Positions 1-43,090 of a DNA stretch of 43,090 nt are shown piece after piece. The stretch spans positions 1-43,090 of the forward strand of contig JAHEYW010000004.1 in the NCBI GenBank assembly GCA_023251395.1. The letters are read 5' to 3'. Numbering within the stretch: the stretch's first letter is position 1; each line of letters starts with the position of its first letter. Source of the DNA: Bacteroidales bacterium. GTDB taxonomy: Bacteria > Bacteroidota > Bacteroidia > Bacteroidales > VadinHA17. A program made the position numbers and the translations under genes. The notes under the pieces are model-generated. The model made no database searches. It was not told the DNA's origin and was given only the letters and a program-made list of their open reading frames with translations.

Positions 1-42
1 CTCATAATCAGGGGGTCGCTGGATCGTGCCCAGCTGGGCCCA
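1..42 (+). tRNA. 3' portion of a tRNA-like gene cut by the window edge (anticodon loop CTCATAA, anticodon CAT, Met-type)
   Basis: Read by hand: loop CTCATAA (1-7), anticodon-stem 3' arm TCAGG, variable loop GGGTC. T-stem GCTGG/CCAGC (18-22 / 30-34) encloses a 7-nt loop ATCGTGC. Acceptor 3' arm TGGGCCC, then discriminator A. A hairpin plus T-run follows. The T-loop is non-canonical (A54/T58 rather than T54/A58) and the 5' half lies outside the window. Confidence 0.45.
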
Positions 43-55
43 CCCACAAAATCAA

Positions 56-90
56 AGAGTTACAACTTCAAAAATTGTGACTCTTTTTTT
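56..90 (+). terminator. Rho-independent terminator-like hairpin after the tRNA-like end
   Basis: AGAGTTACAA (56-65) pairs with TTGTGACTCT (75-84) with one G:T wobble. The loop is 9 nt and a run of 7 T follows. Confidence 0.6.
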
Positions 91-956
91 ATGCGCCAAT
101 TTTGCGCCAGGTTCTGGACAAGAATGAGGCGTTTTGACCCTGTTGATTCCGTAATCAGTAGAAAAATGATAAGATTAACATGTAAAGATTCAGTTAAATA
201 AAAATAACAATTACCTGTTTTAAAATTTCTGGTACTAGGTTTACGCCAGATTTTTGATGAACGACAAGGATTATTTGTTTTAAACTACCTCCCTTTCAGA
301 TTATAGGAGGTTTACTTAAATCTTTTAAACTCTATTTATTCTGGGACAGAATAATAACTTCCTTTTAAAAAATTGTGCATCCTATTTTTGTCGACTTTTT
401 TAACTAATTTGGTCAAAATCAAGATTAAATGATATGGAAGACAAAATTTTTGTAAAGGACAATACTTTTATAGAATCAAGAAATTACAAAGTTTAAGAAC
501 GTTCTTCCAAAGAAATTGTTTATAATACTGAGTTTAATTTGCTGAAACATTTCAGTTATTATATTTAACCCGGTACTAAAAGAGTTAGGACCGAAGGTAA
601 AAACTCGGATTTACTGGCATTTATTAATCCAGAGAAGAGCCTTGTGATAATAATTGGGAACAAAGAAAATGCCGGAAGGGAAACAAATATTAAGATTGGG
701 AAGAAATCCCGGAGTATTTCCCTTAAACCTCATTAATTCAATACGCTTAAAATAAATATATACTGATCGACTCGGTTATGCCTGACTGGCCAGAACGGTT
801 CTATTATGAGCCTATCCTCTGATCAGGGGACCTGTTTGTTTGAATCTTTGAACACACTAACAAAATGGCAGTCTGTCATTTAAAAACAGCCGTATATCCA
901 TTTTATTCTTGCCTGATTTCTTCCTGACCTACTTTTACATCAAAATAATTTAAGAA

Positions 957-2279
957 TTGATGAAAAGAACAGGTTTGTTTATTGTTTTATTATTCCTCTG
1001 TATATGTCAGGCGATTAATGCTCAACAGAATAAATTATGGACATTACAGGAGTGTATTGAACATGCGTTAGATCAAAATATTCAGATCCGGAAAAACCTC
1101 TTGACAAATGACAGATCGAGGATCAATGCCGGCCAAGCAAAAGCCCAGAGATTTCCATCGGCAAGCGCTTCAATAAACCAGAATTTCAACTGGAGCCAGA
1201 GCTCAGGAACCGGTAGTTCAGGATTGACAGGATCAAACGGATCGAATTATTCAGTGAACTCCGGCATAACTTTGTATAACGGGTCCCGGATAAATAACTC
1301 CATAAAACAGGCAGAACTGAATATTGAAAGCGGAAACCTTTCACTTGAAACCATAAAAGAATCGATTACTCTGAATATTTTAAATGCATTTGTACAGGTT
1401 CTGTATGCCGAAGAGCAGGCTAAAAATTCGATGAAACAGATTGAGTCAACCACTCAGCAGCTTAATCTGGCAAAAGAGAGGCTGGCACTTCAGATTATTT
1501 CGCAATCAGATTATTCACAGGTTAAGTCACAGCTAGCTACTGAAAAACTCACACTGGCCAATTCAGAAAGTCAGCTGGCTCTTGCAAAAGTAAACCTGAT
1601 GCAGCTGATGGACCTGCCTGTAGAAGCGAATTTCAATATCTCACATCCTGATCTGGGGGACAACTTAAATCAGAATCGGGTTACTGATGTAAAGTCCTTA
1701 TTTGAAACATCTCTTCTTATCAAACCACAGATAAAATATGCCGCCGTAAATAAAACGATAGCATCTTATGATGAAAAAATTGCACGTGCAGGGTATTTTC
1801 CGTCTTTATCCGCCAGTGCCGGTGTAAGCTCGGCTTTTACCGGTCAGTCAACAGATCTGTATTTTACACAAATAAGTAATCAGATAAGACCGGCACTTGG
1901 TTTTACTCTTTCAATTCCGGTATATCAGAAAAAACAGGTTAAGACAAGTATTGCTCTTGCTAAAATAGGATATGACGATGCAAGATTGAGCGAGACCGAT
2001 ACTAAAAACCAGTTAAGAAAGAATATAGAACAGGCCTGTCAGGATGTAACCTCAGCCCAGACTGAATATGAGGCAAGTCTTGAGAAATACAAAGCTACAC
2101 TGGAGGCATTATCCCTTTCAGAAGAAAAATTCAAACAGGGTTTTATCAATTCTGTTGATTATATGGTTTCAAAGACTAATCTGATTGTTGCTGAAAGTAA
2201 TCTGCTTCAATCAAAATTCAAACTTATTTTCAGCTATAAAGTCCTTGACTTTTATTCAGGAATTCCTTTATCATTTTAA
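957..2279 (+). CDS. TolC-family outer-membrane efflux protein
   Basis: N-terminal signal peptide (LLFLCICQAINAQ). Start of mature protein LWTLQECIEHALDQNIQI is typical of OEP family. Two-repeat coiled architecture. First gene of an operon with an adaptor and ABC pump. Confidence 0.85.
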   Translation: MMKRTGLFIVLLFLCICQAINAQQNKLWTLQECIEHALDQNIQIRKNLLTNDRSRINAGQAKAQRFPSASASINQNFNWSQSSGTGSSGLTGSNGSNYSVNSGITLYNGSRINNSIKQAELNIESGNLSLETIKESITLNILNAFVQVLYAEEQAKNSMKQIESTTQQLNLAKERLALQIISQSDYSQVKSQLATEKLTLANSESQLALAKVNLMQLMDLPVEANFNISHPDLGDNLNQNRVTDVKSLFETSLLIKPQIKYAAVNKTIASYDEKIARAGYFPSLSASAGVSSAFTGQSTDLYFTQISNQIRPALGFTLSIPVYQKKQVKTSIALAKIGYDDARLSETDTKNQLRKNIEQACQDVTSAQTEYEASLEKYKATLEALSLSEEKFKQGFINSVDYMVSKTNLIVAESNLLQSKFKLIFSYKVLDFYSGIPLSF

Positions 2280-2300
2280 TGCGTAAAAAAATTTCAGATT

Positions 2301-3488
2301 ATGAGAAATAAAGTAATAATAATTGGCACTTTGCTGGTAATATTGGTATCGGCATTTCTTATCATTAAGCCATCAGGTAAAAAAGAGACTGCTCTCACCT
2401 TCGAAACCGTAAGGGTCAAAAAGGACAACATAACCAACGCTGTGACCGCCACCGGAACAATCCAGGCGATAAGGACCGTTAATGTAGGCACGCAGGTATC
2501 CGGGATTCTTCAAAACATTTATGTGGATTTCAACGATGTTGTCCATAAAGGTCAGGTGCTTGCCAGGCTTGATGAGACTCCGCTTAAGACACAGCTTGAC
2601 CAAAGCCAGTCACAGGTCGATCAGTCTCAGGCGCAACTTAATCTGAATGCATCTACCTTCGAGAGATTGAAACCTTTGTATGAAAAACAACTTATTGCTA
2701 AATCAGATTATGATCAGGCTCTGTTTAATTATGAGAACTCAAAGGCATCGCTAAGCAACGCCAGATCTGGATTGGCAAGAGCTCAGGTAAACCTTAACTA
2801 TGCAACAATTACCTCGCCAATAAATGGAGTGGTTTTAAACCGTGCCGTGGAGGAAGGCCAGACCGTTGCTGCAAGCTTCAGTACTCCCACACTATTCACC
2901 ATTGTAAACGATCTGACTCAGATGGAAGTACAGACTAGTGTTGATGAAGCGGATATAGGCAAGATACAGCAGGGACAGCGGGTGGAGTTTACCGTTGATG
3001 CATATCCTGATATGAAATTCGAAGCATCAGTTTCGCAGGTCCGTCTTCAACCGGTAACCACTAATAATGTAGTTACATATGTGGTAATTTTAAGAGCTCC
3101 TAATCCGGATAAAAATCTGATGCCCGGAATGACTGCCAGTGCGACCATCTATGTGCAGGAAAAAAAGAATGCCCTCACTCTTTCAGGTAAGGCAGTAAGG
3201 TTTACTCCCGATTCATTGTACCTGAAAAAAATGACACAGGGACTTCCACCTTCAGGTACGGAATCCTTACCAGTGAAAGGTGAACCAAAAACAAAAACTA
3301 TCTGGCTAAAAGATGAAAAAATGGGATTACGTCCTGGTCTGGTTAAGATCGGGATCGACAACGGTAATGATGTCGAAGTTCTTTCAGGATTGAAAGAGGG
3401 GGATGAAGTAGTTATTTCAGCAAATAACTCCCAGGTGAAAAAAAGTACAAGAAGAAGTAATAATGAAGGACCTCCAATGATGTTTTAA
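2301..3488 (+). CDS. HlyD/MacA-type periplasmic efflux adaptor
   Basis: N-terminal TM anchor. Lipoyl-like motif [26 protein letters not shown], a coiled hairpin, and the second lipoyl half [20 protein letters not shown]. Confidence 0.85.
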
Positions 3489-3523
3489 TCAACAACTGTA
3501 TCAGTAATTCCAATACCAGGATA

Positions 3524-4282
3524 ATGAAGAATACTATAATTGAAATAAAGAATCTCCGGAAGGAATATCATGTAGGCGAGGTAACCGTTCATGCCCTGAG
3601 GGGTGTCAATCTTAAAATTGAGGATGGGGAATTCGTGGCGATAATGGGTGTCAGCGGATCAGGTAAATCAACTATGCTGAATATTCTCGGATGTCTCGAT
3701 AAACCAACTCACGGAGATTATATTCTCGACGGGACAGATGTTAAGTCTATGAATAAGGATGAAACTGCACGGCTGCGCAACAGGAAGCTTGGATTTGTAT
3801 TTCAGTCCTATAACTTACTTGCCAGGACAACTGCTCTTGAGAATGTTGAACTTCCTTTGTTTTATAATCCAAAGGTGAGATCTAAAGAGCGCAAGAAAAG
3901 AGCATTAGCGGCTCTTGAGGCTGTCGGACTTTCCGATCGCAAGCACCATATGCCCAATCAATTATCGGGTGGACAGCAACAGCGGGTTGCAATAGCCCGG
4001 TCGCTGGTTAACGATCCGGTACTTATTCTGGCTGATGAGCCCACAGGAAACCTCGACACACGAACCTCGTATGAAATAATGGACCTGTTCCAGACATTAA
4101 ATGAACAGGGAAGAACCATTTTGTTTGTTACTCATGAGGCTGATATTGCACGATTTGCTACACGAAACGTCATATTCCGCGATGGCAGGATATTGCGTGA
4201 AAACCTGGTGAACGACAGGCTAAATGCAAAAAATATGCTCTTAAACCTGCCTGTGGAAAATTATGATGAAATCGAATTATAA
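3524..4282 (+). CDS. ABC transporter ATP-binding protein (MacB/LolD-like)
   Basis: Walker [10 protein letters not shown], signature LSGGQQQR, Walker [14 protein letters not shown]-loop VTHE. Confidence 0.92.
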
Positions 4283-4290
4283 AATCGAAA

Positions 4291-5511
4291 ATGAACTACT
4301 CAAATCTATTCAGAATAGCCATCAGGGCTTTGATAAGGAATAAGCTCAGGGCATTCCTTACCATGCTGGGTATTATCATTGGTGTAGCCTCTGTAATAGC
4401 CATGCTGGCAATTGGTGAAGGTTCAAAAGTGAATATTACAAAAGAGATGTCGGGCATGGGAACTAATATGGTTATGGTTATGCCCAATATGCAAAGAAGA
4501 GGAGGCGTAAGCCTGGGCGCCTCAAGCTCAATGGTTTTAAAATATTCTGATGTTGAAGCAATTCGTTCCGAGGCGTCCTCCGTTGCAGCCGTATCTCCCG
4601 AGGTCAGAGCGAACGGACAGATAATATATGGTAATCAAAATACTCAGACCACTATTTACGGGGTCAGTGAAGATTATCTTAAAATCAGGAAACTTGAGAT
4701 ATTAAGCGGAAGGATATTTAATTATTCCGAACTGAAATCAATGTCAAAAGTCTGCATTCTTGGTCAGACAGTTATTGAAAACCTTTTTGGTGCTGGTGCA
4801 AATCCCGTGGGACTTAGTATAAGAATAAAAAATATACCATTCATTATTATCGGCATCCTTAAGGATAAGGGGGAAAGCGGTATGGGTCAGGACCAGGATG
4901 ATCTGATTCTGGCCCCGTATTCCACTGTGCAGCGACGGCTTGCAGCAATAGATTATATAAATGGGATATATGCTTCCGCAGTAACTGAAGACCAAAGTGC
5001 AGAAGCTATTTCGGAAATTACCGGGGTGCTTCGCAGGACTCATAAACTAAAAGAAACGCAGGAGGATGATTTCAGGGTGATGTCGCAGTCAGAACTGATA
5101 TCAACAGTATCAAGTATTACGAGTATTCTGACAATTCTTCTTGGAGCGATTGCCGGTATCTCTTTGCTGGTAGGGGGTATTGGAATTATGAATATCATGT
5201 TCGTCTCTGTAACTGAACGTACAAGGGAAATTGGCCTCAGAATGTCGATTGGAGGCCGGGGCAGGGATATTCTTATGCAGTTCCTGGTAGAATCAATCAT
5301 GTTAAGTACCCTTGGTGGCGCTCTCGGTGTAGTCTTTGGCTATCTTATAGCAAGGGGAGCAGGATCATTAATTAATATCCCACCGGTAATTAAAGTCCAG
5401 ACCGTTATTCTCGCTTTTACTGTCTGCTTCGCTATCGGCGTTTTTTTTGGATGGTATCCCGCGCGAAAAGCAGCCAATCTAAATCCCATAGATGCTCTCA
5501 GGTATGAATAA
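4291..5511 (+). CDS. ABC transporter permease, MacB_PCD + FtsX domains
   Basis: N-terminal TM, then a periplasmic domain. C-terminal FtsX motif TERTREIGLRMSIGGRGRDILMQFLVES and a C-terminal NPIDALRYE. Confidence 0.9.
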   Translation: MNYSNLFRIAIRALIRNKLRAFLTMLGIIIGVASVIAMLAIGEGSKVNITKEMSGMGTNMVMVMPNMQRRGGVSLGASSSMVLKYSDVEAIRSEASSVAAVSPEVRANGQIIYGNQNTQTTIYGVSEDYLKIRKLEILSGRIFNYSELKSMSKVCILGQTVIENLFGAGANPVGLSIRIKNIPFIIIGILKDKGESGMGQDQDDLILAPYSTVQRRLAAIDYINGIYASAVTEDQSAEAISEITGVLRRTHKLKETQEDDFRVMSQSELISTVSSITSILTILLGAIAGISLLVGGIGIMNIMFVSVTERTREIGLRMSIGGRGRDILMQFLVESIMLSTLGGALGVVFGYLIARGAGSLINIPPVIKVQTVILAFTVCFAIGVFFGWYPARKAANLNPIDALRYE

Positions 5512-5584
5512 TTTAAAGGAATAAACTAAATTTGAAATCAGTTAACATTCATTGATCCAAAGCAACAAGACAAATTTCCACGGA

Positions 5585-6685
5585 ATGAATACTCCTTTAC
5601 TTATCAGAAATAAAACCAAGATATTTTTACATGTGCTGGGATGGACAATACTTCTTGGTTTACCGCTGTACTTCAGCAAAAGCTGGCAGGTCGGGAATGA
5701 TTTTCTGTGGATTGTCTTTTGCAATACTATTATATACGGAATAATCTTCTATACAAATTTTTTTATTCTGGTTCCCTGGTTTTTTTATAGGAACAGAAGA
5801 GTTAGTTACTTTATACTGTCGCTGTTATTGCTGGTCTCACTTTATTTTGTGACTGACATTACAAATAAAGTTGTCATCGAACATGTTACAGTCAGCCAGG
5901 CTGCTCAGATTAAAAATTATTCTCCGGACAATCCCGGCAATGATAATAAACAAGGGCCAACATACAGGGATGTTCAGCTTTTCAGGTACGGATTCACTTC
6001 ATTGTTTTTCATTTTCCTTTCCATGGGCATAAGAGTTGTCGAACGTCAGTCGCAGATAGAAAAATTTCAGAAAGAACTGGAAAAGGAGAAGCTTAACTCA
6101 GAGCTTGCCATGCTGAAAAACCAGATCAGTCCTCATTTTTTCTTCAATACACTAAATAATATATATTCACTTATAAGTATAAACGCATCAGATGCAAAAG
6201 TTGCAGTATTAAAACTTTCAAAGATGATGCGCTATATGCTCTATGATTCGGAAAACGGGAGTTGCAGATTAAGCAGTGAAATAGAATTCATGAGTAGCTA
6301 CATCGATCTTATGAAACTGAGAATGAATGATAAGATCAGGCTTTCGGTCTCATTTCCTGATAAATTTGACGATTTAAACATACCACCGCTTCTCTTTATT
6401 CCATTCATCGAAAATGCGTTTAAGCATGGAATAACCAATCGCAGAAAATCATTCATTGATATAAAACTGTATATCGATAATGGTTCTATTAATTTCACCT
6501 GTATAAACAGCATCGGAAATGGCATTGTAGAAACCAGTTCAGAAACCTCGGGTATCGGTCTTGAGAATGTGAGCAAACGACTGAACCTTCTTTTTCCAGG
6601 CAAGCATTCACTAAAAATCAATAAAACCGAAGATACTTTTGAAATCCTTTTGAATATTGTACCGGAAATATTACTGTCCGGGTAG
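5585..6685 (+). CDS. LytS/YehU-type sensor histidine kinase (multi-TM N-terminus, His_kinase + HATPase)
   Basis: Motif NQISPHFFFNTLNNIYSLI (PF06580-type H-box). C-terminal ATPase-like region with IPFIENAFKHG and SGIGLENV. I chose the ATG at 5585; the ORF track starts at an upstream TTG (5552). Confidence 0.85.
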   Translation: MNTPLLIRNKTKIFLHVLGWTILLGLPLYFSKSWQVGNDFLWIVFCNTIIYGIIFYTNFFILVPWFFYRNRRVSYFILSLLLLVSLYFVTDITNKVVIEHVTVSQAAQIKNYSPDNPGNDNKQGPTYRDVQLFRYGFTSLFFIFLSMGIRVVERQSQIEKFQKELEKEKLNSELAMLKNQISPHFFFNTLNNIYSLISINASDAKVAVLKLSKMMRYMLYDSENGSCRLSSEIEFMSSYIDLMKLRMNDKIRLSVSFPDKFDDLNIPPLLFIPFIENAFKHGITNRRKSFIDIKLYIDNGSINFTCINSIGNGIVETSSETSGIGLENVSKRLNLLFPGKHSLKINKTEDTFEILLNIVPEILLSG

Positions 6686-6774
6686 AATTCCTCATATATA
6701 AGCGGTTCTGGCCTGACAAATTATTGAAATCAAATTATTTATATAATTATCTGACCCTTTATTCACACACAGAA

Positions 6775-7272
6775 ATGAAAAATTTAAATCTTATTGGAAA
6801 CAGGAAACTTATAGTTATTTCTTGTTTATTGTTGCTCTCTGTGGGAATATTTGCCCAGGCAAATTTCTCAGGTACATGGAGCCTTAATGAATCGAAAAGT
6901 AAATTTGGCGACAGCCAGTTCCGGATTGCTGCTACCACCATGACAGTTACACAGGCCGCTAATAATCTGACTGTTGAGAGTATTATGGCAGGACCTGACG
7001 GAGAGATGAAAACGTCGGCAAAGTATTCTCTGGATGGCCAGGCAACAGAAAATACCGGTTTTATGGATATGAAGTCCAAATCTGTCGTAGCCTGGTCAGC
7101 TGATAAAACTTCAATTGTCATTTCTACGACTATGAGTATGGATGGAAACGAATTCAAAACAACCCAAACATGGAAACTTGCAGAGAATGGCAAAGTATTA
7201 ATAAACGATCAGAGTATGCCCTCTCAGGATGGAGGAGAAATGAAAACCACAGCAGCATACGACAAGAAATAA
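6775..7272 (+). CDS. Small secreted protein, probably a lipocalin-like beta-barrel, encoded between the kinase and the regulator
   Basis: Signal peptide LIVISCLLLLSVGIFAQA, then FSGTWSLNESKSKFG and an alternating beta-strand pattern. Start moved to the ATG at 6775. The family assignment is only a guess. Confidence 0.6.
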   Translation: MKNLNLIGNRKLIVISCLLLLSVGIFAQANFSGTWSLNESKSKFGDSQFRIAATTMTVTQAANNLTVESIMAGPDGEMKTSAKYSLDGQATENTGFMDMKSKSVVAWSADKTSIVISTTMSMDGNEFKTTQTWKLAENGKVLINDQSMPSQDGGEMKTTAAYDKK

Positions 7273-7335
7273 TTCTGAGAATTTTTAAAAGGGGTTGTCT
7301 GTAAGCCCCTTTTATTTTCTTTTTTGTGTCCTCAA

Positions 7336-8052
7336 ATGATGATAACCACTATTGCTATAGACGACGAACCTCTTGCTCTGCAACTTGTTACAGACTATAT
7401 TGCGAAAACACCAGGGCTTAAGCTCCTGGGAAAATTCGACAATCCCCTGGAAGCAGCTGACTTTATTGCAAAAACAATAGTTGACCTCATTTTTGTGGAT
7501 ATCCAGATGCCTGATATTTCCGGCATTGAATTTACCAGATCACTTGAAAAGGGACCCAAGGTGATATTCACTACAGCTTTTGAAAAATATGCCATAGAGG
7601 GTTATAAGCTTGAGATCGTTGATTACCTTTTAAAACCTTTCAGCTATGAAGAGTTTTTGACCGCTTTACGGAAAGCGCAGAAGATGATAAAACTGGAGCA
7701 AAGAGAATTAAATAAAATTGAAGCAAACAATGAATTTCTCTTTCTCAAGTCGGATTACAAAATAAAACGTATCAATTTTAATGATATCCTTTACATCGAA
7801 GGACTAAAAGACTATGTAAAGGTATATCTGCACAATGTTGGGAAACCTGTCCTTTCCATCTCCTCCCTGAAACTTCTTGAATCCAAATTACCTCCTGAAA
7901 AATTCATGAGAGTCCACCGCTCATTTATCGTAAATCTTGAAAAAATTGATACAATTGACCGGAGCAGGATTGTTTTTGGGAAAGAATATATTCCTGTAAG
8001 CGATCAGTATAAGGTCAGATTTCAAGAATTCCTTGATAAGAACTTTCTATAA
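7336..8052 (+). CDS. LytTR-family response regulator
   Basis: Receiver motifs IAIDDEP, DIQMPDISG, LLKPF. C-terminal LytTR motif FMRVHRSFIVNLEKI. Confidence 0.9.
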   Translation: MMITTIAIDDEPLALQLVTDYIAKTPGLKLLGKFDNPLEAADFIAKTIVDLIFVDIQMPDISGIEFTRSLEKGPKVIFTTAFEKYAIEGYKLEIVDYLLKPFSYEEFLTALRKAQKMIKLEQRELNKIEANNEFLFLKSDYKIKRINFNDILYIEGLKDYVKVYLHNVGKPVLSISSLKLLESKLPPEKFMRVHRSFIVNLEKIDTIDRSRIVFGKEYIPVSDQYKVRFQEFLDKNFL

Positions 8053-8054
8053 TC

Positions 8055-8297
8055 TCACCTTTCTATACGCATGTGTATTGGTCTCTTCAGCCTAAAGAGG
8101 TCTTCGGGGTTTGTAATTTTAATATTTTCTATGTTGCCCTCAACCGGGTGGATCTTTTCCCCTGTCTTTTCAAGGAACATGGTATCATCTGTTAAAGATG
8201 GATCAAGGTTCTGCAGATAAGCGTTTTTAATTTTAGCCACATCAAAAACCCGCGGTGTCTGATGCAAAAGCCTGACGCATTGACCACATTTGGCCGG
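8055..8297 (-). pseudogene. ispD: C-terminal remnant of IspD (2-C-methyl-D-erythritol 4-phosphate cytidylyltransferase)
   Basis: QTPRVF ... LTDDTMFLEKTGEKIHPVEGNIENIKITNPEDLFRL matches the conserved IspD C-terminal third (QTPQ.F ... TDD/E.S..E ... V.G...N.K.T.PEDL). The frame is closed by TGA at 8298-8300. I found no IspD-like sequence upstream of that stop in that frame; the other frames were not checked. Confidence 0.65.
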
Positions 8298-8530
8298 TCA
8301 GTTTGTAAATCGCATAAATTATTAAAAACCAAAAATATAGCTCTGGCTATTAGTGGTCAATGAATTCGGGCCAGAAATGGTTAAGGCAGCTGGCTTTTCC
8401 ATTTATACTTTTTCTTCGATGGAAATATTTAAATATTGCTTTGAAAACTGGTGCCCGTCTTGGTGCCAGTATTTATGAAAATAAGTGATAAACAGTGAAA
8501 TATTTTATACAATCCCAAAACCTAAATCAA

Positions 8531-8560
8531 AGTGGTACAAACCAGTACAAATCAGTGTAA
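8531..8560 (+). repeat. Three tandem 10-bp units (AGTGGTACAA / ACCAGTACAA / ATCAGTGTAA)
   Basis: Read directly from the sequence. The units sit 25 nt to the left of the second tRNA-like fragment. Confidence 0.6.
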
Positions 8561-8584
8561 GTGTTTAAATAACAGATGACTTCA

Positions 8585-8627
8585 CTCATAATCAGGGGGT
8601 CGGGGGATCGTGCCCAGCTGGGCCCAC
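8585..8627 (+). repeat. Second, 5'-truncated copy of the tRNA-like 3' fragment (direct repeat of positions 1-43)
   Basis: 41 of 43 positions are identical to 1-43. Both differences (GCTGG to GGGGG) fall in the T-stem and break two pairs. There is no matching anticodon-stem 5' arm or acceptor 5' arm upstream, so this is not a complete tRNA. Confidence 0.8.
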
Positions 8628-8630
8628 TTA

Positions 8631-8676
8631 AAAAAGAGCGAGAGTGAGAGCGAGAGCGAGCACATCGCTCTTTTTT
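8631..8676 (+). terminator. Terminator-like hairpin with T-run inside a GA/CT-rich low-complexity stretch
   Basis: AAAAAGAGCGA (8631-8641) pairs with TCGCTCTTTTT (8665-8675). An alternative tighter stem is GAGCG/CGCTC. T6 runs from 8671 to 8676. Confidence 0.4.
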
Positions 8677-8798
8677 CTCAATACTCACTCTCACACTCAC
8701 ACTTATTCTTCCGGCGCCAGGTTTAGATAAGACCGGTTTTACTATTTTTGTCATCTCCGGGTCGTAATGAGATTCGAATCTGAACTGATTTTATAACA

Positions 8799-9794
8799 AT
8801 GCTTACTATTTATTCATCGCCACTTCAGGGATTTACTGATTTTCGATTTCGTAATGCCTTTCAACAGTTTTTTGGAGGGATTGACAAATATATTGCCCCA
8901 TATATACGGATAAATGAAAAACAGGAAATTAAACCAGGCTATGAACGCGATCTGTTACCTGCAAATAATAGATCGCTTGACCTTATTCCTCAGATAATTA
9001 CCAAAGATGCCGATGAATTTTTGTTTGTGGCAAAGTATGTTCAAAAGCTTGGATATAATGAACTGAACTGGAATCTGGGATGTCCATATCCTATGATCGC
9101 AAAAAAAGGAATGGGTTCCGGTTTGCTGAGTATGCCTGAGAAGATTGACGAAATTCTAAACAGGGTTTGTGCTGAGACAGATATTCAGGTATCGGTAAAA
9201 ATGAGACTGGGCTACGAAAGTTCGAAAGAAATATCTTATGTCTTACCTGTACTGGAGAGATACCGGCTGGCAAATATCACAATACACCCTCGAATTGGGA
9301 AACAGATATATAAGGGGGAAGTTGATCTTAAAGCCTTTGAAAACTGCCTCGGACAAACCTCTCATAAAATTTTCTATAACGGTGATATTACATCAATCCA
9401 GCGCTTTCGGGAAATGAAAGAACGCTTCCCGGCTATCAATCATTGGATGATAGGCAGGGGTCTGATTTCGGACCCATTTTTACCCGCTATGATTAAAGCA
9501 GATAATCCTGTCTATCCAGGAAATAGATATGAAATATTTTACTCTTTTCATGATGCCCTCTTTTCTTCCTATGAAGAGGCATTATTTGGACCAAAACATC
9601 TTCTGATGAAAATGTATTCTTTCTGGGAGTTCTTTATACAATCATTTCCCCTCTCACAAAAATATCTTAAAAGGATTAAAAAAGCCCATAACCTGGGTGC
9701 GTACAGGGAAGTGGTTCAACAAATATTATACAACGAAGCTGTTAATCGTGCCCGGCAAGGGCCTGACTCGTATGGAGGCTCAAACAATTATTGA
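8799..9794 (+). CDS. tRNA-dihydrouridine synthase (Dus family)
   Basis: N-terminal SPLQGFTDFRFRN. TIM-barrel-like motifs ELNWNLGCP, VSVKMRLG, ITIHPR and MIGRGLISDPFL. Confidence 0.8.
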   Translation: MLTIYSSPLQGFTDFRFRNAFQQFFGGIDKYIAPYIRINEKQEIKPGYERDLLPANNRSLDLIPQIITKDADEFLFVAKYVQKLGYNELNWNLGCPYPMIAKKGMGSGLLSMPEKIDEILNRVCAETDIQVSVKMRLGYESSKEISYVLPVLERYRLANITIHPRIGKQIYKGEVDLKAFENCLGQTSHKIFYNGDITSIQRFREMKERFPAINHWMIGRGLISDPFLPAMIKADNPVYPGNRYEIFYSFHDALFSSYEEALFGPKHLLMKMYSFWEFFIQSFPLSQKYLKRIKKAHNLGAYREVVQQILYNEAVNRARQGPDSYGGSNNY

Positions 9795-9840
9795 TGTAAT
9801 TTTGTTATAATTCAGAATCAAGAAACAAATTGCACCATAA

Positions 9841-10605
9841 ATGAAAATCATATCATGGAATGTTAACGGCATCAGGGCGATTGCTAAAAAATCCTTTTTT
9901 ACAGAGATTGACAGGATGTCCCCTGATATCCTTTGTCTTCAGGAAACCAAAGCGCAGGATCACCAGGTGGCAGAAGCAATCGGGATGCTCGATGGTTACC
10001 AACTTTATTCCTGTTCTGCCGAAAGACCAGGTTATTCAGGGACTGCAACTCTTACGAAGGTCAAGCCACTGGCTGTAACTAAAGGAATTGGCATTGGCGA
10101 ACACGACACGGAAGGAAGGGTTTTATGCCTGGAATTTGAAAAATATTTCCTTGTTAATGTTTATGTTCCGAATTCCGGCAGCGAATTATTAAGACTGGGA
10201 TACAGACAAAACTGGGATAAGGCATTGTTTGATTATCTGAAAAGCCTCGAAAAGACAAAACCAGTTATAGTTTGTGGTGACCTTAATGTTGCTCATAAAC
10301 CAATCGATCTTGCCCGGCCAAAAGATAACTACAATAAAAACGCCGGATACATGCAGGAAGAGATCGATGGCATGGATCGTTTTACAAGCGGTGGATTTGC
10401 TGATACATTCAGGGTTCTCTATCCTGATGTAAAAGACAGATATTCCTGGTGGAGCTTCAGGGCAGGAGCCAGATCAAAGAATATTGGCTGGAGAATAGAT
10501 TATTTCCTCGTAAGCGAATTATTTCTTCCGTCTGTACGTGATGCATTTATTCTTGAGGAAGTTACAGGATCGGACCATTGCCCCGTAGGGATTGAAATAT
10601 CCTGA
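9841..10605 (+). CDS. xth: Exodeoxyribonuclease III
   Basis: MKIISWNVNGIRA, LCLQETK, GDLNVAH, SWWSFR, RIDY and SDHCPV are all canonical ExoIII/APE motifs. Confidence 0.93.
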   Translation: MKIISWNVNGIRAIAKKSFFTEIDRMSPDILCLQETKAQDHQVAEAIGMLDGYQLYSCSAERPGYSGTATLTKVKPLAVTKGIGIGEHDTEGRVLCLEFEKYFLVNVYVPNSGSELLRLGYRQNWDKALFDYLKSLEKTKPVIVCGDLNVAHKPIDLARPKDNYNKNAGYMQEEIDGMDRFTSGGFADTFRVLYPDVKDRYSWWSFRAGARSKNIGWRIDYFLVSELFLPSVRDAFILEEVTGSDHCPVGIEIS

Positions 10606-10896
10606 TAAAGTGGTATAGCCGGATATACATCAAACTCAATTATCGTCCGGATTTTTAGTTCGCATTTCACCCTCGCGTATACATTGTGGTGAGCGAAGCT
10701 GTAGGCAGATCTATGGGAAACAGAAAGAGTTTTACGGATTGTTTTGATGAAGTCCGGAGACTTCCCTTTTCCGGCAATAATTTAATCGTGCTTCAAATTT
10801 TATGTGTTTATATCGGAATGCAACCTTATTCTGTTGAACATTGTCTGAACATATAGAATTAGTTATGAACTATTCCAAAAACTAAGTTTCCTTGTT

Positions 10897-11766
10897 ATGA
10901 AAAGCTTAAGTATCCTCCTGGTATTTATCGGGTTAATCTTATCTGCCTGCAATAAACAGAAAAATGAAGATCCGGTTAAAAATCCGGTTGTAAATGATAT
11001 GATAATCAATCATTCCTGCATAAAGACCGGATCAATACCCGATACATGGTTAAACACAGCAAAACTAAATCTTCATATAGGATACGGACACACCTCTCAT
11101 GGGAGTCAACTCATTTCCGGTATGTCAGGACTTGTTACATTCAAGGGAACAAAGTATTCCTGGAATATCGGTGGAACAGGTGGAGCGCTTGGTCTCCATG
11201 ATTATGCAATGTCTGGTGATCTGGGGGATCCCGACAGAACAACCTGGGCAACACGAACCCGTAATTATCTTGCCGCCAATTCAGACGTGAATGTTATAAT
11301 CTGGTCGTGGTGCGGGCAGGTTTCATCGGCGACAGAAGCTGATATAAATAATTATCTGAATTTAATGTCAGCTCTTGAAACATCTTATCCGTCTGTAAAA
11401 TTTGTGTATATGACCGGACATCTTGACGGAACAGGGCTTACAGGTAACCTGCATCTGAGAAATGAGCAGATAAGGAATTACTGTAAAACGAATAAAAAGA
11501 TCTTATATGATTTTGAAGATATTGAGAGCTACAACCCTGATGGTACTTATTTCGGCGATAAGAAACCAAATGATAATTGCGATTATGACTCCGACGGAAA
11601 CGGTACGCTGGATGCAAACTGGGCAACCCAATGGCAGAATTCCCATACAAAAGGAGTTGACTGGTACAGTTGCTCCCCGGCACATACCCAGGATATAAAC
11701 GGGAATATGAAAGCCTATGCTGCATGGTGGCTCTGGGCGAGACTGGCAGGATGGGATGGCAATTGA
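10897..11766 (+). CDS. Hypothetical lipoprotein
   Basis: Lipobox LILSAC after a signal peptide. Trp-rich C-terminus. I do not recognise the family. Confidence 0.6.
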   Translation: MKSLSILLVFIGLILSACNKQKNEDPVKNPVVNDMIINHSCIKTGSIPDTWLNTAKLNLHIGYGHTSHGSQLISGMSGLVTFKGTKYSWNIGGTGGALGLHDYAMSGDLGDPDRTTWATRTRNYLAANSDVNVIIWSWCGQVSSATEADINNYLNLMSALETSYPSVKFVYMTGHLDGTGLTGNLHLRNEQIRNYCKTNKKILYDFEDIESYNPDGTYFGDKKPNDNCDYDSDGNGTLDANWATQWQNSHTKGVDWYSCSPAHTQDINGNMKAYAAWWLWARLAGWDGN

Positions 11767-12137
11767 AATAAATAATTAGCCAAACGATATTAATATCTCC
11801 GTCTTTTTCACCACACAAATGATTTGAAGAGGAATAGGTTCCTTGGATTTCTAGTTATCCGATTGTATTTATTACTTTCAGGATCAGCGAAACGAAGGGC
11901 AGTCCACCCTTGACGTGTTTTGTTCCAGGTATTTAATTACTTTGCCGGAATGCAATCGTTTACATTCTTCTCCAGCAACATGACAGAACCATTAATTAAT
12001 GGCAACCATTGGCGGTATTTATATTCTCGTATGATTGAATAACCGGGAATATGATATTAATCAGTAAGTAGTTGCCTTATTGAATAAAAACGTAAATTGT
12101 GTATGACAATCTTTAGTTTGAACCAAATAAGCTGATC

Positions 12138-12545
12138 ATGAATACAAGAAATTCATACAACGGTCTCAGATGGACAGCCCGTGTAATCGGTACTTTGATG
12201 GTGCTCTTCACGCTATTTATGTTTATTGGTGAAATGCTGGAAGGTCAAAAAAGGCACGCTGGATCTGCAGTCGCTTCATTTTCTCCCTTTTTGCTGGTAA
12301 TTTTCACTGTTTGGGGTATTGCTCTTGCTGGTCTTATTATGGCAATTTGGAAAGAAGGTCTAGGTGGGATTATCTCCCTTTCAGGGTTTATTTTAACTTT
12401 TGTCCTGAATTTGTTCAATAAGGAAGCTTCAATGAGGTGGAGTGCGATCCCTGTTTTTCTGATATTCTCAATACCGTCTATTTTATATCTTATTTACTGG
12501 AAACTGAAATGGGATGAGGCTGGGAAGGCTGATGTGAAAAACTGA
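12138..12545 (+). CDS. Hypothetical small integral membrane protein (about 4 TM)
   Basis: Four hydrophobic segments in the translation. No recognisable family. Confidence 0.55.
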   Translation: MNTRNSYNGLRWTARVIGTLMVLFTLFMFIGEMLEGQKRHAGSAVASFSPFLLVIFTVWGIALAGLIMAIWKEGLGGIISLSGFILTFVLNLFNKEASMRWSAIPVFLIFSIPSILYLIYWKLKWDEAGKADVKN

Positions 12546-13105
12546 TACCCATTACCCTGTTTAGCAGTAAACATTAGCCCGATTATCTGAATCTTTTAGG
12601 GATTTAACTCTAACGAATAGTTGTCAGTTTATTCTGGCATTATTTAGTCGGGGTTAATGGCTTTTCAAAGTGAGAAGGAGATTGATTCCCCGATTCATAA
12701 TTTTCCTTTTCCTTATTTATATGTTTTCAATGCCTCATCAAGTGTATTGTCTATCGTTTGAACGGCTGCCATATTCTTAATATGCTGAGGCCTCAGCATA
12801 GTATCAATTGTTGATGGTTTAAGCAGCTGAATGTTCCTGAAACTGCCATGATAATTCCAAACAATAGCACCCCAACGAGTATTGAATGATTTGTTATCCT
12901 TTTCATGGCGTGACTGTTTTTATATTCAATTAAAAGACTGTGAATTATTTATGTTGTTGCATTTTCCATAAACAAATTTCAATTTGAAACATAAAATAGG
13001 GAAGGGAGCAGGAATAGGTAACCAAACCAGATTCCACTGAATAATATTAATAAACGGTAGCTCCGGACTTTTGAAAATTATATTTTTACATAAAATCTAT
13101 CTTTT

Positions 13106-13708
13106 ATGATAGTCCTGGATATAGAAACAACCGGTCTTGACCCACGACTCCATTCTATAATTGAGATTGGTGCTATAGATTTTGGTAACCCATCGAACTA
13201 TTTCAGCGGAAAATGTCAGATTTGGAGTGGGGCTGAAGTAGATTTTCAGGCATTAGAAATAAACGGATTTACTCTTGAAGAAATCCAGGATAAAAAAATC
13301 GACTCGCATCAGGAACTTTTATCAAGCTTCAAAAACTGGACAGAATTAATCGAAGATAAAACCATTGCCGGTCAGAATGTTGATTTTGATATAAGTTTTC
13401 TGATAGAGAGCTATAAAAGATTCGGACTAAATTTCAATTTGGGAAAAAGAAAAGTAGATCAGCATTCTATTGTCTTTGCTCATTTTCTTAAGAGGAAAAT
13501 AATTCCTCCGTTAAAGGAGGGGGTATCGGATTTAAGCAGTGATGTAATAATGAATTATGTAGGGCTGCCTCCAGAACCCAGGCCACACAGGGCATTGAAT
13601 GGAGCAAGGTATGAAACGGAATCAATGTCAAGACTTATCTTTGGGAAAGGAGTCTTCGATGAGTTTGCTGAATATGCAATCCCGGATTACCTGCGAAATC
13701 CCGGATAA
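13106..13708 (+). CDS. DEDD-type 3'-5' exonuclease (DnaQ/RNase T-like)
   Basis: ExoI motif LDIETTGL and ExoII motif NVDFDISFL. The ExoIII-like motif is HRALNGA, with the expected Asp replaced. Confidence 0.75.
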   Translation: MIVLDIETTGLDPRLHSIIEIGAIDFGNPSNYFSGKCQIWSGAEVDFQALEINGFTLEEIQDKKIDSHQELLSSFKNWTELIEDKTIAGQNVDFDISFLIESYKRFGLNFNLGKRKVDQHSIVFAHFLKRKIIPPLKEGVSDLSSDVIMNYVGLPPEPRPHRALNGARYETESMSRLIFGKGVFDEFAEYAIPDYLRNPG

Positions 13709-13936
13709 CTATCAGACAATAAAAAATGTTAATAAAACTATAACTCAAGGATTTCAGCAACCTAACTTAATTGTCTCAGGTACAAAGGAAAATAGGGAGA
13801 TAAATTTCGAGATTTCGGCTTTCCCTAATCCAACGAAAATGCGCTTTTGCAGTGGAAGGTAGAACTTGATCAGGTTGATGATATTTTGCTAATAGGATTT
13901 TCTATCTGACAACCACGTTTATTACAGCCTTATATG

Positions 13937-13973
13937 ATCAGGGACTCTGACTTTAGAAGCCAGAGTCCCTGAT
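13937..13973. terminator. Perfect 13-bp stem hairpin between convergent genes
   Basis: ATCAGGGACTCTG (13937-13949) pairs with CAGAGTCCCTGAT (13961-13973), loop 11 nt. No strong T-run on either side. Confidence 0.55.
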
Positions 13974-14011
13974 TGTCGCATATCTAATATCTGAAAAAAC
14001 TTAAGCTGTTG

Positions 14012-15280
14012 TTATTTCCACCAGGTCTCTCCTTCAACCAGATATTTTTCTTTGATCAGTTTTTCATTTAGCTCGATACCAAATCCGGGCCGGTCGCTCA
14101 GTTGAATGTGTCCGTTTTTGATCATTTCTTTATCGTAACCCAAAACATCAGGATCTCCGTTTATTCCCTTCCCGGCCCTGTTCATTGGATTATTGATAAA
14201 AGTTTCATGTGCTACAAATTCACGTACGGTTGCTGCAAAATTCGCTGAAGCGATTGTCGCAATCGGACCGGCTACGTTGTGTGTACAAACCGGTATGTAG
14301 TAAGTTTCTGCAAGATCGGCTATCTTTTTGGCTTCCAGAAGCCCTCCGGCCATAGATACATCAATCTCTATCATATTCACCCCCTGGTTCACAATAAATG
14401 GACGGAAGTCGTCCCGGGTATATAAGTTCTCTCCAGTAAGTATTGGAACAGGTGATTTCTCGGTTAGTTTAACCCATTGTTCGTTATAGGCAATCGGCAG
14501 AGGATCTTCCAGCCATATAGGCCGCATAGGAGCAACAGCATTAGCAACACGTAATGCACTATCAAAATCAAACTCCCAATGGCAATGAACAGCTATATCG
14601 AATTCAGGTCCCAATGCTTCCCTCATATTGCTGAAGCCTTTTGCAATTTTGTCTACTCCCATATTTGAAAGCCTGCGGTTGTCGAGCCGGTTCCACGACT
14701 GATCCCTGTCAATATCGCTCTTACATGCTGTCCAGCCCTGACTTTTCATCAATGTTGCAAACTCCTTGCATGAATCTATATCCATCATATTTCGCGGACG
14801 GGACGAAGCATAAGCCCTGACTTCATTAACATGACTTCCACCACCTAAAATCTTGCGAACAGGTTGTTCGGTGATTTTTCCAATCAGATCCCACATTGCA
14901 AACTCTACCCCGGTTATAGCATGTGTTGCTATTCCATGATTACCCCCATAATATGATGTGCGCGTGCTCATCTTGAAGACCAGATACTCCAGATCCAACG
15001 GGTCTTGTCCCATCAGTATGGGTTTACAAACATTCAGGACAATATCCTTGGCGCCGAGACCATTCTCGTCGTGATGACATTCTCCAATACCGATCAAACC
15101 GACATCGGTCGTGATTTTGACCAAAGGACTTACCCTCATACCTATTTTTGTCCTGACACATTGTACGTCAGTAATTTTTACTTTCCCTTTCAGAGGATTG
15201 GCAAAAAGGTCCAAAGAGGGTAAACATGCGAGTACAGGGGCTGTGATGGCCAGGTTTCTGATAAAATTCCTTCTCTTCAT
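14012..15280 (-). CDS. Enolase-superfamily enzyme (mandelate racemase / acid-sugar dehydratase-like) with a twin-arginine signal peptide
   Basis: MKRRNFIRNLAITAPVLA is a Tat-type signal. Family motifs GIGECHHD, DIAVHCHWEF, WLEDP, TGEN, CTHNVAGPIA. Start moved to the ATG that gives MKRRNF. Confidence 0.8.
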   Translation of the reverse strand: MKRRNFIRNLAITAPVLACLPSLDLFANPLKGKVKITDVQCVRTKIGMRVSPLVKITTDVGLIGIGECHHDENGLGAKDIVLNVCKPILMGQDPLDLEYLVFKMSTRTSYYGGNHGIATHAITGVEFAMWDLIGKITEQPVRKILGGGSHVNEVRAYASSRPRNMMDIDSCKEFATLMKSQGWTACKSDIDRDQSWNRLDNRRLSNMGVDKIAKGFSNMREALGPEFDIAVHCHWEFDFDSALRVANAVAPMRPIWLEDPLPIAYNEQWVKLTEKSPVPILTGENLYTRDDFRPFIVNQGVNMIEIDVSMAGGLLEAKKIADLAETYYIPVCTHNVAGPIATIASANFAATVREFVAHETFINNPMNRAGKGINGDPDVLGYDKEMIKNGHIQLSDRPGFGIELNEKLIKEKYLVEGETWWK

Positions 15281-15310
15281 TTTTATCTTTTTTATATTCG
15301 TTATCACTTT

Positions 15311-16579
15311 TTATCCCCACCATTTTTCACCTTCAACCAGGTACTTCATGGCCACATCTTTATTCAGGTCAAGTCCGAGACCAGGTTTGTCAGAGAGTTG
15401 AATATACCCGTCTTTTATTATATCTCTGTCGTATACAACCAGACTACCCCAATTGGCATGACCATCGCGGGAATCTTTGCTGTAATCGTAGCTCTCATGA
15501 CCGATAAAATCAAGCATGGTTGCGGCACAATTTGCTGAAGCAATTGTTGCTATAGGACCCATTACGTTGTGGGTTGCAACGGGCATATAGTAGGTGTTTG
15601 CCAGTTCGGCAATCTTCTTTGCTTCAAGCAATCCACCAGCCATTGAAATATCGATCTCGACCATATGAACTGCCTGATTAACAATAAATGGAAGGAAGTC
15701 ATACAATGTATAAAGGTTTTCGCCTGTAGAGACACATATTGGTGAAGCAGCAGTAAGTTTGGCCCAGGTTTCAACATAGTTTATTGGCATTGGGTCCTCG
15801 ATCCACCAGGGTCTGATTGGCTCCAGAGCTTTTGCAAAACTCAATGCATCATAAAACCCAAATTCCCAGTGACAATGTACAATAATCTCAAAATCATCAC
15901 CAGCTGCCTCTCTTAAATTACTAAATGCCTGGATATTCGTTTTCAGCTCAGCATTGGAGAGACGGCGATTTAATTCACTACCACCGGGCCTTCTGGAGAT
16001 TCTGAAAGGTTTTGCAGCAGTCCATTTTTGAACTGAGGCGTTAACGTAATCGATCCATTCTTTGCAGACGGCTTTATCGAGCATATTTCTGGGCTGGCTT
16101 GTCAGATAAGCTCTTACTTTATCAGCATAACATCCTCCTCCAAGAATTTTTCTGAGTGGCATATTGAGCAGTTTTCCTGTGAGGTCCCAGAGAGCAATTT
16201 CGCACCCGGTAACTGCATGTATCCCAATGCCTCCGTTGCCACCTGTATATGATATACGCCACTTCATCAATTGAGTGAGACGTGCAATATCGAAAGGATC
16301 CTGTTTTACCAGTATTTGTTTGAACGCGTTCAGAACTACCTCTTTGGCTGCCAGTCCGGTTATATCATGGTGGCATTCACCAATTCCATAAACACCTGCA
16401 TCGGTTTCGATTTTAACCAGAGGCAGAACATGTCCTCTGCTACCTATCTGAACACGCATGAATTTTACATCAGTTATGGTGACTTTCCCTTTCTGTGGTT
16501 CAGCAAGGCTGCCAAAGTTTGGGATTGCAGCAGCGGCAGGTACAGTGGCTGCCATTTGTAAGAACGTTTTTCTTTCCAT
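15311..16579 (-). CDS. Paralogous enolase-superfamily enzyme with a signal-like N-terminus (RK variant)
   Basis: MERKTFLQMAATVPAAAAIP N-terminus. It carries the same motif set as its neighbour (GIGECHHD, IIVHCHWEF, WIEDP, TGEN, ATHNVMGPIA). By eye, roughly half the positions are identical to 14012-15280. Confidence 0.8.
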   Translation of the reverse strand: MERKTFLQMAATVPAAAAIPNFGSLAEPQKGKVTITDVKFMRVQIGSRGHVLPLVKIETDAGVYGIGECHHDITGLAAKEVVLNAFKQILVKQDPFDIARLTQLMKWRISYTGGNGGIGIHAVTGCEIALWDLTGKLLNMPLRKILGGGCYADKVRAYLTSQPRNMLDKAVCKEWIDYVNASVQKWTAAKPFRISRRPGGSELNRRLSNAELKTNIQAFSNLREAAGDDFEIIVHCHWEFGFYDALSFAKALEPIRPWWIEDPMPINYVETWAKLTAASPICVSTGENLYTLYDFLPFIVNQAVHMVEIDISMAGGLLEAKKIAELANTYYMPVATHNVMGPIATIASANCAATMLDFIGHESYDYSKDSRDGHANWGSLVVYDRDIIKDGYIQLSDKPGLGLDLNKDVAMKYLVEGEKWWG

Positions 16580-17202
16580 TGTGTACTCTCGTTTATAAAG
16601 TAATTATTTCATAGTTATATCAGGAGTTTAACCCCTCATTAATTGGTCAAAAAAATAGGCTTATTCAGTGCAGAAAATCTCAGGGACGCAAAGAAGGATT
16701 GCTAAAAAAGATGATTTTATAAAAGGAAGTTTCATAGGTTTGGTTTTAATAGTTTCCTGGTCAATATCCTTATAAAAATAGGATTATTTATTTTAAGTTC
16801 GAAGAAATTGCATTATGAATTGGTTGAAATCTTTTCGATAAAAAGAACTGGGGAGAAGCTGTTAAATTCATGGCTTCTTTAAATATTTCCGTACCATACT
16901 ATTTTGCGGGATTGGCTTATCAGAATGAAGGTGAAAAAGAAAAAGAGGTATTTACAAAAATTGCAAATAGTAATTCGATTAGTCTGCAGATCTCATTGGT
17001 AAAACCTTTTGCAAAGAACAAATTAATTGAGTTAAGCAAATAAAAATAATCCAGGCTTCTTGCTGCCTGTTCATCTAAACAATAATGGAGGGACAGTTTT
17101 TTAAATTAAATTGAAAAACTTGCCCCTGTGAACAGTTATTGCCGGAAACAGAAAGAGGGATAACAGGAGAATGTTCGCATATTGGTCTTTCCTCCTCACA
17201 AA

Positions 17203-17853
17203 TTAATAACCAATGGTAAACCTTTCCCTGTGGTGTGCCGGCTTTTCGAGTTCATCAATCATCGCGACAGCATAATCCTGTACTGAAATTTTGCTCTCAC
17301 CCTTGGAATCAACAATTAAATCGTCTTTCCCCAGACGGAATTTATTGGTCCGTTGACCGGGTTCTATAATACCAGCGGGAGAAAAAAACACCCAGTCAAT
17401 ACTCTTTTCAGCCTGAAGATCAATCAGATAAAAATCGGCCAGAGCCCTTACTGCAGGCAGAAATGAATCAGGTATTACGCCTGAATCCATTAGTTTTTTC
17501 CCTGGTGAAATAAATAGGGAACCGGCCCCGCCTACAACAAGTAACCGCTTTACACCCGACTGCCTGACACCTTCCAGGATAGTTCTGTAAACAGATGTGG
17601 TTTCTGCTGCAATATCCGGGTTCCTCCAGCCAGGATTGTATGCACTAATAACAGCATCAGCACCATTACTTGCTTCAGCCACAACATTCCTATGAGAGAC
17701 ATTCCCCTGTTTTACGATCAGATTTTTATGAACCAAAGTTATCTTATCTGGGTGACGTACTACTGCAGTTACATTATGACCTCGGTCAAGAGCTTCTTTC
17801 AGAATTGCTGAGCCAACGAACCCGCTTGCACCTATAAGTACGATTTTTTTCAT
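17203..17853 (-). CDS. NAD(P)H-binding, atypical SDR / NmrA-like oxidoreductase
   Basis: MKKIVLIGASGFVGSAILKEAL is a Rossmann motif. Its start codon lies 1 nt after the RND stop codon. Confidence 0.8.
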   Translation of the reverse strand: MKKIVLIGASGFVGSAILKEALDRGHNVTAVVRHPDKITLVHKNLIVKQGNVSHRNVVAEASNGADAVISAYNPGWRNPDIAAETTSVYRTILEGVRQSGVKRLLVVGGAGSLFISPGKKLMDSGVIPDSFLPAVRALADFYLIDLQAEKSIDWVFFSPAGIIEPGQRTNKFRLGKDDLIVDSKGESKISVQDYAVAMIDELEKPAHHRERFTIGY

Positions 17854-17854
17854 T

Positions 17855-20800
17855 TCATATAAATTTTTCATTAATATAAACAAATTTTGTCTCTTTTGCA
17901 GGGTTTCTGTAAAGTAACCTAAGCAGCGACGGGAACACCATCAGCAGAAGAGGCATTGCAATTATAAATCCACCGATTACTGCAATAGCAAGCGGTTGCT
18001 GCATCTGAGCTCCCACGCCAATTCCCAGTGCCAGGGGAGTTAACGCCAGAATGGCACCGATAGCTGTCATAAGTTTTGGACGTATACGAAGTGAAATAGC
18101 ATAGTTGATAGACTTATCAACATCAGATGTTGTCTTTAAAGTCGTAAGAAACTGGTTGACAGTAAAAATTGCATTCTCTGCGATAACCCCGACAATCATA
18201 ATAATACCTGTATAACTTCCGACATTCAGCTGAATGCCAGTAATGAACAAAGCCCAGATACACCCTCCGATTCCCAGAACTGAAATAAATATGATCAATA
18301 ATGCAAGACGAAGATCTCTGAACAGAAATAAAAGAACAGTGAATACCAGTATTATTGCTGTCATCAATATGAGTAAGAGTTCCCGGAAGGATGATTGCTG
18401 CTGCTGAAAGGTGCCTCCATACTCGATATAATACCCTGGCGGTAGCAATACATTTTTGGCAATTACCTCCTTTATTTCATTGATTGCACTACCCATATCC
18501 CGATTTTCAAGCCTTGCAGTGACTTCGATATTTGACTTAAGATCCTCCCGGGTTAATTCCGGGTCTCCGGCAGATAATTGGACATTTGCATAGTACTTTA
18601 ATGGTTTGTATGATCCATCTGGTGAAAATACTGGTTGGTTCTTTATCAGGTCAACGCTATTGTTTTTAAAACTGGTATAACGTAACCGGATATTCAGCAT
18701 TTGTTCCCCTTCCTGAATTTGTCCGACAGGTATTCCTTCATTATAAACCTGAAGCTGGGTCTGAAAATCCGAAGGGGTTATTTTGTACTGTGCCAGCTTA
18801 CTCTGGTCGGGAAGTACAGTTACAGAAGGGCCATCATAAATAATTCCATTTATTATATCGGCAACACCTTTAACCTTATTAAGATTTTCCTGCACCCTGA
18901 TCGCTAATTCCTACAGTGTGGCCTGATTGTCTCCAAATATTTTGATGACAACAGGTTGGGGCCGACCGATCAGATCGCCAAGCAGATCAGCGATCCTCTG
19001 TCCGAATTCTATCTCAAGAGCCGGTGCAACAGCTGTGGCCCTGTCGCGAAGTTCGGAAATGACATCCTCTGTTTTCCGTTTCGTACCGGGCTTCAACTGG
19101 ATCAGATAATCTCCGTAATTAGGCGGAATTACTCCTGATGCCATACTTATTCCCGATATCATGTTGGTCCCGGTTCGTCTCATATATGTTTCAACGTCAG
19201 GATGACTCAGTACAACCTTATCAACTTCTTTTAGTATTGCATCAGATGCGTCAAGGGTTGTCCCGGCCGGAGCAATGTAATCAAGGACTATTGATCCTTC
19301 ATCAAGCTCAGGTAAGAAACCGGTTTTAAGCCTGTTTATCAGTAAAGCGGAAGAGACTGCCAGCAAAAGAATGAAAGCAATTGCAAACCAGGGTTTGTTA
19401 AAAAACCAGATCAACCACCATAGTCTCTGACGTTTAAGAGGAACCCCGGATTCTTCAATAACAGGAAGCTTTTTATGTTGCTTATAACCAAAAAACAGAT
19501 GCAGGGCAGGCAACCCTATCCAGGTAGCGACAAAGGAACAAACCAGGGTTATCTCCATGGTCAGAGTCAGTTCTTTGAAAAAACTTCCTGCAACTCCGCT
19601 CATCATTACAAAAGGCAGAAAGATCACAATGGTACTCAATGAGGATCCTATCATTGCCGGAAGGAACATCTTCATTGATTCCCTGACAACGGTATACTTG
19701 TCTTTCTCCGGATTTTCTTCATGTACCCTGTGCAATTGCTCGATAATAACTATTGCATCATCTATTATCAAACCGATTGATGCTGCTATTGCACCTAACG
19801 ACATGATATTAAGAGTAATATGTACAAAATGAAGAACTGTTACTGTAAGTGCAATCGTTACAGGAATTATAAGGATTATATTAAGACTTGCCCTGAAGGA
19901 GCGTAAAAACAGAATAACAACAATTATGGCGAGGAACAATCCTTCATAAATACTTCTGAGAACGCTGTCAATAGAGTTTTTTACAAATGCTGATTGATCA
20001 TAATATGGCTTCATAGAGATCCCTGCTGGCAAATGTTTTTGAATCGCTGATGCCTTTGAGTTCACACTATTCGTAAAGTCAATGAGATTCACTCCTTTCT
20101 GCTTTACAAGGTCAATAAGCACAGCGTCATGTCCGTTTGCGTTGATCCTGATAAATTCCTGCTGCTCCTGAAGATCAACCTGTGCCACATCACGGAGCTT
20201 AATTATCCGATGGCCATCATTTTTAATAGTAACCTCAGTTAATTCACCAATATTTTTAAATCTTGTATCAGTAAGCGACAGATATAATCTTCGATAATCT
20301 GAAAGTAGTCCGCTGGACTCTATGAAATTTGTATTCCCCAGTGCGACTATTATATCATCATGGGTCAGCCCAAGCGAGACCAGTTTTTGGGGGATTGGAG
20401 ATATAACAAATTCTTTTGTTTTTCCTCCCCTGATAATTACATTGGATATGCCTGGTATCTGTGAAAACTGTGGTCTGATATTAAAAAGAGCCAGGTTTTT
20501 CAGTTCTATCTGACCATATTTATCGCTTTCGATTGTATATCCTATAACAGGGTAAATTGACTGGCTCATTGCCTCCACCACAATATTTACAGATGATGGC
20601 AAAGAATTTCTTATTTCATTAATCCGTTCATTAAGCTGGGTTTTTGCCAGATTGATATCCACATTCCAGTCGAAAAAAGCATCTATTGTACAACTTCCGC
20701 GATTTGTGCTGCTCCTTACTGTGGTAATCCCGTTGACTCTTTTTATTGCAACCTCCAGGGGCTTGGTTACTGTTATCATCATCTTGTCAACTGGTTGTTC

Positions 20801-20956
20801 ACCATTGTCGGCAATTATGGTTATTTTAGGGAATGTAACATCAGGAAAAAGAGATGTCTGCATTTTTGTAAAAGAATAGATTCCCCAAAGGAGAAAAGCA
20901 ATAAGAACAAACAGGATTGGTTTAAGGAAAAACCTGTATATGTTTTTATTGTCCAT
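17855..20956 (-). pseudogene. RND efflux permease (AcrB/CzcA family) interrupted by a single in-frame TAG
   Basis: The 681-aa and 346-aa ORFs are in the same frame (18911 minus 18893 = 18). The junction reads KIFGDNQATL-TAG-ELAIRVQENLNKVKGV. Combined length is about 1030 aa, normal for this family. Confidence 0.8.
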
Positions 20957-22319
20957 TGCTTAATGGTTTAATCACCCTGACAGTTGCCGTATCACCCAAT
21001 CCGAAATTACCTGAGGAGAGGAATAAATCAGTATCAATAAATGATGGTGATTTAATCTGAACATACTCGTTTTCGCTGATACCGGTTATCACCGGAACTT
21101 TAATAGCTGTTGAATCATTAATAAGTTTCATTACCCAGAAATTCTGCATGGTTTCATCGGTAAGAATGGCTGATTTTGGCAAGCTTTCGGCTTTCCCGGC
21201 GGATTCCTTTATTATCCTGATTTTAGCAATCAGGTTTTCCGGCAGATTTACCGGTTCTGAGAGTTTAATGATAAACCGTTCTGTTTGCGAGGTGCCGTTC
21301 ATTGATGGGAACCGGGACTTAATTACTCCTTGAATAGATTTGCCATCCGGCAGGATGATTTCACAGGCTGAATTAATTTTTAAAGAACCTGAAAGTTCGA
21401 AAGGTATATCAAGTATAAATACAAAACTTTCAGGAATTGCTATCTGGCATAACTGTTCTCCCTCAGCAACATAATCACCTTTAGGATGATCAATAGAAGA
21501 AACCATTCCTGAAACGGCGGCCCTGACATCAACATTGCCTTTAAAATTCAGGGTATTCGTTGAATCACTCACAATAGCAGATGCTTCCTTCGTTTTTATA
21601 GTAAACAACTGTTTGTTATTTACAACAGCATCGCCCTGACTAATAAACATATTTTCAATATACCCGGTCACAGGAGCCTTGACCGAAGCCTTAAAAAGAA
21701 ATGCTGATGTTGCGCTTAATTCAAGATAATTTGAAACCGGGCCCCTGCGTAATGCTGTCACAGTTACAGGAATTGCTGAAGTTGCTGTTTTTTCTGAAAT
21801 AGCAGAAGAATTATGACATCCGGTAAAAAGTATTATTGTCAGAATACCGACAACGAGGAATTCTTTATTTATCCTGGATATTTTATTCAGGGTAAGGTCA
21901 AACGACCAGTTGCCGGCACCCGAAATAAGCAAATAAAAAAGTAATACTGTCATTGCAAAATCTGTCCGGTATTCATGAGCCATCGCCCAGAAACCCTTAT
22001 TAAGCAGAATTGGCCATTTCGTTGTTATAAAGGCGGTAAACATGATGATAATAAGAGGAAAAGCCGCCAATCTGACAAGCAAACCAGTTAAAATGAAAAC
22101 AGCACAAATAATTTCGAAGGTACCAGTGAAATAAGCCCAGAAACCTGGATTGGAGAAACCAATTTGTAAAAACCTGCCTGTTCCCAATGATTCAGGGAAA
22201 AGGAACTTTTGAATTCCCTCTGAAAGGAAGACTAACCCAACAATCAAACGGATAAGGATTACTTTATTATCATCTACCGTGTGTAAAATAACCCATTTAA
22301 GCCCCTTATTTGTTTCCAT
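20946..22319 (-). CDS. DoxX-domain membrane protein fused to an RND-type periplasmic adaptor (MFP)
   Basis: Residues ~20-145 look DoxX-like (LIVGLVFLSEGIQKFLFP, four TM). A lipoprotein-signal-like segment VVGILTIILFTGC follows, then adaptor motifs VKAPVTGYIENMFISQGDAVVNNKQLF and AAVSGMVSSIDHPKGDYVAEGEQL. The 11-nt overlap with the RND start suggests translational coupling. Confidence 0.7.
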   Translation of the reverse strand: METNKGLKWVILHTVDDNKVILIRLIVGLVFLSEGIQKFLFPESLGTGRFLQIGFSNPGFWAYFTGTFEIICAVFILTGLLVRLAAFPLIIIMFTAFITTKWPILLNKGFWAMAHEYRTDFAMTVLLFYLLISGAGNWSFDLTLNKISRINKEFLVVGILTIILFTGCHNSSAISEKTATSAIPVTVTALRRGPVSNYLELSATSAFLFKASVKAPVTGYIENMFISQGDAVVNNKQLFTIKTKEASAIVSDSTNTLNFKGNVDVRAAVSGMVSSIDHPKGDYVAEGEQLCQIAIPESFVFILDIPFELSGSLKINSACEIILPDGKSIQGVIKSRFPSMNGTSQTERFIIKLSEPVNLPENLIAKIRIIKESAGKAESLPKSAILTDETMQNFWVMKLINDSTAIKVPVITGISENEYVQIKSPSFIDTDLFLSSGNFGLGDTATVRVIKPLSNGQ

Positions 22320-22458
22320 GATCTGTTTAATATAACCTTAAACAAAATCGGGTGTAAATGGTTTACTTACAGGCACAATATTAACATTCTGGGACAAAGT
22401 CAGGATTGTTACAAAACAAGGTTGGGGAAACGCTAAGATTCCAGATTATTCCAGATAT

Positions 22459-22752
22459 TTAGTCAACAACAGGGAGTGTTGGCTCTTCTTCTCTGTCTTT
22501 TTGTGGTTTGGCATTCTTCTTCCCCCGAAGGATTATAGAAATACCACGATCCTTATCATTGCGGACAACTCTGATAAGCTTTTGTTTTTTCAGAACCACA
22601 GAATCCATGTCATATCCTTCCTGGGAATAGCTGCTATAGTTTATATCCCGGGAGATGCTTACAACATCATTACCGAAGAGAACAAAACAAAGGATTACTA
22701 ATTTTGCAATTACCAAAGGAATAATCACTTTCTTCACTTTTCTCCAGTTCAT
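22459..22752 (-). CDS. Hypothetical single-TM protein
   Basis: MNWRKVKKVIIPLVIAKLVILCFVLF is a membrane anchor. I prefer this internal ATG to the longer ORF in the track. Confidence 0.45.
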   Translation of the reverse strand: MNWRKVKKVIIPLVIAKLVILCFVLFGNDVVSISRDINYSSYSQEGYDMDSVVLKKQKLIRVVRNDKDRGISIILRGKKNAKPQKDREEEPTLPVVD

Positions 22753-22898
22753 ATTAAACACTTTTTTAATGGATGCAAATTTACTTATATTCTGATGCTT
22801 AGTACTATATCCGGCATCATTTAAGATAAATTTAACGTTCAAGGTCATTTTGGGTTAAAACCCGGGGACTTACCGCTGGCTAAAGTCAACGGTTGGGT

Positions 22899-23921
22899 CT
22901 ATTGTGGTTTGTTCTTTTTAAGGAATGGAGTTACTGCATTTTTGACCTTTTCTGTCTCACAGCTAAATGCAGTGTGTCCGCAATCGCCAGTAAGCGTCAC
23001 CAGCTGAGCATTGAGTTTTTCGCATAGTTTTATAGCTGAGGCAGGGTTAACAAGATGATCCTGAGCAGATAAGATTATAAGCATATCTGTTTTTATTTTG
23101 TTTCTGATTTCATCGAAACTGATTCCTGCACTTTTATAGATATCGTGTGAGATCATAGCTTTCAATCCTCCAAGGTAATCTTCCGGCTTCATCAATTTTG
23201 TGTATTCTCCCCCGAGAAAAGCATTAAGGCTCTCCTCATTTCTTGTTTTTACAAAATATGCCGGAGTATTCAGGTTCATGAGCAATATATTATATGCACG
23301 CCGGTATGCAAAGTCAAGCTTCACTTTATCTGATCCTGCTTCGGTAATGAGATCTGCCATTGTCTGCCACACAAGTATATCGTAAGATGATTGCTTTGGT
23401 GTCCCCACAATTGGAATCGCTTTATCAGCGAAGCCGGGATATGCAACAACCCATTCAAATGTCTGCATGCCGCCCATCGATATCCCCATTACTGCCAGGA
23501 GATGGTTTATTTTCAAGACGTTAACCAGAAGCTGGTGTTGTGAATTTACCATATCCCGTATTGTGATATCAGGAAATCCAGGTGTATTTGATGGCGATGA
23601 GGAGACCCCGTTCGTGAGCGCATCAACAATTACAATATAGAGACCGGATGAATCTAAAAGACTCCCGGTAAAACCTCCGCTTATGATGCTCTCACTTTTG
23701 CCCTGAAACCACGTTGGCCATAATATCACATTACTTTTATCAGCATTAAGCCTGCCCAGGGTTCTGTAACCGACCTTGCAATTTTTAATTACATCACCAT
23801 TCCGGGTAGTAAAGTCTCCAATATTGGCTATTTTCAGTTCAGCCTGAGAAAAGGACGGCTGACAAAAACAAACCATGAAAAGAATGAATATTAATGAATA
23901 GAGCGATAGTTGTTTTTTCAT
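22899..23921 (-). CDS. Secreted alpha/beta hydrolase (homoserine O-acetyltransferase-like fold)
   Basis: Signal peptide ending PSFSQA, nucleophile elbow GISMGGMQ, C-terminal GDCGHTAF. Confidence 0.75.
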   Translation of the reverse strand: MKKQLSLYSLIFILFMVCFCQPSFSQAELKIANIGDFTTRNGDVIKNCKVGYRTLGRLNADKSNVILWPTWFQGKSESIISGGFTGSLLDSSGLYIVIVDALTNGVSSSPSNTPGFPDITIRDMVNSQHQLLVNVLKINHLLAVMGISMGGMQTFEWVVAYPGFADKAIPIVGTPKQSSYDILVWQTMADLITEAGSDKVKLDFAYRRAYNILLMNLNTPAYFVKTRNEESLNAFLGGEYTKLMKPEDYLGGLKAMISHDIYKSAGISFDEIRNKIKTDMLIILSAQDHLVNPASAIKLCEKLNAQLVTLTGDCGHTAFSCETEKVKNAVTPFLKKNKPQ

Positions 23922-24101
23922 TATCTCCGGATCAAAATAGTTTTACCTGAGTACCTTTTTATTCAATAAAGGTACAATTCAAAGGAATCAATGACAATTT
24001 CTTTAAATGAAAAAGATGAACCTGATTAATGTTTCCGAAAAATAAAGTATTTTGGTAGGTAGAGAATGATCGAAAACAGGTTCATATAAAAACAATAAAC
24101 C

Positions 24102-25193
24102 ATGAGCACATCAGAAAATCAGTTGAAGATAGGGAGGCGCGGGGCATTAAAAATGCTTGGTCTTGGAGCAGCAGGTATGCTGGCTGCAGGTTTACAAGAT
24201 GTAATAGCTTCAGAACCGGCAGATAAGAAACCAGCCCCCAAGCCTGTATTATCCAAAGGAAACAGCAGTGTTTCATTCACGACCGGTTCGGACAGGCACC
24301 AGATGCTATACGAGGTTGTTAAGCCATTTGAGTCTGAAATCAGAAAAGGTTTAAAAGATAAGCAGCTCATCATCAAAGTAAATATGGTCCAGACAACGGT
24401 ACCCCTTTGTGCCACACACGTTGATGCATTACGCGCCCTTCTTGAATATATGAAACCGATCTATAAAAAACAGATCATTATTGCAGAAGCCAGCTCTGTT
24501 ATCGACTCGGGAGCGGGGTTTAAAAATTATGGATATCTCGACCTTCAAAAGGACTATAATATCAAGTTTGTTGACCTGAATAATTCAAAAGGTACGCCAT
24601 TCTTCATTATTGACCCCGACCTCCATCAGGAGGAGATACCGATTGCTGAAACTTTGACGGATAAAAGTAATTATATCATTTCATTAACCCGGTTGAAGAC
24701 ACATAACAGAGTGGTAATGACTGCCGGAGTAAAAAATCTGGCAATGGGAGCTCCACTGGTAAGATCAAATGACAGAACTACCGGAAAGCATTACAAAAGC
24801 AGGATGCATTCAGGCGGAGAACGATTCCTTCACTATAATATTTATTTAATGGGTCAGAATATCCGCCCCGATTTTACTATTGTCGATGGTGTTGAAGGAA
24901 TGGAGGGCAACGGACCGATAGAAGGAACTCCGGTAAATCATAAGATAGCTCTTGCAGGAGAAGATGTAGTGGCTGTTGACAGCATGTGTGCAAGACTAAT
25001 GGGAGTGGAGCTCGATAATGTCGGATACCTGAATTATCTTTCTGCAGCAGGATTCGGGAATACCGAACGAGGGAAAATTGATATTATAGGAAGCGCTGTT
25101 CCTGAACAGCATATAATAAAGTACAAGCTTCACGATAATATAAACACACAGCTTGAATGGAAGAAACCTTTAAATCCGCAGCCACAAAAATAA
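24102..25193 (+). CDS. DUF362-like protein with a Tat-type signal peptide
   Basis: GRRGALKMLGLGAAGMLAAG is Tat-like. IVDGVEGMEGNGP is typical of DUF362. The family call is from memory. Confidence 0.6.
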   Translation: MSTSENQLKIGRRGALKMLGLGAAGMLAAGLQDVIASEPADKKPAPKPVLSKGNSSVSFTTGSDRHQMLYEVVKPFESEIRKGLKDKQLIIKVNMVQTTVPLCATHVDALRALLEYMKPIYKKQIIIAEASSVIDSGAGFKNYGYLDLQKDYNIKFVDLNNSKGTPFFIIDPDLHQEEIPIAETLTDKSNYIISLTRLKTHNRVVMTAGVKNLAMGAPLVRSNDRTTGKHYKSRMHSGGERFLHYNIYLMGQNIRPDFTIVDGVEGMEGNGPIEGTPVNHKIALAGEDVVAVDSMCARLMGVELDNVGYLNYLSAAGFGNTERGKIDIIGSAVPEQHIIKYKLHDNINTQLEWKKPLNPQPQK

Positions 25194-25293
25194 ATCGCAA
25201 CTACTTTTTACGCACATTTCTTAAAAAATAGCTGACCAAGGAGTTACACTGTGTTGGCACAGAGTGGCTCTGTTCCTATCACCCTAAAAAATG

Positions 25294-25319
25294 ATGAATT
25301 TTCAATAAATAAAATTCAT
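25294..25319. terminator. AT-rich hairpin between convergent genes
   Basis: ATGAATTTT (25294-25302) pairs with AAAATTCAT (25311-25319), loop 8 nt. Confidence 0.35.
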
Positions 25320-25359
25320 TCCGTGTTTACTCCGTGTTTACTCCGTGGTAAACTCCGTG
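25320..25359 (+). repeat. Tandem short repeat TCCGTGTTTAC x2, then TCCGTGGTAAAC, then TCCGTG
   Basis: Read directly. Unit lengths are 11, 11 and 12 bp plus a partial fourth copy. Confidence 0.8.
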
Positions 25360-25385
25360 AAAATCAGAGGTTAAAAAATTATTCA

Positions 25386-26186
25386 CTATTCAGTCAGAAT
25401 TATCATCTCTGAAGGCATATTCCGAAGTAATACAGATACCTTCTGATTTTCACTCAATGTAACCCCTTTTTCTGAGAATTTCCTGTAAAAAGTTTCAAGA
25501 GCTAATTCAGGAGTGTTATTGTTTTTACTAAGATGGGCAAGGAAAATACTCCGGAGGTTTTCGTTAAAATTTTCTGCCAGGAAATCGGCCGTCTGATGGT
25601 TCCCCAGATGACCGTGATCCGAGCGTATTCTTGCTTTTAGAAAATGAGGATAGCTTCCATTCTTCAGCATCTCTTCATCATAATTGGATTCAATTACAAG
25701 AAAATTAGCTGCTTTAATATATCGGGAAGCCGTCTCGCAAATATGACCCAGGTCAGTAACAATTGTTATCTTTTTGTCCCCGGCAGAAATATGGAATCCG
25801 ATTGTTTCAGGAGCATCATGGGAAACCGGGAATGCTTCTATATCGAAGCCGGCCAGATGGAAAGTCTGCTGAAGGGGGATCTCACGGATACAGTCAGTTG
25901 ATATTTGAATTTGTGGTGAGAGAATACTTTTCCAGATATTCCGCGTGGTGAAAGCAGGAAGATAGTTTTTCCTTGTAAGGACTTCCAGTCCCTTGATATG
26001 ATCTATATGATTGTGTGTTATCAAGACACCCATAATTGTCTGCATGGAGATATCCATGTTCTTCAGAAATTTCCGGATGGCGGTTGCGGAAATTCCGGCA
26101 TCGATCAGAATTCCATGAAACTCGTTTCCCAGGTAATAACAATTTCCACTGCTCCCACTGCTCAGGCTGCAAAAATTCAATTTCAT
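25386..26186 (-). CDS. MBL-fold metallo-hydrolase (YycJ-like)
   Basis: SGSSGNCYY, the metal motif ITHNHIDHIKG, later TDLGH and a C-terminal LAHLS. Start placed at MKLNF. Confidence 0.8.
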   Translation of the reverse strand: MKLNFCSLSSGSSGNCYYLGNEFHGILIDAGISATAIRKFLKNMDISMQTIMGVLITHNHIDHIKGLEVLTRKNYLPAFTTRNIWKSILSPQIQISTDCIREIPLQQTFHLAGFDIEAFPVSHDAPETIGFHISAGDKKITIVTDLGHICETASRYIKAANFLVIESNYDEEMLKNGSYPHFLKARIRSDHGHLGNHQTADFLAENFNENLRSIFLAHLSKNNNTPELALETFYRKFSEKGVTLSENQKVSVLLRNMPSEMIILTE

Positions 26187-26306
26187 CCGCCTCTCAATAA
26201 TTGGCATCAAAGGTACATATAAGTAGATTGAAAAAAGCAATGGTTTAGTCCTGGCAGGCTGATTCCTGTTGATCCTGTAAAATTATCATAGTGCTGCAAC
26301 AACAAT

Positions 26307-28679
26307 TCATTCGACCTTCAAGGCTTCTGCAGGGTTGACTGAGATTACCCTGTAAGCCTGGAAACTGACTGTCACCAAAGCAATTATGATTGCGCCGACA
26401 CCTATACCGACAAATATCGGTATACTGAGATCTATTTTGAGCGCAAATTGTTTAAGCAGGTTGTGAACGATAATCCAGCCTGTCGGGATTGCAATAATTA
26501 TAGAAATAAGGACCAGCACGAGGAACTCAACCGATAAAGTATACATAATACGGAGATTGCCGGCTCCAAGAACTTTTCTTATCCCGAACTCATGTGTCCT
26601 TCGTTCGGCAGAATATGATGATAATCAATAAAGTCCCAGACATGCTATTATCACTGCCAGGATTGTAAAATATTTTAGTAACCCGGTAAGCCGCATCTGG
26701 GATCTGAACAGATTTTCATAATCCTGATCAATGAAGGTATATTGCAGCGGATATTCAGGATAAATCTCTTTCCATTTTCTTTCGACAGATTTCAGAGAAC
26801 CGGGAATATTTCCGGGAGTCAATCTGATGAGAATGTTGCCAAGGTTGCTTGGAGGTGTAAGGGCAAAAGCCATTGGTTCAATGGCCTGATCAGCACCTTT
26901 GAAATGAAAGTTTTTCAGTACTCCGGCTATTGTTCCATGAATACCCATGAACCTGAAATTTTTCCCTACCGGGTCACCAACACCCATTATCTTTGCTACT
27001 TCTTCATTTATCAGAAAATTGCCTGTAGTGTCCTTTGCAATATCAGAAGGGAAATTTATCGAGAAATCACGACCAGAAACAAGTTTCATTTCCATTGTCT
27101 TTACATAATCATAATCAATGGTATTAACTCCGATAAGGACAACTTTCTCCGGATCCTTACCGTCCCAGCTGGCCCCACCCGAATTGCTTCCAATCATTAC
27201 AGGGTTACTCCTGGCTGCAGTAACTCCCTGAATAAGTGTTTCTTTCCGGAGTTCTTCTTTAAGTGAATAGTATTTCTTCTTCATGTCTTCTGCCATTGGG
27301 ATGCAGATCAGATTCTCTTTATTAAATCCAAGATCTGTTTCCCGCAATAACTTAAATTGCCGGTTGGTAAATACAGCGACTATTGCAATTAAAACAGAAA
27401 GAGTGAATTGCACCACAACAAGGATTTGTCTGAGCCGGACGCTTCCTTTTCCGGAAACAACATCCCCTTTTAGAACCTTCACCGGACTGAAGGAAGCAAG
27501 ATAAAATGCCGGATAAATGCCTGAAAAAAAGCAGGCAAGTAATCCTACAATTATAAAGCTTAAGATAAATCTTACCTGCAGAAGATCGGTCAGATTGAAA
27601 TGCTTGCCGGAAACATTATTAAAAACCCCAAGGAATAATCCAACCAGAATTAGTGCAAAAATCAGTGAAATTGCAACGAGTAACAATGATTCAAGCATAA
27701 ACTGAATTATCATTCCTTTATGATCTGCACCAACAACTTTTTTGATCCCGATCTCTTTCGCCCTGAGGGAGCCCTTTGCAGTTGAGAGGTTAATGAAGTT
27801 TATACAGGCAATGGTCAATATAAAAATTGCTATAAGCGTAAAAATATATATGGTAGTTATTGGCCCATTGTTTGTTCCAAAGCCAAATTGACCATGCAGA
27901 TGAATATCAAGTAATGGGAACAAAAGAAATTTCGTTGTTGTCGTTGGGTTATTCTCCAGGACAATGTCCGTAAGTTTCTTATTAACTGCATTTATATCAG
28001 CTCCCTTTTCCAGAAGAACAAAAGTAAAGATTGAATTATTACCCCATGAATTGCTTATTGCACCAATCTCCTTCAAGAATGAATACGGCAGGACTCCTTC
28101 AAAATTAAACAAGGAATTTTTAGGTAGATCTTTCAATACTCCTGTTACCATAAACTGGTACTTGTTTTCAAGGGTCAGGGTTTTTCCGACAGGATCGGTT
28201 TTGCCAAAGTATTTTCCTGCCAGCTTTTCAGTCAGAACTATTGAATTGGGAGAGCTTAGTGCAGTAAGCGGGTCTCCCTTCAGCATAGGTAATGTAAATA
28301 TTTTCAATAAGTCTGAATCGGCAGCTATTATTGACGACTCAAAGAAAACATTATCTTCCTGCCGGAATAAAATCCTTGGAAGACGGTTTATGCGAGTCTG
28401 TTGATTTATTTCAGGAATTTTCTCCTTCCAGACAGGTCCGCTTGGGTGTGGGGTGACTGTAACATGATATTTAGCGCCAGAATAAAACTGATCCTCTTCA
28501 ACCCTGTAAATGTTTTTCGCATTCAGGTTGAATTTTTCAAAACTGAATTCATCCTGAACCCATAATAAGATTAATAGTGATGCAGCAAGTCCGATTGCCA
28601 GCCCCGTTACGTTTATGAAAGTCACACCTTTATTTTTGGAAATATTCCTTACAGCAAAAAGAAAGAAGTTATGGAGCAT
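26307..28679 (-). pseudogene. Long MacB-like FtsX permease (about 790 aa) interrupted by one in-frame TGA
   Basis: The 684-aa ORF ends ACLGLY-TGA. The same frame continues LSSYSAERRTHEFGIRKVLGAGNLRIMYTLSVEF into the 79-aa ORF (26625 minus 26544 = 81). A second FtsX motif IGIKKVVGA lies in the N-terminal half. Confidence 0.8.
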
Positions 28680-28771
28680 GATTTATGAAATTCTTTACTG
28701 AGTAAAGACGGCAGATTTTATTGAATGTTACAATTATATGTATCAAAATTACTCCTGATGCGTTTGATTTT

Positions 28772-29185
28772 TCAGAGCCTGAGTTTTTCTGATATTGATA
28801 TCAGGTTATCAAGATCATTATCATATTCTTTGACCAGTTTCTGAGGAAATTCACCAAACCCTTTCATTCTTCTTGATTTTGAATTATTAAGAGTTTCCCA
28901 GATTTTTGTTTTTTTGGCGTTAATAACCCGTTGCAGGCTTTGAACAGTTTTTTCGGTGTTATATTTTTCTTTTAACAGGCAAATCAATGAAAGTGCTTCG
29001 CCAATCACTTTATTATTATGTTCAATAGTTTCATTATCAATATCATTATTGATCTCATAACAGCATCCCTGGTTTGAATTTACCATCATCTGCTGCATAT
29101 CGATGAGTAACTGCTCAACTACAATTAAGGTGGATGATAGAGATCTTTTGTGATTTTCCGCAAGTATAATTATGTCCTGGTCCAT
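28772..29185 (-). CDS. Hypothetical cytoplasmic, probably helical, protein
   Basis: ORF with no signal peptide and no recognisable motif. Confidence 0.45.
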   Translation of the reverse strand: MDQDIIILAENHKRSLSSTLIVVEQLLIDMQQMMVNSNQGCCYEINNDIDNETIEHNNKVIGEALSLICLLKEKYNTEKTVQSLQRVINAKKTKIWETLNNSKSRRMKGFGEFPQKLVKEYDNDLDNLISISEKLRL

Positions 29186-29312
29186 GTTGCATCAATTTAT
29201 AAGAATTTGAAACAACAAAGGAACATATAATGTGCGGATTTTTTGGAAAGTCAGATCTTTTCATTTACCAATCCGTTTTTATGGTATGGTCAATTTGATT
29301 TTACAACCTGAC

Positions 29313-30215
29313 TTAAAAATTAATGTGTTTCAGACTATCAATCACATCATCGATCCGTACCCAGAAAACACCAACATCGGAATAATCGGCTTTGGTGCCA
29401 GTTGAATAGAACAGGTATTTATTATCAGGAGTAACCCAGGGACCCCAGCTTCCAAGGCCGAAGTCAATTTTACGACCAAAGTTTACCGGGTTTGTCCAGC
29501 TCCCATCATTCTTCCTGAAACTAATACTTAATCCGGGACGGTTTGTTACTATCATATAAGACTCGTCGGGCGAAACAAAAAAGTCGAGATTATCGACAAT
29601 ATTGTTCAGCGGCCTTCCCAGGCTTATTGCAGTGGTATCAATACCTTTTATAAAAACCTTGCACCAGTCATTTAACCCAAGACCATTGCCTGAATTGGTT
29701 GATATATAATAATTTCCATTTCTTGTAGTCTGGCAATAATGTGCTTTAATTAGCCTGGTTAAGATCCTTTTGGGATTTCCCCAGGCAGATCCCTTTTTTA
29801 CAGTGATATATGACTCGGAATTGTTTATTAAATCCTTCCTTTCAAAGTACATCGTATCTCCTGTAACTGATAAGGCAGGTGCATAGCCATCAAACATATC
29901 GAAAGGGCCTTCCCATTTTCCGTTTGAGAAGCTATACCTTTTAATATTCTCTCCTTTTATGGGGTAGTAACTTTTAATCTCCGAATAATAGATATTTTTC
30001 CCGTCAGGCGAGATTGCAATACGTTCTGCAGCGAAGAATCCCTGTTTGACCGTCAGCGGGAATCTCTTAGGTGTATTTGCGGGAGGGATCTGACCCAGAT
30101 AAAGGTTTCCGGCAGGTATTGATTGAGTAAAACCGGATAGTCCAACAGATGAAAAAACCAGCGAAATAAAAATTGTTTTTATTCCGGGCACGATCTTAAT
30201 AGTTTTGGTGCACAT
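29313..30215 (-). CDS. Secreted beta-propeller-like protein (PD40/TolB-like repeats)
   Basis: Signal peptide present. Repeated SPDG/TPDN..Y(F)YS motifs (ISPDGKNIYYS, VSPDESYMIV, VTPDNKYLFYS). Confidence 0.6.
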   Translation of the reverse strand: MCTKTIKIVPGIKTIFISLVFSSVGLSGFTQSIPAGNLYLGQIPPANTPKRFPLTVKQGFFAAERIAISPDGKNIYYSEIKSYYPIKGENIKRYSFSNGKWEGPFDMFDGYAPALSVTGDTMYFERKDLINNSESYITVKKGSAWGNPKRILTRLIKAHYCQTTRNGNYYISTNSGNGLGLNDWCKVFIKGIDTTAISLGRPLNNIVDNLDFFVSPDESYMIVTNRPGLSISFRKNDGSWTNPVNFGRKIDFGLGSWGPWVTPDNKYLFYSTGTKADYSDVGVFWVRIDDVIDSLKHINF

Positions 30216-30250
30216 TTCTATTTAAGGTTTTAGTTTAAAGAAATTTAAAC

Positions 30251-30321
30251 CCAAAGGAAACAGAGATGGAAACTAAATCAAAGGAAAATATGGTAAGCGG
30301 TCCGAAAATGTGTTAAGCGGT
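30251..30321 (-). promoter_or_regulatory. Predicted LytTR-box pair plus activator-dependent promoter (copy 1)
   Basis: In gene orientation: ACCGCTTAACACATTTTCGG, then ACCGCTTACCATATTTTCC, then TTTG, 23 nt, TTTG. 52/71 positions are identical to 41159-41229 without gaps. Confidence 0.6.
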
Positions 30322-30492
30322 TCTTACAGATATCATTGATAGTCAGGCAAACTTCGGGGCTGATAATTTCAATAAAATCAGGCACGCTTTAACTCTCAAA
30401 TATTCAGGCAGTTGATAAATTTATTCAATTATTTTTCAGTTTTCTTGTAATAAATCATGATTTAGTTATACTTTATAGGAAACAATTTCAAA

Positions 30493-30996
30493 ATGAAACC
30501 ATTGAAGGAGGAATTTCTCGAGATTATATCAAATTATCAGGGAATCTTGCACAAGGTTAACTTCATCTATTTCAGGAATAGTACTGACAGGGAGGATAAC
30601 TTCCAGGAAATCCTGTACCAGCTCTGGAAATCATATCCCGATTTAAAAAACAGAGAAAGCATTGGGTCCTGGATTTATGCTGTTTCAATAAATACCTCTA
30701 TTTCCAGATTAAAGAAAAAATCGCAGATTGAGTATCGGGAAGAGTTGCCCGAATCCATTGATACAAATGATTATGATGAAGAAATGTCAAAGGATAATAA
30801 TCTCAGGATGTTACTGGAGGCAATAAGCAACCTCAATGAAATCGATAAATCAATTTTGCTGCTATATCTGGAAGAAAGGAGTTATGATGAAATCTCTGAA
30901 GTACTGGGTATTTCAAAATCCAATGTAGGCGTCCGGATTAACAGGGCAAAAGAATCATTGAAAAAAACATTAAATCTCAAAGAAAATGGGAACTGA
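30493..30996 (+). CDS. ECF-type RNA polymerase sigma-70 factor
   Basis: Region 2-like EDNFQEILYQLWKSY and region 4 HTH SYDEISEVLGISKSNVGVRINRAK. Confidence 0.85.
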   Translation: MKPLKEEFLEIISNYQGILHKVNFIYFRNSTDREDNFQEILYQLWKSYPDLKNRESIGSWIYAVSINTSISRLKKKSQIEYREELPESIDTNDYDEEMSKDNNLRMLLEAISNLNEIDKSILLLYLEERSYDEISEVLGISKSNVGVRINRAKESLKKTLNLKENGN

Positions 30997-31606
30997 CAAT
31001 CTACAAAACATCTGGAAAAATATTGATTCGGAAATTAAGCATAAGACAATGTATGAGCTGAATCAATCCTTGGCTGCAACAACCAGGAAAACAATGAAAA
31101 AATTTCTGATATTACTGATGATCGATATAGTTGTCTGTGTCGGCCTGATCATCTTCCTTATCATTACAGCCCTAAACAGGCAGGGAGACCTTTTATACCA
31201 GCTAAACAATACAGTACTTGGCATAATTACGCTTATTTCATTGGTTGTTTCATTACTTATGCTGAAGAAGCTTCATAACAATAAATTCGACCTTCCATTA
31301 AAGGATTGGATGGCGCAGAGAATCAGTTTGTTATCAAGATGGGCAACGGGGAAGTACTGTAAACTCTATATAGTCTTATTGCCCATACTTTTAGTTTTGA
31401 TAAACCTATCAATACATGTCTATTATGAATGCAAACCATTTATTGAAGTAATAAAAAATACAGAATCGGAAATTGGTTTGATTGTAGGGTTCATTGTGGG
31501 CTCTGTCGTTGCCCTTTTCACCGCAAAAAAAATACGAGAATATCAGATTAAGAATCTTGAGTACATGAAAAATTTGTATGCCCGGCTGACCAAAGATTCC
31601 CTTTGA
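30986..31606 (+). CDS. Putative membrane anti-sigma-like protein (multi-TM)
   Basis: Its start overlaps the sigma-factor stop by 11 nt. Several TM segments. No recognisable anti-sigma domain, so the call rests on context only. Confidence 0.4.
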   Translation: MGTDNLQNIWKNIDSEIKHKTMYELNQSLAATTRKTMKKFLILLMIDIVVCVGLIIFLIITALNRQGDLLYQLNNTVLGIITLISLVVSLLMLKKLHNNKFDLPLKDWMAQRISLLSRWATGKYCKLYIVLLPILLVLINLSIHVYYECKPFIEVIKNTESEIGLIVGFIVGSVVALFTAKKIREYQIKNLEYMKNLYARLTKDSL

Positions 31607-31660
31607 AAATGGTTTTGAAATATTGGATATTGAGAATAATAAAGCATAAAAATTAACTGA

Positions 31661-32788
31661 ATGAAAAAGATATTAATATTTGCATTTGTTCTTATGATAA
31701 GTGCTTCCATATGCGGAGCAGAGATTATCAAAGTTGGATTGTCGGACGGTGAAACAATTTCCGGCAGGCTGATGCTCCCACGGGATAAAGATAATGTTCC
31801 CCTGCTTATCATATTTGTTCACGGAACCGGTCCTAATACTTATATCAACAAGAGAAAAATAGGGAATGTGGAATTTAACTATTTCGATCTTTTTGCGGAT
31901 GAATTTAACAAAAGAGGTATTGGATTTTTCACGTACAACAGGAGAGGGGTTGATATAGGAGACAAGCCCCCTTACTTTGATAAAATTGATTCGGTAAGAT
32001 ACACGAAATACCTGCCGGAAACTGAAGCTGAAGATATTGAATCAATGATATCACAGCTAAGGCATGACAAAAGACTTTCAAATTCAAAAATAGCCTTGCT
32101 TGGTGGCAGTGAAGGGACAATTATTGCTTCAATGGTAGCTGACAGGAAAGTTGAAAAAATCGATGGACTATTGCTGTTTGGTTATGCAAACGATAATTTG
32201 TATGATATAATAAAATGGCAATACTCCGGAAACTCATCTATTGTTAACCTTCGCAAATATTTTGATGTTAATAAGGACAATCTGATAAGCAGGAGAGAGT
32301 ATGAGTCGACAGATTCCAGCGCACTTTTAGGAAGGACCCGGGTATTAGGTAACGCTTCTTTTGAATCACTCAATATTGTTAAAGACACTGTCCTTGATTA
32401 TCAAGATTTTGCCGCAAGAACAATCCCCTTCTTTGAATATATACTAAAAATGGTCAGTTCAGGTAATGATGCGTGGATATGGCAGAATTATTTCAGGGTA
32501 ACGAGCGGTTGGCTGAAAGCACATTTTCAACTTGAGGCTAATAAAACAAGATTGTTAAGGATTGATATTCCGATTTACATATTTCAGGGTATTGAAGATG
32601 GAAGTGTTCCTGTTGAAGGAGCTTATAATATACAAAACAGATTCAGACAAGCCGGTAAAACAAATTTAAAGTGTTTCTTTTTTGAGGGACACAATCACGA
32701 CCTTAATTATCTCGACTGGCCCTATAAGCATAAGATCTCAGACGGGTTGAATTCAATTTTTAACACATCAGAATTGCTGTTGAGGTAA
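31661..32788 (+). CDS. Secreted alpha/beta hydrolase
   Basis: Signal peptide present, oxyanion-like FVHGTGPN, nucleophile elbow LLGGSEGT, C-terminal FFEGHNHDL. Confidence 0.7.
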   Translation: MKKILIFAFVLMISASICGAEIIKVGLSDGETISGRLMLPRDKDNVPLLIIFVHGTGPNTYINKRKIGNVEFNYFDLFADEFNKRGIGFFTYNRRGVDIGDKPPYFDKIDSVRYTKYLPETEAEDIESMISQLRHDKRLSNSKIALLGGSEGTIIASMVADRKVEKIDGLLLFGYANDNLYDIIKWQYSGNSSIVNLRKYFDVNKDNLISRREYESTDSSALLGRTRVLGNASFESLNIVKDTVLDYQDFAARTIPFFEYILKMVSSGNDAWIWQNYFRVTSGWLKAHFQLEANKTRLLRIDIPIYIFQGIEDGSVPVEGAYNIQNRFRQAGKTNLKCFFFEGHNHDLNYLDWPYKHKISDGLNSIFNTSELLLR

Positions 32789-32928
32789 GGAATTACGTGA
32801 TACGGCTGAATTCTGGCATTCAGATAAAATATATTCCCGTTTCCCCAAAACAAGAGTTTAAAACTTAAAACCAGGATGCCATCAGACTGGTTTAATTGGT
32901 TGGCTTTTAAAAATATTCTGACAATTTA

Positions 32929-32958
32929 TTGTTTATATTATAAACTTGTTTATATTTG
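32929..32958 (+). promoter_or_regulatory. Candidate Bacteroidota-type promoter with overlapping palindrome
   Basis: TATATTTG (32951-32958) fits the -7 consensus TAnnTTTG, 15 nt before the ATG. A TTG lies 19 nt upstream of it. Palindrome GTTTATA-T-TATAAAC at 32931-32945. TTGTTTATATT occurs at both 32929 and 32947. Confidence 0.4.
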
Positions 32959-32972
32959 CATAAAACTATACT

Positions 32973-33557
32973 ATGGAAAGCAAAGAATTTACACCATCAG
33001 AAAGCTTAGCTTTAATTACGAATGTAATACTAGAGGCTAAATCAAGATTTAAGGATAATGGCTTTTCGTTCATATTTATTGGATTATGCAGTTTTGTCGC
33101 AAGTTTAGCGCAATTTGTCCTTCTTAAACTGGAATATTACCGTATTGATTATTATCCATATTTTATTATGCCTGTAGCCGCCGCAGTTACATACTTTTAT
33201 TATAAAAAGAAAAGAGATGCAACTAAGTCAAAAAATATTATTGGCAGATTTATCAGTATTCTTAGTGGTATACTGGGATTTAATTTAATGGTTGCCGGGT
33301 TTTTCTTTTGGAGTAAATTTGGAATTGCATTAATTCCCTTTATGTTGATTCTGTTCTCAATGTGGCCGCTTATGGCAGGTATTCTGATCAAAAGCAGAGT
33401 TTTCATGATTTCAGGATTAGTAATTAATATAATTGCTTACGTGTCTTTCTTTATTTCAAGAGAGTATCATCCGTTGATCTTATCGATCGTTTCTTTAATC
33501 GGAATTGTTATACCGGGATTAATCCTTAATTATTCAAGTAAAGAGAGCCATGTATAA
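32973..33557 (+). CDS. Hypothetical multi-TM membrane protein
   Basis: Five to six hydrophobic segments. Its stop overlaps the downstream regulator gene by 8 nt. Confidence 0.6.
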   Translation: MESKEFTPSESLALITNVILEAKSRFKDNGFSFIFIGLCSFVASLAQFVLLKLEYYRIDYYPYFIMPVAAAVTYFYYKKKRDATKSKNIIGRFISILSGILGFNLMVAGFFFWSKFGIALIPFMLILFSMWPLMAGILIKSRVFMISGLVINIIAYVSFFISREYHPLILSIVSLIGIVIPGLILNYSSKESHV

Positions 33558-33840
33558 AGACCTGGATCCATTATTGCATTCCCAATTACGTCTCGCCATT
33601 GTTTCTCTCCTGATGACAAGTGATGAGGTCGATTTTAACCTTATAAAGGAAACAACTAATGCGACCTCCGGCAATATCAGTGTTCAGATAAAAAAGCTAC
33701 AGGAAGCGGGCTATATTGAAGTTGTGAAATCATTTAAGAACAATTATCAAAATACATCACTTACAATAACGAAGAAGGGGATAAAAGCATTTGAAGAATA
33801 TGTTGAGAGTCTAAAACAATACCTTAAAACGGATAATTGA
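33550..33840 (+). CDS. Small winged-helix transcriptional regulator (HTH_34-like)
   Basis: LDPLLHSQLRLAIVSLL ... SGNISVQIKKLQEAGYIEV ... ITKKGIKAFEEY matches the pattern I recall for PF13601-type winged-helix proteins. Confidence 0.7.
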   Translation: MYKDLDPLLHSQLRLAIVSLLMTSDEVDFNLIKETTNATSGNISVQIKKLQEAGYIEVVKSFKNNYQNTSLTITKKGIKAFEEYVESLKQYLKTDN

Positions 33841-33894
33841 TTTTTTTTATCAATATAGTTTATAAAATAAAGTAATTTATAAAAACAAATAGCA

Positions 33895-34722
33895 ATGAAA
33901 AAAACAATAATTTATTTAATCTGCACAGTATTTCTTACGAATACGGGCAGGGGAAACATCATGATTTCGAAACAGGAATCAGATTCATTTATTTATTCCC
34001 CGGCTGCCGCCACGTATAGGACTAATCAAACCGACACATTGTTGATCAATATTCAGGCGCATGTGCAAAATGCTTTTGTTAATGGGAAAATAAGTAATTC
34101 AGATAAAGACCTTGCTGGTCTGGAAAAGGAATTATTGAGTATGAACAGGAACAATAACAATAGCATTATTACCTACTGGTACTCTTACGCCTGTTATTAT
34201 CATTCTATTTTATTCCTGATGCAAAAAGAAAATAAGCGAGCAGAGAAGATCCTTGATGAAGGAATTATACAGTTAAATAAAATCCCGAATCCAAATTCAG
34301 AACATCTCGCATTACTGTCTTTAATGGAAAGTCTTTCGATACAATATGCTTCGGGAATGGAAATCCCGGGTATTTCAAAACAGGCCAGGCAAAATGCTGA
34401 AAAAGCTTTACAGCTTGATTCTCTAAATCTCCGGGCTTATTATGTTTTAGGGTCAAATGATTTTTACTCACCAGCACAGTATGGCGGGGGTAAAAAAGCT
34501 GCCGGCTATTTATTAAAAGCAATCAGATTGAAAGAGCAGTCTGTTGCAAATCCAATTTTACCAAGCTGGGGAAAGAACAGTGCTTATGAAATGCTTATCC
34601 GGGTGTATATAAAGCAAAAACTATATGATGAGGCAAAAAAATATTACAAGGAAGCATCTGCTTTGTATCCTTATGATTATATGATAATTAAACTTTCCGA
34701 AGAATTAAAAATACTAAAATGA
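33895..34722 (+). CDS. Hypothetical secreted helical-repeat (TPR-like) protein
   Basis: Has an N-terminal hydrophobic segment. Helical repeat character (AEKALQLDSLNLRAYYVLG, YDEAKKYYKEA). Its ATGA junction overlaps the next gene. Confidence 0.55.
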   Translation: MKKTIIYLICTVFLTNTGRGNIMISKQESDSFIYSPAAATYRTNQTDTLLINIQAHVQNAFVNGKISNSDKDLAGLEKELLSMNRNNNNSIITYWYSYACYYHSILFLMQKENKRAEKILDEGIIQLNKIPNPNSEHLALLSLMESLSIQYASGMEIPGISKQARQNAEKALQLDSLNLRAYYVLGSNDFYSPAQYGGGKKAAGYLLKAIRLKEQSVANPILPSWGKNSAYEMLIRVYIKQKLYDEAKKYYKEASALYPYDYMIIKLSEELKILK

Positions 34723-36872
34723 AAAAAATATTATTACTTCTTGTGATTGTTTTCCTGAATTCTTTGATTGCCACCTATTCTCAGACAATAATAATCAAAG
34801 GACATATCTCTGACATGCAGGGGGGCAACCTTGGGTTTGCAAACACATATTTGCAAAAGCAAATAACGATAGGCACATTATCAGATGTCTCCGGTGACTT
34901 TATTCTGAAGATCACAAATCCTGAAATTATTAAAGGGGAGCATCTGGTATTTTCATTCATTGGTTATAACCCATTAATTATATCCCTGGATAGTCTAGAC
35001 TTATCAGTCCCGGTCAATATAATCATGTCCGAAAATATTCAGACTTTAAATGAAGTTGTTGTTGAAGGACGAAAATCCATATCGATAGAATTCTCTATTA
35101 AGAAAATTGATCAGATGAAGATCTATTTAAATCCACTGGCGTCGGGAGATCCATTAAAGGCAATTGCTTTATTGCCTTCATCAACAAATACGAATGAGAC
35201 AGCCAATCCGGAGCTTCGGGGAAGTTCTTCCAATCGCACCAGGGTTTTCCTGAATGGGGTTCCGGTAAGCAATCCGGTACGGAATTCACAAATAAACGGG
35301 ATAGGATTTTTCAGTCTTTTTAATCCTGAATTAATTAAAAATATGCTGGTTTATCCTTCAAATCCTCCCCTCATTTATGGAAATACCAGTGCCGGGATGA
35401 TTGATATAGAAACAGAAGAAAAGTTAGAAAGCAGTAATTTTAATATTTCTGCTTCACTTGCAACAACAGGGATAAGCGCATCACAAAAAATATCTGAAAA
35501 AAGCTTTATCCAGTTTTATGGTAACCTGATGTTTTCAAATGGGTTTTTGTCTGTTAATCCTGAACTGAGCGATCATTTAAAAAGTTTTAATTCAAATGAT
35601 ATAGGTTTGAATTATCATAATGAAATCGCAAATAACATTTCATTGAACTTCTATAATTATTTTGTTTCTGAATCGTCTGATATATTACTTCGTCTTTTTA
35701 CATGGGACGATAACGCAAAAGCGAAAACCCAAAGGGATTTCAGCGTATTAAATTTAAAATATCACAAATCTAAGAATTACATCTCGCTCAACGCCGGAAC
35801 TAATTTCAGCCGGTCAGACTTTTCCTTTGGCAATATCAGTTCTATTGTCAGGCAAAGGCAGGCTTATTTTTCACTTAATTATAAGTACTTGTTTTCAGAG
35901 AAATTATATATTCAGACCGGGTTAAGTAATGAATTTGGAAAATTTGGTTTCAAAAGTGAGGTCCCGGTTTTCTACTATGCCATGTCACCTGCATCACCCT
36001 CGTTTCATAATGACACTTTACTTAGCAATAATTTACCGGAATCATATCTTTATCTTCGATGGAAACCTGTAAAAAATATTATTTGGGGAATTGGGATACG
36101 AAAGAACATCAATCTTTTGCAAACGGGCAAACCCGACTATTTAAGCTTACAAACGAATCTGAGATATAATTTTATGAATAGTCATTCAGTATTATTCTCC
36201 GCCGGCAGGTACAATAACCTGACCGAACCGGGTTATTCACAGATTGAATTCAGGAAGCTTTCAGCTGATCAGGTAGCATTGGAGTATCTGTTTGAAAACA
36301 AAAGAACGAATATTAATCTGGCCGCATACTATAAATTCGAAACAGGAGATCCAGCGGGTACCGGAAGGATAAAAGGGCTTGAGGTTTTTATTGAACGTAA
36401 TATATCCCGTACTTTAAAGGCAGGCATTTCAAACACAATTTTAGATTCGGATATCGGAGCGAATGAATTGTTGTACAACTCTGAAAATAATGTCGGATAT
36501 TTTCTTGTAACCACATTAAGTTATTTTAACCCCGGGTTGTTTAATGCATCTGTTAGCTGGTCGACCCGGCAGGGTAAATATTATACACCTGTGAACTATT
36601 CAATTTACAATCCGGAAGTAGATTTTTACCAGCCGGTTTATAGCGAAAACATAAATTCTCAAAGATTTGGTAACTACAATTCCATCAACCTGTCAATTAA
36701 TAAAATGATTGCTATCCATAAAAACAGCCTCGTCATTTTTGCATCCATATTTAATTTGCTGAATACCAATAATCCTAAAAGTATGATTTACAATAAAAAT
36801 TATTCAGCAGGGACATACGACTATTATCAGAAAAGATCAATCTATTTTGGGTGCATGCTTTCCTTTAAATAA
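34719..36872 (+). CDS. TonB-dependent receptor-like outer-membrane protein (CarboxypepD_reg + plug + barrel)
   Basis: N-terminal IIIKGHISD...GFANTYL, plug-like DPLKAIALLPS ... ELRGSSSNRTRVFLNGVPV, and a C-terminal aromatic residue (SFK). Confidence 0.7.
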   Translation: MKKILLLLVIVFLNSLIATYSQTIIIKGHISDMQGGNLGFANTYLQKQITIGTLSDVSGDFILKITNPEIIKGEHLVFSFIGYNPLIISLDSLDLSVPVNIIMSENIQTLNEVVVEGRKSISIEFSIKKIDQMKIYLNPLASGDPLKAIALLPSSTNTNETANPELRGSSSNRTRVFLNGVPVSNPVRNSQINGIGFFSLFNPELIKNMLVYPSNPPLIYGNTSAGMIDIETEEKLESSNFNISASLATTGISASQKISEKSFIQFYGNLMFSNGFLSVNPELSDHLKSFNSNDIGLNYHNEIANNISLNFYNYFVSESSDILLRLFTWDDNAKAKTQRDFSVLNLKYHKSKNYISLNAGTNFSRSDFSFGNISSIVRQRQAYFSLNYKYLFSEKLYIQTGLSNEFGKFGFKSEVPVFYYAMSPASPSFHNDTLLSNNLPESYLYLRWKPVKNIIWGIGIRKNINLLQTGKPDYLSLQTNLRYNFMNSHSVLFSAGRYNNLTEPGYSQIEFRKLSADQVALEYLFENKRTNINLAAYYKFETGDPAGTGRIKGLEVFIERNISRTLKAGISNTILDSDIGANELLYNSENNVGYFLVTTLSYFNPGLFNASVSWSTRQGKYYTPVNYSIYNPEVDFYQPVYSENINSQRFGNYNSINLSINKMIAIHKNSLVIFASIFNLLNTNNPKSMIYNKNYSAGTYDYYQKRSIYFGCMLSFK

Positions 36873-36916
36873 ATCTTAAGATCAGTTTTCAAAAAAAAAA
36901 GCAATTAGAAATCTTC

Positions 36917-36970
36917 AATCCGCAACCGAGCCGCAGGCAGGCTCGGCGAAGCCAATCCGCAATCCGCAAT
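36917..36970 (+). repeat. Composite intergenic element: AATCCGC heptamer x3 flanking a GC-rich hairpin
   Basis: AATCCGC at 36917, 36954 and 36961. The hairpin is CCGAGCC (36926-36932) pairing with GGCTCGG (36940-36946). Confidence 0.7.
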
Positions 36971-36977
36971 ATTACGT

Positions 36978-37008
36978 GGATTTACTTACATAGAAAATAA
37001 GTAAATCC
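36978..37008. terminator. Perfect 11-bp stem hairpin between convergent genes
   Basis: GGATTTACTTA (36978-36988) pairs with TAAGTAAATCC (36998-37008), loop 9 nt. Confidence 0.5.
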
Positions 37009-37023
37009 TATTGTGATAACTGG

Positions 37024-37956
37024 TTATAATACTTTAATAGCCACTCCTCCCTTTTTATGTCCTTTCTCAACATATCTGTGAGCTTTGACGATCTCTTCAA
37101 ACTGATAGCACCTGTCAACGACCGGCTTTATATGTCCCGCCTCCACCAGTACCCTGATTTTTTCCAGACGAGCGGAGTCTAATAACAGGGGTTCATCATC
37201 AATAGACACATACTTCCCTTCCGGAGTGAGTGAGTTTTTGATCTCTTTTTTAAATCCGGACGTTTTGTTTTTTCCAACTGCATCGAGAATAAAATCATAA
37301 TTTACACCTGGCTCAGAATGGTCCACTCTTGTATAATCTATCATTTCATCTGCGCCCAGGGATTTTGCTAATTCCAGATTTTCACTACTGCATACTGCAG
37401 TTACTTTCGCTCCCAGAAACTTCGCAAATTGAATTGCGATTGTCCCGGTTGTCCCTGACGCCCCATAGATCAGAACTTTTTGTCCAGGCTGAATATTCCC
37501 CTTTTCCATAAACTGGAATGCCAGGAGTCCGCCGTATGCTGCAACAGTGGCTTCTTCAAAAGACAAATTCTCAGGCATCATCGACAGGCAGCCCTGCTTC
37601 GAGTCTGTCTCTTTCATACACTTAAATTCAGCGTAAGCCCCAAGACTGAATCCGGTAAGGCCATAAATCCTGTCTCCGGGCTTAAATCGATTTATGTTTT
37701 TTCCGGCCGATTCAATTTCTCCCGCAAGTACCAACCCTATTACAGGCCTTCGGGGTTTTGTTATCCCCATCATTAACCGGAATGGGATCAGAACCCTGAA
37801 AGGCACCTGTGAACCCCGGATGTAGAGATCGCTCGCAGTTACTGCTGAAGCATGAATTTTTATGCGGACCTCATTCTCCCTGGGAGCCGGGTTTTCAATT
37901 TCTCTGATTTGAAGAACGTCAGGCGGCCCGTATCTTGTACAAATAATGGCTTTCAT
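37024..37956 (-). CDS. MDR-family NAD(P)H-dependent oxidoreductase (quinone oxidoreductase / zinc-ADH-like)
   Basis: GDRIYG in the GroES-like domain. Rossmann motif LIYGASGTTGTIAIQFAK. C-terminal GHKKGGVAIKV. Confidence 0.85.
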   Translation of the reverse strand: MKAIICTRYGPPDVLQIREIENPAPRENEVRIKIHASAVTASDLYIRGSQVPFRVLIPFRLMMGITKPRRPVIGLVLAGEIESAGKNINRFKPGDRIYGLTGFSLGAYAEFKCMKETDSKQGCLSMMPENLSFEEATVAAYGGLLAFQFMEKGNIQPGQKVLIYGASGTTGTIAIQFAKFLGAKVTAVCSSENLELAKSLGADEMIDYTRVDHSEPGVNYDFILDAVGKNKTSGFKKEIKNSLTPEGKYVSIDDEPLLLDSARLEKIRVLVEAGHIKPVVDRCYQFEEIVKAHRYVEKGHKKGGVAIKVL

Positions 37957-37973
37957 TTGTGAAGTTTTAAATA

Positions 37974-38636
37974 TTATTTGGGTTGCTCTGTCTTCTTATT
38001 TCCAAATAAATTATGAGGCTTTTCCCTGAATCTTTCATTCATTATTAAGACAGTAACGAAAATGAATGCAATGAATGCTAATAGTACAATAATCTGGCTC
38101 AGAGATGTTTTTTGAATATCCTGCTTGTTTTTTACATCGCAGACTTCTCCCGGACAGTACTGCACTTTATCTTTAAAGAAGAGGGGATAAAACTTACAAC
38201 CCAGACATATTCCAAATGCCGATTCAAAGAACAGGAATATGAGACAGATAAGGCAGATAATTCCTGTAATCGGACTGAAAGCATTTACAATAATAAAAAA
38301 GATGAACATGGTTGCAGATAAGACAACGCCAATTATCCAGGCAAACTTTTTTTGTGCTGCGCCAACATATTCCGGAGTCTGATTCCGGACAATCAAACGA
38401 GCAAAAATAAGTGTTGGCGAAAATCTTGGATTTATAAAAACCCGTATAAGGAAATCGAAAAGGAAAAAGGTTATTACGTACTTTATCGGAATAAAGTTCC
38501 CTTTGAACAGAATGAACAATAATGAAGTGAATGTCGCCAGGAACAGGATCCCTGCAGCTGCCCTGATTTCGCGTTCATTTAAAACCGGGATATTATATCC
38601 CTCAACATCTTCTCCGAATTTGATTAATTTTTTCAT
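37974..38636 (-). CDS. DUF4395-like membrane protein
   Basis: N-terminal VEGYNIPVLNEREIRAAAGIL. TM segments and the motif ESAFGICLGCKFY, followed by CPGEVC. The family call is from memory. Confidence 0.65.
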   Translation of the reverse strand: MKKLIKFGEDVEGYNIPVLNEREIRAAAGILFLATFTSLLFILFKGNFIPIKYVITFFLFDFLIRVFINPRFSPTLIFARLIVRNQTPEYVGAAQKKFAWIIGVVLSATMFIFFIIVNAFSPITGIICLICLIFLFFESAFGICLGCKFYPLFFKDKVQYCPGEVCDVKNKQDIQKTSLSQIIVLLAFIAFIFVTVLIMNERFREKPHNLFGNKKTEQPK

Positions 38637-38649
38637 GAAAGTCTAATTT

Positions 38650-41130
38650 TTAAAAATATATGCGGTACATTAAGTTCGGGAAAAAGCCAAACTGCTTCAT
38701 ATAGCCAATTTTCCCGGGTTTACTATCGTCGTAATATTCCGACATTCTGCCCTGACTGTTCGTGAGGTTCATCAGATCCAGGAAGATTTCGTGGGTAGCC
38801 CCGGGTTTATTGAATTTATAGCTTACTGAAAAATTCATAAGAAAAAGATCCTCAAATTTATCATTATAGGCCTTGCTGAAGTCAAAATATCTGTCGTTCT
38901 GTGGTTCAACTGCAACATTCCCCTGAATATCTCTTAATAGAGGAACATACCGTTGTCCACCTTCAAAGAATATTTTTGTGTTCAACGCCAGAGTCTGGTT
39001 TTGTTTTTTACCAAGCTTCCGGAACTCTTTTCCAGCTAATATATTAACAATATAATTATTATTATAACGTGTATTTCGCCAGATGCCTTCCAGCGATTTG
39101 TATTTTGAATCGAACAGCGAGCCATTAATAAGAAAGTAGAAATTCTTATCAAAAAAACGTTCAATTGACATTTCAAGGCCATAGTTTTTACCATAGCCTT
39201 TATTAACAAGCTCAACATATTTATAATCAATTCCTTCATTGATGGTGGAATAACAACTGGTGTTATTATTTTCGACCGGCAGATTATATAAAAACTGGTA
39301 GTATGCCTCAACCTTTGCCATAAGATTTTCTGTAAAATGTTTTTCATAGCCCACGACAAAATGGTGGGCTTTTAACAATCCGAGGTTTTTATTGGGTTGT
39401 TTGTAACTACCGTCATCCTGAAGGATCCTGGTATAATAGTTTTGTATCCGCTCTGCTGTGCTGTGCATTCCATAGCCTGCATGCACGGAATTACTTTTAT
39501 TGATAACCCAGTTCAGGCTTAATCTTGGTTCAAGAGTGCTTTTATTATTCATTAAAACATTCATGTTATGTATTCCGGCGACAACACTTATTTTTTCATT
39601 TAAGCTATGTTTCCAGCTAATGAAATTATTTATAGTGCTTGCATTTACATTAAAGTCATTTATATATTTCACTGACTCTGCTTCATTGCTATAGATGTTT
39701 TGATTGTAATTGTAGTTATACAGCGTATACTTTGTGCCTATCTGAAATTTGTTTTTAGCGTTTATCTTATTGCTATAGGTAACCGCACCCCTGAATGCTG
39801 AATTAATAATCCTGCTTTGGATCATGTGCTTTCTGGGAGATATTTGATCTTCAGTTATTTCACTCTGATCGTTGTAAGTTCTTAAAGTATCAGTCTCATA
39901 AATATCATCGTTAAGTCCTGATCCTGAATAATTAATTGACGTTTTTATAAAACTATTATTATTAAGCGATAAGGTATGATTCATTCCGGCGTTGGCCAGG
40001 TAATTAGCCTTATAATAATCTTTACTGGCAAGAGCGCTGCTTGTTGTTCTGCCAGGGGTAGACAAACCGGTTGGCCCCATCTTTTCCATTGAAACACCAC
40101 TCAGGCCACCAAGCCCATAGAATGAAAAAGTACCTGTTCGTCTGGTGGGCAGAACTACTTTGAAAGTGGCATCCTGATAATTAACACCTCCCGGCACATC
40201 CACAAGTCCCAGATCTTTAATAAGTGATATTGTAGAATACCGGTAATTAAACAGGTATGAGCCTGCGTATCCTTTTTTAAACGGACCTTCGAGGGTAAGC
40301 TCTGTTCCCATTAAACCTATTCCGGTTGTTGCTTCAAATTTTTCGTTATTTCCAGCCCGTAGTTTTACGTCATAAATACAGGAGATCACATCTCCATATT
40401 CCGGTGAAAATGCACCGGTATAAAAATCTGATGTGCTTAAAAGATTGTTGTTAAGGGCAGTGAGTGCACCAAAGGAAGAATTTTGATCATCCATATGATA
40501 AGGGCTTGATATTTCTGCCCCATCCAGACGCCACTGCATATATTTTGGTGAGTTTCCCCGTACAATAATATCGCTGCTTCCGTCAGGCGTACTGGCGACC
40601 CCGGCAAATGATGCAACTACACGGGCGGGGTCGTCCATACCGCCGGTAAAACGCTTGGTTTCTTCAAGGGTAATGGAATGTGTGCTAAGTTGAGACATTT
40701 CGTTAATTGCCTCTCCTTTCTTTTTGTATCCGTTTACAACAACTTCATTCATTGTTGTAACAGATTCCTGCATAGTCAAATCCAGGACGACCTCTTTCCC
40801 TGAGTTTACTACAATATCCGGAATGGTTTTGGATGCATATCCAAGGTAAGATATTTTTATTGCTATTCTGCCTAACTGGATATTTCCAAATCTGAAATTT
40901 CCGTTTGCATCAGTTGTCGTTCCGATTAAAGGATCGGAACCAACGATTAATACTGTCGCTCCTATGAGCGGTAATTTGCTATCGAAATCATTTATAGTAC
41001 CTCTTACTGTCTGTTTGAGAGTCTGGCTAAACCCCAGTGTTGAGAATACTGTAATCATTAAAATGAATGAAATAAACTTTATTAAAAAAGGTGATTTCAA
41101 TTCGGTTCCTGACTGATTAAACTTTTCCAT
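38650..41130 (-). CDS. TonB-dependent receptor (CarboxypepD_reg + plug + 22-strand barrel)
   Basis: Signal peptide present. VRGTINDFDSKLPLIGATVLIVG ... GNFRF is the CarboxypepD_reg domain. The plug contains DPARVVASFAGV and IIVRGNSP. C-terminal YRIYF. Confidence 0.88.
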   Translation of the reverse strand: MEKFNQSGTELKSPFLIKFISFILMITVFSTLGFSQTLKQTVRGTINDFDSKLPLIGATVLIVGSDPLIGTTTDANGNFRFGNIQLGRIAIKISYLGYASKTIPDIVVNSGKEVVLDLTMQESVTTMNEVVVNGYKKKGEAINEMSQLSTHSITLEETKRFTGGMDDPARVVASFAGVASTPDGSSDIIVRGNSPKYMQWRLDGAEISSPYHMDDQNSSFGALTALNNNLLSTSDFYTGAFSPEYGDVISCIYDVKLRAGNNEKFEATTGIGLMGTELTLEGPFKKGYAGSYLFNYRYSTISLIKDLGLVDVPGGVNYQDATFKVVLPTRRTGTFSFYGLGGLSGVSMEKMGPTGLSTPGRTTSSALASKDYYKANYLANAGMNHTLSLNNNSFIKTSINYSGSGLNDDIYETDTLRTYNDQSEITEDQISPRKHMIQSRIINSAFRGAVTYSNKINAKNKFQIGTKYTLYNYNYNQNIYSNEAESVKYINDFNVNASTINNFISWKHSLNEKISVVAGIHNMNVLMNNKSTLEPRLSLNWVINKSNSVHAGYGMHSTAERIQNYYTRILQDDGSYKQPNKNLGLLKAHHFVVGYEKHFTENLMAKVEAYYQFLYNLPVENNNTSCYSTINEGIDYKYVELVNKGYGKNYGLEMSIERFFDKNFYFLINGSLFDSKYKSLEGIWRNTRYNNNYIVNILAGKEFRKLGKKQNQTLALNTKIFFEGGQRYVPLLRDIQGNVAVEPQNDRYFDFSKAYNDKFEDLFLMNFSVSYKFNKPGATHEIFLDLMNLTNSQGRMSEYYDDSKPGKIGYMKQFGFFPNLMYRIYF

Positions 41131-41158
41131 TATTTCATTAATTATTGGTTAAACTATT

Positions 41159-41229
41159 CCAAAGGAAATAATGCAAAACGCTTAATCAAAAGGAAATATG
41201 ATCAGCGGTCAGAAAAGATGATTAGCGGT
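41159..41229 (-). promoter_or_regulatory. Predicted LytTR-box pair plus activator-dependent promoter (copy 2)
   Basis: In gene orientation: ACCGCTAATCATCTTTTCTG, then ACCGCTGATCATATTTCCT, then TTTG, 23 nt, TTTG. It lies 29 nt upstream of the receptor start codon and directly downstream of the LytTR regulator gene. Confidence 0.6.
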
Positions 41230-41257
41230 AAATTTTGAGAATAAAGGGGCAGATTTA

Positions 41258-41971
41258 TCAATTAAATGCCTTAAGTTTTCTGGCATACCTTCTGCTTACC
41301 TCAAGTGGTTCCGTGATATTTTTAAGAAAAGCCTGCGGTGGTTTATCAGGCCTTTTTTCTACCTTTTCGAGATGCTCAATATTGATGATACTTGACCGGT
41401 GAATCCTTTTAAAATTTGAAGAAGGAAGATCTTCTTCCCACTGTTTGAGTGTTTTTAATACCATGAAATGTTTACAATCACAGGTAAATATCCTGGAATA
41501 ATTACCAACCGGTTCAATAAATGTTATCGAGCTGATCTTGATGAACCTTGATGTGTAATTATTAAGCCGTACATATATACTATCAGAATAATCATAGCCC
41601 CTGGCAGCACAATCCTGTGTTATTCCCTTATTCATAACCCTTTCAATAGATTCTCCCAGCCGGTCGGGGTTGACGGGTTTCAGCAGATAATCCACTGCGT
41701 TTACATCGAATGCCCGGATTGCATATTCGTCGTATGCGGTAACAAAAATTATTTTAACTGACCTGCCGGTTACTGCAAGAAGATCAAAGCCTGTTTCCCC
41801 GCTCAACTGGATATCCAGAAAAATCAGCTGGGGATTATGCATGTTTATCAGTTCTGTTGCGGCACTACATGTGCCGGCCTCCCCAACAATTTCTATTCCG
41901 GGATATATCTCCAGCAATTTCAAAAGATTAACTCTTGCCAGCCTTTCATCATCAACTATTATTGCTTTCAA
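41258..41971 (-). CDS. LytTR-family response regulator
   Basis: Receiver motifs IIVDDERLAR, DIQLSGETG, LLKPV. C-terminal LytTR motif FKRIHRSSIINIEHL. Confidence 0.9.
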   Translation of the reverse strand: MKAIIVDDERLARVNLLKLLEIYPGIEIVGEAGTCSAATELINMHNPQLIFLDIQLSGETGFDLLAVTGRSVKIIFVTAYDEYAIRAFDVNAVDYLLKPVNPDRLGESIERVMNKGITQDCAARGYDYSDSIYVRLNNYTSRFIKISSITFIEPVGNYSRIFTCDCKHFMVLKTLKQWEEDLPSSNFKRIHRSSIINIEHLEKVEKRPDKPPQAFLKNITEPLEVSRRYARKLKAFN

Positions 41972-41976
41972 AATGT

Positions 41977-43050
41977 TTACCGGGTATTAATATTATTAAT
42001 CTCAATAGCTGCAATTACCCATCCGTTCTCTTCAGTCAGAGAAAATGAATAGTCATCATTATAAAATAATCCAAGCCTGTACTTGATGTTTTCAAGGCCA
42101 TTTCCCGTTCCATCAGAATTTGCTGCATTCACTCTAGCCGGATTTACTAATTTTCCTGTATTCAGTACGGAGATAGAGAGAGTCTTGTTTAACAGTTTAA
42201 CCAGCAGACGAATAACAAGACGCTGGTCCTCTGTCTTCTTCCCGTATTTTACTGCATTTTCAATAAGCAGGTGAATTACAAAAGATGGGATCATGATGTT
42301 TTTTACTGCTTCATCAAGAACAATTTCGTACTGAAATTCTTCCTCGAAACGCATCTTTTGGATCTCAAGGTATTTGGTAATTGATTCCACCTCTTTTTCG
42401 ATAGATATTGTCTGCTGTTGCTTAGTCAATGTATAGCGGTAATATTCTGACATCTCCAGAACCAGTTTCTTTGCTTTCTCGGTGTTTTCATCAATTAAGG
42501 CATATATCGAGTTCAGAACATTAAAAAGGAAATGCGGATTTATCTGGTACCTGAGCATTTTAAGGTGAATATCTTTTGACAATGTTTCTGTCTTATGAGC
42601 TGTCTCCTTTTGTCTGGCAGCTTGCAGAACGAGGTAAGTCAGGAAATAGGTTGCACTCAGAAAAAAGACCATCAGACTTACTCCCGGTGTGTACTTTTCA
42701 ATAAGATCAAACGATAAAGGATTCTGTACCTTAAATCCCAAAGCGATCGCCAGCCAGCTGCTTAAAAATAAAACAAGCGTCGGGACTGTTAATGCAAATC
42801 CAAATATTACAGACCAAAGCAGAAAAATCCTTTTTCTTTTTAATGTCCAATTGAAACAGTTTATAAGTATAAAAATAAATGGTAAAACTGAAATAAATTC
42901 AAACAGATAGTTCACTAAGATTGTTTTTGTTTTTCCAGGGGCCGGCGGAACCCATGCAAATGAATCAAGAGTCCTTGTTATAATCAAAAATACCAGAACA
43001 CCCAGCATATTGAAAAAAAACGGGAACTTTTTATATAATGTCTTAATCAT
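41977..43050 (-). CDS. LytS/YehU-type sensor histidine kinase
   Basis: Multi-TM N-terminus. H-box YQINPHFLFNVLNSIYALI. ATPase-like LLIENAVKYG and GNGLENI. Confidence 0.88.
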   Translation of the reverse strand: MIKTLYKKFPFFFNMLGVLVFLIITRTLDSFAWVPPAPGKTKTILVNYLFEFISVLPFIFILINCFNWTLKRKRIFLLWSVIFGFALTVPTLVLFLSSWLAIALGFKVQNPLSFDLIEKYTPGVSLMVFFLSATYFLTYLVLQAARQKETAHKTETLSKDIHLKMLRYQINPHFLFNVLNSIYALIDENTEKAKKLVLEMSEYYRYTLTKQQQTISIEKEVESITKYLEIQKMRFEEEFQYEIVLDEAVKNIMIPSFVIHLLIENAVKYGKKTEDQRLVIRLLVKLLNKTLSISVLNTGKLVNPARVNAANSDGTGNGLENIKYRLGLFYNDDYSFSLTEENGWVIAAIEINNINTR

Positions 43051-43090
43051 TAATTTGATTTTTTAGCGTATAAGAAGGCTCCTTTTAAAT

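Follow-up and report, generated by a model that had tools for sequence, protein, structure and literature searches.

Paired direct repeats form a candidate LytTR-type operator-promoter module upstream of envelope-protein genes in Bacteroidales

Introduction

Several described LytTR regulators act on paired direct repeats, a class to which the VirR box belongs by its spacing, and the half-site consensus of YehT/BtsR reads ACC[G/A]CT[C/T]A. LytTR sites in general consist of imperfect direct repeats of 8-13 bp, ~12 bp apart, whose spacing is critical (PMC4064291). AgrA acts as a dimer, binding just upstream of suboptimal promoters (PMC4227749), and the Escherichia coli oligonucleotide 'yjiY YehT bs' contains ACCGCTTA-N13-ACCACTCA (PMC4847170). 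LytTR regulators are numerous in Bacteroidota, and full-text literature searches that combined LytTR with this phylum or with the sigma-A consensus turned up no defined operator or regulon.

The present work concerns a 43,090-nt stretch of a Bacteroidales genome (VadinHA17 lineage, contig JAHEYW010000004.1), referred to in its entirety as the window. A first-pass annotation had described a 71-nt block shared by two distant minus-strand genes and had likened the direct repeats in it to those bound by AgrA. The architecture is indeed the classical one, shared with AgrA P2/P3, ComE, PlnC/D and VirR, in which two imperfect direct repeats lie immediately upstream of a suboptimal promoter (here a predicted one), but the repeats themselves are closer to the BtsR/YehT half-site than to that of AgrA. 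The 8-nt half-site found here, ACC[G/A]CT[T/n]A, equals that of BtsR/YehT, with a full match to ACC[G/A]CT[C/T]A in two of the four window units and A or G at position 7 in the other two; direct repeats are used in both systems, and both comprise a LytS-type kinase and a LytTR regulator. The explanation that we favor, with good though incomplete confidence, is that the blocks are activator-dependent promoter modules driven by the LytTR regulator RR2, encoded beside one of them. By analogy, the mechanism would be a standard one, in which direct repeats occupied by a tandem dimer enable transcription from a weak promoter, and this ordinary kind of regulation is apparently undescribed in Bacteroidota.

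Results

Two blocks with paired repeats

The two candidate modules and their parts, all on the minus strand, are as follows.

30251..30321, minus strand: candidate operator-promoter module 1, upstream of the gene for a 300-aa propeller-like protein; 52/71 match to module 2
30302..30321, minus strand: distal unit of module 1, ACCGCTTAACACATTTTCGG, with its core ACCGCTTAACA at about -74 to -64 of the predicted start
30282..30301, minus strand: proximal unit of module 1, ACCGCTTACCATATTTTCCT, at about -54 to -35
30279-30282, minus strand: -33 TTTG of module 1, its first base being the last T of the proximal unit
30252..30259, minus strand: -7-like box of module 1, TTCCTTTG; predicted start near 30247 if the box represents -12 to -5
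41159..41229, minus strand: candidate operator-promoter module 2, between the LytTR regulator gene, whose stop codon it follows by 28 nt, and the TonB-type receptor gene that it precedes
41210..41229, minus strand: distal unit of module 2, ACCGCTAATCATCTTTTCTG
41190..41209, minus strand: proximal unit of module 2, ACCGCTGATCATATTTCCTT, with the -33 TTTG at 41187-41190
41160..41167, minus strand: -7-like box of module 2, TTCCTTTG; predicted start near 41155

An ungapped comparison of the reverse complements (minus-strand 30321-30251 against 41229-41159) gave 52 identical positions out of 71, the same count as had been made by hand, while the best match of block 1 among all other 71-mers on both strands of the window reached 35/71. 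When the blocks were extended by 10 nt on each side, just 5 matches were gained in the 20 added positions, and the similarity ends at both edges. The four repeat units proved on re-reading to have been spelled exactly (ACCGCTTAACACATTTTCGG and ACCGCTTACCATATTTTCCT in block 1, ACCGCTAATCATCTTTTCTG and ACCGCTGATCATATTTCCTT in block 2); both units of each block follow the pattern ACCGCTnAnCA, and their starts, like the ACCGCT cores singled out earlier, are exactly 20 nt apart. In both blocks the pair is followed by TTTG, 23 nt and TTCCTTTG, the promoter-like arrangement that the first-pass annotation had reported. The blocks end 35 nt from the ATG at 30215 and 28 nt from the ATG at 41130, which agrees within counting convention with the 29-36 nt given before.

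The window contains two instances of the paired pattern, where 100 dinucleotide-preserving shuffles give an expectation of 0.00. The single-unit pattern, with two mismatches allowed, occurs 14 times, a number reached by 21 of the 100 shuffles. Single units are thus at chance frequency and only the pairing is significant; the paired repeats are real and non-random.

Transcriptome work on a flavobacterium placed the sigma-A box TAnnTTTG at -12 to -5 (PMC9723704), and it is from this position that transcription is predicted to start near 30247 and 41155, which would put the distal unit at about -74 to -55 and the proximal one at about -54 to -35. At its second position the -7 box consistently carries T in place of A (TTyCTTTG versus TAnnTTTG), a deviation that would fit a promoter requiring an activator. 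A scan with the sigma-70 consensus (58 sites versus 53 expected) was uninformative for Bacteroidota and was set aside.

Genes behind the modules

The genes relevant to the modules are listed below.

41977..43050, minus strand: HK2, LytS-type histidine kinase (PF06580) of 357 aa (Pfam His_kinase 1.7e-26)
41258..41971, minus strand: RR2, response regulator (Pfam Response_reg 9.9e-20, LytTR 1.7e-19)
38650..41130, minus strand: TonB-type outer-membrane receptor (CarboxypepD_reg and Plug), first gene behind module 2
37974..38636, minus strand: DUF4395 protein, with a 13-nt gap to the receptor gene
37024..37956, minus strand: member of the Zn-dependent alcohol dehydrogenase (Zn-ADH)/quinone oxidoreductase family (Pfam)
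30493-30996, divergent from block 1: ECF sigma factor (Sigma70_r2/r4), 171 nt away
29313..30215, minus strand: propeller-like protein of 300 aa, secreted; the gene that comes first after module 1
28772..29185, minus strand: 137-aa protein, after a 127-nt gap; kept after the propeller orthologue in locus L107
26625..28679, minus strand: MacB-type ABC permease (Pfam MacB_PCD and FtsX)
7324-8052: RR1, response regulator (Pfam Response_reg and LytTR)
5552-6685: kinase paired with RR1, adjoining OEP/HlyD/ABC/MacB efflux genes

Both genes put forward in the first-pass annotation as possible regulators, at 41258-41971 and 7324-8052 (there given as 7336-8052), do code for a Response_reg and a LytTR domain. 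HK2 is the presumed partner of RR2: its stop codon lies 5 nt from the start of the RR2 gene, and the orthologous loci show a 4-nt overlap of kinase and regulator genes. The N-terminal ~135 residues of HK2 are hydrophobic, which suggests several membrane segments. The window ends 40 nt upstream of the HK2 gene.

The DUF4395 gene is probably co-transcribed with the receptor gene, and the Zn-ADH gene is probably the last of this operon; DUF4395 genes also recur in motif-bearing loci. Behind module 1, the 137-aa protein possibly belongs to the same operon as the propeller-like gene, and the MacB permease is a possible distal member.

The 300-aa protein has no Pfam match, and an exact-sequence look-up returned no match either. 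Its AlphaFold model is all-beta with a modest pLDDT of 64, and in a Foldseek search against the PDB all top matches were beta-propellers, at TM-scores of only 0.3-0.45. The earlier label of beta-propeller is therefore plausible but not firm, being favored by the exclusive presence of propellers among the top folds and weakened by the low TM-scores and pLDDT. Homologues of the protein are either of ~300 aa or of ~400 aa, the latter carrying a He_PIG domain.

Orthologues of the receptor are many, at 75-83% identity. Two of them, in loci L088 (83%) and L089 (79%), reside among genes for MalT/GerE-type (STAND-LuxR) regulators and not beside the LytTR pair, and at L088:4640-4700 a different direct repeat, TCTCATGACCGnAGGGAATAAC, occurs twice ahead of a 67-aa ORF, itself located before the receptor gene. 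The receptor gene set of these genomes may thus answer to another regulator.

Further features were observed elsewhere in the window. The segment 30493-32788, comprising the ECF sigma gene and the genes for a 206-aa hydrophobic protein and an Abhydrolase_1 protein, has the look of an insertion when compared with the closest relatives: L107 and a 12,998-nt sister contig have, immediately beside the propeller gene, the 194-aa and HTH_34 genes that are found at 32973-33840 of the window. The two copies of a 51-nt direct repeat (1-51 and 8585-8635, 90% identity) are similar to a tRNA in its 3' half, with a CTCATAA loop and the stem-like GCTGG/CCAGC, and ARAGORN called no tRNA for them. They bracket the OEP/HlyD/ABC/MacB efflux operon and the first kinase-LytTR pair, and may have arisen as an att-like duplication when a segment was inserted. 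On the minus strand of 14012-16579, tandem paralogous genes of 431 and 422 aa, with 74-77% nucleotide identity over several segments, are an ordinary tandem duplication.

Recovery of related loci

Related loci, designated here by L numbers, were sought at both the DNA and the protein level. The strict DNA pattern ACCGCTN3CAN2TTT-N3-5-repeat, scanned over 185,579 species genomes, yielded six matches, of which L005 and L003 are real analogues, while L001, L002, L004 and L006 are plain 20/21-nt tandem repeats and were discarded as irrelevant. The strict pattern was too narrow, since orthologous sites use ACCACT. A protein-based metagenome scan with RR2 brought up only paralogues of <= 42% identity, with the motif in none of them, and a PDB sequence search with RR2 returned receiver domains only. 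The orthologues were reached by searching for proteins similar to the receptor, to RR2 and to the 300-aa protein and then looking up the contigs. A position weight matrix was then built from eight instances and run over all loci with periods of 19-21 bp.

Fixed geometry of the module

In the related loci, all 31 matrix matches have the 20-bp period, even though 19 and 21 were also permitted, and this period is kept throughout ~20 distinct promoters on at least nine contigs. With an 8-nt half-site, a 20-bp period leaves a spacer of 12 bp. In 19 of the ~20 promoters, 30 nt separate the proximal unit and the G of the CTTTG box; in the single exception the distance is 32 nt. An 11-nt core, ACCRCTnATCA, is conserved in both units of both blocks and in the ~20 related promoters. 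The repeat consensus is ACCRCTTATCAyATT, present twice at 20 bp start-to-start, and the consensus of the module reads aCCaCTTATCAyaTTatctg ACCGCTnATCATatTtcncT TtgAttaaG...TTtCTTTG. A possible inverted third half-site, TTGATTAAGC, resembling a partial unit at the -33 region of some copies, was dropped as a component, being missing from L090, L005 and L087.

The mean information per position was distributed as follows.

Upstream flank: 0.29 bit
Distal unit: 1.03 bit
Proximal unit: 1.14 bit
Spacer between -33 and -7: 0.64 bit
-7 box: 1.18 bit
Downstream: 0.31 bit

Conservation thus peaks at ACCRCT, ATCA and CTTTG and ends at the -7-like box, with the flanks at background. This profile bears on two other readings of the blocks. 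A conserved block upstream of coding sequences might be a transcribed cis-regulatory RNA, such as a leader or a riboswitch, but the conservation stops before the predicted start, and the distance to the start codon varies among copies. This candidate was rejected, with virtually no probability left to it, on the limits of the conservation, the folding z-scores (-0.28 and -0.75) and the lack of an Rfam match in the window.

Alternatively, the blocks could be copies of a recently duplicated promoter cassette or of a short dispersed repeat, their likeness reflecting common descent. The partly conserved spacer (0.64 bit) is in keeping with this, as is the occurrence of two or three copies inside 16 kb in several genomes, and part of the block similarity may indeed be due to recent common descent of promoter cassettes. 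Common descent would not, on the other hand, account for conservation that is position-specific, with its peaks in the two repeat cores and the CTTTG box, nor for a 20-bp period and 30-nt distance that are exact in genomes whose proteins are only 54-73% identical. Every copy of the motif is moreover co-oriented with the gene downstream of it, and the block is not a common intergenic repeat scattered at random, as had been considered in the first-pass annotation: two copies are present in the 43-kb window and none in ~0.65 Mb of loci with paralogous regulators. As the whole explanation, a duplicated cassette is highly improbable, and an activator-dependent promoter accounts better for the pattern.

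Conservation at the target genes

Conservation of the pair upstream of orthologous genes had been set beforehand as a test of the LytTR proposal, and it was found both at the syntenic receptor gene of L087 and at the 86% orthologue of the 300-aa protein in L107. In the latter locus the module is kept as ACCACTTATCACATTTTCAG ACCGCTTACCACATTTCCCT, then 30 nt ending in CCTTTG, and the upstream neighbors of the propeller gene differ from those of the window and do not include an ECF sigma gene. Propeller homologues fused to He_PIG in L090 (66%) and L005 (54%) lie directly behind a pair, and in L108 a pair precedes a PEGA-propeller operon. In L097, Zn-ADH genes stand directly behind the motif at 8752 and 13709, and elsewhere the motif lies before the gene of a second TonB-type receptor and before genes coding for 135, 214/219 and 238 aa. 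The motif mostly starts 90-130 nt upstream of the start codon, and in one case ~275 nt.

These loci also bear on the ECF sigma gene 30493-30996, which lies on the opposite strand 171 nt from block 1. Were the block a promoter for this or another ECF sigma factor, TTyCTTTG would be a -10 element and the repeats would be incidental; the uniform departure of the -7 box from TAnnTTTG, the same in almost every copy, would agree with such a role. Neither L107 nor the 12,998-nt sister contig, however, has the segment with the sigma, transmembrane-protein and hydrolase genes beside its propeller gene, and L107 keeps the module. No ECF sigma gene was called in the RR2-orthologue loci, and the box retains the TTTG of sigma-A at the right distance from the -33 TTTG. 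The ECF reading is accordingly given a very small probability, and a sigma-A promoter preceded by an operator is preferred.

Linkage to the RR2 gene

In six separately recovered loci, with RR2 orthologues of 68-100% identity, the pair starts 26-28 nt past the stop codon of the regulator gene, and is followed by genes of different kinds.

Window: RR2 (100%); next gene, TonB-type receptor
L087: RR2 orthologue (71%); next gene, TonB-type receptor
L092: RR2 orthologue (68%); next gene, MacB_PCD
L097-099: RR2 orthologue (70%); next gene, Zn-ADH
L100: RR2 orthologue (70%); next gene, PEGA-like protein
L101-106: RR2 orthologue (70%); next genes, 114-aa protein and then methyltransferase

The motif comes after the regulator gene every time among the RR2 orthologues (68-73% identity), and in L087 the order kinase-regulator-motif-receptor is syntenic with the window. 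A seventh case is provided by L090, in which the pair is found 18 nt past the gene of a 247-aa LytTR protein that is cut by the edge of the locus. The six loci share ancestry and are not fully independent.

The linkage does not extend to LytTR regulators at large. No motif was found in 80 loci with LytTR paralogues of <= 42% identity (~0.65 Mb), and among 74 of these distant loci just 3 had a significant repeat with a 19-22-bp period within 140 nt after the regulator gene. A general rule by which each LytTR regulator gene would have its operator behind it was rejected on this count, and the linkage is therefore specific to the RR2 orthologous group. RR1, which shares 26% identity with RR2, has no repeat pair nearby, and nothing ties it to the motif. 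Of the two regulators offered in the first-pass annotation, it is thus RR2, with the motif after all of its orthologues, that retains support, while RR1 does not. RR2 is most likely the binder of the repeats, although the association is one of guilt by adjacency.

A different regulator that uses direct repeats of ~20-21 bp reaching into the -35 region, for example an AraC/XylS-type activator encoded elsewhere, would make the RR2 gene merely a conserved neighbor. Direct repeats about two helical turns apart and next to the -35 element are typical of AraC/XylS activators as well, L089 has at its edge a gene for a response regulator of AraC type, and in L005 and L003 the motif is present with no LytTR gene within the 7-8 kb examined. 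Against this, neither an AraC-type gene nor any other regulator gene recurs beside the motif; the sole constant neighbor, in six loci with five kinds of downstream gene, is the RR2 orthologue with its kinase, and the half-site equals that of a proven LytTR regulator, BtsR. Control by another regulator is consequently judged unlikely, and RR2 is retained as the candidate.

For L087, L097, L100 and L101, no repeat pair was found in the 230 nt that precede the kinase gene, and a different conserved element is present there. In three genomes a conserved element, TATTGGATCGTGAAAATATTTGAAATATCTTTACATAAA, located ~110 nt upstream of the start codon of the HK2 orthologue (L087:2960-3000, L100:6800-6850 and L101:6800-6850), may be the promoter of the kinase-regulator operon itself (TTTG ... 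TATCTTTA). In L092 a block of ~170 nt, containing ...AGAACTAGTATAATTATTTTACA...ATTACGGCATGCGTATTGCAAATGATTTA..., occurs at 3250-3420 and 9720-9900, upstream of a TonB-type receptor gene and of the RR2 orthologue, and a shorter related string, CCACATTTGGCCGG, is found near 8285 in the window.

Discussion

Proposed mechanism

Each block would represent a complete activator-dependent promoter module, in which the operator is formed by the two imperfect direct repeats, 20 bp or about two helical turns apart. A tandem dimer of phosphorylated RR2 (41258-41971), the partner of the kinase at 41977-43050, would occupy these repeats. The proximal repeat abuts the Bacteroidota -33 TTTG and is set at a fixed 30 nt from the G of the non-consensus TTyCTTTG, such that RR2, placed at about -74 to -35, could recruit or stabilize the sigma-A polymerase at a weak promoter. 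Two units would thereby be switched on: the operon of the TonB-type receptor, DUF4395 and Zn-ADH genes, and that of the propeller-like protein and the 137-aa protein, possibly with the MacB permease. The architecture of the module, its conservation and fixed geometry, and its linkage to RR2 orthologues are observed; binding by RR2, activation as the direction of regulation, the start sites and the extent of the operons are predicted from the arrangement of sites and genes.

Significance

The module supplies a concrete consensus site, a candidate regulator and a candidate regulon met with repeatedly in genomes of many uncultured Bacteroidales, and the function of this widespread kinase-regulator pair and its envelope targets is now directly testable. 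A broader proposition is offered tentatively, and is more doubtful than the mechanism itself: that an undescribed regulon is widespread in uncultured Bacteroidales, in which a LytS/LytTR system with a small sensor controls an envelope set through a half-site identical to that of BtsR. In sister genomes (L088/L089) the receptor and ADH genes would answer to MalT/LuxR-type regulators via another repeat, and in L003, from another Bacteroidia lineage, a variant operator would drive tandem genes for lanthipeptide precursors. If the regulon is true, its envelope set would comprise the CarboxypepD_reg TonB receptor, propeller/He_PIG and PEGA proteins, DUF4395, Zn-ADH and the MacB permease; its sensor would be small and mostly membrane-embedded, and the BtsR-identical half-site would imply a LytTR recognition code conserved across phyla.

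Comparison with known LytTR systems

A close analogue in Bacteroidia is locus L003 (DATEMK010000395.1, a Bacteroidia MAG), in which ACCGCTyGTCAAATTT occurs twice at 20 bp and the G of the -7 box again lies 30 nt from the proximal unit. It differs from the window in the second half of the unit, where GTCAAA replaces ATCAyA, in its -7 box, which is the consensus TAGGTTTG, and in its targets, namely genes for Cys-rich peptides with a GG leader, behind which a LanC-like gene is found; the 6.9-kb contig has no LytTR gene. The peptides, four paralogues of 62-68 aa encoded on the minus strand of L003:2600-4460, begin with MKKIKITGKLSLNKETITQLSKNEMGQI[I/V]GG and have a Cys/Thr/Ser-rich core, and each of the four precursor-like genes is preceded by its own variant operator pair and a TAGGTTTG promoter. 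L003 looks like a lanthipeptide cluster under LytTR-type control.

With the operators of AgrA, ComE, PlnC/D and VirR the module shares its layout, whereas its half-site sequence differs from theirs and its period of 20 bp is 1 bp short of the usual 21 bp of the AgrA, ComE, Pln and BtsR sites. The agr, com and pln circuits are peptide quorum-sensing systems with autoregulated operons; here, the region upstream of the kinase-regulator genes is free of repeats in four orthologous loci, and no peptide or exporter gene is adjacent to HK2-RR2.

The likeness to BtsS/BtsR is closest at the level of the site: the window units begin with ACCGCTTA, ACCGCTTA, ACCGCTAA and ACCGCTGA, and the orthologous sites with ACCACTTA. 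The period differs, 20 bp in every copy here against 21 bp (13-bp spacer) at the E. coli BtsR site, and the promoter is of the Bacteroidota -33/-7 type, unlike that of E. coli btsT. The targets here are outer-membrane and envelope proteins, whereas that of BtsR is a pyruvate transporter of the CstA family (btsT/yjiY), a family with no match in a scan of 29 ORFs of the window or in the gene calls of the related loci. RR2 has 32% identity to BtsR and is no closer to it than RR1, with 31%; HK2 (357 aa) is 204 residues shorter than BtsS (561 aa) and aligns with it over the catalytic half only, at 28% identity. On these grounds (the regulator identities, the size of the kinase and the lack of a CstA-family gene among those scanned), RR2 was rejected as an orthologue of BtsR. 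The identity of the half-site with that of E. coli BtsR provides a handle on whether the DNA specificity of LytTR proteins holds across phyla.
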